Positions 1 to 64,000 of a stretch of 64,000 nt of DNA are shown one piece after another. Below the pieces are notes generated by a model that worked only from the letters and a program-made list of their open reading frames with translations, made no database searches and was not told where the DNA came from. Source of the stretch: Myxococcota bacterium (GTDB taxonomy: Bacteria > Myxococcota_A > Polyangia > Palsa-1104 > JAEUJZ01); contig JANWXW010000147.1 in the NCBI GenBank assembly GCA_025057315.1, positions 12,420 through 76,419 of the forward strand. The letters are read 5' to 3'. Within the stretch, counting starts at the first letter, position 1, and each line of letters opens with the position of its first letter. Both the position numbers and the translations under genes were made by a program.

Positions 1-997
1 GCAGGGGGACCTCTGCGGCTGGGTCCGGCTCTGGTTGGGCCTGCCCGGCGGCGCACACGAGGCGAAGCTGGCCGTAGACCCGCTCCAGCCGGCGGCGGCC
101 CGGCAGATCGATGGACCGCGTGCCGCCCCCCCGCTCCAGCAGCTGCAGCGCCGCGTCGATGTGACGGTGCCCCAGCGGCCCGAGCCACAGGCGCAGGATG
201 CGCGCCTGCAGCGCCCGAGGCTGCGCCTGCAGCCGCGCCACCTCCATCTCGCCCTCCCTCAGCAGGTCCGCCAGGGCCCGGGCAGCCAGCTCCTCCAGGC
301 AGTCGGCGTCCTGCCGCAGGCGCTCCGCCAGGTCCCCCAGGTGCGCGTCCAGGTCGGGCCGTTCCTGCCGGAGCCGGGGGAGCACCTGGTGGCGCAGCCG
401 GCTGCGCAGGTAGCGGGGGTCGTTGTTGCTTGGGTCGACCAGCGGGACCACGCCCGCCTCGGCCAGGAACGCGTCCACATCGGCCCGATCCAGCTGCAGC
501 AGCGGGCGCACGAGCTGCACCCCCTCGCCCAGCGGGCGTCTGGGGGGCATGCCACCCAGCCCCCGCAGCCCCGCTCCCCCCAGCAGGCGCATGATCACCG
601 TCTCGGCCTGATCGGTGCGCGTGTGGCCCACGGCCACCGCCTCGGCCCCCTGCCGTCGGGCCACCTCCAACAGCGCCGCATAGCGCGCCTGGCGGGCCAC
701 CCCCATGCGCGAGGGGCCTGTGGGCAGCACGACGCGGACCGCCTCCGCCCCCACCCCCTGCTGCGCGGCGAGCGCCCGCACGTGCTCTGCCTCGGCCGCC
801 GCGGCGGCGCGCAGCCCATGGTCCACATACACCGCATGCAGCCCCAGGGCCAGCTCCCCCCGCAGCGCGGCCAGGGCCAGCAGCAGGGCCGTGGAGTCCG
901 GCCCCCCGGAACAGCCCACCACCAGCCGAGCTCCCGCCCCAAGGCCGGCGGCACCCAGCCCAGCGCGCACCGCGGACAGAAACGACTCCCGGGGCAC
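1..997 (-). CDS. tilS: tRNA(Ile)-lysidine synthetase TilS, 3' portion (gene continues past window start). Start is tentatively GTG ~997 or ~970.
   Basis: Minus-strand translation gives LVVGCSGGPDSTALLLALAALRG (the PP-loop SGGxDS motif), followed by HTRTDQAETVIMRLLGG. This frame is the shadow of the listed 35..1108 + ORF. Confidence 0.75.
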   Translation of the reverse strand, partial: MPRESFLSAVRAGLGAAGLGAGARLVVGCSGGPDSTALLLALAALRGELALGLHAVYVDHGLRAAAAAEAEHVRALAAQQGVGAEAVRVVLPTGPSRMGVARQARYAALLEVARRQGAEAVAVGHTRTDQAETVIMRLLGGAGLRGLGGMPPRRPLGEGVQLVRPLLQLDRADVDAFLAEAGVVPLVDPSNNDPRYLRSRLRHQVLPRLRQERPDLDAHLGDLAERLRQDADCLEELAARALADLLREGEMEVARLQAQPRALQARILRLWLGPLGHRHIDAALQLLERGGGTRSIDLPGRRRLERVYGQLRLVCAAGQAQPEPDPAAEVPL

Positions 998-1127
998 CCC
1001 AGGACTGTGTCAGGGACGGGCCGGCCGGTCAACCCCCCTGGCCCCGTGCCGCCCCCCAGGCCCGCCCCTGCGATGTCAGAGACGGTCAGCCGGTCAACTG
1101 CCACCTAGCCACCCCAGGGCGGCCCCA

Positions 1128-1505
1128 TCAGCGCCTCATCAGGGCGCGCACATACTCCATCACCTCCGCCCGCTCGGCCTCTGACAGGTTGATGAACTTG
1201 ACCCCCACCCCCATCTGGAAGGGCGGGCGGCTGTTGTATGTCTTTTTCTTGGGCGCCGCCCAGACCACCTCCGCATCCACCTCCAGCGGTCGCAGACCGG
1301 GCAGGCTGAAACGGAGCCGGATGTGGTCTCCCACCGACAGCGGCTCCGGCGCCTGCAGGAACATCCCCCCCCCGCTGATGTTCTGTGCCAGCGCGGCAAA
1401 CATCTCGTCCCGCAGGACCATCTCTGCAGTCACCACCACGGGGCTGCGCTCCCACTGCCGCCGCTCCGATGGCGGGGCTGCCGGCGTTGCTCGGGCCTGG
1501 TTCAT
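1128..1505 (-). CDS. PilZ domain protein (c-di-GMP receptor-like)
   Basis: C-terminal 126 aa of ORF 1128..1769, starting at ATG 1505. PilZ-like motif spacing is present (RxxxR ... D/NxSxGG: RDEMF...NISGGGMF). Its ATG overlaps the TGA of the upstream HDOD gene (ATGA). Confidence 0.65.
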   Translation of the reverse strand: MNQARATPAAPPSERRQWERSPVVVTAEMVLRDEMFAALAQNISGGGMFLQAPEPLSVGDHIRLRFSLPGLRPLEVDAEVVWAAPKKKTYNSRPPFQMGVGVKFINLSEAERAEVMEYVRALMRR

Positions 1506-2365
1506 CCCTCGAACGCTCCCTTTTCTTCTTGAAAAATCTGATTCAGACGGGCGCCGATCTGATCGAGGTCGCGCGCCCGCAGCTCCAGCAGCGCGGCCGA
1601 AGGGAGCCCCGCCGGATCGAGGTCCTCTTGGCGGCGCGCCCCAATGCCGTGGAATCGGCACAGCGCATCGGCCAGCTCGATGGTCGCAGCACCGCGCGGA
1701 TCGAGCTGCGCCTGCTCGGGGCTGTGATGGTTGGCAATGACATCTTCCAGCTCGGCTGAGAAGTTCCACCGCCGGACGACCAGGGCCCCCACGTGCACGT
1801 GCGTAAAGCCCAGGCGCTCCATCTCCACCGCCACGATTGGCCGCTGTTCGTTGTAGGCCTCCTGAAAAATATCGGCATAGACCTCGGCCAGGTTCGCATT
1901 GAGCACGACCTTGCCAATGTCATGCAGCAGCCCGCCGACAAAGGCCGCCTCCTGCTCCTCCTGTCCCAGGTGCCGCGCCAGCAGGCGCGCCGCAATGCCG
2001 CAGCCCAGCGAGTGCTCCCACAGCAGCTGCTCCTTCAGGCCGTACTCGCCTGTCCGCGACCGGAACATCGAGCGCACCGAGGCGGCAATGACCAGGCTGC
2101 GGATGGTGGAAAAGCCCAGCATCAGGATGGCCTGGGACAGGGCCGTGATGGCCCGCACACGGCTGAACAGCGCGGAGTTGCTGACGCGGAGAATCTTGCT
2201 AACCAGCGCTGGGTCCGAGCCGATGACGCGCTGCAGATCGGCGGGTGTCGTCGCCTCGTCCGCAACCAGCTGCATCACCTTCTGCGCCACCGCCGGCATG
2301 GTGGGCAGGTCACCCGCTCGGGCCACCACCCGCTCCATATCCTCTGCCTGTGCGCTCACGTCCAT
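1502..2365 (-). CDS. HDOD domain signalling protein
   Basis: 287-aa ORF with an HDOD-like core (HDIGKVVL, a metal-dependent phosphohydrolase-like HD region without full catalytic residues). It is translationally coupled to the PilZ gene. Confidence 0.75.
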   Translation of the reverse strand: MDVSAQAEDMERVVARAGDLPTMPAVAQKVMQLVADEATTPADLQRVIGSDPALVSKILRVSNSALFSRVRAITALSQAILMLGFSTIRSLVIAASVRSMFRSRTGEYGLKEQLLWEHSLGCGIAARLLARHLGQEEQEAAFVGGLLHDIGKVVLNANLAEVYADIFQEAYNEQRPIVAVEMERLGFTHVHVGALVVRRWNFSAELEDVIANHHSPEQAQLDPRGAATIELADALCRFHGIGARRQEDLDPAGLPSAALLELRARDLDQIGARLNQIFQEEKGAFEG

Positions 2366-2610
2366 GGAATTCGCTCCCTCCCTGAATGCCCCTGGGGGGG
2401 ACGCTCAGTGGATGATCACAACAATCACAAATCGGTCTTCCATGCAAGATGACAAGTTTTGCCCACCTTGCCAGCTGGTTGGCTGTTTTCAGTCGCTGTG
2501 TGCAAGACAGAGATGGGATGCGCACTGCTTGCACATCTGCATCTGGAGCCTATGCGAAATGTTGCAAAAAATGCTTCCGTGAAGCCGGCACACCACGGTA
2601 CAAAAGAGCC

Positions 2611-3189
2611 ATGGACATGAGCATCAACAGCACCCTGGCGGCCATTGCCGAAAAGGCACCGCAGGTGGCCGAGCTGGTCCGGGCCCGAGAGGCTGCCCTG
2701 TGCGCCGAGCGGGATGCCGAGGCCGCCATCCTGGAGCGGGCGGTCAGCCTGATGCGGCCGGCGCTGGAGGTCCTGTGCGGACGCATCCCCGTGGCTGGCC
2801 GAGAGGTGGTCGGCAGCGCCCGACCCCCCGAGTACGTCTACTCGCAGACGGCCCGCGGTCTGTGCCTGGTGGATGGCTACGGCAAAGACTACAGCGAGGA
2901 GGACGGCGGCCAGTACTTCGGCGAGCGCCTGTACCTTCTGAGCGACGGGACCCTTGTGCAGATGCGGCGGCAAGGCCGCTGGAGCGAGGTGGAGGGCGCC
3001 ACCTGCGAATGGGAGGTGGTGGAGGAGCGGCCGCTGACGCCGCGGGAGGCAATGGATGAGTACACCCTGGCCGAGTGCCTGGAGCCGATGTTCAACGCCC
3101 TGGACCGGCCCCTGAAGGGCCTGGTCGACCCGATGCGCAGGACGCAGGAGCGGGTCGAGAAGCTGCGCGCCATCCTCACCCTGCTCTGA
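2611..3189 (+). CDS. hypothetical protein
   Basis: ORF 2449..3189, with the start moved to ATG 2611 (MDMSINST). The upstream part of the ORF lies in an atypically low-GC stretch that looks intergenic. Confidence 0.5.
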   Translation: MDMSINSTLAAIAEKAPQVAELVRAREAALCAERDAEAAILERAVSLMRPALEVLCGRIPVAGREVVGSARPPEYVYSQTARGLCLVDGYGKDYSEEDGGQYFGERLYLLSDGTLVQMRRQGRWSEVEGATCEWEVVEERPLTPREAMDEYTLAECLEPMFNALDRPLKGLVDPMRRTQERVEKLRAILTLL

Positions 3190-3455
3190 GGCGGGCGGCG
3201 GGGCCCTGTGCCGGGCTTCGGGGACTGGCTGGCGGTTGCGGGGCGTGCAGCCGGGCCCCCTCCAGGCGGGCTTCTGCGTCGCGTGCTGTCGCCCTACCCC
3301 AACTCCCCGCAAGCTGCGGGGCATGCAGTCGGCCCCCCTCCCCGCAGGGGGGCGAGCGCTCCTCCCTTCTGGACGGTCCAGGGGGGCACGTGGTCGGTTC
3401 CAGGCGGGGCGGCCCCGATGGCAAGACCGTCCGGGCCGCAGGGTCCAGGGCGGGC

Positions 3456-3794
3456 TCAGCCGGACGCTGGGTCCAGGTGGACGGCCAACCACAAGGCCCC
3501 GGTGCTGCAGCGCAGCACCCGGTGGGGGGTTCGTGCAGGCAAAAACACGTGGTCGCCCGGCCCCAGCTCCACGGTCTGGCCAGCCACCTCCAGCGTGGCC
3601 TCGCCGCGCAGCAGGGCCACCCACTCGTCCTGCTCCTGGCAGAAGTCCATCGGGGTGATGGCGGCCGAGCTGACGATGCGCTCGATGCGCAGGGGCCCAT
3701 GCTGCAGCAGCGTCTCGGTGCGCTCTCCGGCTGCGGGCGGCTCGGCATGGGCCAGCAGGTTGCCGATCGAAAGGGCAGGGGGGAGCATGGCCAC
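3456..3794 (-). CDS. cupin domain protein
   Basis: 112-aa small beta-barrel protein with a cupin_2-like core (GDHVFLPARTPHRV). Confidence 0.65.
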   Translation of the reverse strand: MAMLPPALSIGNLLAHAEPPAAGERTETLLQHGPLRIERIVSSAAITPMDFCQEQDEWVALLRGEATLEVAGQTVELGPGDHVFLPARTPHRVLRCSTGALWLAVHLDPASG

Positions 3795-3802
3795 ACCCTA
3801 CC

Positions 3803-5176
3803 ATGGTCCCCAGGGGCCGGTGGGGGCGGCTCGCGATGGGGGCTGCACCCTGGGCCAGCGCGCAGGGGCTGCCCCTTGCCCCTTGCTTGACGCTGCGCAG
3901 CCGCCAGTGGCAGCTTGCTGCCGTGCGTCTGTCCCGGCTGTTTCGCCACATTCGACCCTGGCCACCGGAGCAAGTCACCACCATCGCCCCCGGCGAGGTC
4001 GACCCGCGCGAGGCGGGCCTGCGCCGCGAGGACGTAGAGGCCATCTGGCGCGCTGTGGTGCACCTGTACCAGGGCGGCTTGCACCCGGCGGTGGCCCTGT
4101 GCCTGCGTCGCCGCGGCCTGGTGGTGCTCGACCGCGCCATCGGCCACGCCCGCGGCAACGCTCCGGACGACCCTCCCGACGCCGAGCGGGTGCTGGCCAC
4201 GCCCAACACCCTGTTCAATCTGTTTTCCGCCTCCAAGGCCGTGACCGCCATGATGATCCACCTGCTCGACGAGCGCGGGCTGGTGCATCTGGACGATCCG
4301 GTGGCTGAGTTCATCCCCGAGTTCGGGCGCCACGGCAAGGGCTGGATCACGCTCCGGCACCTGCTCACCCACCGCGCCGGCATCCCGGCCATGCCGCCCC
4401 ACGAGGATCCGCTGCGGCTGCTGGCCGAGCCCGACCGCCTCTTTGCCCTGCTGTGCGAGTGCACCCCGATCAAGCCCTTTGGCCGCCACCTGGGCTACCA
4501 TGCCGTCACCGGCGGCGCCATCCTGGGCGAGGTGGTGCGCCGCGTGACCGGAAAGGACCTGCGGGCCCTGTTGCACGAGTCGGTGCTCGCCCCGCTGGGC
4601 ATGCAGCACTTCAACTATGGCGTCCGCCCCGAGGAGGTCCACCTGGTGGCCCGCAACGCCGCCACCGGCCCCACAGCCCCACCCCCCTACTCGTGGATGC
4701 TCCGCCGCGCCCTGGGGGTGGATCTGGCCCGCGCCGTGGAGATCTCCAACCACCCGGCCTTTCTGACGGCGGTGGTGCCCTCGGGCAACATCATCGGCAC
4801 GGCCAACGAGGCCAGCCGCTTCTTTCAGCTGCTGCTCAACGACGGCTGCCTCGATGGCGTGCGCATCTTCGAGCGGCGCACCGTGCGCCGCGCCATTGCC
4901 GAGCAGACCTACCTGGAGGTGGACTCGATCATGGCCCTGCCGGTCCGCTACGGCATGGGCTTTATGCTCGGCCGCCGCCACCTGAGTCCCTTCGGGCCCG
5001 ACACGCCGCATGCCTTCGGCCACCTGGGCTTTACCGCCACCGTCGTGTATGCCGACCGCGAGCGGGACATCAGCGTGGCGCTGCTGACCAGCGGCAAGCC
5101 CTTCATCACGCCCGGGCAGCTGCGCTGGCTGGCGGTGCTGGAGACCATCGCCCGCCGCTGCAAGCAGGCCCGCTAG
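3803..5176 (+). CDS. serine hydrolase, beta-lactamase/PBP4-like family
   Basis: SxxK active-site motif (FSASKAV), YxN-like and HxG regions, ~450 aa. Divergent from the cupin gene. Exact start uncertain. Confidence 0.75.
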   Translation: MVPRGRWGRLAMGAAPWASAQGLPLAPCLTLRSRQWQLAAVRLSRLFRHIRPWPPEQVTTIAPGEVDPREAGLRREDVEAIWRAVVHLYQGGLHPAVALCLRRRGLVVLDRAIGHARGNAPDDPPDAERVLATPNTLFNLFSASKAVTAMMIHLLDERGLVHLDDPVAEFIPEFGRHGKGWITLRHLLTHRAGIPAMPPHEDPLRLLAEPDRLFALLCECTPIKPFGRHLGYHAVTGGAILGEVVRRVTGKDLRALLHESVLAPLGMQHFNYGVRPEEVHLVARNAATGPTAPPPYSWMLRRALGVDLARAVEISNHPAFLTAVVPSGNIIGTANEASRFFQLLLNDGCLDGVRIFERRTVRRAIAEQTYLEVDSIMALPVRYGMGFMLGRRHLSPFGPDTPHAFGHLGFTATVVYADRERDISVALLTSGKPFITPGQLRWLAVLETIARRCKQAR

Positions 5177-5332
5177 CCCCGCAGGCCTGCAGAGCCTCCA
5201 CGGATAGGGTCCGGACCCTCCCCCCCGGGGGACAGCAGCCTGGGGGGAATGGGTGCGCCGGCCCGCCCCGGGGCCTGGATCGGCTGCTCCCCGGGCCTTC
5301 AGAGCCCGCGGCAACGGCCCGATGTCCTGGGC

Positions 5333-6070
5333 ATGACCCTGACCGACCACGATGTGTACCGCTGCCTGGATGCCCTGGCTGCGGCCTCGGCGCCGCTGCC
5401 CGACATCGCGCTGCTGCCCGGCGAGCGCATGGCCCTGGCTGGATGCTGCTTCCGCCAGGGCTCGGACCTGGTGTACGCCGTGGCCGCGGCGCTGCGCGAG
5501 CAGCCCGAGCTGTTTGCCGACGTCTCGATCGATCCGGCCGAGCTGGTGGCGCGCTTTGAGCGGGGGGTGGCCTTTGGCTGCCTGGCCCAGCTGCTGGAGC
5601 AGCTGCTGCGCTGCGCGCGGGACGCCGAGCTGCTGGATCGGGGCACGGCGGTGCGGGATGCGCTGGCGGTGCTGGCGCAGGCGCGGGGCACGGCCCGGCT
5701 GCCCTTTGCTGCGGCCGAGCAGCAGCGGCGGCTGGACGCGCTGGCGCTGGCCGAGCAGGCGCTGCGCCGGCGGGTGGGACGAGCCTCGGCCCGCGGCGGA
5801 GCGAGCGGCAACCGGCGGCTCTCGCCCCAGGCCCGGTGCATGGCCGAGGCCCGGCGGGCCGCTGCGCGGGGGCAGGGACCGGAGGGGCTGCTGCCACCGC
5901 CGCGGCCGGTGCCAGCCGGGGAGAGCCAGCCCGCCAGGCCACCGGATGCGGCCGGGCCCGGGACCTGGACGCACCCCGCCCCGGAACCCCATTCCCCGGG
6001 GGAGCCCGGCCACCTCCCCCCCTGCGCCTCGGCCTCCGACGACCCCTGGACAGCCGGCGCAGCGGGCCTA
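5333..6070 (+). CDS. hypothetical protein. 3' end unresolved: the coding frame has no stop until 6475, and a TAG at 6069-6071 lies in the +1 frame.
   Basis: High GC3 coding signal runs from ATG 5333 (MTLTDHDVYRCLDALAAA) to about 6067. After that, third-position GC collapses in this frame, while the next gene (6126) shows strong coding signal in another frame. Confidence 0.45.
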
Positions 6071-6125
6071 GAGCAAGACAGCGAGGCAGCGCGCGCACCC
6101 CACGCGCGCACAGGAGGACAGGACC

Positions 6126-6785
6126 ATGTCGAGGCCCGAAGCAGCAAGCACCCTGGAGCCGGCCCAGGCCCTGGCCGCTCTGGCCGATCGAGAGACGCTG
6201 GCGCGACACAAGGCAGCCTTGGGGGCGATGCCCCGGCGCCTGGGTCTGGTGCGCCTGCGGCCGGCGGACCGCGCGGCGCTGGGGGTGACCTCCACGGCGG
6301 GCCAGCTGCGGCGGTCGCTGGCCTGCCTGCAGCTGCTGCAGGCCCGGCCCGAGCTGGCTGCGGCGCTGCCGGCCGGGATGGCCCAGGCGTGGGAGGAGGT
6401 GGTGGGGGCGCGGCTGCTGCTGGCCCAGCTGCGCCGCTGCCTGGAGCCGGTCCGGGCCGGGGCAGAGCGGGCTGAGCTGCTGCTGCGCGCCGCCATCACC
6501 GAGGACAACGACGCCATCGAGGACCACATGGCAGCCCAGATGGCCGGGGCGCCGCCTGAGGTGGCGCGGCGCCTGCGGGCCAAGTTCGAGGATCCCGGAC
6601 GGCTGCGTCAGCTGCTGCAAGAAAGTGCCGGGGCCCGGGCGCGGCGCCGGAGCCAGCGGGAGGCGGTCAAGGCCCGGGCGCGCGCCGAGGGCTGGCGCCT
6701 GGTGGCCCGCGAGCTGGGGGTGCAGCAGCTGCAGCAGGAGCCAGCCCCCGTGGGGCGGCCCGATGAGCGAAGGCGGACGCGATAA
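6126..6785 (+). CDS. hypothetical protein
   Basis: AGGAGG RBS 8 nt upstream of ATG 6126. Very high GC3 throughout. 219 aa, Ala/Leu/Arg-rich helical protein. Confidence 0.6.
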   Translation: MSRPEAASTLEPAQALAALADRETLARHKAALGAMPRRLGLVRLRPADRAALGVTSTAGQLRRSLACLQLLQARPELAAALPAGMAQAWEEVVGARLLLAQLRRCLEPVRAGAERAELLLRAAITEDNDAIEDHMAAQMAGAPPEVARRLRAKFEDPGRLRQLLQESAGARARRRSQREAVKARARAEGWRLVARELGVQQLQQEPAPVGRPDERRRTR

Positions 6786-6821
6786 CGAGGACGCGACAAC
6801 GAGGACGCCAAGGAGGACGCG
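6779..6821 (+). repeat. three imperfect tandem copies of a 12-14-nt unit (GCGATAACGAGGAC / GCGACAACGAGGAC / GCCAAGGAGGAC) spanning a stop codon and an RBS
   Basis: Read directly from the sequence. The last unit provides the AGGAGG for the 6822 gene. Confidence 0.6.
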
Positions 6822-7562
6822 ATGAAGATCAAGACCACCACCTGCCGGGGTGGCTCGGCCAGCCGCCGCGCCCGCCGGGCCAGGGTGCACGGACCGGCTC
6901 GGCTGGACCTGGCCCACATCCGCGCCTGCATCGGCGAGCTGGCGACAGCGCCCAGCCGGCTGGGACTGGAGGCGCTGTGCCAGGACGACGGCCCGGAGGT
7001 GGAGGCGGTGCTGGACCCAGATGCCCTGCCGGTGGCCCGGGCCTACCTGCGCGCGCTGGCCGGGGACCCGGACGCCACACCCCAGGTGGCAGCGATCGCC
7101 CGGCGCCTGGCCGCCCGCCTGGGACAGCAGCACGAGCTGGCCGGGATCTGCGCTGCCCTGGAGCAGCTGGACCGCGACGCGGCAGACACCGACCGGGAGC
7201 TGGGCCGGCGAGAGCAGGATATGCTCGCCACCCTGGACCGGGTGCTGGGCGGGCTGCTGGACGGAACGCTGGGGAGCCTGAGCCCGGTGGAGCGGGACCA
7301 GCTGCGCGTGGAGGCCGCCGAGGTGCTGGAGCTGCAGGCGGAGCAGCGGGCGCAGCGGGAGCAGGAGCGGCGCCTGACGATCGAGGCCGGACGGGAGGCA
7401 GAGACCCTGCGCCGGGAGGCCGCCCAGGAGGCCGAGATGCTGCGCACCCAGGCCGCGCTGCGGGCCGGACGTCGCGTGGACGAGGAGGCGCTGGACCGGG
7501 CCCTGGCGACCTTCGAGCGGCTCCGGGCGGCACGGACGGGGCCACCCCCCGCCCCGCTGTGA
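6822..7562 (+). CDS. hypothetical protein (coiled-coil, Glu/Arg-rich C-terminus)
   Basis: AGGAGG RBS formed by the last unit of a 3x tandem repeat. 246 aa. Co-oriented with 5333 and 6126 (possible operon). Confidence 0.6.
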   Translation: MKIKTTTCRGGSASRRARRARVHGPARLDLAHIRACIGELATAPSRLGLEALCQDDGPEVEAVLDPDALPVARAYLRALAGDPDATPQVAAIARRLAARLGQQHELAGICAALEQLDRDAADTDRELGRREQDMLATLDRVLGGLLDGTLGSLSPVERDQLRVEAAEVLELQAEQRAQREQERRLTIEAGREAETLRREAAQEAEMLRTQAALRAGRRVDEEALDRALATFERLRAARTGPPPAPL

Positions 7563-7580
7563 GCGCGGCCGCGGCGGCCG

Positions 7581-9152
7581 CTACCCCGCGGAGTCCAGCT
7601 GCGGCACCAGCTCCACCCGATGCAGCAGCTGGCCCTCTAGCCCGCGGTGGCTGACGGTCATGATGCCCGTGCGCCCATCGATGTGCACGTGCCCAAAGTG
7701 CAGGTAGCCGGCGCTCGGCGGCAGGTTGGGCTGCGGCGGACACCGCTGGTAGAGCAGCTGCGGGCCAAAGGTGGCATCGAGCTGGTTGGGGCCAAAGGGG
7801 CCGGCATGCAGCGGGCCAGAGACGAACTCGTAGAACGGGTCAAAGTCGGAAAAGCGGGCCCGACCCGGATCGAAGCGGTGGGTGGCGGCGTAGTGGACAT
7901 CTGCGGTCAGCCACACGACGTTGTAGATGCGGTGGCGGCGGAGGAAGCTGAGCAGCTCGGCGATCTCCAGCTCGCGGCCCAGCGCCTCGGGGTCGCCCTG
8001 GGCCACGCCGTCCACCGCGGTGGCGCGCCAGCCGTCGTCGGCCACGACCAGGCCCAGGGACATGTCCGCGGCAATTACCTTCCACAGCGCCGTCGAGGTG
8101 CGGAGCTGCTGCTTGAGCCACTCGGCCTGGGCCGCCCCCAGGATGCGCGCCTGCGGGGTCAGCACGCGCTGGCGCCCCGGGGAGTTGGGCCCCCGGAAGC
8201 TGCGCAGGTCGACCAGAAACAGGTCCAGCAGCGGCCCGCGGTGAAAGACCCGATGGATGCACGGGCGGTCGGGTGGCTGGGGCGTCAGGGGCGTAAACTC
8301 GGCAAAGGCCTGCCGCGCCCGCGGCACGAGCACCTCGCAGCGCCGCTCGGTGCGGCGCGGGTCGTCCAGGACGCGGCCCGGATACCAGTTGTTGCTGACC
8401 TCGTGGTCATCCCACTGCACATACTGCGGCACCTCGGCGCAAAAGCGGCGCAGGTGCTCGTCCATGAGGTTGTAGCGATAACAGCCGCGGAAGTCCTCCA
8501 GGGTCTGGGCCGGACGGCTCTTTTCCTCGGTGACCAGGTTGCGCCACAGACCCCCGCCCGGCAGCGGCACCTGGCGCTGCAGCGGGATGTCGGCATAGAT
8601 GAGATCGCCGCTGTGGATGAAAAAGTCCGGCTGCAGCCGGCGCATGGACTCGTAGATCTTCAGGCCGCCGAAGTCGGGGTTGATGCCCCAGCCCTGGCCC
8701 ACGGTGTCGCCAGACCAGAGGAAGCTCACGCTGCGTCGGTCGCGGGCCGGGGTGCGCAGCCGTCCGTACACCGGGTCGCTCACCGGGCGCCCGGTGTGGG
8801 GGTCGAGGAAGCGGACCTCGTAGAACACCTCCTGGCCTGGGGGCAGGCCGGTGAGCACGAGCTTGGCCGTGCCGCCGCTGGCCGGGGTGGCCAGGGGGCC
8901 GAGCCGGCGCTGGGCATCTCTGAGCCGCTCGTTGGTCGCGTAGCGGACGGCCATCTGGGCGGTCCGGTCGCATGCGCTCCACAGCACGGCGCTGTCATAG
9001 GTGACATCGCCTGCCTGCACCCCCAGGGGCACCCCGCGCGCGGCCGGGGCTCCCAGCAGCCGCCCGGCCCAGGGCGGCACCAGCAGACAGCACCCGGTGT
9101 AGGCCAGGCCGGAGACGAACCGGCGGCGACCGGCATCGATGCAGCTAGACAT
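7581..9152 (-). CDS. phoD: PhoD-family alkaline phosphatase/phosphodiesterase with Tat signal
   Basis: Twin-arginine motif at the N-terminus (GRRRFVSGLAYTG). PhoD-like metallophosphatase motifs (SGDLIYAD, WDDHEV, GDVHY). 523 aa. Confidence 0.8.
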   Translation of the reverse strand: MSSCIDAGRRRFVSGLAYTGCCLLVPPWAGRLLGAPAARGVPLGVQAGDVTYDSAVLWSACDRTAQMAVRYATNERLRDAQRRLGPLATPASGGTAKLVLTGLPPGQEVFYEVRFLDPHTGRPVSDPVYGRLRTPARDRRSVSFLWSGDTVGQGWGINPDFGGLKIYESMRRLQPDFFIHSGDLIYADIPLQRQVPLPGGGLWRNLVTEEKSRPAQTLEDFRGCYRYNLMDEHLRRFCAEVPQYVQWDDHEVSNNWYPGRVLDDPRRTERRCEVLVPRARQAFAEFTPLTPQPPDRPCIHRVFHRGPLLDLFLVDLRSFRGPNSPGRQRVLTPQARILGAAQAEWLKQQLRTSTALWKVIAADMSLGLVVADDGWRATAVDGVAQGDPEALGRELEIAELLSFLRRHRIYNVVWLTADVHYAATHRFDPGRARFSDFDPFYEFVSGPLHAGPFGPNQLDATFGPQLLYQRCPPQPNLPPSAGYLHFGHVHIDGRTGIMTVSHRGLEGQLLHRVELVPQLDSAG

Positions 9153-9158
9153 CCTACC

Positions 9159-10359
9159 CTATAGTGTAGCGCGTCTAGCCGCCAGCTCATCCAGCCGCTG
9201 CGCCACGGCGCGCGGGCTGAGGGTGCCCTTGTAGACATACAGGGCCGCCGGCAGGTGGTCGGGCAGGGCCTCCTGGCTGACGCGCAGCCGGCTGCTGAGG
9301 CAGAACAGCACCGGCTCGCGCAGCCCGCGCTCCACCAGCTCGATCCGCCGCCACACCGCCTCGCGGCTCCAGTAGCCGAGCACCTCCAGGTGGATGCGGG
9401 GCCCGTCCGGGCGCTCAAAGAGCAGGTCGGGCACGCACACGCCCACCCCGGGCAGGTGGAGCAAGGCCGGGGCCAGCTGGACCTGCCACGGGGTGCCCAG
9501 CGCGGGGAAGGCGCGCAGCAAGGCCTCCACCTCCTGGGGCAGCGGTGCCTCGGGCTGGTCCGCACCGGGGCCCTGTCCCTGGACGTGCAGCTGCAACGGC
9601 TGCCGCTCCTTGCCCCAGCGCACCTGGGCCGTCAGGCAGAAGCGATCGCAGGCCAGCAGCGCGGGCAGCGCCAGGGCCAGCTGGAGGCCATAGCGGGTCA
9701 CCGAATCGAACAAGCTGTAGGGGCCGTCCAGCTCGATGCGGTAGGCGCCGTCCTGGGCGGGGTGGATGCGAAACAGCAGGCGCAAAAACTTCAGCCAGCG
9801 GAACAGCTGGCGGTAGGTGGCGGCGCGGGCGCACTCGACCTCGACCACCACGCGCACGGCGCGCAGCAGCACGGCCTGCACCTGCGCCAGGTCGTAGCTG
9901 TCCACCAGGGCCTCGGCGGTCAGCGGCTCTAGGTCCACCAGCACGTGGGCCTCCCGCAGGTCGGCATACAGGCTGCGTAGCAGCGCCGCCGGATCCAGAC
10001 CGTGGGAGGCGGCCACCTCGGCCAGGATCTGCTCGCGGTCGAAGACGCCCTGCTGCCGTGCCGCCGCCGCGCGCAGAAACACCTCGCTGCGCAGCCTCTC
10101 GGGCGAGGGCCCCTGGGCTACGTCGAACCGACAGCGGTCCTCGATGAGCTTGCGCAGCCCCTCGGCCAAGCGCTGCTCGCGCGGGGCATACGCGACCTGG
10201 CCCAGCGCCTCCTGCAGCTCCTGACGGGTGCGGCCCAGGTGGGCGCGGGTGATCTCCAGGTAGGCCGCGGCCAGCTCCAGGGCACGGGCGCGCAGACGGG
10301 CATCCAGCGGCAGCACGTGCAGCTGGCCCGCCCGTCGATCCACCCGCACGCGCACCAGC

Positions 10360-10373
<14 letters not shown>
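9159..10373 (-). CDS. DUF790 / Bax1-like endonuclease (XPB-associated nuclease family)
   Basis: 404 aa, TTG start overlapping the XPB stop by 14 nt. The C-terminal region (LEVLGYWSREAV) resembles the Bax1 nuclease core. It is a partner of the adjacent XPB-like helicase. Confidence 0.5.
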
Positions 10374-11729
<1,356 letters not shown>

Positions 11730-11777
11730 TCTCAGAGGGGGGCGGGACCAGCGCGTGGTCTTTGCCGGCGCTTGTAG

Positions 11778-11889
11778 CAGAAGCGGGCCGCCGCCGCCAG
11801 GCCATCAGAGCGGGATCGACCCGCTGCGGGGCGCTGTGCACCTCCATCTTGATCGCCGAAGCGGGCCGCCGCCAGGCCATCAGAGCGGG
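11778..11889. repeat. two copies of a ~35-45-nt imperfect direct repeat (GAAGCGGGCCGCCGCC[GCC]AGGCCATCAGAGCGGG) with a 77-nt period. The second copy contains the stop codon of the GspE-like gene.
   Basis: Read directly from the sequence. Also visible as the duplicated LMAWRRPASA in the shadow ORF. Confidence 0.6.
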
Positions 11890-13616
11890 CAGGCGGCGCG
11901 GACCTCGCCCAGGTCGGTCAGGCCCTCTAGGGCCTTGGCGATGCCGTCCTGGCGCAGGGTGCGCATGCCGTCCTGACAGGCCTGGGCGTGCAGCTCGTTG
12001 ACTGGGGCGCGCCCCCGCAGCAGCCGGCGCAGCGCCGGGCTGCCCTGCAACAGCTCGTGCAGCGCCAGGCGCCCCTGAAAGCCGCTCCCCTGGCAGATCT
12101 CGCAGCCCACCGGGCGGTACAGGGGCGCATCCGGTGCCACGCCCAGCTCGGCCAGGCCAGGCTCGCCGTACTCGGCGGCCAGGGCCCGCCACTCCGCCTG
12201 CTGCAGCTCGTAGGGCTGCAGGCACGCCTCGCACAGCTTGCGCACCAGGCGCTGGGCCAGCACGCCGAGCAGCGCAGTGCCTAGGTGGTCGGGATCGCCC
12301 CCCAGCTCCAGCAGGACCTGCAGCGCCTCGGCCGCCCCGTGCGCGCGCAGCCCGGCCAGCACCAGATGCCCGCTCAAGGCTGCCTCCAGGGCCGCCCCAC
12401 AGGCCTGCCGGTCGCGCAGCTCGCCGATCATGATCACGTCGGGATCGGCCCGCAGCAGGCCGCGCACCGCGGCCGGCACGTCCAGGCCCGGCTGCAGCGA
12501 CACCTGGCGCAGTCCGGGCTGGACCCGCTCCACCGGGTCCTCGACGGTGCCAATCATCCGGTCGGGGCGATTGAGGTGGTTCAGGGCCGCATGCAGCGTG
12601 GTGGTGCGCCCTGAGCGGGGCGGACCCGCAACGAGCAGCAGCCCCCAGGGCCGCTCCAGCAGCTGCTGCAGGCCCACCAGGTTGCGCTCAGAGAACCGAA
12701 GCTGCTCCAAGGTCGGCGGCTGGCCGCCGGGCAGCACATGCAGCACCACGTCCTGCAGGCCGCCGTGCAGCGGCACGGTGGCCACCCGCAGCACGATGTC
12801 GCTGCCACCCTCGCGGCGGATGCGCAGCATCCCCTGGCGAGGCAGCGTCTCGTCCTGGGGCTCCAGGCTGCTCAGGCTCTTGATGCAGGACAGCATCGGC
12901 GGGTGGTACTCGGCGGGCAGGGTGCGGAACGGCCGCAGCCGACCATCCAGACGCAGGCGGACCTGAACCGGCCCCTGCTCGGCCGAAGGCTCGATGTGGA
13001 TGTCGGTGGCGCCGCGCTCGCAGGCCTCGCCGAGCAGGCCCGCCACCAGCGCGACCACCTGGTCCTCGTCCGGGGGCGGCTCGCGCACCTCCTCGATGAC
13101 CACCTCCACCGAGGGCTCCTCGGGCACCGGCTCGGTCGCCGGGGTGGCCGCCGGCGGGCTGGCCGCGGTCCCGTAGAGGTGCCCGTAGAAATGATCGATG
13201 AAGGCCTCGATGTCCTCGCGCAGGCCCACGCAGTACTCAATCTGCATCCCGGGCAGCAGCGCGCGCACCTCATCGCGCTTGATAAGGTGGTTGGGGTCAT
13301 CGATGAGCACCGTCACCCCATGGTCATGGGCCTTGATGGGCACCCAGCGATCCGTGCGCAGGTAGCCGGGCTTGAGGCTGCGCAGCACCGCCCGCGGCGG
13401 CGGCAGGCGGGGGTCAAAGGGAACATAGGGGCAGCCGTAGTAGTGGGCCAGCGCCGCGCCGATGTGGGCCTTGGGCACCCGGAAGCGCCGCATCAGGACC
13501 TGCTCGACGTCCAGCTGGAGCTCCTGGGCCTCGGCAGCGGCTTGGAGCAGATCCGCCTCGTTGATCAGCCCCTGCTCGATGAGCAGGTCGAACTTGGTGC
13601 GGATGCTCGCGGTCAT
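11880..13616 (-). CDS. GspE/PilB-family secretion-type ATPase homologue with degenerate nucleotide-binding motifs
   Basis: N-terminal GspII_E_N-like domain. Walker A reads GPPRSGRTT instead of the usual GPTGSGKTT. Asp box DPDVIMIGELRD is intact. His box is degraded (LAGLRAHG). Tetracysteine motif present (CEAC...CEIC). Confidence 0.8.
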   Translation of the reverse strand: MTASIRTKFDLLIEQGLINEADLLQAAAEAQELQLDVEQVLMRRFRVPKAHIGAALAHYYGCPYVPFDPRLPPPRAVLRSLKPGYLRTDRWVPIKAHDHGVTVLIDDPNHLIKRDEVRALLPGMQIEYCVGLREDIEAFIDHFYGHLYGTAASPPAATPATEPVPEEPSVEVVIEEVREPPPDEDQVVALVAGLLGEACERGATDIHIEPSAEQGPVQVRLRLDGRLRPFRTLPAEYHPPMLSCIKSLSSLEPQDETLPRQGMLRIRREGGSDIVLRVATVPLHGGLQDVVLHVLPGGQPPTLEQLRFSERNLVGLQQLLERPWGLLLVAGPPRSGRTTTLHAALNHLNRPDRMIGTVEDPVERVQPGLRQVSLQPGLDVPAAVRGLLRADPDVIMIGELRDRQACGAALEAALSGHLVLAGLRAHGAAEALQVLLELGGDPDHLGTALLGVLAQRLVRKLCEACLQPYELQQAEWRALAAEYGEPGLAELGVAPDAPLYRPVGCEICQGSGFQGRLALHELLQGSPALRRLLRGRAPVNELHAQACQDGMRTLRQDGIAKALEGLTDLGEVRAACPL

Positions 13617-13655
13617 GGGTCCCTGGGCAGCCCTGGGGCTCGAGGCAGCCGGGTG

Positions 13656-15158
13656 TCATTGTAACGCGGTTTGCGGGCGGTCGGTGGGCCCGATGACGGG
13701 AGCTGAGGGAGGCCGAGGGTCTTGGAGGGCGGCCGCCGCAGCACCGCCCCTGGGCGATGAACCATGGGGGCGGGCCTCCTGCTGGAGCGGGCCGTAGACG
13801 TAGACGCCGCGCTGCTGGCCCAGCAGCTGGTAGCGGGCGCGCGCCACGGCGAGGACCTCGGGCAGGAACCGCTCGTCGTGGCCGCCGCCGGGCGGCTCCT
13901 CCAGCGGGAAGTGCAGCACCAGGCGCTCGATCTGGCCGGCCCTCAGCGCCCGCAGCAGGGGCGAGGGATCCCACTGTCCCCGGCGCGCCAGGTTGGTGGC
14001 GAGGAAGGGCACGACCACCGGCGGCCGGCCCAGCGCGGTGGTGTACCAGGTGGACTCGGCCAGCACCGGACCCGAGCGGCCCTGCAGCTGGGCGCGGGTG
14101 TAGGCCATCTGCTGGCGTACCCCGGGCAGGCGCACCAGGGCCAAGTAGGCCGCCCCCCCGACGGCCATGCAGCAGGTGACCAGCAGGTGCAGCAGCACCG
14201 CACGCCGCCACCAGCAGCCTGCCATGGCGATGGTAAGATGCAGGCACATCGCCGTCAGCAGCTCCATCGTGTGGTTGGAGCCCGAGCCGCACCGGCCCAG
14301 CACCAGCGTCCAGGGCAGGCCCACCAGCAGCGCGCCGGCAAAGGGCCCGAGCACCTGCCGGGTGTGCGCCGGCAGCTGGGCCCAGCGACCTAGCAGCCGC
14401 ACGGCCACCGCGAGCCCGGCCCCCCAGGGCAGCACGAAGCGGGCGCACTGGCTCAGAAAGAACAGCGGGCTCCAGTCCGCCATCGTCCACAGGACCAGGG
14501 GGGCGAACAGGCCCTGGCGCCACAGGAGCCACCCGACCAGGCCCGCGGTGCCCAGGGCCAGCACCAGGCCCTGCCGGGGGGCCCGCCGCAGCGCCCAGGC
14601 CAGGGTGCCCAGCGGCAGGACCACCAGGCTGTGCTTCATCATGACCGCGGCCACAAAGGCCACCGGCGCCAGCAGGGGCCAGCCGCGCACCCGCAGCGCC
14701 ACCAGGGTGATGCCGCCCAGGCCCAGGGCCAGAGCGGGCGCATCGGGCAGGCAGGTGGCCGCATGGTAGGAGACAAACAGCGTGCCGCCCAGCAGCAGGG
14801 CCGCCACCCAGCCGAGCAGGCGCGAGCCGGTGGCGGCATGGGCACAGGCACCCAGCAGGGCCATGGCCAGCACAAAGCCGGCCAGGGACACCACCCCACC
14901 GGTGCGCACGATCTCGCTGTCCGAGGGGGCGAGCGCTGCCACCAGGTGTAGAAACAGGGGCGGATAGTTGGACTGCCACAGGGGCAGGCCGGTCGGCTCA
15001 GTGTATAGATTATAGCCTCGGCGGAGCAGCCAGATCCAGGTGGCGGTGTCTCCCTCGGCATAGCTGAGCGGCACCCGGCCGCCCAGGGTGATCAGCCACA
15101 GCAGGGCACAGGCGAGGAAGCTGGCGACGATAAGGGCAAGGTGAAACCGGGGCACCAT
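13656..15158 (-). CDS. polytopic membrane protein, GT-C-type glycosyltransferase-like (DUF2029/GT87-like)
   Basis: Start ATG 15158 (MVPRFHL). More than 10 predicted TM helices. YPPLF loop motif after TM1. Large C-terminal soluble domain. Confidence 0.5.
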   Translation of the reverse strand: MVPRFHLALIVASFLACALLWLITLGGRVPLSYAEGDTATWIWLLRRGYNLYTEPTGLPLWQSNYPPLFLHLVAALAPSDSEIVRTGGVVSLAGFVLAMALLGACAHAATGSRLLGWVAALLLGGTLFVSYHAATCLPDAPALALGLGGITLVALRVRGWPLLAPVAFVAAVMMKHSLVVLPLGTLAWALRRAPRQGLVLALGTAGLVGWLLWRQGLFAPLVLWTMADWSPLFFLSQCARFVLPWGAGLAVAVRLLGRWAQLPAHTRQVLGPFAGALLVGLPWTLVLGRCGSGSNHTMELLTAMCLHLTIAMAGCWWRRAVLLHLLVTCCMAVGGAAYLALVRLPGVRQQMAYTRAQLQGRSGPVLAESTWYTTALGRPPVVVPFLATNLARRGQWDPSPLLRALRAGQIERLVLHFPLEEPPGGGHDERFLPEVLAVARARYQLLGQQRGVYVYGPLQQEARPHGSSPRGGAAAAALQDPRPPSAPVIGPTDRPQTALQ

Positions 15159-15447
15159 GGGTTGCGCGTGCGGTTGGCAGGCAGGGCGCAGCTGGGGCCC
15201 GTGCCCATGCCGCAGGAGCAGCAGCTGACATCGCGTGCCGGACCACGTGGGGGGCTTGCTACGCATCGAGCGGGGCCGTCGGCGGCCATGCGCGCCAAGA
15301 AGCAAGATGCCAAGGAGCAAGATGCGTACCCGGAGCAGGTTGCGGCCCTGCCTCGAGGGGCCAGCGGGGGGCGCTGTCGAGTTTTCACCGCTGCAGACGG
15401 GGGCTGTGGACGTGCCGGGCCGGGGTCGGGCTTGCTAAGATGGCCCG

Positions 15448-16842
15448 ATGCGGGTTCGGCTGCGCGGGGCGGGCCCTCTGCTCCGACCGTTCTTTGCCAT
15501 CTTGATCACGTGTGGGCTGCTGGCCTGGTTCTGCAGCCGCGACGAGGAGGCCAGGCGGGCGATGCTGCGCGTGCGCGACACGGCGTCGCTGGTGCGCGAG
15601 GCGCCGACGCTGCTGTGGCCGCCGTGGCGGGCGCTGCGGCTCTACGTCTCGATCGACGACGACGTGAGCCTCTACTATGAGCTGTCGCGGGTGGTGTTGG
15701 GGGAGGCGGCGGACGCCGAGCAGATGCTGCGGTTTGACCACCGGCCGGATCCGGCCGAGGTGGCGGCGCTGCGGGCGCGGCTGGCCCAGGCGCGCGGCAG
15801 GCGGTGGCCGACGGGCCTGCAGCTGGGCTTCCCGCCGCTGTCGGTCCTGCTGATGGTGCTGCCGCGGCTGGCCGTGGACACGCTTGGGGCGTACCGGGTG
15901 GCGTTTGCGGTCCTGCTGGCCCTGCTGTACCTGGGGGCGTGGGGGGTGGCCGTGGCGGGGGCGGCAGGCCTGCCCCGGCGGGTGCTGTTGGGACGGATGG
16001 CGCTGGTGACGGCCTGCATGGGGCCGGTGCTGGTTGCCCGGCTGGATGTGCTGCCCGCGCTGCTGGTCGTCGCGGCGCTGGGGGCGCTGGCGCGGGGGTG
16101 GGCGCTGGCAGCGGGGCTGCTGCTGGTGCTGGGGGGGGCGGCCAAGCTCTACCCGTTGTTTTTGCTGCCGGTGTGGGCGGCGCTGCTGTGGGGCTGGGGG
16201 GGGGCGGCGCGCCGCCAGGCGGTGGCGCTGCTCGGTGGGCCGGCACTGCTCGGCGGGCTGGGCCTGCTGCTCGGCGGGCTGCCAGCGCTGGGGGAGCACC
16301 TGCGGCTGTTTGCCCGGCGGCCGGTGCAGATCGAGTCGGTGGTCGGGGCCGTGCTGCACGCTGCGGGCTGGCCGAGCGACTATGGGTTTGGCTCCAACAA
16401 CCTGCTGCTGCCCCCGTGGGTGCCCATGGCGCTGGACGGTCTGCTGGGGGGGGCGGTGCTGGCCCTGGCGGCCGGGGCAGGGCGGTGGGCGGCGCGGCAC
16501 CGCGATGGAGCGGCGCGGCGGCAGGCGCTAACCTGGTTTGCGGTGGCGACGGTGCTGGTGGTCATCACGACGAGCAAGGTGCTGTCGCCCCAGTATCTTG
16601 TCTGGCTGGTGCCGCCGGCGGCGATGCTGCCAGGCAGGGCCGGGCGCCTGGTGCTGCTGGGGGTGTGCGCGGCGATGTTGCTGACGCAGGTCTACGTGCC
16701 CTTTATGTACAGCTGGCTGATGGAGCGGCGGTGGCCGCTGCTGCTGCTGGTGCTGGTGCGCAACGGCCTGCTTGTGGGGCTGGCCGCGGGGGTGCTGGGC
16801 GTCCTGGTTCGCTCAGGGCGCCGGGACGAGGCCCTCGCGTAG
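15448..16842 (+). CDS. polytopic membrane protein, DUF2029/GT87-like glycosyltransferase
   Basis: 464 aa, multi-TM. AKLYPLFLLP motif. Paralogous architecture to 13656..15158, divergently transcribed. Confidence 0.5.
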   Translation: MRVRLRGAGPLLRPFFAILITCGLLAWFCSRDEEARRAMLRVRDTASLVREAPTLLWPPWRALRLYVSIDDDVSLYYELSRVVLGEAADAEQMLRFDHRPDPAEVAALRARLAQARGRRWPTGLQLGFPPLSVLLMVLPRLAVDTLGAYRVAFAVLLALLYLGAWGVAVAGAAGLPRRVLLGRMALVTACMGPVLVARLDVLPALLVVAALGALARGWALAAGLLLVLGGAAKLYPLFLLPVWAALLWGWGGAARRQAVALLGGPALLGGLGLLLGGLPALGEHLRLFARRPVQIESVVGAVLHAAGWPSDYGFGSNNLLLPPWVPMALDGLLGGAVLALAAGAGRWAARHRDGAARRQALTWFAVATVLVVITTSKVLSPQYLVWLVPPAAMLPGRAGRLVLLGVCAAMLLTQVYVPFMYSWLMERRWPLLLLVLVRNGLLVGLAAGVLGVLVRSGRRDEALA

Positions 16843-17979
16843 CAGAAACGCCGCCAGGCGCTGGGCCACCAGGTCGGCGGCAAAGGGGGTATGGTGGCAG
16901 TGGTCGTAGAAGAGGGGCCGGTGGGGAGCCTGCTGCCAGGCAGCGCGCAGGGCGGGCAGCAGGTCCTCGTGGGGCAGGTGGTGGCGGGTCATGAGGTCGC
17001 GGAAACGGCGCTGGGGCTCGTTGTGCACCTGGTGCGCCTCGACCTGATGGCGCACCGGCAACAAGGCTGCGGCGAGGCGGAAGCCGTGCTGGCGGCCGGC
17101 TTGCTCGATGCGTCCGAGCGCCGCCTCGATGCGCTGCCAGGCCGCCGGGGACCAGGCCGCCCCCCAGTCGCGCGCCTGGCGGACGATGAGGGCGTCGAAG
17201 GCCTCCGGATCGGTGCGCCAGTTGCCGGGGCGGAGCTGACGGCCGCGGGCAAACTCGTGCACCCAGGCCTGTCCCTCGGCGCGCAGCTCGGCCCAGTGGG
17301 TCCACTCGAACCACAGGCGCTGGGCGCTCTGGTAGACCAGGCCTGCCAGGTAGCTCTTGCCGAGCCAGCCAGACAGGGAGCGGGGGCGCATGCGCAGGGA
17401 CGGATAGCCGTCGTTCAGGTACATGGCCACCAGGACCAGGTCGGGCTGCATGGCCAGGCCGGCGTCGCGCAGGATGGCATACTCGGTCTCTGTGTCTGCG
17501 CTGCCGATGCCCAGGTTGATGACGCGGACCCGGCGCCCGCTGGCCTGCAGCAGCCGCTCCAGCCGGAAGGCGAAGGTTTCCTCGTCGGGCAGGTAGTCGG
17601 CCAGGGTAATGGAGTCGCCCAGAAGCAGCACGCGGAACTCGCCGGGCGGCTTGGGTCCTACCTCGGGCCCGCGGTAGCCGGCCGAGTTGGTGGTGAAGGT
17701 GATGTCCCGGCCAGAGACGAAGTGATGGCGGATGCGGATGCGCGCGCGCGGCACCAGGCCCACCGAGCCGGTGCGGCTGTAGCGGTAGGCCTCGTTGCCG
17801 AAGGCGTGTTGCTCCAGCTGGCGCGGGCCGGTGGCGGCCTGCAGGGAGTCCACCACGACCATCTGCGACTGGCCCAGACGGCGACAGAGCCACTCGCCCA
17901 GGCCTGTCAGGAGCAGCACCGTGACCAGCAGCAGGGCCAGGTTGGGCAGCAGCCTGCGCAGAAGGGGGGGCAGGCCCAT
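16813..17979 (-). CDS. SGNH/GDSL-family hydrolase (esterase/acyltransferase-like)
   Basis: Start ATG 17979 (MGLPPLL, N-terminal TM). GDS block VLLLGDSITLADY. Later DxxH-like region. Convergent 30-nt overlap with 15448..16842. Confidence 0.7.
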   Translation of the reverse strand: MGLPPLLRRLLPNLALLLVTVLLLTGLGEWLCRRLGQSQMVVVDSLQAATGPRQLEQHAFGNEAYRYSRTGSVGLVPRARIRIRHHFVSGRDITFTTNSAGYRGPEVGPKPPGEFRVLLLGDSITLADYLPDEETFAFRLERLLQASGRRVRVINLGIGSADTETEYAILRDAGLAMQPDLVLVAMYLNDGYPSLRMRPRSLSGWLGKSYLAGLVYQSAQRLWFEWTHWAELRAEGQAWVHEFARGRQLRPGNWRTDPEAFDALIVRQARDWGAAWSPAAWQRIEAALGRIEQAGRQHGFRLAAALLPVRHQVEAHQVHNEPQRRFRDLMTRHHLPHEDLLPALRAAWQQAPHRPLFYDHCHHTPFAADLVAQRLAAFLLREGLVPAP

Positions 17980-17980
17980 G

Positions 17981-18199
17981 CTAAAAGAGCATGTAGATGT
18001 AGCTGGAGATGGCGCTGCTGTTGGCCAGCACGATGAGGCCGCCGATGCTGACCAGCATGAGCACGGTGGGCAGCAGCCACCAGGCCTTGCGCTCCCTGAG
18101 GAAGCCCCACACGTCGGCCAGCAGCGTGCGGTTGCGCAGGGCCCGCAGGCGGGCCTCGCGACCAAGAAAGGAGTCGTGGGTGTTGTGCATGGTGGTCAC
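17981..18199 (-). CDS. DUF5989-like small membrane protein
   Basis: 72 aa, single TM (WWLLPTVLMLVSIGGLIVL). Sits immediately downstream of the carbamoyltransferase, as is typical for this family. Confidence 0.5.
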   Translation of the reverse strand: MTTMHNTHDSFLGREARLRALRNRTLLADVWGFLRERKAWWLLPTVLMLVSIGGLIVLANSSAISSYIYMLF

Positions 18200-18216
18200 T
18201 TACGTCACTTGGTCTT

Positions 18217-19978
18217 TTAGTCTTTGGCGTATGTTTCGCTGTCCCAGATGTGCTGGGGGTTGTCCTCGCGGCGGATGCAGTAGTCGCCCATGATGAGATA
18301 GTCGATGCCGGTGCCCATCATGCAGCGGTAGGCATCCAGGGGGGTGCACACGATGGGCTCACCGCGGATGTTAAACGAGGTGTTGACCAGCATCGGGACG
18401 CCTGTGCGTCGGCCGAAGGCGCGGATGGTATCGTAATAGAGCGGGTTGTTCTCCCGGCGGATGGTCTGCAGGCGGCCCGAGTCGTCCACGTGGCGCACGG
18501 CGGGCAACCGGTCGCGGTGGGCAGGCCGGATGGGGTAGACCATGAGCATGAAGTCACAGGGTGCGGGCAGCGGCGAGTCGCACTCGAAGTAGGTGTCGGC
18601 GTCCTCGGCGCACACGACGGGGGCGAAGGGGCGAAACCGCTCCCGGTGCTTGACCTTTTCGTTCAGGATGTCGCGCATCCGGGGGTTGAGCGGGTTGGCC
18701 AGGATGCTGCGGGCGCCGAGCGCGCGGGGGCCCCACTCCATGCGGCCCTGCATCCAGCCCACCACGTGGTCCTCGGCCACCAGGCGCGCCGTGGTCTCGA
18801 CGATCTCCTCGTCGCTGCGCAGCCGCTGGTAGCGGACGCCGTTCTGGTCCAAAAACGCGCCGATCTCGGCGGAGGAGAAGCTGGGGCCGAGGTAGGGGCT
18901 GCTTAGGGTCCAGTGGCGGGGCCGGCCCAGCAGGGTATGGTAGATGTAGGCCGCCGCGCCGATGCTGGTACCGGCGTCGCTGGCATTGGGCTGGATCCAG
19001 ACCCGGCGGAAGGGGGTCAGGCGGAGGATTTTGCCGTTGAAGACGCTGTTGAGCGCCACGCCACCCGCCATAACCAGGTTGTCGCAGCCGGTTTCGCGGT
19101 GCAGGTGGCACAGCATGCGACAGAGCACGTCCTCGGTAAGGAGCTGCACGGCCGCGGCGATGTCCTGCAGGCGCGGGGTCATGACCGAGTCGGGCGGCGC
19201 CGCTGGTCCGCCGAGCAGGTCACACAGCTTCTGCGACGGCATGCGCTCGGCATAGTGGTAGCAGAAATAGGACATGTCCAGGCGCAGACTGCCGTCCTCG
19301 CGCACCTGGACGACGTCGCGCAGCCGGGCATAGAAGGGGTTGGTGGCCCGGTCGCGGTTGCCATAGGCGCTCAGGCCCATCACCTTGTACTCGGAGTTGT
19401 TGACGCTGAAGCCGAGGTAGGCGGTGATGGTGGAGTAGAGCAGGCCCAGCGAGTGGGGAAAGCGGATGTCTTTGCGCAGGTGAATGCGGGTGCCCTCGCC
19501 GATGCCATAGGAGGCGGTGGTCCATTCGCCCACGCCGTCCACGGTCAGGATGGCAGCGCGCTCGAACGGGCTGACCAGGAAGGCGCTGGCTGCATGGGCC
19601 ATGTGGTGCTCCAGAAACAGCACGCTGCCGCGGTAGCCCAGGGCCTTGCGCAGCGTCCGGCGCAGCCGGATCTTTTCGTTCAGCCAGGACGGCAGCGAGG
19701 AGACAAAGGTCCGGTAGCTGCGCGGAAAGGACTCCAGGTGCTGACACAGCACGCGCTCGAACTTGAGCAGCGGCTTCTCGTAAAAGCCAATGTAGTCCAC
19801 ATCTTGGATGCGCAGGCCCTGGCTCTCTAGACAGTAGCGGATGGCGTGGATGGGGAACGACTGGTCGTGTTTGATGCGGGTAAAGCGCTCCTCTTCGGCA
19901 GCGGCGACGATGACACCGTCGCGCAGCAGGGCTGCTGCTGCGTCGTGGTAGTGGCAAGAGACGCCCAAGATGTTCATG
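18217..19978 (-). CDS. carbamoyltransferase, NodU/CmcH (HypF-like) family
   Basis: Start ATG 19978 (MNILGVSCHYHDAAAALL). Conserved N-terminal ASKHA-like and C-terminal YrdC-like carbamoyltransferase regions. About 587 aa. Confidence 0.85.
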
Positions 19979-19979
19979 G

Positions 19980-20510
19980 CTAGTACTGGCGAAAATAGGC
20001 ATCCAGCGAGCGCGCCTCTAGGTCGAGGTCCTGCCAGAACGTCTCCTTGTCGGGAGCCGGGGCCAGGTCCAGGAAGCGTCGGCGCAGCAGGCGCGCCACC
20101 AGCGCGGTGGGTCCCAGGGCGCCAAAGTAGATGATGGTCAGCAGGATCGCGTTGACGCCTAGGGCCACGTGGCGGCCGAAGGTACGCATGCCGTGCAGGA
20201 GGCTGCGCCAGAGCGGGCCTGCGCCGTCGTCCCGCGGCCGGCCTGGCAGCAGCCGCAGGGCATTGAGCAGCAGCACCACGCCCATCCCGCCCAGGATGTG
20301 GGGGATGCCGACGTGCTCGCGTACCAGCGCCACCTTGCGCGAGAGCATGTGGTGGGTCAGCAGCGCAAACACAAGCAGACCGAGGTGGTAGCCGACCAAC
20401 GCACCCACGCGGCCCGGCGGCAGCCGGTCCCCTGGGGGGCTGGGGGACGGGCTGGACCAGACGGACCGCAGGGGCGGCGGGGTGGCAGCAGGCGCCGTGG
20501 GCAGCCTCAT
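19980..20510 (-). CDS. SxtJ-like small membrane protein (hypothetical)
   Basis: Three predicted TM helices. Position immediately upstream of the carbamoyltransferase matches the SxtJ-like family context. Start uncertain. Confidence 0.4.
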   Translation of the reverse strand: MRLPTAPAATPPPLRSVWSSPSPSPPGDRLPPGRVGALVGYHLGLLVFALLTHHMLSRKVALVREHVGIPHILGGMGVVLLLNALRLLPGRPRDDGAGPLWRSLLHGMRTFGRHVALGVNAILLTIIYFGALGPTALVARLLRRRFLDLAPAPDKETFWQDLDLEARSLDAYFRQY

Positions 20511-20540
20511 GGACGGGTCTCTCCCCCGCTCGGCCAGGGC

Positions 20541-21737
20541 CTAGCCTTCGGCGGCCATGCGGGGTACAGGCTTGCCCAGCTGGATGACGGCAGGTCCTGT
20601 CCACCGCCGTAGGGGGGCCAGACCGGCCGACCTTGCGCAGCGCTCCTGCGCCATTTGGTAGACCCGTTCATGCCGCCAGATGACCTCATCCCATGCAAAG
20701 CGGTCGAGATCAAGTTTGGCCTCCTCGGCCATGCGATGCCGCAGCTCGGCATCGCACAGCAGGCGGACGATGTAGTCGATAAATTCCTCCCAGGTGTCGG
20801 CCAGAAACCCGTGCCGGCCGTGCACCAGCGCATCGCTGACCCCGCCGTGGTTGCGCGCCACGACCGGCAGGCCAACGCAGCGCGCCTCCAGGGTGGCGAT
20901 GCTCAGCGCCTCCTTGATGGTGGGCAGGACAAAGAGCGCAGACCGCGCCAGGATGTGCTTGATCTCCTGCCTGGACAGCAGGCCTGGCAGCTCCAGCAGG
21001 TCCTCAACGCCCAGCCGATGGGCCTCCCGCTCGACCCGTGGCCGCTCGGGGCCGTCTCCCACCAGCGTGAAGCGCGGACAGATGCCGGGGGGCAGACGGC
21101 GCATAATCTCCGGGATGGCGCGGACAAAGTCGGTGGGCCGCTTGCGGCGGGTAAAGCGCATCACGCTGGTGACGCGCAGCTCTGAGGTGGGTGGCCGCTG
21201 CACTCGCCAGGCGTCCAGGTCGATGCCGTTGGGCAGCACGACGATGTCGTCTCGGCGGTAGATGCGGCGCTGTTCCTGCACCACGTACCGGCTGACGCCG
21301 GACAGGACGTCTGGGCGGCCCAGCCAGCCTGACACCGAGTCCAGCAGACGCAGCAAAGTACGCTGGCCGCGCAGCACCGAATGCTCGGTGACCACCGACG
21401 GGATGCCAAGGCGGCGCGCGACGTGGACACCGCCGATGGCCAGGGGCGATAGGCCGGCGTGACAGTGCAGCAGGTCGAAGCGCTCCCGGCGCACGATCTC
21501 CTCCAGCACGTCGAGGGCACGGCGGTTGGCGATGGTTCGCAGCACGGGCAGCAAGGGAACCCGCAGCCGGTGCACGGGGAAGCCATCCTGCCCGGGTGGC
21601 CCCGGCGTGGCGGTGATGACGTGGGCCTCATGGCCGCGCCGGGTGAGCTCACGTGCCAGGTCGCGCATGTGCAGCTCCAAGCCGCCCACCCGGGGCAGGT
21701 ACCAGTCGCTGACCAGAGCTATCTTAAGGGACGGCAC
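20541..21737 (-). CDS. glycosyltransferase family 1 (GT-B, GT4-like)
   Basis: 398 aa. N-terminal GT4 domain (LVSDWYLPRVGG). C-terminal Glycos_transf_1 motif (EALSIATLEARCVGLPVVA, the E-x7-E region). Confidence 0.85.
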   Translation of the reverse strand: MPSLKIALVSDWYLPRVGGLELHMRDLARELTRRGHEAHVITATPGPPGQDGFPVHRLRVPLLPVLRTIANRRALDVLEEIVRRERFDLLHCHAGLSPLAIGGVHVARRLGIPSVVTEHSVLRGQRTLLRLLDSVSGWLGRPDVLSGVSRYVVQEQRRIYRRDDIVVLPNGIDLDAWRVQRPPTSELRVTSVMRFTRRKRPTDFVRAIPEIMRRLPPGICPRFTLVGDGPERPRVEREAHRLGVEDLLELPGLLSRQEIKHILARSALFVLPTIKEALSIATLEARCVGLPVVARNHGGVSDALVHGRHGFLADTWEEFIDYIVRLLCDAELRHRMAEEAKLDLDRFAWDEVIWRHERVYQMAQERCARSAGLAPLRRWTGPAVIQLGKPVPRMAAEG

Positions 21738-21821
21738 GCCGGCACCTGACGCAAGAACCGTTCCTCCCTCCTCGCGGCAGGGGGCCTCGCCGGCTGACAG
21801 TGGGGGTGTCGAGGATCTGAC

Positions 21822-22943
21822 TCAAGAGGCGTGTCGAATATCTGACGCAGGGGCAGGTTGGTCCTCGCCGCGTGGGCTTGACAGATTGGATGAACCACCG
21901 GACCTGAACCTGGCCATGCGCCGTCCGATTGAGAGTAGGGTTTGCGGACGGCGCCAGCTGTCCAGCGATGAGACGCGATGGACACAACCGATGGTGCAGG
22001 TGGGGGCACACTGCTTGGGCGTGTCAAACTCGCGCCGGATGTCCTCGATCGTGTACTCGTCCAGGGGAATGGCGGGGTAGCCGCGCTGCTGGGAGCAGTA
22101 GTGCACCAGGCCGAACTCGCAGATATATAGATAGCGAGCGCCGGCACGGCACTGCCAGTCGTTGGGCTCGCCGCGCACGAGCCTGTGCTGGAACCCATGC
22201 ACCCGGCTGTAGAGGCCCTGGCCGTAGGCCACGGCCTCCCGGTAGATGGCATGCTCCCGCGGGCTGAGCGGCCGGAGCTGGCCCGAACCGTCGTGGATGA
22301 TGCCCACCGAAGTGGTGAAGCCGAGCTCGGCGGCACGGCGGGCAATGATCACCGCGTCCTCCGGCCGGCGGACCCCGGAGCCCAGCACCGTGTTCACGTT
22401 GACGTGGAACTCGGCCAGCTCCGACAGATGTTGCAGCTTGCGGTCGAGCGTGCGCAGGCTCTTTTGGGACGCCTCGTCGGGCTCGACGTTGTCGATGCTG
22501 ATCTGGAGGTGGTCCAACCCCGCTTCGTTCAGGCGCCGGATGCGCTCCGGCCCGAGGAAGAAGCCGTTGGTGATGAGCCCGGCCATCATCCCCCGGGCGC
22601 GGATGTGGGCGATGATGGTATCGAGGTCAGGGTGCATCATGGGCTCGCCCCCGCTCAGGGTGACGATGGAGGTGCCCAGCGCCGCGAGCCGATCGATGCG
22701 CCGGCACACCTCGGCCACGGGAACGGGGTCGGAGACCTTGTCATACTCGTTGCAGTAGCTGCACGACAGGTTGCACCGGCGCATGGGAACGATGTGCGCC
22801 AGGATGGGGTGCGACTTGTGGAGCAGGGCCCACAGAATCAGCCGGGCCTCGCGCAGGGACCGGGTGAGCTTGCGTCTTCCGGGTCGCATCGGGGGTGTCC
22901 TCGCTGCCTGGTATGCGGGTTCAAGCAGGAGCTGTGCCATCAT
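21822..22943 (-). CDS. radical SAM protein with a C-terminal Cys cluster (HpnH-like / SPASM-like)
   Basis: CNLSCSYC (the CxxxCxxC radical-SAM motif) followed by a GGEP motif. C-terminal CAPTCTIGC cluster. Start is either ATG 22943 (23-nt overlap with the downstream gene) or ATG 22889. Confidence 0.8.
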   Translation of the reverse strand: MMAQLLLEPAYQAARTPPMRPGRRKLTRSLREARLILWALLHKSHPILAHIVPMRRCNLSCSYCNEYDKVSDPVPVAEVCRRIDRLAALGTSIVTLSGGEPMMHPDLDTIIAHIRARGMMAGLITNGFFLGPERIRRLNEAGLDHLQISIDNVEPDEASQKSLRTLDRKLQHLSELAEFHVNVNTVLGSGVRRPEDAVIIARRAAELGFTTSVGIIHDGSGQLRPLSPREHAIYREAVAYGQGLYSRVHGFQHRLVRGEPNDWQCRAGARYLYICEFGLVHYCSQQRGYPAIPLDEYTIEDIRREFDTPKQCAPTCTIGCVHRVSSLDSWRRPQTLLSIGRRMARFRSGGSSNLSSPRGEDQPAPASDIRHAS

Positions 22944-23799
22944 GGGCTGGACGGGGGGGGGATCGCACAGCCCGCCACAGCCTGCGGCCGCCCAGGGCCA
23001 GGACCACCAGGCCGCTGGCGGCCGTGGCCAGGACGTAGCTGATGGACCGATCGAGCAGCGCGATGGCCAGTGCGGTTTCGACCGGCACTCCGTAGAGACA
23101 CAGGGTGGCGGTCAGGCTCGCCTCCACCACGCCCAGGCCGCCCATCATCGGCACCGCAGCGCCGGCGGCCGCTGCAAAACACAGCCCGACCGCCTGCGAG
23201 GGCTTCAGCCACACGCCGAAAGCCGCCGCTGCGGCTGCCAGACGGAGGATGTCTGCAGCCCAGACCAGCAGCGAGATGCCCAGGGCCCGCAGCAGGGGCC
23301 CCCGCGGCAGATGCACGCGGGCCAGCTGGGCTCGCAGCCGCTGACGCCAGCCATGCTCCCCAGAGGCCGCACGCAGCAGCGCCAGCGCCGCGACCCCGGC
23401 TGCCAGGACAAGCGCCAGCGGGCCCAGGTGGCCGCGCCGGGCGACATCGGGCAGGGCCGGCAGGGCCAGGAGCAGAAACAGCGGCGCCGGCACCCAGTCG
23501 AGCAGGCGGTCGTAGGCTGCCGACGCGGCGGCTCGTCGCAAGTCCACCCGCGTGCGCAGCTGCAGCACCACGACGCGGCCGATCTCGCTGCCGAGGCGGC
23601 CAGGCGTGACGTTGTTGAGGAAGGTAAAGGCCAGGTTGGCCAGGATCGTCTCGCGCAGCCGCACCGCCTCCTCCAGGCCCAGCAGGAGCGTCTGCCAGCG
23701 ACGCCCACCCAGATAGACCCAGGCGGCATACAGGGCCGCCACCGCGAGCACCAGAGCGGGGTTGGCGCCGAGCAGCGCCTCCACAGAGCGCTGCAGCAT
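22921..23799 (-). CDS. UPF0104 / lysylphosphatidylglycerol-synthase-TM-like (flippase-like, HpnL-like) membrane protein
   Basis: Start ATG 23799 (MLQRSVEALL). 8 predicted TMs. Charged loop RLGSEIGRVV typical of UPF0104. 8 nt downstream of the MMPL gene. Confidence 0.65.
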   Translation of the reverse strand: MLQRSVEALLGANPALVLAVAALYAAWVYLGGRRWQTLLLGLEEAVRLRETILANLAFTFLNNVTPGRLGSEIGRVVVLQLRTRVDLRRAAASAAYDRLLDWVPAPLFLLLALPALPDVARRGHLGPLALVLAAGVAALALLRAASGEHGWRQRLRAQLARVHLPRGPLLRALGISLLVWAADILRLAAAAAAFGVWLKPSQAVGLCFAAAAGAAVPMMGGLGVVEASLTATLCLYGVPVETALAIALLDRSISYVLATAASGLVVLALGGRRLWRAVRSPPRPAHDGTAPA

Positions 23800-23807
23800 G
23801 TGCTGGA

Positions 23808-26294
23808 TCACGGCAGGCGTGCCTGGCGCCGCGCCAGGATCTGCGCCAGGATTGGCAGCACCAGCAGCGCCGCCATCAGGCAGGTCACCTCGCCCAGGTC
23901 CGCCAGCAGGCCAAAGGAGCGCAGCGCCCGGTTGTGCGACAGCAGCAGGGAGCTGTAGCCGATGATGGTCGTCAGCGAGCACAGCGCGACCGCCGAGCCG
24001 GTGTGGGTAATGACGTCCCGGACGCGGTCGCGGCCCTGGCGCAGCCGCGCCCAGATGTTGGCCGCATAGTCGGCGCCGATCCCCAGCGTGATTGGCAACC
24101 CGACGAAGTTCATAAAGTTAAGCTTCAAGCCAATGGCCCCCAGCAGCCCCCCTAGCCAGCACAGGCCCACGCTCAGCGACACCAGGACCGGCAGGGCGCC
24201 GGGCCAGCCGAACGACAGCAGCATCAGCAAGCTCACCCCGACCAGAGCCGCCAGCGTGATGCGCGGGCCGTCCTGGATGATGGTCGAGATCATGCCGGCA
24301 AAGACGGTGGCCGTGCTGGCAGCGACCCAGGTCTTGCCCTCTGCCTCCACCTGGAGCACCTCGGCGATGCGCAGCAGGTCCCGCCCATTCCAGGCATAGA
24401 AGGTAGTCGGGTCGGCGTCGATGCCGATGAGGCGGCCCCGGGTGCCATCGATCTCGGTGAACGCCTCGCGCACAATCTGCGGCAGGTCGTCCACACCGAT
24501 GCGGCGCAGGTAGTCGGGCGGACGGAAGCGATCGACCTCGCGGCGCTCCTCGTCCGTCATCAGGTGCATGTGGCGGTCGATCTTGCGGCGGATGCGGGCC
24601 AGGATCTCCAGCTTCTCGTCCTGCTCGGAGGGCAGCACGGAGTTGAGCGTCCGCACCACGCTGAGCACATGGCGGGCGCCCAGGGCTCGATCCTTGGCCC
24701 GGATCGCCTCGGCGACGACGTCGGCCTGCTCGGGGCGGTCGACCAGCAGCACGCCGTCGTTGCCGATGTGGCCGGCGCCCACCGCCCCCATGCCCATCAT
24801 CTCCATCCGTCCCCACAGGCGCTGCGCCTCGGTCTGCTCGCTGCGCAGGTTCTCGAAGTTCCACTCCAGCGGGTCGGCAGCGTAGCGGACCAGGGGCACA
24901 ATGGCCGCCACCACCAGGGCCAGGCTCGCCAGCCCGAGCCAGCCCGCGTAGCGTTCGGCCAGGCGGCCTACGGCGGCAAAGGGTCGCTCCCACAGGTTCA
25001 TGCGCGGCGTGAAGAGGCCCGGCCACCGCCGCTCGCCCCAGATGATCATGGGTGGCACGAGCAGGAAGGCCATCAGCCACACCAGCAGCATGCCGGCGCC
25101 GCCCACCAGCCCGAACTGGCTGAAGCCGCGGAAGCTGGTTCCCAGCAGGCAGCCATAGGCGATGCTGGCTGCAGCCACTGCCGTGATGGTCGCCAGCAGG
25201 GTGGAAGACATGGCTCGGGCCAGCGATGGCCCGACGGCCAGACCCCGACTGCGCTCCTCCCCGAAGCGCGCCACCAGGATGATCGGCGTGTTGATGCCGT
25301 TCCCCAGGATGATCGAGATGAGGAACGACGTGTTCATGTTCAGGTGCTGGATGGTAAAGCGCGCCAGGACCAGCGCCAACAGCAGCCCCAGCACGGCGGG
25401 TGCGCCCACCACCAGCAGCAGGGCCGGCCGGCGAAAGTAGGAGTAGATGGCCAAAAAGACCAGGGTGCCACACAGCAGGGTGGCCAGGGTGAGGTCGTTG
25501 CGAATCGCCTCGCTGTCATCCAGAACGTGGGCAATGTGGCCGGTGTAGCGGACGGTCAGCTTCGGGTGGAAGGAGGTCGGCCGGAGGCGGCGCACCTCAG
25601 AGCGCACGGCCGCCATGGTCTCGAAGTCGCCGGCGGTGGCCAGGCCATCGCGGCGCTTCCACAGCATGATGCCCAGGTAGTGGAGCCCGTCCTCGCTCGC
25701 CAGGAAGTAGTCCGTTTGCGAGCGCGGCGGCACCTTCTGCTCCAGCCCGCGGCGCAACTCGCTCAGCTCTTGCTCCGGATCGCCTTCCAGATCCACCAGG
25801 AAGGGGGAGGTGCGCCGGGCAATGATCCGGTCCAGCAGCGCCTCGGCGCGCTCCAAATCGGCCCGCTCCGCGTACAGCCACCGCCATCGGGCGGCAAACT
25901 CCGGCCCCTCCGTGTCCGGCCGCCACTGGATCTCGGTGAAGACGCGGGGGATCATCGCCTCCAGGCGGGGACGGAGGGCCTCTGCGAAGCGGCGGTTTGC
26001 CTCCTGGTCTGGACTCTCGATGATCATCACCAGGTTGGTGGCGCTTTTCTGCCGCGGCGTGACCGTACGGATCGCCCGCACAGCGGGGTGGTGCTCGGGG
26101 AGCAACTCGACCAGATCGGTGCGCAGCTCGAGCTGGCTAACCGGCACGAGCGCAGAGAGCGCCAGCAGCCCTAAGGCGCCGAGCACCAGGCTGGTTTTTC
26201 GCTCCGCAAACCGGACGTAGCCGGCAAAGAGGCGATCAAAGAGGCGATCGACGACGCGGTTTGGAACACCGTGCTGGCTGGGAAGACTGGTCAA
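23808..26294 (-). CDS. MMPL/RND-superfamily transporter (HpnN-like lipid exporter)
   Basis: 828 aa. Two 6-TM bundles, each followed by a large periplasmic loop (a 12-TM RND-like fold). MMPL-like conserved TM4/TM10 regions. Confidence 0.8.
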   Translation of the reverse strand: MTSLPSQHGVPNRVVDRLFDRLFAGYVRFAERKTSLVLGALGLLALSALVPVSQLELRTDLVELLPEHHPAVRAIRTVTPRQKSATNLVMIIESPDQEANRRFAEALRPRLEAMIPRVFTEIQWRPDTEGPEFAARWRWLYAERADLERAEALLDRIIARRTSPFLVDLEGDPEQELSELRRGLEQKVPPRSQTDYFLASEDGLHYLGIMLWKRRDGLATAGDFETMAAVRSEVRRLRPTSFHPKLTVRYTGHIAHVLDDSEAIRNDLTLATLLCGTLVFLAIYSYFRRPALLLVVGAPAVLGLLLALVLARFTIQHLNMNTSFLISIILGNGINTPIILVARFGEERSRGLAVGPSLARAMSSTLLATITAVAAASIAYGCLLGTSFRGFSQFGLVGGAGMLLVWLMAFLLVPPMIIWGERRWPGLFTPRMNLWERPFAAVGRLAERYAGWLGLASLALVVAAIVPLVRYAADPLEWNFENLRSEQTEAQRLWGRMEMMGMGAVGAGHIGNDGVLLVDRPEQADVVAEAIRAKDRALGARHVLSVVRTLNSVLPSEQDEKLEILARIRRKIDRHMHLMTDEERREVDRFRPPDYLRRIGVDDLPQIVREAFTEIDGTRGRLIGIDADPTTFYAWNGRDLLRIAEVLQVEAEGKTWVAASTATVFAGMISTIIQDGPRITLAALVGVSLLMLLSFGWPGALPVLVSLSVGLCWLGGLLGAIGLKLNFMNFVGLPITLGIGADYAANIWARLRQGRDRVRDVITHTGSAVALCSLTTIIGYSSLLLSHNRALRSFGLLADLGEVTCLMAALLVLPILAQILARRQARLP

Positions 26295-26531
26295 TGGAAC
26301 ACCTGCGGCCTGGCCCTCTGGACCCCGCCCAGAACAACGGCCGGGCGGCTTGCCCGATCCGGATCAGCTTGCGTGGACAAAGCATATGCATGCCCTTTGC
26401 GGCGTGCAACAAAGGAACAGCCCGAGGCCCTGTCGGACAGGTGTCAATTTTTCACCACCGGAGGTGAAGGTCTGGCACATGGTTGGGCGCAGCACGCTAC
26501 CACGAAGGCCGCTGGGTCGGATACAGTGCAG

Positions 26532-27776
26532 ATGATGATCCCCCCCGGCAAGGGAACCTATCTTCTCTGCATGCGGCTCCTCGGCCCCTCTGCCACCCTC
26601 CCCTGGCTGCTGCTTGTGCTTGGGCAGGTCGCTGGCAGGGTGTGGGCCATGCCTGTGCCAGCGACGCGGACCGTGCTGCCTGCAGACAGGGTGCTGAAGC
26701 TAGCGCCCCTGCTGACCACGGCCGAGTTGGTGCTGCTCGAGTCCGACGAGCGGCGCGCGCTGCGCCAGCTTACCACCCTCAGTTGGGTCGCCGCCCCGCC
26801 CGCCCTGGTGCGCGAGGTGGTGGCCCGCCCTGACCGCTACCCCGAGTTCGTGCGCAACATGACGATTTCCGAGGTGAAGCGGCTTCCCGATGGCAGCCTC
26901 GACCATCGCTACGAGCTGGGCTACTCGATCGCCACCATCGGCGGGATGAGCCGCTTCGTGTTCGACGCCGGGGCGTCGGGCAGCTGGCTGCCAGGCATTG
27001 ACATGTACGATCCGGAGCCCGGCGGCGCGCGCTGGCACCGCTGGGATTTTCTTCCCGCAGGTGGTGGTACGATCATTGTGTTGTCGGGCTACCCGGACGT
27101 CCATCACTCCGGAGAGCTGATCGATCGTCTGCTCAACGCCGTCCCGACCTTGGAGCACGGCCTGGCGCTGATGGGCCAGATGACGCTGCTGCTGGCCATG
27201 AAACATCGGGCCGAGCAGCTGGCCGCGGAACGCAAGCTGGATGTACAGCCCCCGCAGGGGCCAGCCACCGGCTACGAGTTCTTGCTCGCCCACGGCGTGC
27301 TCTCGCTGCTGCGTGGCAAACAGGGACGCCTGAGCGAGATGACCCTCATCGTGCACCTTCCGGCTGCTCCGGCGGCGGTCATGGAGGTTCTGGGGCGGCC
27401 GCAGCTGTGGTCGTCGTTCATTCCCTCCATCACCCGCAGCGTGGACCTGGGCGAGCGGGGCGGGGCGCCGGCAGTGGAGCTGGAGCAGGCCGTGCCGCTG
27501 CTGTCCTTCCGCACCGTTTACGCCCTGCACCGCACCCCGAGCGCGGTGGACATGCTGGGGCTGTCAGGCGACCTGCGCGGGGCGCGCCTGCGGTGGGACG
27601 TCCGACCGATTGGGGGAGGGGGGACCCGGCTGGTGTTGCGCACACGCCAGGAGTTCGATCGGGCCAGCGTGATTCTGCGCCAGCTTTATAAGCTGGAGCC
27701 GCTTTTCGAATACGGCGTCAACATGGGGCTCGGCCTGGTGCTGCTCTGGGGCATTGCCGCCCGGGTGGCCCCCTGA
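26532..27776 (+). CDS. secreted protein with two SRPBCC(START/Bet v1)-like lipid-binding domains (tentative)
   Basis: Start ATG 26532, or the signal-peptide-like MRLLGPSATLPWLLLVLG. Two roughly 150-aa repeats with polyketide_cyc2-like signatures (RYPEFV..., LWSSFIPS...). Confidence 0.4.
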   Translation: MMIPPGKGTYLLCMRLLGPSATLPWLLLVLGQVAGRVWAMPVPATRTVLPADRVLKLAPLLTTAELVLLESDERRALRQLTTLSWVAAPPALVREVVARPDRYPEFVRNMTISEVKRLPDGSLDHRYELGYSIATIGGMSRFVFDAGASGSWLPGIDMYDPEPGGARWHRWDFLPAGGGTIIVLSGYPDVHHSGELIDRLLNAVPTLEHGLALMGQMTLLLAMKHRAEQLAAERKLDVQPPQGPATGYEFLLAHGVLSLLRGKQGRLSEMTLIVHLPAAPAAVMEVLGRPQLWSSFIPSITRSVDLGERGGAPAVELEQAVPLLSFRTVYALHRTPSAVDMLGLSGDLRGARLRWDVRPIGGGGTRLVLRTRQEFDRASVILRQLYKLEPLFEYGVNMGLGLVLLWGIAARVAP

Positions 27777-27813
27777 GGCGCGCCTGCGGGCCCACGCTAG
27801 CATGGGAGCTCGC

Positions 27814-28530
27814 ATGGAGGTCTGCATCACCATCGACGTCGAGCAGGACTGCCCGCCCTACCTTGACAGCTACCGCGGCATCGAGGAGGGCATGCCCCAG
27901 CTGATGGCGCTGCTGCGTGAGGAGGGGGTGCCAGCCACCTTCTTTACAACGGGCGATGTCGCCCGCCGCTATCCTGCGGTGGTGCGCCGCATCGTGGCTG
28001 AAGGGCACGAACTCGGCGCCCATGGCGACACCCACCGCCGGTTCAGCGAGCTGGATGCTGCCCAAGCTCGCGCCGAGCTGGAGGCTGCCAGCGCCACCCT
28101 GCGTGCCTTTGCCCCGGTGGTTTCCTTCCGCGCGCCCAACCTCGACCTACCGGCCTGTGTTCTGCCCCTGTTGCGCCAGCACGGCTACCGCATCGACTCC
28201 TCCCAGGGCCGGCACAAACACGGTCTGTACTTCCGCCGCCCGCGCGTGCACCGAGAGGCAGGGCTGTGGCGCGTGCCGGCGTCCCTGCCACCGAGCGTGC
28301 TGCGGGCACCTGGTCCGCTGCCGAATCTGCTGTGCGCGCTGTGCGAGAGCCCCTTTGTGCCTTTTTACCACCCATGGGACTTTGTCGACCTGCGGGGCGC
28401 GCCGATCCCGCTGGACTGTCGCCTGCGCAGCGGGGAGGCGGCCCTGCGGCACCTGCGCCGCACGATCCGTTGGCTGCGGCGGCGGGGTGCGCGCTTTCTG
28501 CGCCTGGCCGACCTGTCCTTCCCCGATTGA
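27814..28530 (+). CDS. polysaccharide deacetylase (NodB homology, CE4)
   Basis: ITIDVEQD (the TFDD-like Asp motif), HELGAHGDTH (His-His metal site) and a RAPN motif. 238 aa. Confidence 0.8.
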   Translation: MEVCITIDVEQDCPPYLDSYRGIEEGMPQLMALLREEGVPATFFTTGDVARRYPAVVRRIVAEGHELGAHGDTHRRFSELDAAQARAELEAASATLRAFAPVVSFRAPNLDLPACVLPLLRQHGYRIDSSQGRHKHGLYFRRPRVHREAGLWRVPASLPPSVLRAPGPLPNLLCALCESPFVPFYHPWDFVDLRGAPIPLDCRLRSGEAALRHLRRTIRWLRRRGARFLRLADLSFPD

Positions 28531-28602
28531 CAGCGGGCCCGGCCTCCTGCACATTCGCCGGCTAGACCACGCAACCAGCCACGGAGCACAGGAGAGCATC
28601 CA

Positions 28603-28770
28603 TGGGCCGAGGAGACAGCCGCAACACCCCCAAGATGCGACGCCGAAAGAGGCAGCGGAAGCACAAAGAGCGCCTGAACCGCCGGCGGGAGGCAAGCCAG
28701 GCAGCGCGCGCCCAACAGAAACCCGCCCCTTCCTCTGCGCCGAAGCCCCCGCGCGAGAAGAAGACCTAGC
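28603..28770 (+). CDS. unannotated small, extremely basic protein (55 aa; MGRGDSRNTPKMRRRKRQRKHKERLNRRRE...)
   Basis: GGAG RBS (caggagagcatccATG). About 45% Lys/Arg. Below the size cut-off of the ORF track. Confidence 0.35.
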
Positions 28771-28784
28771 CCACCCCTGCAGCG

Positions 28785-29462
28785 CTAAAGCTGGTAGATG
28801 CTGCTCGACTCCCGCGGCTGCGCCCCGGGACGGCCGCCAAAACCGACCCGCAGCGGGCTCCGACCATAGGCGCCAATCTTCGCCACGAAGCACGTCAGCA
28901 GCGACGGCAGCACCGCCGCCTGAACGGCGGCTGGCAGCGCCCACAGCTCGTCTCTGCCTTCGATTATCACTTCGGTCAGAGTGTCGGTGTTGATGGCCGC
29001 CATCTGGCCCACCAGGCGGTTCCCCTGCTGGATGAGGTGAAAGTGCCGGTACCCTGAGGTGCCAACCAACTCGTTGGAGCGCAGGTGCAGGTCCACCACA
29101 GCATGGTGTAGGGAGCCGGTGATCAGCCGCTCTCCACCGTGGTCACGGACCTGGATCTGCGACTGGAGCCTCATGTCCAGGAAGCCAACCAGCTGCACGT
29201 GATCGCCCAGGTGTTGCACCTGGTAGTCGATGTCCATGCCGCAGACCTGACCGGTGATCTTTCCTCCATGGTCGCGAAGCCCGCTGGAGGGCCCACCAGG
29301 CTGGGGGTGAGCGGCTGTGTGGCGAACCAGGTACGGCTGCCCCGCATACTCAAGGGTCAGCCGCGGGACGGTGACCCCTTGGACCACCGCCGTCGTCGGC
29401 AGCGGGGCACAACCCAGGACCAGGGGAAGGCTCAGCGCAGCACAGCAAGCAAGGGAGCGCAT
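28785..29462 (-). CDS. hypothetical lipoprotein
   Basis: Start ATG 29462 (MRSLACCAALSLPLVLGCAPL: signal peptide plus LVLGC lipobox). 225 aa. Confidence 0.5.
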   Translation of the reverse strand: MRSLACCAALSLPLVLGCAPLPTTAVVQGVTVPRLTLEYAGQPYLVRHTAAHPQPGGPSSGLRDHGGKITGQVCGMDIDYQVQHLGDHVQLVGFLDMRLQSQIQVRDHGGERLITGSLHHAVVDLHLRSNELVGTSGYRHFHLIQQGNRLVGQMAAINTDTLTEVIIEGRDELWALPAAVQAAVLPSLLTCFVAKIGAYGRSPLRVGFGGRPGAQPRESSSIYQL

Positions 29463-29579
29463 GGCGACCTCCGGGCTCTGACAGGGTCGGTGCGTCAGCC
29501 AGCCTAGCGCCCGCATCCGCAGCGCACAAGGGGCAGCGATGTCGCGCTGCAGCAAGCCAAGCCCCGCAGGGAGTCGATC

Positions 29580-29665
29580 AGGGCAGGGCCAAGAAGAAGA
29601 TTAAATTTGTAATTTATACACCATGATAAAATCATGCTGATTGAACTATCGACCGAGGTAATGAC
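29580..29665 (+). promoter_or_regulatory. AT-rich (about 30% GC) island, likely promoter of the 29666 gene
   Basis: aagaagattaaatttgtaatttatacaccatgataaaatcatgctgattgaa. A sharp GC drop in a 70% GC genome, with TATA-like hexamers. Confidence 0.4.
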
Positions 29666-32578
29666 ATGCGGCCAGGTCTGTTTTTCATCGTTCTCGGATG
29701 GGTCCTCGCGATGGTTCCACCGAGGGCAGCGGCGGCCCCCATCGACATCGAAGCGAACCGGGCTAGCGCTCCCCCGCGGAGCGATCAAGGACACGGCATT
29801 TGCACCACGGCCGTCCATTTGAACCAGGACGATCTGCTCACGGGCGTGGAGGTCGCTGAGGCCTACCTGGCACAGTCTGTCGGCATGAACCGCGTGGACG
29901 GCAAGGTAAGCTTCCCCTACGCCACCATCGATTTCCGCAACAGTGCTCCCACGGCGGGGGGGGACTACCCTGACAACCGTCCGTTGCCCTTTACCGCGCT
30001 GCCTGGTACCCCCCAGGTCGGCAACGAACGCAACATCGCCATGCGGGTGCGCGGCTACATCAATATCTATCGTCCGGGCATCTTCACCTTCGCCGTGCTG
30101 GCAGATGATGGCTACCGCCTCCGCATCGGTGGCAAGGACATCCTCAGCTCGGTGGGGTTTGCGTCGCTACGCGACAGCCGACAGGTGCGCTTCGCCGCAC
30201 AGGGCCTGTATCCAATTGAACTAGTTTACTTTCAGAACACAGGTCCGGCGATGTTGGAACTGTCCTATGCCGACCGCGAAGACCTGGAGGTGCAGCACTC
30301 GCCGACGCCGCTCGGCGGGGGGTTCAGTCTGGTCCCCCAGGCTGCACTCTTTTCGGCCGTGGCCGGCCGCAGCGACTGCACCGAGTGCAACGACGACGCC
30401 ACCTGTGGGCCCACCATGGGCCGCTATTGCCGCGATGGCCTCTGCCAGCCCTGCATCGTGCCTGCCCGCTGCGGCCAGAACTGCCAGCCCTGTCCTGCCA
30501 GCCAGCCGGTGTGCAACGGCAGCGCCTGCGTCGAGTGCAGCGCAAGCGACACCAGCGTCTGCGACCGAAAGGGCTTTGTCTGCGAGCTGAACACTTGCCG
30601 TCCGTGCCTGGCCGACTCCGAGTGCGGCAATGGCCGCATCTGTGACATTGCGTTCGGACAGTGCATTCCCCGGCCGAACCTGCGCTATGCCGGCGGCTGC
30701 AGCGTGGCGCCCGGCGGGCAGGAGCCTGCTCTGGTGGTACCGCTGCTGTTGCTCGCCCTCGGCCTGCTGATCGTGGGCGCGCAGCGGCTTCGCTCTCGCT
30801 CCGCGCTGGCTGCGCTGGTGTTGCTGGTGGGGGCGGGCCAGGCCCGTGCGCAGCAGTCGCTCGAGGTGGCCCGGTTCAATGCCCAGACGTTTCGCCCAGC
30901 GATGGGCCCCGGCAACGTGTTTACCGTCGAGGGGACCCTTATGCCGCGCCGGCTTTTTCCCTTCGGTGGTCTCTTCTTTCAGTACGCCCACCACCCGCTG
31001 CGTCTGGTGGTGGAGGGTACCGGCGAAACCTATGCCTACCCCGTCTCGCTGATGTTGACCGCACACCTGATGCCTGGCTTCGGCATCACGCGCTGGTGGT
31101 CGGTGGGCCTCGACCTGCCCGTGGTCATGTACCAAGGCTTTGACGAGCGCACGCCCGCAGCAGACACCAACTTTACCATCCCCGCAGCTGGCGGAGTCGG
31201 CGATCTGCGCCTGATGACCAAGTTCCGCATTCTCAACAACGAGGGCGGCGGCTTCGGCCTGGCGGCGGTGCCTCAGTTTGTCTTTCCCACCGGTGCCGCC
31301 GCATCGCCCAACTCGTTTCGCAGCGAGGACACCGTTGGCATCGAGCCACGCATCGCCGCCGACTACCGCTTTCGCAACGGCATCTTCATTGCGCTGAACC
31401 TTGGCTACTGGCTCCGCACCTACAACCGCAACGTGGACTTCGGCGTGGTCCGCGTGGCCGATCAGATCCGTTATGCATTGGGCATGGGGGCACCCATCCT
31501 GAAGGGATTTGGCGTGGCCGGCGAGATGAGCGGCGCGATCAGCCTCAGCCGTCTGGATGGCGGGCCGCTCTACTCGCCGCTGGAGGGCTTTGCGGGCCTG
31601 CGCTACACGCACTCCTCAGGCCTGGAGGCAAGCGTGGGCGGCGGTGGCGCCTTTGTCTCTGCCGTCGGAATACCGCTGTTTCGCGCTTTCGCCAGCATCG
31701 CCTTCGTGCCCACCGGCAAGCGGCCGGAGCGCAGGGTCGAGCCCCGGCCTGAACTGCAAGACCTGGATCCCGATGGCGATGGCGTACAGGGCGTAGAGGA
31801 CGAGTGCCCCAGCAAGGCCGGGCCGCGTGAAAACCGCGGTTGTCCAGACAAGGACCAGGACCGAGACGGCATCGTGGACCGCCTCGACCGGTGCCCGACG
31901 GAGGCCGGCCCGAGCGAAAACGAGGGCTGCCCGGACACCGATAGCGACCGAGACGGCATTGTGGATCGGCTCGACAAGTGCCCCACCGAAAGCGGTGTGG
32001 CGCAACACGATGGCTGCCCCGAGCTTGACACCGACAAGGACGGTATCCTTGACAAGGACGACCGGTGCCCGGCCCAGCCCGGCGTCGCTGACAACCAGGG
32101 CTGCCCGGACACCGACGAGGACAAGGACACCATTGTGGACCGGCTCGACCGGTGCCCGAAGGAGGCCGGCCCGCGTGAGACGAGTGGCTGCCCCGTGCTC
32201 CAGGTCAGCGACAACCGCGTGAGGCTGGTGCTGCCCATCCGCTTTGCTCCAGGCAAAGACACACCGCAGAAGGAGTCCGACCAGGTGATCATGGCCCTGG
32301 CCCAGCTTATGGCCCAGGACAGCTCGATCAAGAAGCTCCAGATCGAGGTCCCAGCCAGCGGTGACAAGAAGACAGCCAAGAAGCTGGCCGGCAAGCGGGC
32401 CAAGAACCTGCTCGGCTTGCTGGTGGATGCCGAGGTGTCCAAGAAGCGGCTGGCCATCAAGGCGGCCAAGAGGCTGGAGGGCGACGAGATCACCGAGGTC
32501 ACTCTCAACAGGGGCAAGGTCAAGGACAAGAAGGGCAAAAAGGCCAAAGCGGGTAAAAAGGGCAAAAAGGCCAAATAG
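29666..32578 (+). CDS. 970-aa ORF. N-terminal part: signal peptide, PA14-like domain, Cys-rich repeats and a MYXO-CTERM-like GC...hydrophobic...RLRSR segment. It continues in frame into an OmpA-family outer-membrane protein (second signal peptide, beta-barrel, 5x thrombospondin type-3 Ca-binding repeats, divergent OmpA-like C-domain, poly-Lys tail).
   Basis: PA14-like GYINIYRPGIFTFAVLADDGYRLRIGG. CxxC-rich repeats at aa 238-333. AGGCSVAPGG...LLLALGLLIVGAQRLRSR at aa 342-378. Then ALAALVLLVGAGQARAQQ. DxDxDGxxDxxDxCP repeated five times. Tail KDKKGKKAKAGKKGKKAK. Confidence 0.7.
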   Translation: MRPGLFFIVLGWVLAMVPPRAAAAPIDIEANRASAPPRSDQGHGICTTAVHLNQDDLLTGVEVAEAYLAQSVGMNRVDGKVSFPYATIDFRNSAPTAGGDYPDNRPLPFTALPGTPQVGNERNIAMRVRGYINIYRPGIFTFAVLADDGYRLRIGGKDILSSVGFASLRDSRQVRFAAQGLYPIELVYFQNTGPAMLELSYADREDLEVQHSPTPLGGGFSLVPQAALFSAVAGRSDCTECNDDATCGPTMGRYCRDGLCQPCIVPARCGQNCQPCPASQPVCNGSACVECSASDTSVCDRKGFVCELNTCRPCLADSECGNGRICDIAFGQCIPRPNLRYAGGCSVAPGGQEPALVVPLLLLALGLLIVGAQRLRSRSALAALVLLVGAGQARAQQSLEVARFNAQTFRPAMGPGNVFTVEGTLMPRRLFPFGGLFFQYAHHPLRLVVEGTGETYAYPVSLMLTAHLMPGFGITRWWSVGLDLPVVMYQGFDERTPAADTNFTIPAAGGVGDLRLMTKFRILNNEGGGFGLAAVPQFVFPTGAAASPNSFRSEDTVGIEPRIAADYRFRNGIFIALNLGYWLRTYNRNVDFGVVRVADQIRYALGMGAPILKGFGVAGEMSGAISLSRLDGGPLYSPLEGFAGLRYTHSSGLEASVGGGGAFVSAVGIPLFRAFASIAFVPTGKRPERRVEPRPELQDLDPDGDGVQGVEDECPSKAGPRENRGCPDKDQDRDGIVDRLDRCPTEAGPSENEGCPDTDSDRDGIVDRLDKCPTESGVAQHDGCPELDTDKDGILDKDDRCPAQPGVADNQGCPDTDEDKDTIVDRLDRCPKEAGPRETSGCPVLQVSDNRVRLVLPIRFAPGKDTPQKESDQVIMALAQLMAQDSSIKKLQIEVPASGDKKTAKKLAGKRAKNLLGLLVDAEVSKKRLAIKAAKRLEGDEITEVTLNRGKVKDKKGKKAKAGKKGKKAK

Positions 32579-32644
32579 CCAATAGATTCAGAGGGAGTGC
32601 GCGCGGCAGCGGATTATAGTAGGGGCCCTCCCTAGCTCCGGAGG

Positions 32645-33610
32645 TTGCTCATGCGCGCACCCCCTCTCTTGCTCGCCTTGCTGGCGTCCTGCTCTCTTTC
32701 CTCCCTCGACGATGAATCCCCTCCATCCGGCCAGGACCGCACGGAGGGCACCATCCGGCTGGAGGCCGAGCCGATCACCTTGCAGCCAGGGCAGGAGGTC
32801 ACCCGCTGCATCACGGCGCGGCTGCCGACCCACGCGCCGGTGGATGTGGTGCGCATCCAAGCGCGCCAGTCAGGCACCCATCACGTCGTGTTCTACCGAG
32901 AGGAGCAGGACGTCCCCCCCAGCCCGACGCGCGACTGCCGGCCCCTGGACATCCTCGGGGAAGGTGTTCGCATCGAGCGCGTGCCCCTATTTATCGGCGA
33001 GACGCCGGAGGCCGAGCTGACCATGCCCCCAGGCGTTGCCTACCGCCTGCGCCCCGGGGCCGCCTACACCATTGAGGGCCACTACATGAATGCCACGCCT
33101 GCGCCGCTGACCACAAGCGCGGTGATCTTGCTTCACACCGCTCCTGCTGGCGCCCAAGTCGTCGAGGCTGATATGTTGTTTTATGCTTCCGTAAGCGCGC
33201 TCAACAAGGTCTACGATGGCCGCCAGCGAGGGTTGCCGCCCGGTGTCACAACCACCATCAGCCCACCCGGCTTCCGCGCGCCGCGTGAGGGGATCAAGCT
33301 CTTCGCGCTGACCTCCCACCAGCACCGAACGGGCATAGATTTTGTCATCAGCAAATCCCGTGGGCGGGACGACCCGGGGCAGCTGCTGTACCGCAACCAG
33401 GACTGGGCCCATCCTCCGCTGCTGCGCTTTCCCGATGAGGCGCTGATCACGTTTGACAGCAGCAAGGGAGAGGGCCTGCGCTGGGAGTGCACCTACCACA
33501 ACACAAACGACTTTTACCTGACCTTTGGGCAGTCAGCGGTACGCAACGAGATGTGCATCCTGTGGGGGTACTACTTCCCAGGACGCGGCTTCGACCTCCA
33601 CTTCGAATAA
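32645..33610 (+). CDS. lipoprotein with a copper type II ascorbate-dependent monooxygenase (PHM/DBH)-like fold
   Basis: Signal peptide plus LASC lipobox. HH (GTHHVV), H (GHYMNA), HxH (SHQHRTG) and M (NEMC), with inter-ligand spacings of 62/76/75 aa, close to the PHM CuH (H107/H108/H172) and CuM (H242/H244/M314) sites. Confidence 0.5.
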   Translation: MLMRAPPLLLALLASCSLSSLDDESPPSGQDRTEGTIRLEAEPITLQPGQEVTRCITARLPTHAPVDVVRIQARQSGTHHVVFYREEQDVPPSPTRDCRPLDILGEGVRIERVPLFIGETPEAELTMPPGVAYRLRPGAAYTIEGHYMNATPAPLTTSAVILLHTAPAGAQVVEADMLFYASVSALNKVYDGRQRGLPPGVTTTISPPGFRAPREGIKLFALTSHQHRTGIDFVISKSRGRDDPGQLLYRNQDWAHPPLLRFPDEALITFDSSKGEGLRWECTYHNTNDFYLTFGQSAVRNEMCILWGYYFPGRGFDLHFE

Positions 33611-33630
33611 GGGACCAGGGGCGCCCGTCC

Positions 33631-34341
33631 TTAGCGGTAGCGAAGCAAGGCCACCCGACCGGCCAGCTCCGCGATGTCAGAAGGCAGCTGGCCGCCGCCC
33701 TCCAGGTGCTGGATCAGCAGCTGGAGCGAGGTGCGGGCGAAGGCACAGAGGATATCGCCCGCGCTGACGCCAGGGGCTGAGGTGGGCGACTGGAGGGGCG
33801 CCGGGGCAGCTGCAGCGGGAGAGGGCGGGGCCGGGGGAGGCGGGGCTGGTTTTGGCTCGGCCTCGATCTGCGCCGGTAACGCGCCGCCATCCTTGGCGAT
33901 CTGTGCGTCGATGACCTGCAGGACATCCTGGGCATGGGTGTAGACGTTCGCCCGGGGGAAGATGTGGCAGATGGTGCCCTTCTGGTTCAGGATGAACGTA
34001 GAGCGCATCTGACCGCGCTCGCTCCACGTCCCCCACTGCGTGGCGACCGCATGGTCTTGGTCGGAGCAGAGATCGAAGGGGATGTTGTTGTCCTTGACAA
34101 ATTGCGCCAGCGCCGACACCGAATCCGGCGAGATGCCGACGATACCGACGCGGCGCTTCTGGAACTCGCCGTACAGGTCCCGGAACCCGTTCACCTGCCG
34201 GGTACAGCCCGGGCTGCCCGCCACCAGGAAGAAAAACACGACCACGTAGTCGTTCTTCGCTTGCAGCTGGGACAGGCGGGTCATCCCGTGGTCGTGGCAC
34301 GAGAGCACAAAATCAGGGCCGTGGGTGCCAACTTCCAGCAT
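33631..34341 (-). CDS. peroxiredoxin (Bcp/AhpC-TSA family) with an 80-aa C-terminal extension
   Basis: Thioredoxin-fold Prx core with peroxidatic Cys in PGCT (AGSPGCTRQ). Followed by a Pro/Ala-rich linker and an extra C-terminal module of about 50 aa. Confidence 0.7.
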   Translation of the reverse strand: MLEVGTHGPDFVLSCHDHGMTRLSQLQAKNDYVVVFFFLVAGSPGCTRQVNGFRDLYGEFQKRRVGIVGISPDSVSALAQFVKDNNIPFDLCSDQDHAVATQWGTWSERGQMRSTFILNQKGTICHIFPRANVYTHAQDVLQVIDAQIAKDGGALPAQIEAEPKPAPPPPAPPSPAAAAPAPLQSPTSAPGVSAGDILCAFARTSLQLLIQHLEGGGQLPSDIAELAGRVALLRYR

Positions 34342-34382
34342 GGCGCCTCCTGAACGTTAGGGCCGATGACGGTCCAGCAGGA

Positions 34383-34883
34383 TCATACCCTAGGGGAGCG
34401 TCTTGCATCCAGGACCTTCCGACGGGAGGGCGGGGGCGGAATGCGCCATGGCCGGGGCGGCTTCGGCCAGACCACCAAGGGCTCCAGCACCCGCACCAGC
34501 ACCGGCTGAAGACCGTTCAGGCGCAGACGGTTGGCCACGGGGGGCAGCAGATCGAGGATGCCGCGCCAGGTGCCCGGGTCACCAGCCCGGCGCTTGATCA
34601 GCCAGCGTCCCTGATGCAGGGCCCCATAGGGGCCGCGATCCACGACGGTGCAGGTGGCGCCTCTGCCGGTGGTGCCGCTGACAATCAGGAGCTGCGTTCC
34701 ACAGGGCAGCCAACGGTGGGCACAACCCTGGGCGACGGCACTCAGGAAGGCTGGTCTGGCCATGTGGCGTCGGCACATCAACGTATAGCCAGCCAGCCTG
34801 TCGCCGGGTTCGCCAAAGCGGGAGGCCATCCCGAACTGGACGGTCGCGAGCAGTCCCGACAGACATGTGAGTGTACCGACCAT
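34383..34883 (-). CDS. RlpA-like double-psi beta-barrel (DPBB) protein
   Basis: YTLMCRRHMARPA...LPCGTQLLIVSGTTGRGATCTVVDRGPYGA...GRWLIKRRAGD matches the RlpA/expansin-like DPBB core. Confidence 0.6.
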   Translation of the reverse strand: MVGTLTCLSGLLATVQFGMASRFGEPGDRLAGYTLMCRRHMARPAFLSAVAQGCAHRWLPCGTQLLIVSGTTGRGATCTVVDRGPYGALHQGRWLIKRRAGDPGTWRGILDLLPPVANRLRLNGLQPVLVRVLEPLVVWPKPPRPWRIPPPPSRRKVLDARRSPRV

Positions 34884-35000
34884 GGTGCAGGGCTCTCACA
34901 GTCCTGCTTGCATCTTAGACGGTGACAAGTCCCTCTGGGAAGCAGCGCCTCGGTCTACAATGCTTCTGGCACGTTAGCAGCAGGTACAATCAGAAAGGTC

Positions 35001-35582
35001 ATGAACGCAGACGCACAGCACGAGGCCCTGTGTCGGCGCTGCGGCATTTCCTGCCACTTCGCCGTGCGGGTGAACGGTCTGGCGGTGGTGGTGGACGAGC
35101 TGCACTGTCGCTTTTTGGCTCGCGCCGCGGATGGGAGGTTCCACTGTACCGTCTACGAGCGGCGCTTCGAGGTCGCCCCGTGGTGCCACAGCGCGGCCCA
35201 GGCAGCCTCTCAGGGGCTGCTGGCCCAGGACTGTCCCTACACCCACGGCATGCGGGGCTACCGGGGCAAGGTGCGCCTTGGCGCGAGCCTGCTGCGGCAG
35301 GTGCTGCCGGCCATCTGCGCCGAGGTGGTACGAGTTGGTGTTCCCATTGGCGCAGACCCGGAGCACGCGCTGGCCTTGGTGGCGCAGCTGGGCGGCGATT
35401 GGGACTACTGCATCAGCGAGGACGGCACGCGCTACCTATTCTTCCGACGGGACGCGGCGCCCTCTCCCCGTGCCGCGGCGCCAGCGTCGGGTCAGCTCGG
35501 GCAGGCCGGAGCGCCCGCGGATGCCCTGCCTGACGCGTCCCCGAGTCCGAGCCAGAGCAAGGCTCCTGGGGCGCCGAAATGA
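35001..35582 (+). CDS. hypothetical Cys-rich (putative metal-binding) protein
   Basis: RBS gaaaggtcATG. N-terminal CRRCGISCHF...HC...HC Cys/His cluster. Ala/Pro-rich C-terminal tail. Confidence 0.5.
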   Translation: MNADAQHEALCRRCGISCHFAVRVNGLAVVVDELHCRFLARAADGRFHCTVYERRFEVAPWCHSAAQAASQGLLAQDCPYTHGMRGYRGKVRLGASLLRQVLPAICAEVVRVGVPIGADPEHALALVAQLGGDWDYCISEDGTRYLFFRRDAAPSPRAAAPASGQLGQAGAPADALPDASPSPSQSKAPGAPK

Positions 35583-35604
35583 GCCAGGCAAGGCCAGCGC
35601 TGCC

Positions 35605-37071
35605 TCAGAGAGCTCCCAAGACCTCGCTGCAGCCAGGCTCGCGCACGCCATAGCGGGGGAAGGCCACCTGGGCCCGCTCCCCGTCCAGTTCTAGGCGCAC
35701 AAAGCCGTGGCCGCGGCCGTTGCGGCGCCAGGCAAACGTGGTGTGCGCGGCCGCCTGGGCCGTGATCAGGGCCGCCAGACCGGCGATCTCGCGAGGGCAC
35801 GGGGACACATCGCGGGCGGGCCAGCGCTCAAAGCGCAAGCCCCGGGGCCCGGGCCGCGCCTCGTGCAGATCGGCCCAGTGGGTGTGGCCGGACAGGTGCA
35901 GCACCCGCAGCCCTGCTGCTGCCCCGTCGAGCAGCAGCTGTTCGAACCCCTGCGCCCCAGTGCGCATGCGGCCGAAGAAGCCGCGTCCGGTCCGCCCCCC
36001 GCTCGACAGCACGTGAGCCCGTGGTGGCGCATGGCTGAACAGCACCACGCCGCGGCGTCCCTTCTGCCGCGCCCGGTCTAGCGCACTGCGCATCCGCTCC
36101 AGCGTCTCGGGGAGCAGGCCACGGGTCAGGATGCGAAACGAGGGCACGCTCGGTCCGCTGTCGAAGCCGATGAAGTCCCAGCCGCCCAGCGTCACGGTGA
36201 ACAGCGGGTAGGGATGGAAGCCGCGGGCGAAGGTCAGGTACCCTTTGCTGCTACCCGTGCCGAACAGCGCCTTGGGCCCAAAGCCGTGGTCATGGTTGCC
36301 TGGCACCACCAGCAGGGGCGCTTGGATGCGCAGCAGCATCTGCTGGGCCCGCCGCAGCTGCGCCCCGTTGCCGCCCCGATCGACCACGTCGCCGGTGATG
36401 AGGACCACGTCGGGCCGCAGGGCGTTTACATCGGCCAACACGCGTTCCAGGTTCTGCTCCAGACGACGCTGGTGGCGCTTGCCGATGTGGATGTCGCTGA
36501 GCTGGACAACACGCAGCGGCCGTGGCAGGGTCGGGTCCTGGGCGAGCAGCCACACAGCATGGGGGGCCCGCTCCGGCGGGTGAGCACCGGATGCGAAGTA
36601 AAGATCGTAGCCCCCCGGCGGGGGCAAAGAGAGCGGCCGGGCAGACAGGCGCACGCGCCGCAGGTTGTCTGCGATGGCCTCCCTCGCCTCAAGCAGGAGC
36701 TCCAGCGCGTGGCAGCCATCCCGCGATGCCTCGCCCTGCAGGCAGCGCGCAGCTTGCTCTGCCGACCAGTTTGGCCGTGTCAGCACGGCGCGCCAGGGCG
36801 CTGGCCGGCCCCGCTCTAGTACCTCCACAACGAACGGCGCGCCGGCCTGCACCACTGCTGGATAGCCCAGCCGGGGGCGCAGCAGCAGCGCATCGCGGCC
36901 GGGATCTGGATCGGTCTCTGCTGGTGCAAAGCGCCTGTAGCTGGCGACCAGTTCGCGGAGCATGCGGCCTTCTGCCAGCGGCACCGGAGGGGCGCAGGCC
37001 CCAGCAGCCAGCACAAGAGGCAACCAGCACCGGTGCAGGCAGCGCATGGGGGGCCGCTGCCAAGCATCCAT
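35605..37071 (-). CDS. calcineurin-like metallophosphoesterase lipoprotein
   Basis: Start ATG 37071 (MDAWQRPPMRCLHRCWLPLVLAAGAC: signal peptide plus lipobox). MPE motifs (VQLSDIHIG, ITGDVVDRG, GNHDH). Confidence 0.75.
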   Translation of the reverse strand: MDAWQRPPMRCLHRCWLPLVLAAGACAPPVPLAEGRMLRELVASYRRFAPAETDPDPGRDALLLRPRLGYPAVVQAGAPFVVEVLERGRPAPWRAVLTRPNWSAEQAARCLQGEASRDGCHALELLLEAREAIADNLRRVRLSARPLSLPPPGGYDLYFASGAHPPERAPHAVWLLAQDPTLPRPLRVVQLSDIHIGKRHQRRLEQNLERVLADVNALRPDVVLITGDVVDRGGNGAQLRRAQQMLLRIQAPLLVVPGNHDHGFGPKALFGTGSSKGYLTFARGFHPYPLFTVTLGGWDFIGFDSGPSVPSFRILTRGLLPETLERMRSALDRARQKGRRGVVLFSHAPPRAHVLSSGGRTGRGFFGRMRTGAQGFEQLLLDGAAAGLRVLHLSGHTHWADLHEARPGPRGLRFERWPARDVSPCPREIAGLAALITAQAAAHTTFAWRRNGRGHGFVRLELDGERAQVAFPRYGVREPGCSEVLGAL

Positions 37072-37236
37072 CCCCCTCCGGCGCCTGGCAAACCACCCTC
37101 TGGCCCGTGTCCGACTCGGCCGGCGGTCTTCTCGCCCGTCAGCAGGGGACCCGCCTTGGTTGCACGGTACGTACCTGCAGAGCAACTCCGCCATCACCAC
37201 GGACATGCAGCAGGGGGCCTCCTGGGTTGCAGGGGG

Positions 37237-38886
37237 CTAGGTGGGCGCCAGGGGGGGCAGGCTCACCTGGTACACCCGCTCCACGGGCGGCAGGGCGCGG
37301 AGCTGCTCCAGCACCCCCTCCTGCACCTCGGCATCCAGCTTGAGCAGCATCATGGCGCGGCTGCCCTGCCGTGACAGCGTCATGTCGGCGATGTTGACGC
37401 GGTGACGCCCGAGCAGCGTGCCGACCAGCCCGACCACACCCGGCTCGTCGCGGTTGAACAGCAACAGCAGCGGCCCCTCCGGCACCAGGTCCATGCGATA
37501 GCCAGCCACCGACAGCAGCCTGGGGCGGTTGTCCACCTGGTGGTAAACTGCGCCCTCGCAGCACAGCGACCCGCCTGACTCACCCTCTGGCCCGCCCTCC
37601 TGCTCCACGATCAGCATCAGCCGCTCCCCCCCCTGCTCGCCCGCTGGTCGCCACTCGTGTGACAGCGTCAGCCCGCGTGCTTGGGCAAACAGCGGCGCGT
37701 TGATGAGATTAGGTGGGGTGTCCAGGCCCGGGCGAAGCAGCTCGACGAGCGCGGCGCGGGCCAGCGTGCTGGCCAGCGGCTCCAGTCCTTGCCCTGCCGC
37801 CACCAGCCGCACGCTGCGCAGTCGCCCCGAAGACAGCACTGCAGCCAAACGGCCCAAACGCCGGGCTAGGTCCAGATGCCGCCGGTCGTGGTCGGAGAGG
37901 CTAGCCTTGAGGTCCGGCGCGTTGACGGCGTTGCGGATGCGGTCCGCTAGCAGGTAGTCCAGCAGCAGGTCCGCAGCCTCGACCGCCACGGCGCTCTGCG
38001 CCTCCTCCGTGCTGGCACCCAGGTGCGATGTAAGCACGACATTGTTTGCTCTCAGCAAGGGATGGTCGGGCGGCGGCGGTTCTTGCTCAAAGACATCCAC
38101 CGCAGCGCCGGCGATCAGGCCCTCGGCCAGGGCCGCAGCCAGTTCGGCCTCGTGCACCAGCCCGCCGCGGGCCACGTTGAGCAGCCGCGCCGTACGCTTC
38201 ATGCGCTGAAGCTGCGCGCGGCCAATCATGTGCCGTGTCCCCTCTGACAGGGGCGTATGCAGCGTCAGGTAGTCCACCTGGGGCAGCAGCTCATCCAGCG
38301 AGGGCAGCAGCGGCACGCGCTCGCCCGAGGGCAAATCGACTGCCTCCCCGGAGTAGTAGGGGTCGTAGCCCAGCACCTTCATCTCCAGACCCAGGGCCCG
38401 CTGGGCCACCGCCCGGCCGACGCGTCCCAGCCCAACGATACCAAGGACCTTGCCGGCGAGCTGGGCGCCCATGCAGGTCTTGCGCGCCTCGGCGAAGCGG
38501 CCGGCACGCACCAGAGCATCAGCCGTCGGCACGTGACGCGACAGGGCCAGCATGAGCGCCAGCGTGTGCTCGGCCGTGGTGATGGTGTTGCCATCGGGCG
38601 TATTCATGACCAGGATGCCGCGCTGGGTGGCTGCCTCCAGGTCCACGTTGTCCACGCCCACGCCGGCGCGCACCACGGCACGCAGGCGGCCGGGCCGCTC
38701 CAGCACTCGGGCCGTGACCCGCACGCCAGAGCGGATGATGAGCCCATCCGCACCACGGACAGCCTCAGCCAGCGCCTCCTCCGACAGGCCAGGCCGGACA
38801 CTGACAGTCACGCCGCCGCGGGCGCGCAGGCGGGCCAGGCCCTCCTCGGCCAGCGGGTCGGCAACCAGGACATGTATCGCAGGCAT
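37237..38886 (-). CDS. serA: D-3-phosphoglycerate dehydrogenase (long form with ASB and ACT domains)
   Basis: 2-hydroxyacid dehydrogenase NAD-binding motif (GIVGLGRVGRAVA). Catalytic R/E/H. C-terminal ACT domain. 549 aa. Confidence 0.9.
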   Translation of the reverse strand: MPAIHVLVADPLAEEGLARLRARGGVTVSVRPGLSEEALAEAVRGADGLIIRSGVRVTARVLERPGRLRAVVRAGVGVDNVDLEAATQRGILVMNTPDGNTITTAEHTLALMLALSRHVPTADALVRAGRFAEARKTCMGAQLAGKVLGIVGLGRVGRAVAQRALGLEMKVLGYDPYYSGEAVDLPSGERVPLLPSLDELLPQVDYLTLHTPLSEGTRHMIGRAQLQRMKRTARLLNVARGGLVHEAELAAALAEGLIAGAAVDVFEQEPPPPDHPLLRANNVVLTSHLGASTEEAQSAVAVEAADLLLDYLLADRIRNAVNAPDLKASLSDHDRRHLDLARRLGRLAAVLSSGRLRSVRLVAAGQGLEPLASTLARAALVELLRPGLDTPPNLINAPLFAQARGLTLSHEWRPAGEQGGERLMLIVEQEGGPEGESGGSLCCEGAVYHQVDNRPRLLSVAGYRMDLVPEGPLLLLFNRDEPGVVGLVGTLLGRHRVNIADMTLSRQGSRAMMLLKLDAEVQEGVLEQLRALPPVERVYQVSLPPLAPT

Positions 38887-38941
38887 GCGCGTAGCATAGC
38901 AGAGGCTGCGGCCGACTCAGAACCAGAGCAACCCAGGCCCG

Positions 38942-39613
38942 CTACTTTCTGAGCAGCACATAGACCGCGCCTGCCCCGCCGTCTATTGGCCGGGCGGTGG
39001 TGAAGCAGAGCACGCTGCGCGCAATGCGCCCGCGCAGCAGCCACACCCGTACGCGCTCCTTGAGCACTGGAATCTGGTCCTTGGAGTTAAGACCACGGCC
39101 ATGGATGATGAGGACACACCGATGGCGCCGCCGCCGCGCCTGCTCGATGAAGGTCTCGACCCGCTCGCGCGCCTCCTCGCTCCGCAGGCCGTGCAGGTCC
39201 AGGTGCGCTTGGACCGCAAAGTCTCCGCGGCGGAGGCGCGTCAGCAGGCGCCGGTCCAGTCCAGGGGCAATGCCCTCGATGTACTCGTCCGTGTCGGCGA
39301 TGTCCCATGCTCCGTGGCCCTGCACCAGATCGGCCAGCGCGGCCATCACCTCCGCGTCCTCCGAGCGCCGCACCGGCGGTGGGACCGCCTGCGGCACAAC
39401 GGCGCGACGCCCACCACCTGGCAGCGGCTGCACACCCGCCATTTCGCGGGCAAAGATCTCTTCATCCGTCTCGCCACAGGCAGGCGGGGGCGGCGGAGGC
39501 ACTGCCGGCGGGGCGACGCGCACCAGCGCCTCCAACCGCTCACGAGCGGCCTGGAACGGGTTGTAGAACGACAGCGGACGAGCTGGCTTTTTTGGACGGG
39601 GGGGCATCGACAC
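38942..39613 (-). CDS. Smr domain protein (MutS2-C-like nuclease domain)
   Basis: C-terminal Smr domain with LDLHGLRSEEA and IIHGRG motifs. Pro-rich N-terminus. Confidence 0.75.
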   Translation of the reverse strand: MSMPPRPKKPARPLSFYNPFQAARERLEALVRVAPPAVPPPPPPACGETDEEIFAREMAGVQPLPGGGRRAVVPQAVPPPVRRSEDAEVMAALADLVQGHGAWDIADTDEYIEGIAPGLDRRLLTRLRRGDFAVQAHLDLHGLRSEEARERVETFIEQARRRRHRCVLIIHGRGLNSKDQIPVLKERVRVWLLRGRIARSVLCFTTARPIDGGAGAVYVLLRK

Positions 39614-39644
39614 AGGGACTATAACCTGCCTGTCGCCCCTCGCC

Positions 39645-39660
39645 GTGGCGCGGTCGCCAC
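39645..39660. promoter_or_regulatory. perfect 6-bp inverted repeat GTGGCG-cggt-CGCCAC immediately upstream of a TATAAT box (39668-39673) in the hrcA promoter region
   Basis: Read directly from the sequence. No CIRCE (TTAGCACTC-N9-GAGTGCTAA) element found nearby. Confidence 0.3.
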
Positions 39661-39703
39661 AGGCATGTATAATTAAAATGTTTACCGCAGTTGACGATGT
39701 CCA

Positions 39704-40753
39704 ATGCCTGAGCTAAACAGCCGCGCCCGCAAAATCCTGTCCGCCATCACGCAAGAGTATCTTGTCACGGGCCAGGCGGTGGGCTCGCGCCGGATCACCC
39801 GGCGCTACGGGGTGGATCTATCGCCGGCGACGGTACGCAACGTGATGAGCGACCTGGAGGAACTGGGTCTGCTGCGGCAGCCCCACACCTCAGCCGGACG
39901 CATCCCCACGACCCAGGGCCTGCGTTTTTTTGTGGACTCCTTGCTCAAGGTCCGGCAGCTAAGCCAAAAGGAACGGGAGGATTTGGCCAACCGCTATTCG
40001 TTCTCCTCGACGGAGCTCGACACCGCGCTGCGCGAGGCCGGCAAGGTCCTCTCCGAGCTTAGCACGCACACGGTGGTGGTGGTTGCACCGCGCGTGGAGC
40101 TGGATGTGCTGCAGCACATCGAGTTTGTGCGCCTGCCCGACGGCAGCATCCTGGCGGTGCTGGTCAACAAAAGCGGCCGTGTGTTCAACAAGATCATCCG
40201 GCCAGAGAGCCCCATCAGCGACGACGAGCTGGAGCGGATCCATACCTATCTGAACCAGCGGCTCGATGGCAAATCGCTCAGCGAGGTGCGTGCCCTGGTG
40301 GCCAAAGAGCTGTCGGATGAGCGGACGCGCTATGACGCGCTGGCACAGCGGGCGCTGCTGCTGCAGGCACAGGCGCTGTCGGCAGTACCGCAGGAAAAAG
40401 CCGAGGTCATCGTCGAGGGGCAGGCCAACTTGCTAGGCCACCTCCTGGAGGACGGTCAGCCCCCCGATCCGGACCGGCTCAAGGCGCTCTTCCGCACCTT
40501 GGAGGACCGGGCGGTGCTGCTGCGGCTGCTGGAGCAGACCGAAGCGGCCACCGGGATTCAGATCTTCATCGGCGCCGAGTCGGCCATTCCGGAACTGGCC
40601 GACCACAGTGTGGTGGCCTCGACGTTCGAGGCCGGCGATATGGCGGTCGGCGTGCTGGGGGTCATCGGCCCCACACGCATGAACTACGCACGCATCATCT
40701 CGCTGGTAGATTTTACGGCCCAGCTCTTGACCTCCGTGGTTGGAAGACGGTAG
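39704..40753 (+). CDS. hrcA: heat-inducible transcription repressor HrcA
   Basis: N-terminal winged-helix (LSAITQEYLVTGQAVGSRRI). Full-length HrcA architecture, 349 aa. Confidence 0.9.
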   Translation: MPELNSRARKILSAITQEYLVTGQAVGSRRITRRYGVDLSPATVRNVMSDLEELGLLRQPHTSAGRIPTTQGLRFFVDSLLKVRQLSQKEREDLANRYSFSSTELDTALREAGKVLSELSTHTVVVVAPRVELDVLQHIEFVRLPDGSILAVLVNKSGRVFNKIIRPESPISDDELERIHTYLNQRLDGKSLSEVRALVAKELSDERTRYDALAQRALLLQAQALSAVPQEKAEVIVEGQANLLGHLLEDGQPPDPDRLKALFRTLEDRAVLLRLLEQTEAATGIQIFIGAESAIPELADHSVVASTFEAGDMAVGVLGVIGPTRMNYARIISLVDFTAQLLTSVVGRR

Positions 40754-40822
40754 GCCAGCGCACTGATGGAATCACCACGCAATTTCCACCCCAACCAAGA
40801 CGAAAATCTGGAGAGAACACAC

Positions 40823-41521
40823 ATGAGCGATACGGAATGCACCCAGAGGCAGGCCGAGGAACAGGAGCCGGCTGCTCAGGGCGTGAAGGCCGCCGAGGCC
40901 GTGCAGCTGGATGCGCCGCTCGCCGGGACAGACGCTCCGGCCCCGGCTCAGCCGGCTGCGGCGCCAGTCGACGGGGAGGCGGGCCCTGTGGACCTGAAGA
41001 CCGAGATCGCCCGTCTCGAGGCCGACAAGCGCGACCTGACCGATCGCATGTTGCGCATCGCCGCCGACTTTGAGAACTACCGCAAGCGCGTGCGACGCGA
41101 GATGGAGGAGGCCGGGCTGCGCGGCATGGAGGGGCTGCTGAAGGAGCTTCTGCCAGTGCTGGACAACCTGGACCGCGCCCTAGAGGCGGCCTCTACCGTG
41201 CCCCAGGCCGGCTCCCAAACGGCAGCCTTGGTGGAGGGCGTGCGTCTAGTGCAAAAGCAGTTCCTGGGGGTCTTGGAGAAGTTCCAGGTCAAGACCTTTG
41301 ACGCTCTGGGCAAGCCCTTTGACCCCAACGTGCACGAAGCCGTGCAGCAGGTGGACAGTGACTCCCTGCCGCCGGGCACGGTGGCCGCTGTCTTTCAGCG
41401 GGGATACACCGCTGGGCAACGCCTGCTGCGGCCGGCGCTGGTGGCGGTGGTACGGGCACGGCCCGAAGCCGCCCCGACGCAAGCAAAGAGCGAGCAGGGC
41501 GAGGAGGCAAGCCCGAGCTAA
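40823..41521 (+). CDS. grpE: nucleotide exchange factor GrpE
   Basis: Start ATG 40823 with GGAG RBS. GrpE signature (RIAADFENYRKRVRRE, then four-helix and beta-sheet arm). Confidence 0.9.
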   Translation: MSDTECTQRQAEEQEPAAQGVKAAEAVQLDAPLAGTDAPAPAQPAAAPVDGEAGPVDLKTEIARLEADKRDLTDRMLRIAADFENYRKRVRREMEEAGLRGMEGLLKELLPVLDNLDRALEAASTVPQAGSQTAALVEGVRLVQKQFLGVLEKFQVKTFDALGKPFDPNVHEAVQQVDSDSLPPGTVAAVFQRGYTAGQRLLRPALVAVVRARPEAAPTQAKSEQGEEASPS

Positions 41522-41590
41522 TTCGGAACAGATCGCGCCTTGTGCCGCTGCCTGGGCCAGGCGCCACAGGATGACAGGAGCAGCGTATCG

Positions 41591-43453
41591 ATGGGCCGGG
41601 TCGTCGGGATCGATCTCGGGACTACCAACAGCTGTGTGGCCTTTATGGACGGGGATAGACCCGTGGTCATTCCCAACGAGGAGGGGAGCCGCACCACCCC
41701 CTCGGTGGTGGCTTTCGCCGAGGGAGGGGAGCGGCTGGTGGGGCACATCGCCAAGCGGCAGGCGCTGACCAACCCTGAAAACACGATCTATGCGGTCAAG
41801 CGGCTCATCGGCCGCAAGCGGAACGACCCTTCCATTGCCGAGCACATCGCCGCCTGCCCTTACAATGTGGTCGCTGCCAGCAACGGCGACGCGGTGGTAC
41901 GCATCCGGGGCCGAGATTACTCGCCCACCGAAACCTCGGCCATCATCCTGCGGAAGATGAAGGAGATTGCGGAGGAGTATCTGGGCGAGGAGGTGGACCG
42001 GGCTGTGATCACCGTGCCGGCCTACTTCGACGATGCGCAGCGTCAGGCGACCAAGGATGCGGGCCGCATTGCGGGCTTGGAGGTGCTGCGCATCCTGAAT
42101 GAGCCCACTGCCGCAGCGCTGGCGTATGGCCGGGAGGTGGAGAAGCAGGGCCTGGTGGCCGTCTACGACCTGGGCGGGGGCACGTTCGACATCTCGATCT
42201 TGGAGATGCACGAGGGCGTCTTCCAGGTCCGCGCCACCAACGGCGACTCGTACCTGGGCGGCGAGGATTTCGACCGCCGCATCATCGACTGGCTGGCCAA
42301 CGGGTTCGAGGCGGAGCATGGCATCGACCTGCGCCGGGACAAGATGACGCTGCAGCGCCTCAAAGAGGCGGCCGAGCGTGCCAAGCACGAGCTGTCTTCG
42401 TCGCTGGAAACCTCCATCAACCTGCCCTTCATCGCCAGCGACGCCTCCGGCCCCAAGCACCTGATTACCACCCTGACGCGAGGGAAGCTGGAGACCCTGG
42501 TAGAGGACCTGGTGCAAAAGACGCTCAAGCCATGTGAGCTGGCCCTGGCCTCGGCGCGCATCCGGCCGGAGCAGCTCGATCAGGTCATCCTGGTGGGGGG
42601 CCAGACGCGCATGCCGCGGGTGCAGGAGGTGGTCGAGAAATTCTTCGGCAAAAAGCCCAGCCGCCGCGTCAACCCCGACGAGGTGGTCGCCGTGGGGGCC
42701 GCCATTGAGGCCGCCATGCTGACAGGCGAAGTCGGCGAGGTGCTGCTGCTGGACGTGACGCCCCTGTCGCTGGGCGTGGAGACGGCAGGCGGCCGGTTTA
42801 CCCGCATCATCCCGCGCAACACCACCATCCCGACCAGCAAGTCGCAGATCTTCTCGACGGCCGTGGACAATCAGTCCTTCGTCGAGGTGCACGTGCTCCA
42901 AGGCGAGCGTGAGATGGCGGCCGACAACAAGTCGCTCGCCAAATTTCAGCTTCTGGGTATTCCGCCGGCCCCGCGCGGCGTGCCACAGATCCAGGTCACC
43001 TTCGAGATCGATGCCAATGGCATCATGAGCGTATCGGCCAAGGACCTTGGCACAAACAAGGTCCAGGCTGTGCGGGTCATGCCCACCTCCGGCCTCACCG
43101 AAGCGGAGATCGAACGCCTGGTGATGGAGGCGGAGGCACACAAAGAGTCCGATGCGCGCAAGCGCGAGCTGGCGGACTTGAAGCAGAAGCTGGAGGGGCT
43201 CATCTATGTCACCGAGCAGTCCCTCAAGGAGTACGGCCATGTGCTGGGCATCGCTGAGCGCAACGAGATCGATGAAGCGCTGGCCGCGGCCAAGCAGAAC
43301 AAGGACACAACCGAGATAGACCAGGTGCGCGTGCTGGCAGACCAACTCGAGCGGGCGGCGCAGCGCATCGGCGACGCCATCTATGCTAACGTCGTCGTCC
43401 CCATCGACACCGAAGGGGCCAGCCAGGAGTCGGGGAAAGGAGCGGGCCCGTAG
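41591..43453 (+). CDS. dnaK: molecular chaperone DnaK (Hsp70)
   Basis: Start ATG 41591 ([17 protein letters not shown]). All three Hsp70 signatures present ([30 protein letters not shown]). Confidence 0.95.
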
Positions 43454-43489
43454 CCTCCCCACGGCGTAAGAGAGACGATTGAGGACCGC

Positions 43490-44608
43490 GTGCCAGCCGG
43501 AGCCGGGAAGAAGCGCGACTATTACGAGGTGCTGGGCGTCCCCCAGTGCGCGGGGCCGGAGGAGCTGAAGCGCGCCTACCGCAAGCTGGCCCTACGTTAT
43601 CATCCGGACCACAACAACAATGACAAGGTAGCTGAGGAGCGGTTCAAGGAGGTCTCCGAGGCCTATGCGGTGCTGTCCGATCCGGACAAGCGCAGGCGCT
43701 ACGACCGCCTCGGCCACCTGGGGCTGGAGCCCGGCCTGGCCGATGTGCCCGTACCGCCGGTGGACCTGGAGCGGTTCAAGGAACTGTTCGACACCGTCGT
43801 AGGGGATCTGTTTGGTCGCAAAAAGGCATCCAAGGGCGGCGCGGACCTGCGCTATACCCTCGAGTTATCACTGGAGGAAGCCGCGCTGGGCGCGCGTAAG
43901 ACGATCCGTTTTCCCGCACGGGTGCGCTGCCAGCGATGTGATGGTCTCGGCGGACGGGAAGGGGCCGCTGGCCTGCGTGCCTGCCCGGCCTGCCACGGCA
44001 AGGGCGAGGTCAGGCCGGGGAGCGGGCTGTTCTCGCTGCGTCGCTCCTGCAGTGTTTGCCACGGCAGTGGCCGTGTGGTGGCCGAGCCATGCGAGGGCTG
44101 CCGCGGCGAGGGCCTGGTCGACACGGTGCGCGAATTCGAGGTCACCATCCCCCCCGGCACCGAGGATGGCGGAGTCCGCCGGGTACCCGGACAGGGGGAT
44201 GCCGGGCGCTACGGGGGGCCGCCGGGGGACCTGCATGTCATCGTGCGCGTGCGGCCGCATCCCCTGCTGCGGCGTGAGGGGCAGCTGATTACCACGGAGG
44301 TGCCGATCACCTTCGTGCAGGCCGCACTGGGAGCCAACATCGCGGTGCCGACCCTGGATGGGCGGGCAGAGCTGCGCATCCCCCCCGGCACCCAGTCTGG
44401 TGCGGTGTTTCGCTTGCGCGGCCGGGGCTTCCCCCTGGGCCTGGGCTCCAGCCGCCGGGGCGACCAGCATGTGCGGGTGATCGTCGAGACACCGCAGGAT
44501 CTGGATGCAAGGCAGAAAGCCCTCCTGCAAGAGGCGGCGTTGACCGAACAGAACCACCCGCAGATTCGTGCCTTTGCGGAGCAGATGAGCCGCCTGTACG
44601 AAAGATGA
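43490..44608 (+). CDS. dnaJ: molecular chaperone DnaJ
   Basis: GTG start. J domain with HPD (YHPDHN). Gly-rich linker. Four CxxCxGxG zinc-finger repeats. C-terminal substrate-binding domains. Confidence 0.9.
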
Positions 44609-44721
44609 CCTCCCTGCGCTGGGACGGCTCAGACAGGGCAACCGCCCCCCCGCAGGCCGCTCGATGGCCCAGGCCAGAGGGTGGCCACTGGAGGTCGTGG
44701 CGACAGGTCCACCCGCCCCGC

Positions 44722-45123
44722 TCAGCTCGCCGCCGGAGCCTGGCTGCTGCCGCTTAGGATGCGCAACATGAGCGGCCGCGCCCGCCGCACGCGGACCCGC
44801 ACCTGCCCCGCATCGGTGCGGTCGTCGAAGAGCACGAGCAGCAGGGCCCGATCCGCCAGGGGTGCGGCACACACCTGAAAGCGACCTACCCGCGTGTAAC
44901 GATCTTCGATAGGAACGGCACCTTCGGCCTGCTGGGCCTCGACGAGGACTTGGGCGACCAAATCCGCCAGCTCGGAGCTGACCGGACCACTGAACAGACC
45001 CTGATCGCCGGCATGGGCCAGGATCGACCCGTCTTCGCCGCACACCAACACCTTGCGGGCCGAGGCCGCCCGGGCAAGCTGGTCGCACAGGACATCCAGC
45101 GACGCAGATGCGTCAAAGCTCAT
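44722..45123 (-). CDS. roadblock/LC7 (MglB-like) domain protein
   Basis: 133 aa. Alpha-beta-beta-alpha profile typical of roadblock/LC7 (VLVCGEDGSILAHAG...LLLVLFDDRTD). No adjacent small GTPase gene. Confidence 0.55.
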   Translation of the reverse strand: MSFDASASLDVLCDQLARAASARKVLVCGEDGSILAHAGDQGLFSGPVSSELADLVAQVLVEAQQAEGAVPIEDRYTRVGRFQVCAAPLADRALLLVLFDDRTDAGQVRVRVRRARPLMLRILSGSSQAPAAS

Positions 45124-45216
45124 ATTAGCTATCTTGGCACAGTCGGGATTTGCTGCAAACAGGGATCATGGCATACTTTGGCTAGCAGACCGCGGCGGTG
45201 ACCGGGGTGGTGTCCC

Positions 45217-45660
45217 ATGAGCGACGTCTGTCCGAAGTGCTGTAGACCCGCAGGAGCCGCTGAGGCTGCCTGCCCGCGCTGCGGCCTGCTGCGCACGCGC
45301 TGGGCCGATTTCGATGCCCAGCCGGTGCGCCATCCAGTGCTGGACCCCCTGTGGGAGCACGCTGAGGCCAACTGGCAGGACGAGGGCAGGCATCAGGCGC
45401 TGGTCGCCGCCGTCACAGCGGACTGGACGGCGCTGTCAGCCCTGTCCCAGCGCTACGGCGCCGTGCTCCGCCGCAACCCAGAGGATGCCATGGCTAGAGC
45501 CGCCATGGACCAGCTGATTCAAATCGCGCTGCTGCTGCCCGGTCCTCGACGGGATCCCGGTCCTACCAGGGCCGCCCGCCTGCTGCGAGCCCTGCTCGTA
45601 GCCATGCTGTTTGCAGCCTTGCTGGGCATGCTCTTGTCCCTGGGGCGCAAGCTGGGATAA
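45217..45660 (+). CDS. hypothetical protein with N-terminal zinc ribbon (CPKCC...CPRCG) and C-terminal TM helix
   Basis: 147-aa ORF with good GC3. Cys pairs at aa 5-9 and 19-22. Hydrophobic C-terminal segment LLVAMLFAALLGMLLSLG. Confidence 0.5.
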   Translation: MSDVCPKCCRPAGAAEAACPRCGLLRTRWADFDAQPVRHPVLDPLWEHAEANWQDEGRHQALVAAVTADWTALSALSQRYGAVLRRNPEDAMARAAMDQLIQIALLLPGPRRDPGPTRAARLLRALLVAMLFAALLGMLLSLGRKLG

Positions 45661-45669
45661 GGTCCCCTC

Positions 45670-45831
45670 ATGATTCCATTTGACGAGCTGGTCATGGCCC
45701 TGGAGCGGTTCAGACGGCGCCAGGCAGGACAGGATGTGCCGGCGACCGAGCGCCGGGAAGATCCGGCGCAGCGACGTTGGCGCGAGGAACCCTCGGCGGA
45801 GATCAACCTGGACGAGGTCGAGGCGGAGTAG
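45670..45831 (+). CDS. possible small acidic/basic protein (53 aa, MIPFDELVMALERFRRRQAG...)
   Basis: ATG preceded by aagg. Ends 12 nt before the next gene start. Mixed codon bias. Below the ORF-track cut-off. Confidence 0.3.
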   Translation: MIPFDELVMALERFRRRQAGQDVPATERREDPAQRRWREEPSAEINLDEVEAE

Positions 45832-45842
45832 ACGCCGCCACC

Positions 45843-46829
45843 ATGGGGCCTGCTGAAGTGGCAGTTTGCGTCCACGGCTCAGCGCTGGGCGCCCATCCGG
45901 GCGCCGAGGTCGCTGGCGTGGTGGAGGAGGCGGGTGAAGCAGCCCGCGAGTGGCTGGGACGGGCCGTGGTGGTGCCACGGCTGCTTCCGTGTGGAGAGTG
46001 CGGCCTGTGTGTGCGAGGGCAGGTGGCCTCGTGTCCAGCACAGCAGAGACGGGGCAGGCTGGAGGAGTACGAAAGGGTGCCAGTGCGGTACCTGCTGCCG
46101 CTGGGGCCACCGCTGCTGACCGAGGCCATACCGGCCGGCGAGGTATGGCGCTATGCAGCGCTGGCCGATGCTCTGGCAGCGCCCTATGCAGGGCTGTGCC
46201 GGGCCGGGATCTCACCGGGCGAGATGTGTGTGGTGATCGGCGGCGGCTGGCGTGCAGGCGCGGCGGTGGCCGTGATCCGGGCTCTAGGGTGCCACGCCGT
46301 GGTGCTGGCCCCACGTCCCGAGGACCGCGAGCGGCTCTGTGCGCCCCCCTTCGGTGCCGTGGCGGCGCTTGACAGCACCACCCTCGACCCAGAGGGAGCC
46401 CGGGACGAACTGCGCGGAATCGCGATGCGGCTGGAGGTGCCCGCGCCGCGGCTGTGTGTGCTGGAGACCACGGGCACCGATGCCGGCCGGGCACGGGCCG
46501 TGGCCCTGCTGGCTGAAGGTGGCACTGCGGTGCTGCTGGATCGCAGTACCCCGCCTGGTCTGGCGGCGCCACTGCCCGCAGGGCCAGCCCTAGGCGGTCC
46601 CGCGGTGCTGCAGCGGCTGTGCGAGGAGCAGGCCGCTGTGCTCGGCGCCGGGGCGGCCCATCCCGATCTGCTGCCAGAGCTGCTTGCGCTGGTGGTACGC
46701 GGGGCCCTAGAGCTCAGTGCCTTGACCATTGCCATTCCCCCGGAGGAACTAGAAGCCGTGCTGGCGCGCCGACGGTGTGGCCTGCCCGGCAAGGAAGGGC
46801 TGCTGCTCCCTGTCGTGCGGTTTCACTGA
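45843..46829 (+). CDS. medium-chain dehydrogenase/reductase (zinc-binding alcohol dehydrogenase-like) family protein, divergent
   Basis: Start ATG 45843. CGECGLCVRG resembles the structural-zinc loop. Rossmann-like GGGWRAGAAVAV region. Short N-terminus relative to canonical MDR. Confidence 0.5.
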   Translation: MGPAEVAVCVHGSALGAHPGAEVAGVVEEAGEAAREWLGRAVVVPRLLPCGECGLCVRGQVASCPAQQRRGRLEEYERVPVRYLLPLGPPLLTEAIPAGEVWRYAALADALAAPYAGLCRAGISPGEMCVVIGGGWRAGAAVAVIRALGCHAVVLAPRPEDRERLCAPPFGAVAALDSTTLDPEGARDELRGIAMRLEVPAPRLCVLETTGTDAGRARAVALLAEGGTAVLLDRSTPPGLAAPLPAGPALGGPAVLQRLCEEQAAVLGAGAAHPDLLPELLALVVRGALELSALTIAIPPEELEAVLARRRCGLPGKEGLLLPVVRFH

Positions 46830-46952
46830 ATCGAACTCCAAGTGGTTCTCTAGACAGTCTTGTGGCTTGTGCGCCTCCCTCCTCTTTCTCTACTAGACCG
46901 TGTGCTCTTTGGCGTTGTTGTTAAAGAGTCGTTGAGAATCGTTCTTCCTGTC

Positions 46953-48275
46953 ATGAAGAGGGTTCCATTCTCCTGCCGCAGCGGTGCGTGGGGCGGAGGC
47001 CTTCTGCTGCTGACCGCGGCCATGCTGGCCGGGTGGGGAGCGGCCAGGGCGCAGGGACAGGATCCCCCTCCGCTGACCTTGACCATGGAGGAGGCCTTGC
47101 GCCGGGGCGAAGAGAACGTCCCGCTGCTGGTGCGCGCCCGCAACGAGCAGCTCTTGGTGGAAGCTCGCCGGGCCGGCGCCGCTGTGCTGCAGCAGTTCAA
47201 CCCACTGGTGACCTTCATGGGAGGCTACCGGTACGAGGAGACGTCCACGCCGCCGGCCTCCGGGTTCCAATATCAGCTCCATGTGGAGCAGATGCTGGAG
47301 ATGGCCGGACAGCGCGGCACCCGCCTGCGCGCCGTGGAGGCAGCGGTGGCCGTGGCGCGGGCCAGCACTGAGTATGCTCGCACGCTGATGCGGGCGATTG
47401 TCGGGGGCTTTTATGTTCGCGCCGTTGTCGGTGAGCAGCGGCTGGCCGTGTCGCGCAGCCGAGAGGAGACTGCGCGCCGGCTGCTGGAGTCCGCACGGGC
47501 CCGGCGGGATCTGGGTGCCTCCAGCGAGATCGAAGTCAACCTGGCCCGGATCGAGGAGGGGCGGGTGGCCGCGGAGGTGACGGCGGCCAAGGTGGCGTTG
47601 GAGGCACAGCTCAACGAGCTGCGTGTGCTCTGCGCCATTCCGGCCGGCACGCCGCTGCACCTGCCGTCCTACCAGGGCGAGCCGCCGCCGCTCCCCCCGG
47701 CGTACCGGTCCGTCTCCGCTTTGCTGGATCTGGCCCTGAAGCAGCGCGCGGATCTTCTGGCCATCCGTCGACAGCGCGCGGCGCTGGAGGCCGACCGGCA
47801 ACGCTTGATCCGCGAGGCGCTTCCCAACCCCATCCTGGCCTTTGACCACCAGCGCGACCTGCCGGGTCAGGACTTTTACGGCGGGACCGTGGGCCTCCAG
47901 ATCCCCCTGTGGAACCGCAACCAGGGACCGCTGGCACTGGTCCAGGCCGCCGAGACAGCACGCCGCAACGAGGAGCGGCTGCTGCGGCTCCGCCTCGAAG
48001 CGGAGGTGTCGTTGGCGCTCAATCGACTGATGCTGCTGTCTGAACAGGCGCAGAGCTTTCGCTTGCGGGCACTGCCCCCTGCGGAACAGAATCTGGAGCT
48101 GCTTCAGCGCGGCTGGCAGGCAGGCAAGTTCGATCTGTTCCGGGTCATCGTCGCCTCGCGCGAGCTAGCCGAGACGCGCCTGCGCTACCTGGACATTCTG
48201 GATGACCTTTGGGAGGCGGCCATCGAGCTGGAGCGGTCCGTGGGCCAGCCCCTGTTTTCAGGAGGGTCGAAATGA
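46953..48275 (+). CDS. TolC-like outer membrane efflux protein (CusC/CzcC-like)
   Basis: Start ATG 46953 with signal peptide. Two OEP-like repeats. TGA overlaps the ATG of the next gene (ATGA). Confidence 0.75.
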   Translation: MKRVPFSCRSGAWGGGLLLLTAAMLAGWGAARAQGQDPPPLTLTMEEALRRGEENVPLLVRARNEQLLVEARRAGAAVLQQFNPLVTFMGGYRYEETSTPPASGFQYQLHVEQMLEMAGQRGTRLRAVEAAVAVARASTEYARTLMRAIVGGFYVRAVVGEQRLAVSRSREETARRLLESARARRDLGASSEIEVNLARIEEGRVAAEVTAAKVALEAQLNELRVLCAIPAGTPLHLPSYQGEPPPLPPAYRSVSALLDLALKQRADLLAIRRQRAALEADRQRLIREALPNPILAFDHQRDLPGQDFYGGTVGLQIPLWNRNQGPLALVQAAETARRNEERLLRLRLEAEVSLALNRLMLLSEQAQSFRLRALPPAEQNLELLQRGWQAGKFDLFRVIVASRELAETRLRYLDILDDLWEAAIELERSVGQPLFSGGSK

Positions 48276-49453
48276 GCTTCCCCCGGGTCGCACAGCTCGT
48301 GCAGGCAGCGCTGTGCCTCTGTGTCGGACTGGCTCTGGGGTGGTATCTTGCCCGCCGCAGCAGCGTGGCCGTCCCGCGGCCGCCGAGCGACCCCACCTGC
48401 AACGAGATGCGTCGCGTCTCGCTATCTCCAGCCGCGCTCAAGCACAACCCCATCGAGACCGCGGTGGTTACACGGGTGAAGCTAGCCCGGGACGTCGAGG
48501 TGGTCGGCTCCGTCAGCTACAATGCCAACCATCACGCCGAAGTCGGGCCGCTCATCGCTGGGCGCATCGTCAGCCTGCGGGTGGGCATTGGCGATCGCGT
48601 GAAGGCCGGACAGGTGCTGGCCGAGCTGGAGAGTGCCGAGGTGGGCCAGGCCCAGGCGGCGTACCTGACAGCGAGGGCGACCTCGATGGCAGCGCAGGCC
48701 AACCTGCGGCGCGAGCGCGAGTTGGCGGAGCGCAAAGTATCGTCCGAGCGCGAGAGGGAGCTGGCCGAGGCTCAGGCGGCCACGGAGCAGGCCAACCTGC
48801 TGGCGGCCACCCAGCGGTTGCGGGCACTCGGCCTGCGTCTGGAAGACATCCGTGAGCTGGAGCGCAACGGCGGACGTCCCGGCCGGGTGCCATTGGTTAG
48901 CCCCATCGACGGCACGGTGCTGACCCGGGAGGTGACCCTGGGTCAGGCTGTGCAGCCGGCCACCGATGCCTTCAAGGTGGCGGACCTGGCTCATCTGTGG
49001 GTGCTGCTGGACCTGTTCGAGAAGGACCTGCCCTACGTCCACCGGGACCAAAAGGTCGTGCTGCGCACCGAGGTGTATCCAGGGCGGACCTTCCCTGCCC
49101 GCGTGGCCTATGTCGGGCAGGAGGTGGACGAGCGCACGCGCACCACCCCGGTACGCATCGAGTTCGAAAACGAAGAGGGCCTGTTCAGGCCGGGGCAGTT
49201 CGTAACCGCCACGCTGCTGGGCGATGAGAGCCGTGCGGTGCGTGAAGTTCTGGCCGTGCCGCGTCGTGCCGTGCTGACCGTGGAGGGCAAGCCGCTGGTC
49301 TTCGTCGCCGAGAGCGACGGGACGTTCTCGCGCCGCTCGGTCGAGCTGGGCATCTCGGGCGGGGGGCTGGTCGAAATCCGCGCTGGCCTGGTCGAGGGCG
49401 AGCGCGTTGCCAGCGATGGGGGCTTTCTGCTCAAGAGCGAGCTGCTGAGGTAA
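48272..49453 (+). CDS. cusB: efflux RND periplasmic adaptor (membrane fusion protein, CusB/CzcB-like)
   Basis: N-terminal TM. HlyD_D23 / biotin-lipoyl-like and beta-barrel regions (VGSVSYNANHHAEVGPLIAGRIVSLRV). Confidence 0.75.
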   Translation: MSFPRVAQLVQAALCLCVGLALGWYLARRSSVAVPRPPSDPTCNEMRRVSLSPAALKHNPIETAVVTRVKLARDVEVVGSVSYNANHHAEVGPLIAGRIVSLRVGIGDRVKAGQVLAELESAEVGQAQAAYLTARATSMAAQANLRRERELAERKVSSERERELAEAQAATEQANLLAATQRLRALGLRLEDIRELERNGGRPGRVPLVSPIDGTVLTREVTLGQAVQPATDAFKVADLAHLWVLLDLFEKDLPYVHRDQKVVLRTEVYPGRTFPARVAYVGQEVDERTRTTPVRIEFENEEGLFRPGQFVTATLLGDESRAVREVLAVPRRAVLTVEGKPLVFVAESDGTFSRRSVELGISGGGLVEIRAGLVEGERVASDGGFLLKSELLR

Positions 49454-49456
49454 CCG

Positions 49457-52400
49457 GTGCTGGAGGACCTCGTCCGTTTTTCCGTCCGTCGGCGCGGTGT
49501 CGTCGTCATCCTGGCGATCCTGGTCGCTGCCATCGCTGCCGGGGCCGTGAGCAAGCTCTCTATCGACGCCGTGCCCGACGTGACCAACGTGCAGGTGTCA
49601 ATCCTCACCTCGGCCCCGGGGCTGTCGCCAGCGGAGGTGGAGCAATACATCACCTACCCCATCGAGACGGCCATGAACGGGCTGCCCGATGTGACCGAAA
49701 TTCGCTCCGTTAGCCGGACAGCCGTCTCGTCGGTGACGGTGATCTTCCGCGACCATGTAAACGTGTGGTTTGCGCGCCAGCTAGTCTCCGAGCGGCTGAA
49801 GCTGGCCGAGCTGGACATCCCGCCTGGCTATGGTCACCCCGAGCTGGCACCGGTCAGCACGGGCGTGGGTGAGATTTACGAGTTCTACCTGGAGTCCACC
49901 GATGGACGCCACAGCCCCATGGACCTGCGCACCCTGCTTGATTGGGTGGTGGCCTACAAGCTCCGCTCCGTACCCGGGGTCATCGAGGTAAACGCCATGG
50001 GGGGCGAGGCCAAGCAGTATCAGGTCATCGTTGACCCGAAGCGCCTGGCGGCGTACCGCGTCACGCTCGGGACGATCTACGAGATGCTGCGGCGCAACAA
50101 TGCCAACATCGGCGGTGGCTACATTGAGAAGAACCGCGAGTCCTACGTCATCCGCGGCGAGGCGCAATATCAGGACCCGCGCGACATCGGCAACACCGTC
50201 ATCACCACTGACGAGGACGGGACGCCCGTGCTGCTCAAGCAGCTGGCCACGGTCAAGCTCGGACCGGCGCTTCGGTTTGGCACCGTCACCATGCACGGCC
50301 GCGGCGAGATTGTCGCCGGGACGGTCATGATGCTCATCGGGCAAAACTCGCGCGAGGTGGTCAAAAACGTCAAGAAGAAGCTCAAGGAGATCGAGCAAGA
50401 TCTGCCTGCGGGCGTGAAGCTGCGCTCCTACTACGACCGCGCCGACTTCATCAACCGGATGCTCAAGACGGTGTTCATCAACTTGGCCGAGGGCGCGGCG
50501 CTGGTGGTGCTGGTGCTGTTCCTGACGCTGGGTACGCTGCGCGGTAGCATCATTGCGGCGCTGGCCATTCCGCTCAGCATGGGCGTGGCGGTGCTGGGCA
50601 TGGTGCAGCTAGAGGTCACCGGCAACTTGATGTCGCTGGGGGCCATCGACTTCGGCCTGCTGGTCGATGGTTCCATCGTGATGCTCGAGGCGGCCATGGT
50701 GCAGCTGATCGCGGCACAGGAGCGCCATTCCGTAGACGTGCCAGCGACGGTGGCTTATGCCATGTCGCGCTCGGCGCGGGCCGTCACCTTTGCAGTGGCC
50801 ATCATCATGCTGGTCTATCTGCCGCTGATGGCCCTAGAGGGCGTCGAGGGGCGCATGTTCAAGCCCATGGCCATCACCGTGGCGCTGGCGCTGTTTGGTG
50901 CGGTGGTGTTTTCGCTGACGGTGTTCCCGGCGCTGTCGGCCTTCTTCCTGCGGCCGCCCAAGCACGCGGCGGGCCACCACGAAGCAGGATTCTGGGGCTG
51001 GCTCAGCAAAGGGTACAGCCACCATCTGGAACGCGCGCTGAAGCGTCCGCTCGTGGTGACATCGCTGGCGGTAGGGCTGCTGGCCCTTACGGCCGTGGCA
51101 GGATCGACCCTGGGGGCAGAGTTCGTGCCGCGGCTGGAGGAGGGCCAGCTATCGCTGGACATTCGGCGCTTGCCATCCATCTCTATCAGCGAAGCGCAGC
51201 GCCTGGGCGTGCAGGTCGAGCAGGTGCTGGCTCGCTTCCCCGAGGTCAACTCGATTGTCACCCGCACCGGCCGTCCGGAAGTGGCCACCGAGCCGGTGGG
51301 GCCGGATGAGACCGAGGTCATGGTGCAGCTCAAGGAGAAGGAGGAATGGCAGACGGCTCATGATCTCGACGGGCTGGGCGAGAAGATCAAGGAAGCCGTG
51401 GAGCGCGAAGTGCCGGGCACCTTTGTGTCTGTGTCGCAGCCGATCGAGGACCGCGTGAATCAGCTGCTGGCTGGCTCCCGCGCCGACGTGGTGGTCAAGG
51501 TGTTTGGTCCCGATCTGGCTGTGTCCAAGGGGCTGGCGGACCGCATCGGCGAGATCATGCGTTCGGTGCCGGGCACTGGTGACCTGCGGGTGCAACGAGT
51601 TTTGGGACTTCCTCTGCTCAACGTCAAGGTCGACAGGCTACGCCTGGCACGCTACGGCATCCCCGCGGACGAGGTGCTGGCCATCGTCGAGGCATCGCGC
51701 GTCGGGCGAAATGTCGGCTGGGTGTTCGAAGGGCCACGGCGCTTTGACCTGACGCTCTTGCTCCCCCCTGCACAGCTTACGCCCGAGTCGTTTGGCGAGC
51801 TGCTGGTGGGCACCAGCCAGGGCCAACTCGTCCCTCTGGCGCAAGTTGCTGACATTCGAGAGAGCGAGGGTCCGGCCGTCATCAACCGCGAGGGCCTGGA
51901 GCGGCGCGTGATGGTGGAGGCGAACATCCGCGGTCGCGACCTGGTCAGCTACGTCCACGAGGCGCAGATGCGGGTGCACTCGCAGCTCAAGCTGCCGCAG
52001 GGCTATCATCTGGAATGGGGTGGTCAATTCGAGAACTTCACGCGTGCCAAAAACCGCCTGAAGTTGGTGGTGCCAATGGCTCTAGGCATCATCTTTGGCA
52101 TGCTGTTTCTCATGTTCGGGGATGCCCGCTACGCCGTCGCGGTGTTTGCTTGCGTTCCGCTGGGCGTGGTCGGTGGGGTGTTCTCGCTGCTGGTGCGCGG
52201 GCTGCCCTTCTCCATCCCAGCGGCAGTCGGCTTCATCGCGCTGTGCGGCGTGGCCGTGCTAAACGGCGTCGTGATGGCCTCCGACCTCAAGCGCCGTCTG
52301 GACGATGGCCTTCACCTGGATGAGGCGCTGCACGGCGCAGCGCAGGGCTCCCTGCGGCCGATCATGACCACGGCCCTGGTTGCTGCCATTGGCTTTGTCC

Positions 52401-52573
52401 CCATGGCCATCTCGACGCGTGCGGGGGCCGAAGTTCAGCGTCCGCTGGCCACCGTGGTCATCGGCGGCATCATATCCTCGACGGCGCTCATGCTGTTCGT
52501 GCTGCCGGTTGTACTGCGAAAGCTGGTTCGGCCCTCGGCGCAAGGGAGCCCCGCGCTGAGCACTATGGAGTGA
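49457..52573 (+). CDS. cusA: heavy-metal efflux RND pump, CusA/CzcA family
   Basis: 1038 aa. GTG start ([13 protein letters not shown]). 12-TM HME-RND architecture. Conserved TM4 region ([16 protein letters not shown]). Confidence 0.9.
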
Positions 52574-54053
52574 ACGTACCCAGCAGACAGGCAGCTCCCC
52601 CTTCGGGTAACCCCTTGCGCAAGGGGCGGGTGGTGATGTCGATGCCTGGACGGTGCTGGCTGACGATGGTGGCGGTGTGCACCCGGCCCCGCTCCAGCAG
52701 GCCAGGGGGCAGGGTGATGCTGGTGTTCGCGGTGCGCAGCGTTGCGACCAACGTCCGCCGGGTGTTGCCGTTGTCCTCGAAGAGACGATAGAGAAAGATG
52801 TGATAGCCGGTGGCCCTTCCCGTCGTCGGTGGGCTCCAGCTCAGGGTCGGCGTGTCGCCCACACCGGTCAGGTTCATAAACGCGTCGCGGCCGGCGAGTT
52901 GGGGCCGGACCACGGGACCAACCAGTGGCACGACGGTAGCACCGACGCGGTCCTGTTGAATCGTAAAGATGGCTCCTCGAGCCTGCCCCGCCGCGGCGCC
53001 GGGGAGCTGATAGCTGACCAAGTAGGTGCTGCCGGTGCTCGTCACCACCGTCCAGTCGGGGGAGAAGGGATGGCCATGGACCATCTCGCCGGTCTCAAGG
53101 TCGGTGGCCTCTGGCGAGGGATAGACAGCGGCCAGGATGGCGTGGGCACCGAGGTCACCATGCGCGGCGAGCTTGGGTGCGGTGAGCACCTCGTGGCTCT
53201 GCGAGAACAGGGTCGCCGATGGGTTGACCAGGGTGCGCAGCGCCTCGAACTGCGAGCGCTGCCAGGTGGCGCTGCTGCGGCGGTCCTGGGGCACCGCCCG
53301 GAAGCTGCCCGTGAGCGTCACCTGCTGGCCATCGCCCAGCGAGAAGGACGGCGCGGTATAGATCTGGCCGAGCGCCTGGTAGGCTCTCCCCTGCTGGTTG
53401 ATCCGACCAACCAGGTGGAGCAGGTGCAGCCGGTCGCCCTTGATTCCATCGATCAGATAAGGCTCGCGCGCCCGCGCCCAGTTGACCGACATGCGCAGCG
53501 ACGTCGCGCCAGGGGCCGGCGGATCCACGGCGAAGGCGTCCGTGAACTGGTCCATAGCGCCCAAGGCAGGAACATAGATGGCCAGGTTGTGGCTGGCCTG
53601 CCACGGCTGCATCTGGTCCACCTGGAACGTGATGAGGGTCGGGCTGATGGTCGGCCGGACACGATCGGGGCGGCCAAGCAGGACCTGGCCAAGATCGAGC
53701 ATGCGCGCGGACGTGACGATGTAGGTCGTGCCAAATTTGAGATAATAAGTAGTCATCGGCACGCCCAAGATCCGGAACGTCCCGTCCGCTGTCCCGCTGC
53801 CAGCGATGCGCCTGAACCCGCCACCTTCCACGGGCACCAGGGCCGCGATGTCCACCGAGCGGAGGTCGCGCGGCAGCTCGACGTCGCCCTCGAGGGTGAT
53901 GTAGGTGTCGATGGCGGTGCCGCTGACCTGCTGCAGTTCGCCGCCGCCGTCGGGCTCGCCGCCGCCATCGGGTTCGCCGCTGCCCTCGGACGGCGGGGGA
54001 CAGCCGGTAAGGCCGAGCAGCATCCCAGCCAGAGCACAGCACAGGGGCCTCAT
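52563..54053 (-). CDS. hypothetical lipoprotein
   Basis: Signal peptide plus lipobox (LLGLTGC). Gly/Glu/Pro/Asp linker. 496 aa, mostly beta-rich. 11-nt convergent overlap with cusA. Confidence 0.5.
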
Positions 54054-54101
54054 CTGCAGGTCTCCTGGGGGTCCAACCCCATTTTATCCTGTCAGGCTCT
54101 G

Positions 54102-57100
54102 TCAGGGAGACAGGGGAATCACGGCCGCGCTCTCCTCGGCGGCATCGACCTGGCGAGCGTAGGCCACAAACTCGTCGTATTCAGCCGGCTCAACCCGCCG
54201 GGCGGGCAGGAAAAACTCGACATGGAGGCGCAGCGTGCTGCCCTCCAGCACCACTTGCTGGCAGAAGCGACCGAAGGTCGACAGGCGAACCTCGGGCCCT
54301 GCCCGCACTGGGCCCACGCCCCGGGGGAGCTCGACGCGTGCCTCCAGCACTACGGGCACGACGTAGCCAAGTTGGAGGGGAGAGCGGCGCGTCGGGACAC
54401 CCACATACCTTTTGGCCAGCAGCGCGGGAAAGGGCGCCGGCAGGACCAGCTCGGTCCGTCCCTGGGCCATGCGGCGCCGCGCCAGCCGGGGCGCACGGAA
54501 GGCGTACTCGACGACAAGCGGCGCGTCGTCCTCCCGCGGGCCATGGCGCAGCTGCTCCAGTGTGGCCCCCGGAAAGAAAAAGCCCAGCAAGCGCTGCTCC
54601 ACCTCCTTGTGGAACTGGTCGGCAGAGAGGCGGTCCAGTCCCTCTCGCCACTCCAGGGCCGGCCAGCCCGTGAGCCGCTCGCGCACCTGGACCTCCCCGC
54701 CCCCGTCCAGCCCCAGGCGCATGGTCATTTCAATCTGGCGACCGTCCCGCGGGATCGACAGCCCCGGCACCAGGCCGCCACCCTCCTCGGGCAGTGCCAC
54801 CTTGCCCAGCAGCGCAGCGGGTGGTCTGCTCTGCCCCAGCTGGCCGATGCGCAGGGCCGTGCCGCCACGCAGCAAGGGCCGCACCAGTCCCGTCGGAGCA
54901 TGACGGTACGCGGGATCCAGCCACAGGAGGGGATGGCCATCCGGGCCCTGGCCCGGCGCCACGGCAAGCAGCACCTCGCTGTACAGCTCGGTGGGAGGCA
55001 ACGGTCCGTCCAGACGGGGCGCGGTCACGGGACGTACGAGCCACAGCTCGACGGGAATCCCGGCCAGACGCAGCAGCGCCGCGGTCAGCAGGTGAGCGTT
55101 GCCTTCGCGCCGTGCCAGGATCGACGTTGCTGCCTCGTCCATGTCGCCGCCTGGCTTGATGGCGCGCCGCACCCAAGCGTCGATGCGTCGGACCTGCGAC
55201 ACCACACCGGCGATCCCCGTCGGTCCCACGGGACCAATGGCCTCGGCAGCAGCACGGCGCAGCTCGGCGTTGGCGCGCAGGCTCAGAAACCACCGGTCGC
55301 GCAGATAGTCGCGCCAGCCCTGGAGCGTCACGCCAGAGGCCACCCGCACAGACGGGACCCACTCTGCCAGCAGCGCCTCCGCCTGGGGCAGGTCAAGCTG
55401 AAGCCGCGGCACGCCCCGACGTGCCCAAAGGCTATGGCGCAGGTCTCCGTGTCGCTCCACCTGAGCCTGGGGTGGATCGGGCCCGCGCAGGTCGATCTGC
55501 AGCGGCATCTCCCAGGGCGTCACCAGCAGGTACTCGGTCCGGTCGAGCGCCGCATCCACCGAGGCAAAATAAAAGCGCTCGGCGAGGAACCCACCGCCGA
55601 AGGCTGCAGCTGGCTCCTCGCGGTCGATGTACTCGAACTCGACGTAGTCGCCGGCTTCTAGATCGGGTGCCGAGATGCTGTCCTTGTCTGCAAATTCCTC
55701 GGGCTCGCGGGTGGTGCCATCGGCCTTCACCGTGCGCAGGGTCAGCACCTCGGCCCCCTCAGGGAGCCGCACCTCGCCGAATCGGTCGATGCCGTCCTTG
55801 GACAGCACATGCACGATGTTGTGCGTGAGCGTCCATCGCGTCCCGTCGGGAAAGACACGGACCACCGTGCGATCGAGGACGATGACGGCGGCATCCTGCG
55901 GTGCCGTCGCCGAGCGCCGCTGGTGGTACTGTTGGATGACCTCCTGCCCGTCGATGCGGTATGCTTCCATAGGCGGTGGCACACCGAGCACCTGCAGGGC
56001 CCGATGGAGATCCTGGGATGCAGGGGCATCAGCCAAGCCCGCCCGCAGCACCGCCTCTGCCTCCTGGGATCGGCCCTGGTCGAGCAGAACATTGGCGAGG
56101 TGGACACGGTAGCCAGGGGTGGAGGGCGAACGACCGACCAGGCGCCGCAGGCACCGCTCGGCTGCAGCCAGCTCCCGCCGGGCCACGAGCACCTCGACCA
56201 ACGATACCAGAAGAGCCTCGTCATCTGGCCGGAGGCGGAGCAGACGCTCGTATTCGGCGCGCGCCTCGACGAGCCGGCCCGCGGCGCGCAGCTCCTCGGC
56301 GTATCGCTCGGTGTAAGGGTTGCATGCTGCCAGCTGGCGCGCTGCCTGCAGCGCGCCGCGTTCGTCTTTGATATCCCGGCGCGCTTCGATGCGTGCCTCC
56401 CAGGTCTCGCACGCCGATGGGGCCAGGGCCAGCGCCTCGTCCAGGGCCTGCTCTGCCTCCAGCGTCCAACCCCGTGACCGCAAGATGTGGTGTCGCAGGA
56501 GCAGCGCTTGCCAGGCCCGTTGCTGGCTGGCCGGTCTTGCATCGAGAATCTCGAGCGCCAGCTCGTCGTGATCGTCGTCGTGCTCCAGACGAGCGAGCTG
56601 GATGCGCGCCCGCAGCAGGGCGGGGTCGGCCTCCAGGGTGGCGCCCAGCAGGCGGCGGATCTGATCGCGTACGATGCGGGCCGGGCGACTGCTGTCCTCG
56701 GCAAGCAGGGCCGCCTCCAGCAGGCGCAGGGAGCTCAGGCCCGGTGCACCAGCGCGCTCGGCAGCGCTCAGACCTGCCTCGATGGCTCCCCGGATGTAGG
56801 CCTGCTGCGTCTGGAGCAGGGCGTGCGTGATCACCTCAGCTCGCTGGCGCGGCCTGGGCAGGGCCGACAGCTCCCTGGGCCACACCTGCACGGGGCCGGT
56901 GCTGGCAGCCGGCGCCCGCTCTGGCGGACCATCAAAAAAGCGCGCACCTGGCAGCGACAGCTGCAACCGCGCCCGGCCCCAGGGCATAGAGACCTTGAAG
57001 GCCAGGGCATGCCAGCCACGGGGCGCTCGGATCCACAGCATTCGCCGGCGCTCGGGCTCGGTGTCTACATACCGGATCACCCCGTCCACCGACAGGGCCC

Positions 57101-57890
57101 ACGTCTCGTTTCCGGTCTCTACCGTCAGGGGGAGGGCGCCTCCCGGGAACCAGGTCCAGGCCACGGCATAGACGACACCCCGGCGGCCGAGCGGTCCCTG
57201 CAGCGTCAGCTCGCAGCCGCGGACCTGGTGCCGCACATACCGGATGCGGGACGGGTCACGAGCCGGATCGTCCGGGGCAAAATGCCGCATGAGGTCCACC
57301 CGTGGCAGGTGTCCGTGCGGGCCGGTGCTAAATAGCACCTGTGGGCAGCCGCGGGCAGCATCCACGGCCTCGGCCTCCGCCTCGCGTCGGGCCAGCCGCA
57401 GCAGCTGCGCCGCAAGGGCCGCAAGCAGCTGTCGCGCTTCGATCGGCAGGTGAGATGAACGCCGCCACAGCCGCAGGACGCGCTCCAGATGGTCTCGTTC
57501 TTCGGCTGCCGAGCCGGGCGGCTCGCTGACCAGGGCCAATAGCCGGTGGGCGGCCATCTCCGCCGCGGCAGGTGCCCACGGATCAGCAGCACGGACGCTC
57601 TCCAGCAGACGCAGCCACCCCTGTCGGGCTAGGGCCACCTGCGCGGTATCGTGCGCCCGCAGCGCCAGACCCAGCAGGGTGCGGGCGTCCCGCAGGCCCA
57701 GAGACTCGGCCTGTCGCAGCGCTTCCTCACCAGCCTCTGGTTTGCCCAGAGAAAACTGAATCCAGCCGGCGTCTCGTAGCTCGGCGGGCGAGCCGGCATG
57801 GCGCGAGCCCTGCGGCGCCCGGTCCCTGAGCGACACCGCGGCGCAGCCGCACAGGAACAGAAGAAGCAGGCCCAGGCCGGCTCTACTCAT
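54102..57890 (-). CDS. giant TPR-repeat lipoprotein with DUF3857-like, transglutaminase-like (catalytic Cys lost) and DUF3858-like domains
   Basis: Start ATG 57890 (MSRAGLGLLLLFLCGC), 8-nt overlap with the upstream paralogue. The TGase-core position reads ARREGNAHLLTAALL instead of GDCKDKA. Confidence 0.65.
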   Translation of the reverse strand: MSRAGLGLLLLFLCGCAAVSLRDRAPQGSRHAGSPAELRDAGWIQFSLGKPEAGEEALRQAESLGLRDARTLLGLALRAHDTAQVALARQGWLRLLESVRAADPWAPAAAEMAAHRLLALVSEPPGSAAEERDHLERVLRLWRRSSHLPIEARQLLAALAAQLLRLARREAEAEAVDAARGCPQVLFSTGPHGHLPRVDLMRHFAPDDPARDPSRIRYVRHQVRGCELTLQGPLGRRGVVYAVAWTWFPGGALPLTVETGNETWALSVDGVIRYVDTEPERRRMLWIRAPRGWHALAFKVSMPWGRARLQLSLPGARFFDGPPERAPAASTGPVQVWPRELSALPRPRQRAEVITHALLQTQQAYIRGAIEAGLSAAERAGAPGLSSLRLLEAALLAEDSSRPARIVRDQIRRLLGATLEADPALLRARIQLARLEHDDDHDELALEILDARPASQQRAWQALLLRHHILRSRGWTLEAEQALDEALALAPSACETWEARIEARRDIKDERGALQAARQLAACNPYTERYAEELRAAGRLVEARAEYERLLRLRPDDEALLVSLVEVLVARRELAAAERCLRRLVGRSPSTPGYRVHLANVLLDQGRSQEAEAVLRAGLADAPASQDLHRALQVLGVPPPMEAYRIDGQEVIQQYHQRRSATAPQDAAVIVLDRTVVRVFPDGTRWTLTHNIVHVLSKDGIDRFGEVRLPEGAEVLTLRTVKADGTTREPEEFADKDSISAPDLEAGDYVEFEYIDREEPAAAFGGGFLAERFYFASVDAALDRTEYLLVTPWEMPLQIDLRGPDPPQAQVERHGDLRHSLWARRGVPRLQLDLPQAEALLAEWVPSVRVASGVTLQGWRDYLRDRWFLSLRANAELRRAAAEAIGPVGPTGIAGVVSQVRRIDAWVRRAIKPGGDMDEAATSILARREGNAHLLTAALLRLAGIPVELWLVRPVTAPRLDGPLPPTELYSEVLLAVAPGQGPDGHPLLWLDPAYRHAPTGLVRPLLRGGTALRIGQLGQSRPPAALLGKVALPEEGGGLVPGLSIPRDGRQIEMTMRLGLDGGGEVQVRERLTGWPALEWREGLDRLSADQFHKEVEQRLLGFFFPGATLEQLRHGPREDDAPLVVEYAFRAPRLARRRMAQGRTELVLPAPFPALLAKRYVGVPTRRSPLQLGYVVPVVLEARVELPRGVGPVRAGPEVRLSTFGRFCQQVVLEGSTLRLHVEFFLPARRVEPAEYDEFVAYARQVDAAEESAAVIPLSP

Positions 57891-60800
57891 GGCCCACCAC
57901 CAGCTCCTGCGCCACCGCCGCATCCACCTCGGTGCAGAAGCGCCGGAATGCCTCGTAGTCGGCCCTGGCGATGCGATGGCGCTCGACCTGCAGGTCAGCG
58001 GTGATGACCACCTCGATGCCCTGCCTGCTGCGCTGGCTCGCCACCTCCAGCCAGAAGCGACCAAAGGGCGACTCCAGCCGCTGTGCCACGGGCAGACGCT
58101 TGGGCTGCAGGCCCGGTGGCAGCTGGAGCTTGACCACCTCGATGCTCCGCCACGGAAAGCCCAAAATCAGGTCATGGCTCCGGCGCGACAGGCGGGCGAA
58201 GTTACGCAGTAGCTCCGGGTCTCGGCCCAGGGGCCGCAGCACCAGCTCAGGGCGCCGGTTCGGATCCATAGGGCTGGGCTGCCCCCAGCTTGGTGCGTGG
58301 ACCATCCCTCGCAGCACCACCGGGCGCTCCAGGTCCTCCACGCCGGACAAGCTGACCCGCCTAACCTGTACGCTGGGAAAGTGCTCATTCCATGCCTTCT
58401 CGTAGCGCTCTGCCCGCTCCGCCTCCACCTCGTAATGCTCCCGCCACCGCTGCGCCTCCTGCCCGGCCACCTGCGTCGTCTCAGACACCTCTGCACTGCC
58501 GTCCGGGTGGAGCGCCACGTGCAGTTCCCTCCGCACGACGTTGCGGGCGGCCGGCAGCACCGGAGTTCGGGCCAGGTGGCCCCGTCCGTTCCAGGGCGGC
58601 CGTGGGTCCGACAAGATGAGCACAACAATGTCTTGGTCCTGCTCGGGAAGCTCCTCCGAGCCTGAGAACTCGGCCGTGCCGTCCAAGTACAGTTCCAGCG
58701 CAGGGACAAACACCAGAGCATGGTCGAAGGCGGCCAGCGAGGCCGGTGCCGGCTCGATGTCGCCAGCGCGCCGCGTCCGGGCCAGCACCAGCGAGCTGTC
58801 GATGCCCACCTCACGCAGCATTACCTTGAGCAGCACCGCCTTGTCTTTGCAGTCGCCAAACTTCCGGGCAAACACCTGCGTAGCCTTGTAGGGCTTGTAT
58901 CCGTGGATGCCGAACTCCAGGCCCACATAGCGGGTCTTGCGGACCACCAAGTTGTAGATCGCGCGGACCTTGGCTCGGGCGTCTCGCAACCCGGCCACGG
59001 CAGCCCTGGCGGCAGCTGCGATCTCAGGGCTGCTGCGGAGCTGCTCCTCGACGAGCCCCAAGTACCAGCGGGCGAGGTCCTCCCAGCTCCGCCAGGTCGA
59101 GACGTGCACGAACGAGGCAACCTCTGTGGGGCCGGGCATGTCAGGCTCGTTCTCGATGCGCGGCACACCCCGGGCGCGGAAGCAGTACTCGCGCTCCTTG
59201 CCACCGGCCAGGAGGCGCTCGCTGCGCTCGACGGTCCAGCCCGGCCCCGAACGCGGCGTGTTAAAGTAAAGAGGTCGGCGCTTCACGCTCGGCTCGGACA
59301 CCAGCACCACGTACCGGCTGTCCAGGCGCGGCACCTCCTCTTGCAGCAGGTGAAGGTCGCCAAAGTAGTCTGCCAGCAGGTTGCGCCGGCCGATGTCGGC
59401 GACCACGTACTCGATGTCGATCACGTCGCCGGGCTGCAGGCCAGCAAAGTGCAGAGTCAGGGCGCGCACGTCATAGTAGAGCCGATACCAGGGCTCCGAG
59501 GCGTCTTGCTCCTCCTGCTGCGCCGTCTGCTGCACTTGGCCGTCGGCCTTGTACACCTTGGCTGCCTTGACCTGCACCGACTGGGTCTCTGGAGTGTAGC
59601 GGATCTCGTAGCTGGCGTACTCGCGGGCACCCTGCTCGTCCAGAATTTGCACCACGCGCTGGGTGAAGACCTCCGAGAGGCCGTTGTCATGCACCCGGGT
59701 CACCCTCTGGTCGAGAAGGACCCGCGCCGGGTCCCCTGTGGGGGTGTTTGCTGCTGCCTCGCGAATGAGTCGCCGTACGTCCTCGCGGTAGGCCTGCACC
59801 AGGTCCTCTCCCTGCCGGGCCGCGGGCACAAGGTGGGCCAGGTAGGTGCGCAGCTCGGGGTTTTGCGGGCGCAGCTCCAGCGAGCGCTGCAGCGATGCCA
59901 GGGCCTCCTCGGTGCGACCGAGTCGGCGCAGCAGACGCGCCCGCAGCTCGTGCAGCTCTGGCTCACCAGGGAGGGCCTCCAGAAGGGCGTCCAGCTCGGC
60001 CAACGCCTTGGCCAGCCGGCCAGCCCCCTCTAGGAGCTCGACCCGCTGCTGATGGGCCCAGAGGAGCTCAGGCCAGCGCTGCAGGATGCGCTCCAGCCAC
60101 CCCAGTGCTCCGTCGGTGTCGCCGCGGCTGAGGCTGCGATCCAGCAGCTGCCGGTGCGCCTCCAGATCGTCCGGCTCCAGCTCCATCAGCCGCAGATATC
60201 CTTGCTCCACCTCTTGCATCCGCCCCCGCTGCATGGCCAGCGCCAGGCGTGCCCGCAGCAGCCGCAGCGACCGACCAGGCAACTCGGCCAGCATCCGCTC
60301 CGCCGCGGCGGGCAGGCCCCGATCGGCTTGCAGCTGCGCGAGCTGGATGACCGCTGGATGCAAACTAGGATCCAGCTGCACCGCCTCGCGATAGGCCTGC
60401 TCCGCCAGCCCTTCGCGCTGGGCACTTTCATAGACCTGTCCGAGGGCCAGAAACAGCCGCGCCCACTCTTCAGCGGAGCCACCCGGCAGCGTACGAGCCC
60501 CCTCTAGCACCCATCGGCGATAGTCTAAATCCGCATTGGCCATCGCCAGCAGCCACGCCCCCTCCAGCGTCGGGTCCAACCGCTGCGCCTCGGCAAGCAA
60601 AGCCTCGTGCTGCCGATCCGACTCGTCTTGCGGCATTATATAGAGAAGATAAATTCCCAAATCTCGCAACGCCTGTGACCGCTCTGCATGGGGTGCAGCC
60701 CCAAGTGCGGCGCGCAGCTGGTGCAGCAGGCTCGAGGGACGCACGCGGGCGGGCAGGGCCCGGGGGATGCGCCAGCCCACCTGCGGGGGGCGCTCTGAGA

Positions 60801-61638
60801 AGATCAGACCAGGCATGGGCCTGCCGTCAGGGGTCGTGAGGCGCAGCAGGAACGACAGCGGGCCCTCCCCGCTGGAGATCTTGACCAGGATGCGGTTCCA
60901 GCCCGGAAGCAACGTCGCGCCGCCTACGTCCTGATCGATGCGCAGCGGGCGGTAGACATCGTGGTCGATGACCGGCGGGCCGCGATTTACCCACACCTTG
61001 ATCGGACCGGCCGAGCCGACGCGGACGGCCACGGCGGCCGGTTGCGAGCGATCGCTGCGCACGTAGCAGGCGGCATAGGCCGTGACCCAGCTGTTGGGAC
61101 GGAAGGCGTTGTCGAGCAGAATTCGGCCATCGCGGGCCAGCGCGATCCGGGGCACAGGCCGCCAGGTCGGGGGCAGGACCCGGTTGCGTCCCTCATACGT
61201 GACCCCTGCGCCTGGGATGGCTTCCTCCTGTTCCGGTGGGTAGACCGTGCTGTGGCCGCGCCGGCCCTCGTTGTCGAAGGGACCTATGATCTCGCAGGCC
61301 TGGACCAGGCCCAAGGTGGCGTCAGATGCCGTGCGGGCATCGGGTCCGGCGGGGCGCCATTGCCATAGCAGCGCGTGGGCATAAGCACGCACATCTGGGG
61401 ACAACCTGGGGTTGTCTGCCGCCGCCGCGACCATCTTCCAAAGGGCCTCCCTGTCGTCGACCAGCTCCCATAGTTCCGACAGCCCCAGCAGCGGCACCAG
61501 CCCGGCCGCAGCGTGCGGACGGGAGGTGGCCAGGTGATGCAGGCGCGCCGCTCGGGCTGCCACCTCTCGATCATAGGCAGAGGCACTCGCGGCCACCGGG
61601 ACGAGCAAGGCCAGCAGGGCCAGGGCACGGCGGGGCAT
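57883..61638 (-). CDS. giant TPR-repeat secreted protein with DUF3857-like, transglutaminase-like (intact Cys, KFGDCKDKAVLL) and DUF3858-like domains
   Basis: Start ATG 61638 (MPRRALALLALLVPVAASASA, a signal peptide). Multiple TPR repeats. Transglutaminase-like core with Cys in GDCKDKA. Confidence 0.7.
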   Translation of the reverse strand: MPRRALALLALLVPVAASASAYDREVAARAARLHHLATSRPHAAAGLVPLLGLSELWELVDDREALWKMVAAAADNPRLSPDVRAYAHALLWQWRPAGPDARTASDATLGLVQACEIIGPFDNEGRRGHSTVYPPEQEEAIPGAGVTYEGRNRVLPPTWRPVPRIALARDGRILLDNAFRPNSWVTAYAACYVRSDRSQPAAVAVRVGSAGPIKVWVNRGPPVIDHDVYRPLRIDQDVGGATLLPGWNRILVKISSGEGPLSFLLRLTTPDGRPMPGLIFSERPPQVGWRIPRALPARVRPSSLLHQLRAALGAAPHAERSQALRDLGIYLLYIMPQDESDRQHEALLAEAQRLDPTLEGAWLLAMANADLDYRRWVLEGARTLPGGSAEEWARLFLALGQVYESAQREGLAEQAYREAVQLDPSLHPAVIQLAQLQADRGLPAAAERMLAELPGRSLRLLRARLALAMQRGRMQEVEQGYLRLMELEPDDLEAHRQLLDRSLSRGDTDGALGWLERILQRWPELLWAHQQRVELLEGAGRLAKALAELDALLEALPGEPELHELRARLLRRLGRTEEALASLQRSLELRPQNPELRTYLAHLVPAARQGEDLVQAYREDVRRLIREAAANTPTGDPARVLLDQRVTRVHDNGLSEVFTQRVVQILDEQGAREYASYEIRYTPETQSVQVKAAKVYKADGQVQQTAQQEEQDASEPWYRLYYDVRALTLHFAGLQPGDVIDIEYVVADIGRRNLLADYFGDLHLLQEEVPRLDSRYVVLVSEPSVKRRPLYFNTPRSGPGWTVERSERLLAGGKEREYCFRARGVPRIENEPDMPGPTEVASFVHVSTWRSWEDLARWYLGLVEEQLRSSPEIAAAARAAVAGLRDARAKVRAIYNLVVRKTRYVGLEFGIHGYKPYKATQVFARKFGDCKDKAVLLKVMLREVGIDSSLVLARTRRAGDIEPAPASLAAFDHALVFVPALELYLDGTAEFSGSEELPEQDQDIVVLILSDPRPPWNGRGHLARTPVLPAARNVVRRELHVALHPDGSAEVSETTQVAGQEAQRWREHYEVEAERAERYEKAWNEHFPSVQVRRVSLSGVEDLERPVVLRGMVHAPSWGQPSPMDPNRRPELVLRPLGRDPELLRNFARLSRRSHDLILGFPWRSIEVVKLQLPPGLQPKRLPVAQRLESPFGRFWLEVASQRSRQGIEVVITADLQVERHRIARADYEAFRRFCTEVDAAVAQELVVGHE

Positions 61639-61748
61639 AGATGGTGCAGAATAGCGGCAAAGCGCTGCGCCGTCGATGGCTCTAGGGCAAAGAGCCGGTG
61701 GACATGCAAGCCATGCCAGCGGACCGAAGCGGGACAGCAGCGGCTCCC

Positions 61749-64000
61749 TTACGCGCAGCAACGAACGCCGCTCAGAGGGCTCCGTCCCGTGGGAGGGACC
61801 TTGAGCCGAACTGAACATCGCCCATCGGTCTCGCCCTGAGCGGAGCCGCCGCGCAGGCTGCCGGCCTGGGTCCACTCGGAGACGTTGCCAGACATGTCGA
61901 CGGCCCCGGAAGCGGACGTACAGCCAGGACGCGCGCCCGCGGGTAGGAGGACCCCTCCGCGGATGTTACAGATGGCCTCGCGGACGTCGTGGCCGTAGGG
62001 GTAACTGGCGCGGCCCTTACCACGGCAGGCCAGCTCCCACTCGGCATCGGTGCACAGGCGGCGGCCCAGCTTCTGGCAGTGGGCCTCTGCTTCCTTGTGG
62101 CTGAGCCCGGCCAGCGGCCGCTGACCTGCCCCTGGCTGCTCGTAGCGATCGATGCAGAAGGGCTTCGGCCCGGCAACCGCTACCATCCCCTCTGGGCAGC
62201 TGCTCGGAGGGGATGGTGCCGCAGCAACAGGGGCTGGCTGGTGCGAGGGGGCCGGCGTCGGCACAGCAGGGGGGGCAGGGGGCGCATCCGAACGAGAGGC
62301 CGGACTCGAGACGGGGGCTCCAGAGGGGCCGGCAGCCTGGCGAACGGGCGGTCCCTTCAGTAGGGTGACCACCAGGGTCGCACCGAGTGCTCCCACCAGG
62401 GTGGCGATGAGGAAGGCGGCGATGACCACGCGCCGTTGCTGCCGGATGGCCGCCTGCTGGGCCAGCGCCGCCCCTGCCGGGCCGGGGAGGCGGCTGGGCC
62501 TTGCGGGCTCCTGTCCAGCCCGGCGTGGGGGAGCCTCCGGAGTCGGCCGGGCTGCCTCCGCAGCGGGGGGATGTCCGCCAGGCCGGGCCTTGGCATCAGG
62601 CGGGGAAGGGCTGCTGGACCATGCATCCACGGCAGCCTCGCGCTGCCTCGTCGGCGGTGGGGTGTACAGGCCCGTGGCCGCCTCCTCATCATCATTGCGG
62701 TCATTGGGGTCGGGGCCTGGCCGTTGCGAACGTTCCTCCACTGCGGGCATCAGCGGGGGCAACTCGCGGAACGCCAGCACCGGCGCGACCTCCGGATGGG
62801 CTGGCTCGCTCGGGCTGGCCTCCCCGATGAGATCCACCGGTGGGGGGGCCTTCAGGGTGGGCTGGGCGTCGACCATCGTCTCGTCGGACGACAGCCGCGG
62901 CATGGCTGTGCTCGACAGCTCCTCGGGGTCCAGCCGGCTCTGGTCGATCGTAGAGTCGAGGACCTCGGTGCCCTCGCGCGGGGGCACGGCCGGAAGGGGA
63001 GGGGGGCCCACCTGGGCCCCCTCGATGCGCCCAACCGGTATGGTGTGTTGCTCACCGATGTCACTGGGCTCGTCCCGGACGGGCTGCTGCGAGGGCAGCT
63101 TCTCATCGGCTCGCCGGGCTGGCCGGCTGGCCTGCTGCCGGTTGTCTTCTTGCAGTGCCCTGGGCGGCGACGAGGACCGAGGACCCCGAGGCGGCACCGA
63201 GATGCGTGCCGACGGAGAGGAGACCAGCGGCGTCAGCACCACCCCTGCCGGCTCGACGCCCTGGCCTGGCTCCTGAGGGGGGCGGCTCAGTTCCTCCACC
63301 GGCAAACGTCCGGCGGCCACTGCCAGGGCCACTGGCGTGGGGGAGTGACGGCGACGCACCGGCGCGCCCGTCAGAGCCACCGCTTCCACGTCCGCCACCA
63401 GCCCCTCCACCGAGGGGAAGCGCTGCTGGGGATCCGGCTCCAGGGCGCGTTCCAGAACGGACACCAGCGCCGCCTTGTCCTGCTGGAACGACTCCCAGGC
63501 GGCCTCCTCACCCAAGGTCAGCAGGTACCGATACAGCGCAGCGAGGCTGTATACATCCGAACGGGCATCGGGTGGGCGGCCGGTGCGCACCTCGGGGGCC
63601 AGCAGGTGCAGCTCCCCGGCCTTCTGCACGGAGTCCAGGTAGGGCCCGCGCGGCAGGGCGCGTCCCAGGCCCACATCCCACAGCTTGACCCCCTCTGGCC
63701 GCAGCAGGATCGACTCCAGACGCAGGTCGCCGTGGCACAGCAGCTGCCCGTGGATGTAGCTGAGCGCCGAGGCCAGCTGCACACCGATGCGCCGCACCTC
63801 CTCCAATGCAAACGGCTCCCCCTGGGCACGGCGCAGGGCGACCCGGTGGCTGAGCAGCTGTTCCGGGCTTGTGCCTGGGTGCAGCGGTTCCACCAGCACC
63901 ACCTCGGTGCGTCCATCCGGCACGAAGACCTCGGTGGGACGAATCACGCCCGGGTGCTGCAGGATGCGAACCCGCGTCAGCTCTCGCAGCACGTAGGCTC
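61749..64000 (-). CDS. Ser/Thr protein kinase (partial; N-terminus beyond window) with Pro-rich linker, TM helix and C-terminal FGE-sulfatase (SUMF1/EgtB-like) domain
   Basis: Kinase catalytic loop HGDLRLESILL, then DVGLG and APE regions. TM VVIAAFLIATLVGALGATLVV. The C-terminal DMSGNVSEWT is characteristic of the FGE family. Confidence 0.75.
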   Translation of the reverse strand, partial: AYVLRELTRVRILQHPGVIRPTEVFVPDGRTEVVLVEPLHPGTSPEQLLSHRVALRRAQGEPFALEEVRRIGVQLASALSYIHGQLLCHGDLRLESILLRPEGVKLWDVGLGRALPRGPYLDSVQKAGELHLLAPEVRTGRPPDARSDVYSLAALYRYLLTLGEEAAWESFQQDKAALVSVLERALEPDPQQRFPSVEGLVADVEAVALTGAPVRRRHSPTPVALAVAAGRLPVEELSRPPQEPGQGVEPAGVVLTPLVSSPSARISVPPRGPRSSSPPRALQEDNRQQASRPARRADEKLPSQQPVRDEPSDIGEQHTIPVGRIEGAQVGPPPLPAVPPREGTEVLDSTIDQSRLDPEELSSTAMPRLSSDETMVDAQPTLKAPPPVDLIGEASPSEPAHPEVAPVLAFRELPPLMPAVEERSQRPGPDPNDRNDDEEAATGLYTPPPTRQREAAVDAWSSSPSPPDAKARPGGHPPAAEAARPTPEAPPRRAGQEPARPSRLPGPAGAALAQQAAIRQQRRVVIAAFLIATLVGALGATLVVTLLKGPPVRQAAGPSGAPVSSPASRSDAPPAPPAVPTPAPSHQPAPVAAAPSPPSSCPEGMVAVAGPKPFCIDRYEQPGAGQRPLAGLSHKEAEAHCQKLGRRLCTDAEWELACRGKGRASYPYGHDVREAICNIRGGVLLPAGARPGCTSASGAVDMSGNVSEWTQAGSLRGGSAQGETDGRCSVRLKVPPTGRSPLSGVRCCA

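Follow-up and report, generated by a model that had tools for sequence, protein, structure and literature searches.

Does the open reading frame at 32645..33610 on the forward strand of this 64-kb window (the whole stretch of DNA that was analysed) encode a bacterial relative of the copper monooxygenases PHM and DBH, and what might such a protein do in the cell envelope? In animals, PHM (peptidylglycine alpha-hydroxylating monooxygenase) serves to amidate peptide hormones, and DBH (dopamine beta-hydroxylase) to produce noradrenaline. A preliminary description, made from the DNA letters alone, had read the frame as a lipoprotein gene with the copper-ligand pattern of this superfamily. We compared the predicted protein with sequence families and structures, collected its relatives, and analysed the genes that surround it here and at other loci.

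The gene and its predicted lipid anchor

The reading frame is present in the six-frame ORF list as a 321-aa ORF with a TTG start, as the preliminary description had it. The local DNA reads GGAGG-TTGCTC-ATG. As the Shine-Dalgarno sequence GGAGG leaves no spacer before the TTG but lies 6 nt from the ATG, the ATG at 32651 is the most likely start. The length of the protein that begins there supports this choice, since it equals that of the NCBI model for a protein from a Myxococcota MAG (P0001; 319 aa, 100% identical, annotated "hypothetical protein"). Residue numbers throughout are those of the 321-aa TTG ORF. Its codon usage is biased as expected for a real gene (GC3 0.81, GC2 0.49; the window is 65–70% GC), and a tblastn search found no paralogue in the 64-kb window.

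32640..32644, forward strand: Shine-Dalgarno sequence GGAGG, read directly from the sequence, abutting the TTG at 32645 and 6 nt 5' of the ATG at 32651
32651..33610, forward strand: coding sequence of the putative PHM/DBH-like copper monooxygenase lipoprotein, 319 aa plus stop; the TTG ORF begins 6 nt earlier
32651..32692, forward strand: predicted type II (lipoprotein) signal peptide, MRAPPLLLALLAS followed by C, with the lipobox L-A-S-C read from the sequence

The lipoprotein signal LLLALLASCS that had been noted at the start of the protein is indeed there, at ORF residues 8–17. Its lipobox Cys is residue 16 (codon 32690–32692). As a criterion for a lipobox we used [LVI][ASTVI][GAS]-C after a short N-terminal signal, and MRAPPLLLALLAS-C has this form. 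The signal is shared widely by the relatives described below: 125 of 135 have Cys in the lipobox column, and 106 have a lipobox-like motif. The position after the predicted lipid-bearing Cys (+2) is Ser in our ORF, and mostly Gly or Ser in the relatives.

Relation to PHM and DBH

The preliminary description proposed a comparison with the two Pfam models of the copper monooxygenases, and a predicted structure, as ways to check its reading. The C-terminal model, Cu2_monoox_C (PF03712), matched aa 213–312 with E = 2e-8 and 34.3 bits, well above its curated gathering cut-off of 23. The N-terminal model (PF01082) had no match at E<=10, and an NCBIfam scan assigned the protein to no family. However, a profile of 25 homologues (A1) matched rat PHM with E = 4e-11, in one stretch that covered the whole catalytic core and ran through both domains (PHM chain residues 14–282). 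PF01082 also matched 5 of 135 relatives directly, while PF03712 matched 128 and almost no other domain was found in any of them. The N-terminal domain has diverged beyond the reach of the Pfam model. When the single sequence was run against PDB sequences (phmmer), human DBH (4ZEL) was a weak match, with E = 0.008.

The alignments place the following features on the protein, all of which are predictions.

32747..33139, forward strand: N-terminal beta-sandwich, the CuH (electron-transfer copper) domain, approximately residues 35–165, from the profile alignment and a pLDDT above 90
32807-09 (C55) and 32936-38 (C98), forward strand: predicted disulfide C55-C98, aligned with PHM C81/C126
32879-81 (H79), 32882-84 (H80) and 33080-82 (H146), forward strand: putative CuH ligands, aligned with PHM H107/H108/H172
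33167..33607, forward strand: C-terminal beta-sandwich, the CuM (O2-binding, catalytic copper) domain, approximately residues 175–321, with PF03712 at aa 213–312
33317-19 (H225), 33323-25 (H227) and 33551-53 (M303), forward strand: putative CuM ligands, aligned with DBH H412/H414/M487 and PHM H242/H244/M314
33488-90 (C282) and 33554-56 (C304), forward strand: predicted disulfide C282-C304, aligned with PHM C293/C315

The phmmer alignment sets H225/H227 on DBH H412/H414 and M303-C304 on M487-C488. In the A1 register with PHM, HH79-80 and H146 fall on H107/H108 and H172, H225/H227 on H242/H244, and E302-M303-C304 on E313-M314-C315, with C55/C98 on C81/C126 and C282 on C293. The ligand pattern claimed earlier is thus real and M303 was placed correctly, but the other positions were off by 1 to 9 residues: the His pair given as 88–89 is at 79–80, H150 is H146, and H226/H228 are H225/H227. 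The spacings of 62/76/75 aa given with them were wrong. They are 66/79/76 aa, compared to 64/70/70 in PHM.

An AlphaFold2 model built on A1 was confident (mean pLDDT 90.6, pTM 0.84) and consisted of two beta-sandwiches. In a Foldseek search of the PDB, its top 30 matches were all PHM or DBH (E from 4e-14 to 6e-11, probability 1.0, TM 0.54–0.69). The alignments to PHM spanned approximately 300–323 columns, and identity to PHM/DBH was 15–20%. The highest TM scores were to closed conformers (0.69 to 4ZEL chain A and 0.65 to 6ALA), compared to 0.54–0.63 for open forms; this closeness is best read as a property of the prediction and not as evidence on mechanism. The next tier of matches, at approximately 1e-5, comprised the PM2 and PRD1 capsids, DUF2961 and PNGase F. 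These proteins (PNGase F, DUF2961/GH172 and the double-jelly-roll capsid proteins of clan CL0612 and its structural relatives) share the double beta-sandwich topology, a relationship treated in PMC8812541. However, they are without the copper ligands, have TM scores of 0.25–0.35 and show no match at the level of sequence, and we rejected them as the family of the copper protein.

PHM (the core of PAM; 1PHM, 1OPM, 1SDW) was the best match both by profile (E = 4e-11) and by Foldseek (E = 4e-14). Both proteins have a size of approximately 300 aa, two beta-sandwich domains, and the His-His...His motif of CuH and the His-x-His...Met-Cys motif of CuM in register. Two PHM disulfides, C81-C126 and C293-C315, have equivalents in the bacterial protein, whereas three of PHM's five are absent. 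The two that are retained would fit an oxidising, extracytoplasmic site for the protein.

Is the protein then a PHM? PHM holds its glycine-extended substrate through Arg240, Tyr318 and Asn316, and a proposed path for electrons runs through its Gln170 (PMC12164859). In the A1 profile alignment, R240, N316 and Y318 are replaced by T223, I305 and W307, and Q170 by E144. The replacements are common to the relatives: the positions of R240, Y318 and N316 hold Thr in 103, Trp in 84, and Phe or Ile in 108 of 135. PHM is fused to PAL and to a transmembrane segment, whereas the bacterial protein has a predicted N-terminal lipid anchor, and PAL was found neither in the protein, nor in its window neighbours, nor among the 25 families most frequent next to the gene at 42 homologous loci. 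We therefore ruled out a strict PHM (EC 1.14.17.3). As the residues that bind peptidylglycine are absent, the protein is not expected to be a peptide-amidating enzyme.

The comparison with DBH, TBM and MOXD1 (4ZEL) has a similar outcome. The catalytic core and ligands are alike, with H412/H414/M487 of DBH corresponding to H225/H227/M303. However, DBH has approximately 600 aa with a DOMON domain, a dimerisation domain and glycosylation, while the bacterial protein has 319 aa and none of these. A DOMON domain, which defines the DBH/TBM/MOXD1 group, was not found by domain scan in the protein or in its 135 relatives. No phenylethylamine-binding pocket like that of DBH is evident. With neither an N-terminal DOMON nor a C-terminal dimerisation domain, this subfamily was rejected as well. 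Since R240, N316 and Y318 are replaced and both DOMON and PAL are missing, the protein is, by sequence, a member of the superfamily that falls in neither characterised subfamily.

Overall, the reading of the gene as a PHM/DBH-like copper monooxygenase is supported by PF03712, the A1 profile, Foldseek and the conservation of the ligands. The computational checks named earlier were positive, in the case of PF01082 at the level of the profile. Judged from sequence and predicted structure, the product of the gene is probably exported by the Sec route, anchored in the envelope by a lipid, and genuinely homologous to PHM and DBH, the noncoupled binuclear copper monooxygenases.

The family and its gene neighbourhoods

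How far is this form of the protein spread? When 1.84 billion cluster representatives were searched exhaustively with a profile, 6,288 proteins matched at E<=1e-3, 2,876 at <=1e-10 and 562 at <=1e-30. Clustered at 50% identity, the metagenomic members of the family form hundreds of groups. Among the 25 close homologues of A1 (identity down to 28%) the six ligands do not vary, and C55, C98, C282 and C304 are nearly invariant. In a broader set of 135 of the best matches (A2, 23–46% identity to the query), H79 is present in 133, H80 in 132, H146 in all 135, H225 in 131, H227 in 133 and M303 in 129. These relatives point to a large, coherent family of predicted lipoproteins of approximately 300–400 aa, in which both putative copper sites are under strong selection.

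We scanned one genome for each GTDB species with a sequence pattern, which gave 41 loci. All were in MAGs and nearly all in Myxococcota (Polyangia, "Myxococcales"), with one in Armatimonas, and several MAGs hold two copies of the gene. The close subfamily is hardly found outside Myxococcota MAGs, and its members are annotated as "hypothetical". The earlier statement that such enzymes are rare in bacteria holds only in part, since the wider family has hundreds of metagenomic clusters. In the full-text literature searched, no characterised bacterial homologue of PHM/DBH came up, although absence there is no proof of absence.

To analyse gene context, we called genes by a GC3 criterion, clustered neighbours by all-against-all BLAST and compared 123 flanking proteins with Pfam. 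There was no conserved partner: the 123 proteins fell into 117 different families, and nine contigs with precomputed Pfam tags agreed. No cytochrome, copper chaperone, DOMON/b561, thioredoxin-like or substrate-pathway gene recurred beside family members at the 41 loci and on the nine contigs. As no conserved partner was found, we rejected an operon-based prediction of the substrate. The wider window looks like ordinary chromosome, with a serA-like dehydrogenase, hrcA-grpE-dnaK-dnaJ and a metallophosphoesterase.

The genes on either side of the copper-protein gene are the following.

29666..32578, forward strand: single ORF of 970 aa with TraA-like and TraB-like parts, the upstream neighbour on the same strand, ending 72 nt before the ATG
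33631..34341, reverse strand: Bcp/PrxQ-type peroxiredoxin, convergent and downstream, with AhpC/TSA at aa 4–126 of 236 and a Pro/Ala-rich C-terminal extension of approximately 90 aa

The downstream gene is the convergent peroxiredoxin with an unusual extension that had been pointed out earlier. Its translation contains no signal peptide, so that it is probably cytoplasmic. The 25 neighbour families that are commonest at 42 homologous loci do not include AhpC/TSA. We rejected the peroxiredoxin as a partner of the copper protein, because it lacks a signal peptide and the two genes are not a conserved pair. An AhpC/Redoxin gene lies approximately 2 kb away at two other loci (L052 and L053); two occurrences in approximately 45 loci are near chance expectation for a common family.

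The upstream ORF joins, in frame, a TraA-like part (PA14, a Cys-rich repeat and a C-terminal segment like a sorting signal) and a TraB-like part (a barrel, TSP3 repeats and a degenerate OmpA-like end). Against NCBIfam it matched TraB with E = 1e-96 and 324 bits (cut-off 700) and TraA with E = 5e-22 and 78 bits (cut-off 750). Compared to TraA and TraB of Myxococcus xanthus, it has a PA14/TraA-N-like domain, the Myxo Cys-rich repeat, a segment like a sorting tag and the barrel with TSP3 repeats, but its scores are far below the cut-offs. Here the two parts share one frame, with a junction at approximately 30700–30830 and no stop in between, whereas in M. xanthus traA and traB are separate genes that overlap by 4 nt (PMC3325183). 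It is possible that the upstream ORF is an envelope partner of the copper protein, or is co-transcribed with it.

Genes for proteins with a barrel, TSP3 repeats and an OmpA-like domain also adjoin the copper-protein gene at other loci. The neighbour is convergent at one locus (L026), and downstream on the same strand at five (L039, L042, L043, L044 and L051). As in traAB, the gene for a lipid-anchored protein thus adjoins a TraB-like gene at several loci. The loci concerned belong to three separate clades of the family tree, and the two genes are arranged in three different ways. In the approximately 0.6 Mb of fetched loci, all seven TraB-like genes adjoin a copper-protein gene and none lies elsewhere. 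The probability of such adjacency by chance is approximately 0.01, a rough estimate that takes approximately 22% of called genes to be at directly flanking positions, rests on three independent lineages and depends on the number of TraB-like paralogues per myxobacterial genome. The adjacency is therefore suggestive. Together, the Ser at +2 and the recurrent outer-membrane barrel neighbours suggest that the protein is anchored in the outer membrane.

At two loci a gene for a TonB-dependent receptor lies immediately upstream, preceded by a gene for pterin-4a-carbinolamine dehydratase. At one of them (L010) the copper-protein gene is also convergent, with a slight overlap, with the gene for a heavy-metal RND pump of the CusA/CzcA family, which is accompanied by CzcB-like and OEP partners. 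The TonB receptors look like heme/hemoglobin-type receptors, with scores below cut-offs, and the other RND neighbour is of multidrug type. As these receptors are heme/hemoglobin-like and occur at only two loci, copper uptake through them was rejected as a general explanation.

What the protein may do

In the chemistry of PHM and DBH, CuH takes up electrons, O2 binds to reduced CuM, and abstraction of hydrogen from a C-H bond leads to hydroxylation. If the bacterial protein followed this scheme, the three-His site H79/H80/H146 would be the CuH equivalent and would accept electrons singly from an external reductant. O2 would bind to the reduced CuM equivalent (H225/H227/M303). The resulting copper-oxygen species would abstract a hydrogen atom from a substrate C-H beside CuM, and the carbon would then be hydroxylated. 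The reductant is probably not ascorbate, because bacteria generally do not make it. Given that R240, N316 and Y318 of PHM are T223, I305 and W307 here, the substrate is not expected to be a glycine-extended peptide. Hydroxylation of a defined substrate is an extrapolation, as the substrate pocket differs from that of every characterised member.

Could the family act together with outer-membrane proteins? It might form an outer-membrane-anchored, ascorbate-independent branch of the PHM/DBH superfamily that works with outer-membrane barrels (TraB-like OmpA/TSP3 proteins or TonB receptors) and oxidises a surface or envelope molecule such as a lipid, a glycan or a surface protein. We regard this full reading as a long shot. 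In myxobacteria the enzyme could be tied to outer-membrane exchange or kin recognition, either as shared cargo or by altering the surface recognised by TraA; the support for a role in outer-membrane exchange is purely genomic, namely the adjacency to TraB-like genes.

Two other readings keep the fold and the copper but change the activity. The protein could be a non-catalytic lipoprotein in which a PHM-like scaffold binds, buffers or passes on copper in the envelope. Its convergent overlap with a heavy-metal pump and partners at L010, the TonB-dependent receptors immediately upstream at two loci, and the lack of a conserved enzyme-pathway context would all agree with such a role. However, a metal-transport context is found at one or two of approximately 40 loci, the receptors are of heme/hemoglobin type and below cut-offs, and the other RND neighbour is of multidrug type. 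Copper handling would also have no need for the strict upkeep of a His3 and a His2Met site, and of E302-M303-C304, at 23–46% identity. We think this role unlikely. Alternatively, the same fold could serve another copper redox chemistry, for instance that of an oxidase or peroxygenase with H2O2 as its substrate or product, or the oxidative cross-linking or cleavage of an envelope polymer. The replacement of the PHM substrate-binding residues leaves room for this, as do the adjacent peroxiredoxin here, the AhpC/Redoxin genes at L052 and L053, and the closeness of the model to the closed conformers 4zel_A and 6ala, in which the two coppers approach each other. But the peroxiredoxin of the window, lacking a signal peptide, is probably cytoplasmic, AhpC/TSA does not belong to the 25 commonest neighbour families and its two further occurrences are near chance, and the likeness to closed conformers may only reflect a tendency of AlphaFold to compact domains. 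Those members of the superfamily that have been characterised are, to our knowledge, all hydroxylases. Such a change of chemistry seems improbable to us.

The pattern of His and Met residues might, finally, be coincidental, or the protein an inactive relic or pseudo-enzyme. PF01082 has no direct match, and an identity of 15–20% to PHM/DBH is low enough to raise the question. Yet three independent methods gave significant matches (PF03712, Foldseek and the A1 profile), the six ligands and two disulfides are in register and under strong purifying selection, and the codon bias is that of a normal coding sequence (GC3 0.81 against GC2 0.49). Chance resemblance is effectively excluded, and we give this reading as a whole very little credence.

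We return, then, to the reading of the protein as a PHM/DBH homologue and probable copper monooxygenase. The literature treats PHM and DBH as enzymes of eukaryotes, and a comparative survey describes PHM-family proteins as widespread there, in contrast to bacterial PNGase F (PMC8812541). As public pipelines tag relatives with PF03712, the family is already implicit in databases, and one JGI record gives a relative a name. The finding is thus a well-supported assignment of homology, half-made already by routine Pfam annotation, and not a new mechanism. It adds a bacterial form of the superfamily that is minimal, two-domain and predicted to be lipid-anchored, and that differs from the characterised members in its substrate pocket and probably in its reductant.

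The mechanism of PHM and DBH is debated, with regard to both open and closed conformers and the role of ascorbate (PMC12164859). A bacterial homologue that is compact, unglycosylated and retains every catalytic residue would offer this debate a model that is easy to express, and might serve as a new scaffold for copper-dependent C-H hydroxylation. We found no study of this large family, so that the characterisation of a single member would give hundreds of clusters an annotation. The family also bears on the origin of the animal neuropeptide and catecholamine enzymes.

TraB-like genes beside PHM-like lipoprotein genes

Genes encoding a TraB-like barrel with TSP3 and OmpA parts directly adjoin those for PHM-like copper lipoproteins. 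Such pairs occur in three arrangements, distributed over three separate clades.

TraB-like neighbours of PHM-like genes, in the window and in other loci carrying homologues
L039, L042, L043, L044, L051: downstream, same strand as the PHM-like gene
L026: convergent with the PHM-like gene
Window: upstream of the PHM-like gene (29666-32578, +; TraA-like plus TraB-like ORF, junction ~30700-30830)

Where traAB has traA, the L039-L044 group has the copper lipoprotein gene. The ORF in the window carries both parts in frame, with no stop codon between them. Its TraA-like part has PA14, a Myxo Cys-rich repeat and a sorting-tag-like end (GGCS, a hydrophobic stretch and RLRSR), and its TraB-like outer-membrane part has a signal-peptide-like segment of its own at an internal GTG (30773; M-GAQRLRSRSALAALVLLVGAGQARA|QQ). 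Whereas traA and traB of Myxococcus xanthus are separate genes with a 4-nt overlap (PMC3325183), the two parts here share one reading frame. This could be a true fusion, the result of an internal start, or a stop codon lost in assembly of the MAG.

Other neighbours and copy number

Two related loci (L008, 395-2957; L010, 274-3014) share a gene pair directly upstream of the PHM-like gene: first a pterin-4a-carbinolamine dehydratase gene, then one for a TonB-dependent receptor. Both receptors resemble heme/hemoglobin receptors, with scores below the cut-offs. In L010, the 3' end of the PHM-like gene is also overlapped by an operon for CusA/CzcA-CzcB-OEP heavy-metal efflux, which runs convergently to it.

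Genomes often carry two members of the PHM-like family. The two lie in tandem in L053 (4295-5497 and 6001-6840), and four MAGs each have two unlinked paralogues (L018/L019, L016/L020, L013/L021 and L024/L029; 41-51% identity to the window protein).

Features downstream of the PHM-like gene in the window
33631-34341, -: Bcp/PrxQ-type peroxiredoxin, peroxidatic SPGC motif
34383-34883, -: 166-aa ORF
35001-35582, +: YcgN-family cysteine-cluster protein

The peroxiredoxin lacks a signal peptide and the resolving Cys five residues after its SPGC motif. Its tail of ~90 aa consists of a Pro/Ala-rich linker and a C-terminal segment of ~45 aa that had no family match. The YcgN part of the next protein is confined to the N-terminal ~95 aa, and is followed by an Ala/Pro/Ser-rich extension of ~100 aa. 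The intervening ORF showed neither coding codon bias nor any family match and is probably not a gene; discounting it leaves ~660 bp without a called gene.

The window also contains a run of genes of lipid- or glycan-modification type (16813-28530), comprising a GDSL-like lipase, a NodU/CmcH-type carbamoyltransferase, a radical SAM protein, an MMPL/RND transporter, an SRPBCC (polyketide-cyclase-like) protein and a polysaccharide deacetylase. These genes may together direct the biosynthesis of an envelope glycolipid. Elsewhere, PHM-like genes were not found to have a homologue of this run beside them.

Conformation of the predicted structure

The AlphaFold model of the window's lipoprotein (me3b5930760c3) superposed best on closed conformers (DBH, 4zel_A, TM 0.69; PHM H108A-citrate, 6ala, TM 0.65), whereas open PHM forms superposed more poorly (TM 0.54-0.63). 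This likeness may be a modelling artefact, or may hint at a closed resting state of the bacterial enzyme.

Follow-up and report, generated by a model that had tools for sequence, protein, structure and literature searches.

The window, a 64,000-nucleotide stretch of a Myxococcota bacterium contig (JANWXW010000147.1), carries two long genes in tandem on the minus strand, here called A and B. The following features were assigned; residue numbers refer to the respective protein, the gene overlap was read directly, and both signal peptides were read from the sequence by eye without a predictor.

57883..61638, minus strand: gene A, ATG at 61638 to TAG at 57883, 1251 aa
A, aa 1-21: signal peptide, Sec-type, ordinary, ASA-YD
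A, aa ~53-109: helical subdomain
A, aa ~116-281: beta-sandwich
A, aa ~304-628: TPR array
A, aa ~638-827: DUF3857
A, aa ~837-1008: transglutaminase-like core with Cys930/His973/Asp986
A, aa ~1021-1250: putative DUF3858
58849..58851, minus strand: codon of the predicted catalytic Cys930 of A (position given by 61638 - 3 x 929), in the GDCKDKA motif, an invariant column
57883..57890, minus strand: 8-nt overlap of A and B, ATGAGTAG, made up of the start codon of B and the stop codon of A
54102..57890, minus strand: gene B, ATG at 57890 to stop at 54102, 1262 aa
B, N-terminus: lipoprotein-type signal MSRAGLGLLLLFLCGC, with LFLCGC and Cys16
B, aa ~838-1030: transglutaminase-like core without the catalytic Cys and His

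The NCBI gene calls have the same lengths as A and B, with 100% matches (P0001 and P0044). The gene pair of the original prediction was found again at the coordinates given there, with its 8-nt overlap, and translational coupling at this site is likely. Evidence for co-expression of the active and the inactive paralogue comes from the gene organisation, that is, from overlap and adjacency. Scanning 52300-62100 for promoters and terminators yielded nothing informative.

A and B are homologous over nearly their whole length, far above chance. BLASTP aligned 814 collinear residues with 23% identity (E 3e-16), and an hhalign comparison of the A family with the B family covered 1113 columns (A 55-1234, B 118-1256) with a probability of 100 and an E-value of 2e-100, showing that the two are paralogous beyond the TPRs, as had been proposed. 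The domain order of B is that of A: signal, helical subdomain, beta-sandwich, TPR array, DUF3857, transglutaminase-like core and a DUF3858-like region. The parallel architectures of about 1250 residues described earlier were thus found again, with one correction, the helical subdomain ahead of the beta-sandwich. AlphaFold models were obtained from 1200-residue trims and reached a pLDDT of 89.5 for A and of 89.8 (pTM 0.84) for B. Foldseek searches with these models matched the C-terminal halves of both proteins to the crystal structure PDB 3KD4, with E-values of 2.6e-26 for A (TM 0.81, target-normalised) and 9.5e-17 for B, and the superposition comprised about 630 alignment columns for either model. 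A profile of six A-family sequences also retrieved 3KD4 from the PDB (E 1.2e-21), with 3KD4 residues 409-501 included in the alignment; a single-sequence search of the PDB with the C-terminal half of A gave no match.

In Pfam, protein A scored above the cutoffs for DUF3857 (PF12969; 98.7 bits, gathering score 24.6, E 5e-28) and for Transglut_core (PF01841; 34.3 bits, cutoff 23, E 3e-8, aa 877-958). Its score for DUF3858 (PF12970), a family matched by several A homologues, was 25.5 bits and hence just under the gathering score of 27. Protein B exceeded the Pfam thresholds for TPR families only. It scored 22.8 bits for DUF3857, just under the cutoff of 24.6, and 14 of 16 members of the B family match this domain at E <= 0.01; the hhalign alignment of B with A also runs through it. 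Pfam returned no match of B to PF01841 and none of B itself to DUF3858, which is matched by two of 16 B homologues. For the N-terminal beta-sandwich, weak matches were obtained in homologues only (RhaB_D2 4e-5, BiPBP_C 1e-6 and PA14 0.18). Relatives of about 2020 residues (P0030 and P0032) were considered as A-B fusions and rejected, since they contain a single catalytic module followed by helical repeats.

The active-site motif FGDCKDKAVLL and the triad are kept in A, as predicted. Cys930, His973 and Asp986 stand in the canonical order and are invariant in 29 of 29 A homologues and in 82 of 82 A-type open reading frames, the latter aligned with hmmalign and motif anchoring. A is, as far as its sequence tells, a catalytically competent member of the transglutaminase-like superfamily with a papain-type Cys-His-Asp triad. 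It would most likely act as a peptidase, isopeptidase or amidase and possibly as a transamidase; the choice between hydrolase and transferase is not one that can be read from sequence.

In protein B, the residues REG---NAHLL align with FGDCKDKAVLL of A, showing that the catalytic Cys was removed by a deletion of three residues. The deletion is common to 16 of 16 family members and identical in every complete B-type reading frame aligned by the same hmmalign procedure (about 55). The catalytic His is mostly absent from B-type proteins; in the B protein described here it is replaced by Glu, and the Asp is retained. A shifted nucleophile was looked for in the core, and no Cys is present between aa 860 and 1010. 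The family alignment of the B core likewise contains no conserved Ser, Cys, His, Asp or Glu, and its invariant or near-invariant positions are Gly, Leu, Arg and Pro only. Judged by these residues, B shares the transglutaminase-like fold and descent, yet is not an active member. Other features of B are well kept: the lipobox Cys16 is present in 15 of 16 B proteins, and the family also maintains two Cys pairs, 182/226 and 494/523, which fit disulfides formed outside the cytoplasm. The by-eye reading of the signal peptides suggests that A and B are both exported, and together with the conserved Cys pairs of B these signals make an extracytoplasmic site of action plausible.

A genome scan for the family yielded at least 594 matching stretches. 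In 55 of the 68 loci with enough downstream sequence, B lies directly downstream of A, and the tandem occurs (taxa as recorded) in Myxococcota, Acidobacteriota, Planctomycetota and Verrucomicrobiota as well as in Bradymonadales. At 51 of 60 A-B junctions the stop codon of A and the start codon of B overlap; the shared stretch is 4 nt long in 48 cases and 1 nt long in three. The overlapping tandem is thus conserved across phyla, Myxococcota included. Taken together, the invariant triad of A, the Cys-less B and the recurrence of this arrangement support the enzyme/pseudo-enzyme pair that had been predicted.

In the remaining 13 of 68 loci, mostly from Myxococcaceae, A has no adjoining B (among the Myxococcaceae L020, L021, L027, L031 and L034), and in one locus (L001) B is encoded elsewhere in the genome, unlinked from A. 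Coupling in cis is therefore not obligatory. In addition, a Minicystis-type subgroup that bears the Cys stands alone (L058), so the enzyme can exist without an adjacent B. The members of this subgroup (P0026-P0029) have lipoprotein-type N-termini of their own, as read from the sequence. The idea that A turns into a lipoprotein wherever B is absent was rejected as a general rule, since the A proteins of Myxococcaceae have ordinary signals according to a noisy heuristic; the pattern of a lipoprotein-type A without B fits the Minicystis-type subgroup only.

Constraint on the two proteins was gauged by averaging pairwise identities over 47 loci. For the transglutaminase core the mean was 0.52 in A and 0.25 in B, and for DUF3857 it was 0.36 in A and 0.35 in B. 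The catalytic core of B thus evolves about twice as freely as that of A, whereas DUF3857 is equally conserved in both. The DUF3857 of B contains invariant polar residues that are specific to B (D673, H690, E706, R719, K722, D724, K736, S740 and D748). A drifting core next to a constrained DUF3857 shows that selection acts on B, though for something other than catalysis.

A functional link to the adjacent lipoprotein (52563..54053) and to the kinase-FGE fusion (61749..) had been suggested and found no support, as neither is conserved with the pair. In tblastn searches of 83 related loci, no relative of the 496-aa lipoprotein was found, and matches to the kinase and FGE parts of the other neighbour were sporadic. 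All-against-all clustering of the flanking reading frames revealed no neighbour conserved beyond single lineages. An iPGM, a FliN-domain protein, kinases and an NtrC-type regulator were considered as further parts of the system and rejected as lineage-specific flank genes. The PADLOC models for anti-phage defence matched neither A nor B nor the neighbouring lipoprotein.

From these data we consider it probable that A and B constitute a self-contained envelope module of two genes, in which B is the non-catalytic, membrane-anchored partner of A. The beta-sandwich and the long TPR array ahead of the DUF3857-core-DUF3858 catalytic module of A presumably bind substrate or partners. B would have arisen by an ancient duplication and lost the nucleophile, but kept its fold, its entire length and a DUF3857 under strong constraint; it would be made from the mRNA of A by coupled translation and would be equipped with a lipoprotein signal. 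It could then provide a scaffold for A or act as a subunit that targets or regulates it, and the two probably assemble into a pseudo-symmetric heterodimer. What the data show is the near full-length homology, the triad kept in A and lost in B, the conserved adjacency with its start/stop overlap and the domain-specific constraint in B; export, a complex of the two proteins, the kind of reaction and the substrate are inferred.

Other explanations for the pair were weighed against this one. A and B could act independently, with B as a stand-alone binder (such as a receptor or adaptor lipoprotein that works through its TPRs and DUF3857) and with an operon that merely reflects tandem duplication, without any complex. 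The Myxococcaceae loci in which A and B are unlinked would agree with this, as would the invariant residues that the DUF3857 of B has for itself. However, adjacency and the stop/start overlap are kept across several phyla in which all flanking genes have changed, which would be difficult to account for if no functional or stoichiometric link existed, and we regard independent action as rather unlikely. The same overlap, which would allow co-translation at a fixed ratio, could equally serve an antagonist: B might be an inactive decoy or an inhibitor, taking up the substrate itself or holding A in check until its activity is required, in the manner of an immunity or latency factor, and its substrate-side DUF3857 is indeed as conserved as that of A while its core drifts. 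But inhibitors and immunity proteins described so far tend to be small, whereas B keeps all 1260 residues including TPRs and beta-sandwich, and in some lineages A has no adjoining B. An antagonistic role is improbable.

Two further readings are less likely still. The B-specific invariant polar residues could belong to an enzyme that still works via another nucleophile or pocket, but they lie in DUF3857, which is a beta-sandwich domain. The core itself is free of Cys, (near-)invariant only at its Gly, Leu, Arg and Pro positions and conserved half as well as that of A, which makes activity of B very improbable. To our knowledge, no catalytic role has been described for DUF3857. The loss of the catalytic residues, and the restriction of above-threshold Pfam matches to TPR families when B is taken alone, might point to a decaying duplicate or incipient pseudogene without function. 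This is effectively refuted by the conservation data and hardly deserves consideration: intact, full-length B-type frames follow A at 55 loci from several phyla, the AlphaFold model of B is confident (pLDDT 89.8), DUF3857 is as conserved as in A, and both lipobox and Cys pairs are retained.

Members of the family are frequent among Myxococcota and Acidobacteriota from soils and sediments, and also among Bacteroidota of the gut. The family and one crystal structure were already known; the conserved pairing of a live and a dead member is added here. Literature searches for DUF3857 and DUF3858 returned incidental mentions only, a search for BDI_1141 found nothing, and one for 'transglutaminase-like' with Myxococcus found nothing relevant. 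If the pair acts on the envelope, a new enzyme system would join those of the cell envelope in social and predatory bacteria, and the study of pseudo-enzymes that partner their active relatives would gain a bacterial case.

The solved structure, 3KD4, is that of BDI_1141 from Parabacteroides distasonis, deposited as a 'putative protease' with the architecture DUF3857, Transglut_core and DUF3858. The last ~600 residues of A, and likewise those of B, correspond to this three-domain fold. 3KD4 is itself a Cys-less member, with GTPLE in place of the GDCKD of A, but without the three-residue deletion of B, and HMM scores do not support the Bacteroidota Cys-less proteins as members of the B family. 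Relatives of 3KD4 in Bacteroidota adjoin, directly downstream, a paralogue that bears the Cys, a parallel tandem of an active and a Cys-less protein. These proteins have about 650 residues and lack the ~630-aa helical/beta-sandwich/TPR extension of A and B. The only structure solved is thus one of a dead member; live/dead pairing may explain why the catalytic Cys is absent from it, and the pair provides a concrete, testable model. More speculatively, the DUF3857-transglutaminase-DUF3858 module might be an obligate live/dead heterodimer in general, from Bacteroidota to Myxococcota, and as such a class of envelope-anchored machine that has gone unnoticed so far, acting as a cysteine peptidase, as an isopeptidase or in protein cross-linking, with beta-sandwich and TPR arms gained by both subunits in Myxococcota, Acidobacteriota and Planctomycetota for the capture of envelope or extracellular substrates. 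We put this forward as a tentative idea.

The PF01841 superfamily includes transglutaminases, peptide N-glycanase, the pseudomurein endoisopeptidases PeiW and PeiP and bacterial TgpA, as well as inactive members such as Rad4/XPC and erythrocyte protein 4.2. A shares with this superfamily the order Cys...His...Asp, its Cys standing within a G-x-C-K-D-x-A motif. Protein 4.2 and Rad4 are eukaryotic precedents for a structural paralogue that, like B, has lost the Cys. We know of no characterised member in which DUF3857 and DUF3858 flank the core, a TPR extension is present or an inactive paralogue is co-translated. In concept, B resembles the non-catalytic partners of LbcA-CtpA in Pseudomonas and NlpI-Prc in E. 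coli, where a lipid-anchored TPR protein targets or activates an envelope hydrolase, and LbcA (7RQF) is among the TPR structural matches of B found with Foldseek; the likeness to these adaptors is an analogy that extends as far as the TPR fold. In those systems the adaptor is unrelated to the protease and the protease is a serine peptidase, whereas here the putative partner is paralogous to the enzyme along its full length.

Gene A encodes the upstream protein with the transglutaminase-like Cys-His-Asp triad and gene B its downstream, Cys-less paralogue. Both were read as long open reading frames (ORFs) in a window of about 69% G+C, with starts chosen to give proper signal peptides:

61638..57883, minus strand, gene A, 1251 aa
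57890..54102, minus strand, gene B, 1262 aa

Protein A begins with MPRRALALLALLVPVAASASA|YD and protein B with MSRAGLGLLLLFLCGC. Their lengths equal those of NCBI calls from a Myxococcales MAG that match at 100% (P0001, 'DUF3857 domain-containing protein', for A; P0044, 'hypothetical protein RMK29_15930', for B). The coordinates of the original prediction are exact, and the 8-nt overlap it described between the A stop and the B start codon is read in the sequence as ATGAGTAG.

BLASTP aligned A and B with 23% identity (E 3e-16) in a collinear stretch of 814 residues running from the TPRs through to the C-terminus. Family alignments were built from 29 A-type and 16 B-type homologues, and their profile-profile comparison gave a probability of 100 and an E-value of 2e-100 over 1113 columns. 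Since this alignment spans A 55-1234 and B 118-1256, the homology takes in the N-terminal beta-rich domain, and the proteins are paralogous well beyond their TPRs. With Pfam, the single A sequence scored above threshold for DUF3857 (98.7 bits) and Transglut_core (34.3 bits) and slightly under the cutoff of 27 for DUF3858 (25.5 bits). The single B sequence gave TPRs and a sub-threshold DUF3857 only; DUF3857 matched at E <= 0.01 in 14/16 members of the B family. AlphaFold models built from the family alignments (A aa 52-1251, pLDDT 89.5, pTM 0.65; B aa 63-1262, pLDDT 89.8, pTM 0.84) share one architecture: a helical subdomain comes first, then a beta-sandwich and about 14-16 TPR-like helices, and last an alpha/beta core flanked by one beta-domain on either side. 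For both models the top Foldseek PDB match, and the closest solved relative, was 3KD4 (BDI_1141 of Parabacteroides distasonis, 'putative protease'; A: E 2.6e-26, target-normalised TM 0.81; B: E 9.5e-17, TM 0.68); the remaining PDB matches were all TPR proteins. The beta-sandwich of homologues weakly matched RhaB_D2, BiPBP_C and PA14, weak hints of carbohydrate-binding-like folds.

The joint alignment showed the motif GDCKDKA ... F[DN]HA ... [LIMY]D[GSAP]T in 29/29 A-type proteins, with Cys930, His973 and Asp986 (A numbering) invariant, and the triad was present in all 82 A-type ORFs of the related loci. All 16 B-type proteins carry a 3-residue gap precisely at the Cys site (R-x-G---[NSQRD]) and a residue other than His at the His position; the Asp is retained in most. 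The same deletion occurs in every complete B-type ORF aligned from related loci (about 55). No Cys is present in B residues 860-1010, and the invariant or near-invariant positions of the B core are Gly, Leu, Arg and Pro only; therefore B does not retain a shifted catalytic Cys. The predicted loss of the active-site Cys in the downstream copy was thereby borne out, and the alignments establish A as a predicted Cys-His-Asp enzyme of the transglutaminase-like superfamily and B as its full-length, predicted dead paralogue.

With each GTDB species represented by a single genome, a scan yielded more than 594 confirmed A-type matches, and the best 80 loci were retained. These were mostly from Myxococcota; the others were, by record title, Acidobacteriota, Planctomycetota, Verrucomicrobiota and Bradymonadales. 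Stop-to-stop ORFs were scored with HMMs of both families, and among the loci where the sequence beyond A extends for 3.6 kb or more, a B-type ORF followed directly on the same strand in 55/68. A start codon in the B frame and the A stop overlap by 4 nt (ATGA or GTGA) at 48/60 junctions and by 1 nt at a further three, which makes 51/60 overlapping; at the other nine they are separated by gaps that range from a few bases to about 70. The B-frame start codons lead into signal peptides, with a lipobox in most Myxococcota. Synteny across several phyla thus establishes a predicted bicistronic A-B unit in which the stop codon of one gene overlaps the start codon of the next.

The surroundings of the pair contain the following features:

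61749-63992, minus strand, Ser/Thr protein kinase with an FGE-sulfatase-like domain fused at its C-terminus, upstream of A
54066-54081, plus strand, short hairpin rich in G+C, then a T-run, in the 48-nt spacer that separates B from the lipoprotein gene
52563-54053, minus strand, predicted lipoprotein gene (496 aa), 48 nt downstream of B
46860-52573, plus strand, RND efflux operon (outer-membrane factor, HlyD-type adaptor, AcrB-type pump)
41540-44608, plus strand, chaperone gene dnaK adjoining dnaJ
29666-32578, plus strand, 970-aa protein with an unusual combination of a PA14 domain, thrombospondin type 3 repeats and a MetA-pathway outer-membrane-channel-like segment

The hairpin is oriented opposite to B and the lipoprotein gene. 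The RND operon converges on the latter, with pump and lipoprotein ORFs sharing 11 nt at their 3' ends. A functional link of the pair to the lipoprotein and the kinase-FGE gene had been proposed and is not supported; neither is conserved with it. Pfam, NCBIfam and PADLOC gave no match for the lipoprotein, and none of 83 related loci encodes a relative; its gene is an orphan, possibly co-transcribed with A-B. The kinase-FGE protein gave sporadic generic matches only among these loci. The start of its listed ORF is 8 bases short of the window end and falls at position 46 of the Pfam kinase profile, inside the domain; the window may therefore truncate the protein at its N-terminus. PADLOC returned no matches for A, B or the lipoprotein. 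Clustering of all flank ORFs revealed lineage-restricted neighbours only (iPGM, a FliN-domain protein, kinases and an NtrC-type regulator were among those scanned). Flanking genes vary from lineage to lineage, and therefore the conserved unit is the A-B pair alone.

Mean pairwise identity was compared per domain at 47 loci with both genes complete. The transglutaminase core is the most conserved domain of A (0.52), yet among the less conserved of B (0.25); DUF3857 identity is 0.36 in A and 0.35 in B. The resulting B/A ratios of 0.47 for the core and 0.96 for DUF3857 (other domains 0.68-0.87) indicate that B is relieved of catalytic constraint, with the constraint on DUF3857 retained in full. 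Furthermore, lipobox Cys16 is retained in 15/16 B-family members. B also keeps two Cys pairs, 182/226 and 494/523, compatible with disulfide bonds outside the cytoplasm. Because all these features are kept, a decaying duplicate was ruled out, and it is extremely improbable that B is a pseudogene.

Within what can be read from sequence and predicted structure, the data support the enzyme/pseudo-enzyme pair of the original prediction. Both proteins appear to be exported, A as a soluble and B as a lipid-anchored protein. Residue +2 of the B lipoprotein signal is Ala, which by lipoprotein sorting rules would suggest the outer membrane. We propose that B is a non-catalytic partner that would anchor, target or regulate A, the two probably associating as a pseudo-symmetric heterodimer whose beta-sandwich and TPR arms may bind substrate or partners. 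The predicted reaction of A would be among those of a peptidase, isopeptidase, amidase or transamidase. A lacks an adjacent B chiefly in Myxococcaceae, and in one genome with a lone A, B stands on its own elsewhere (locus L001); that A and B act independently is unlikely, given the conserved pairing, and that B is an antagonist or decoy of A, as the coupling to a dead copy could also be read, is less likely still. B as an enzyme using another nucleophile is highly doubtful beside the Gly, Leu, Arg and Pro of its core.

A and B belong to a known, uncharacterised family already annotated by domain; full-text literature searches turned up no functional study of DUF3857, DUF3858 or BDI_1141. Aligned to the A-family profile, 3KD4 itself lacks the catalytic Cys (RkfGDCKDKA of A against SAYGTPLEIA), and Cys-less relatives of it were found on two Bacteroidota metagenome contigs:

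L084: 3641-5596, Cys-bearing gene; 5603-7197, Cys-less 3KD4 relative
L086: 4004-5971, Cys-bearing gene; 6001-7696, Cys-less 3KD4 relative

At both loci, which are independent, a DUF3857 and Transglut_core gene of about 650 aa with an intact triad (GVCKD ... FNHC ... LDPT) precedes the Cys-less gene by 6-30 nt; therefore Bacteroidota, too, have the live/dead tandem. Unlike A and B of Myxococcota, this is a short form without the N-terminal (TPR) extension of about 630 residues. Its Cys-less proteins do not have the 3-residue deletion of the Myxococcota B family, and HMM scores did not place them with it. Other arrangements were also seen among Cys-bearing relatives. P0030 and P0032 (about 2020 aa) are permuted, with an N-terminal DUF3857-transglutaminase (YGDCKDKA)-DUF3858 unit and then helical repeats over about 1350 residues. 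P0026-P0029 form a divergent, Minicystis-type subgroup (24-26% identity to A) with lipoprotein-type N-termini; in Minicystis rosea (locus L058) the Cys-bearing gene stands alone, with no B-type gene downstream.

Within the searchable literature, three points appear to be new: that live and dead copies form a conserved, translationally coupled pair, that constraint on the dead copy differs by domain, and the recognition of 3KD4 as the dead member of such a pair. Dead members of the transglutaminase superfamily occur in eukaryotes (protein 4.2, Rad4/XPC), and LbcA-CtpA and NlpI-Prc, in which TPR lipoproteins serve as adaptors of envelope proteases, resemble the A-B pair by functional analogy only.
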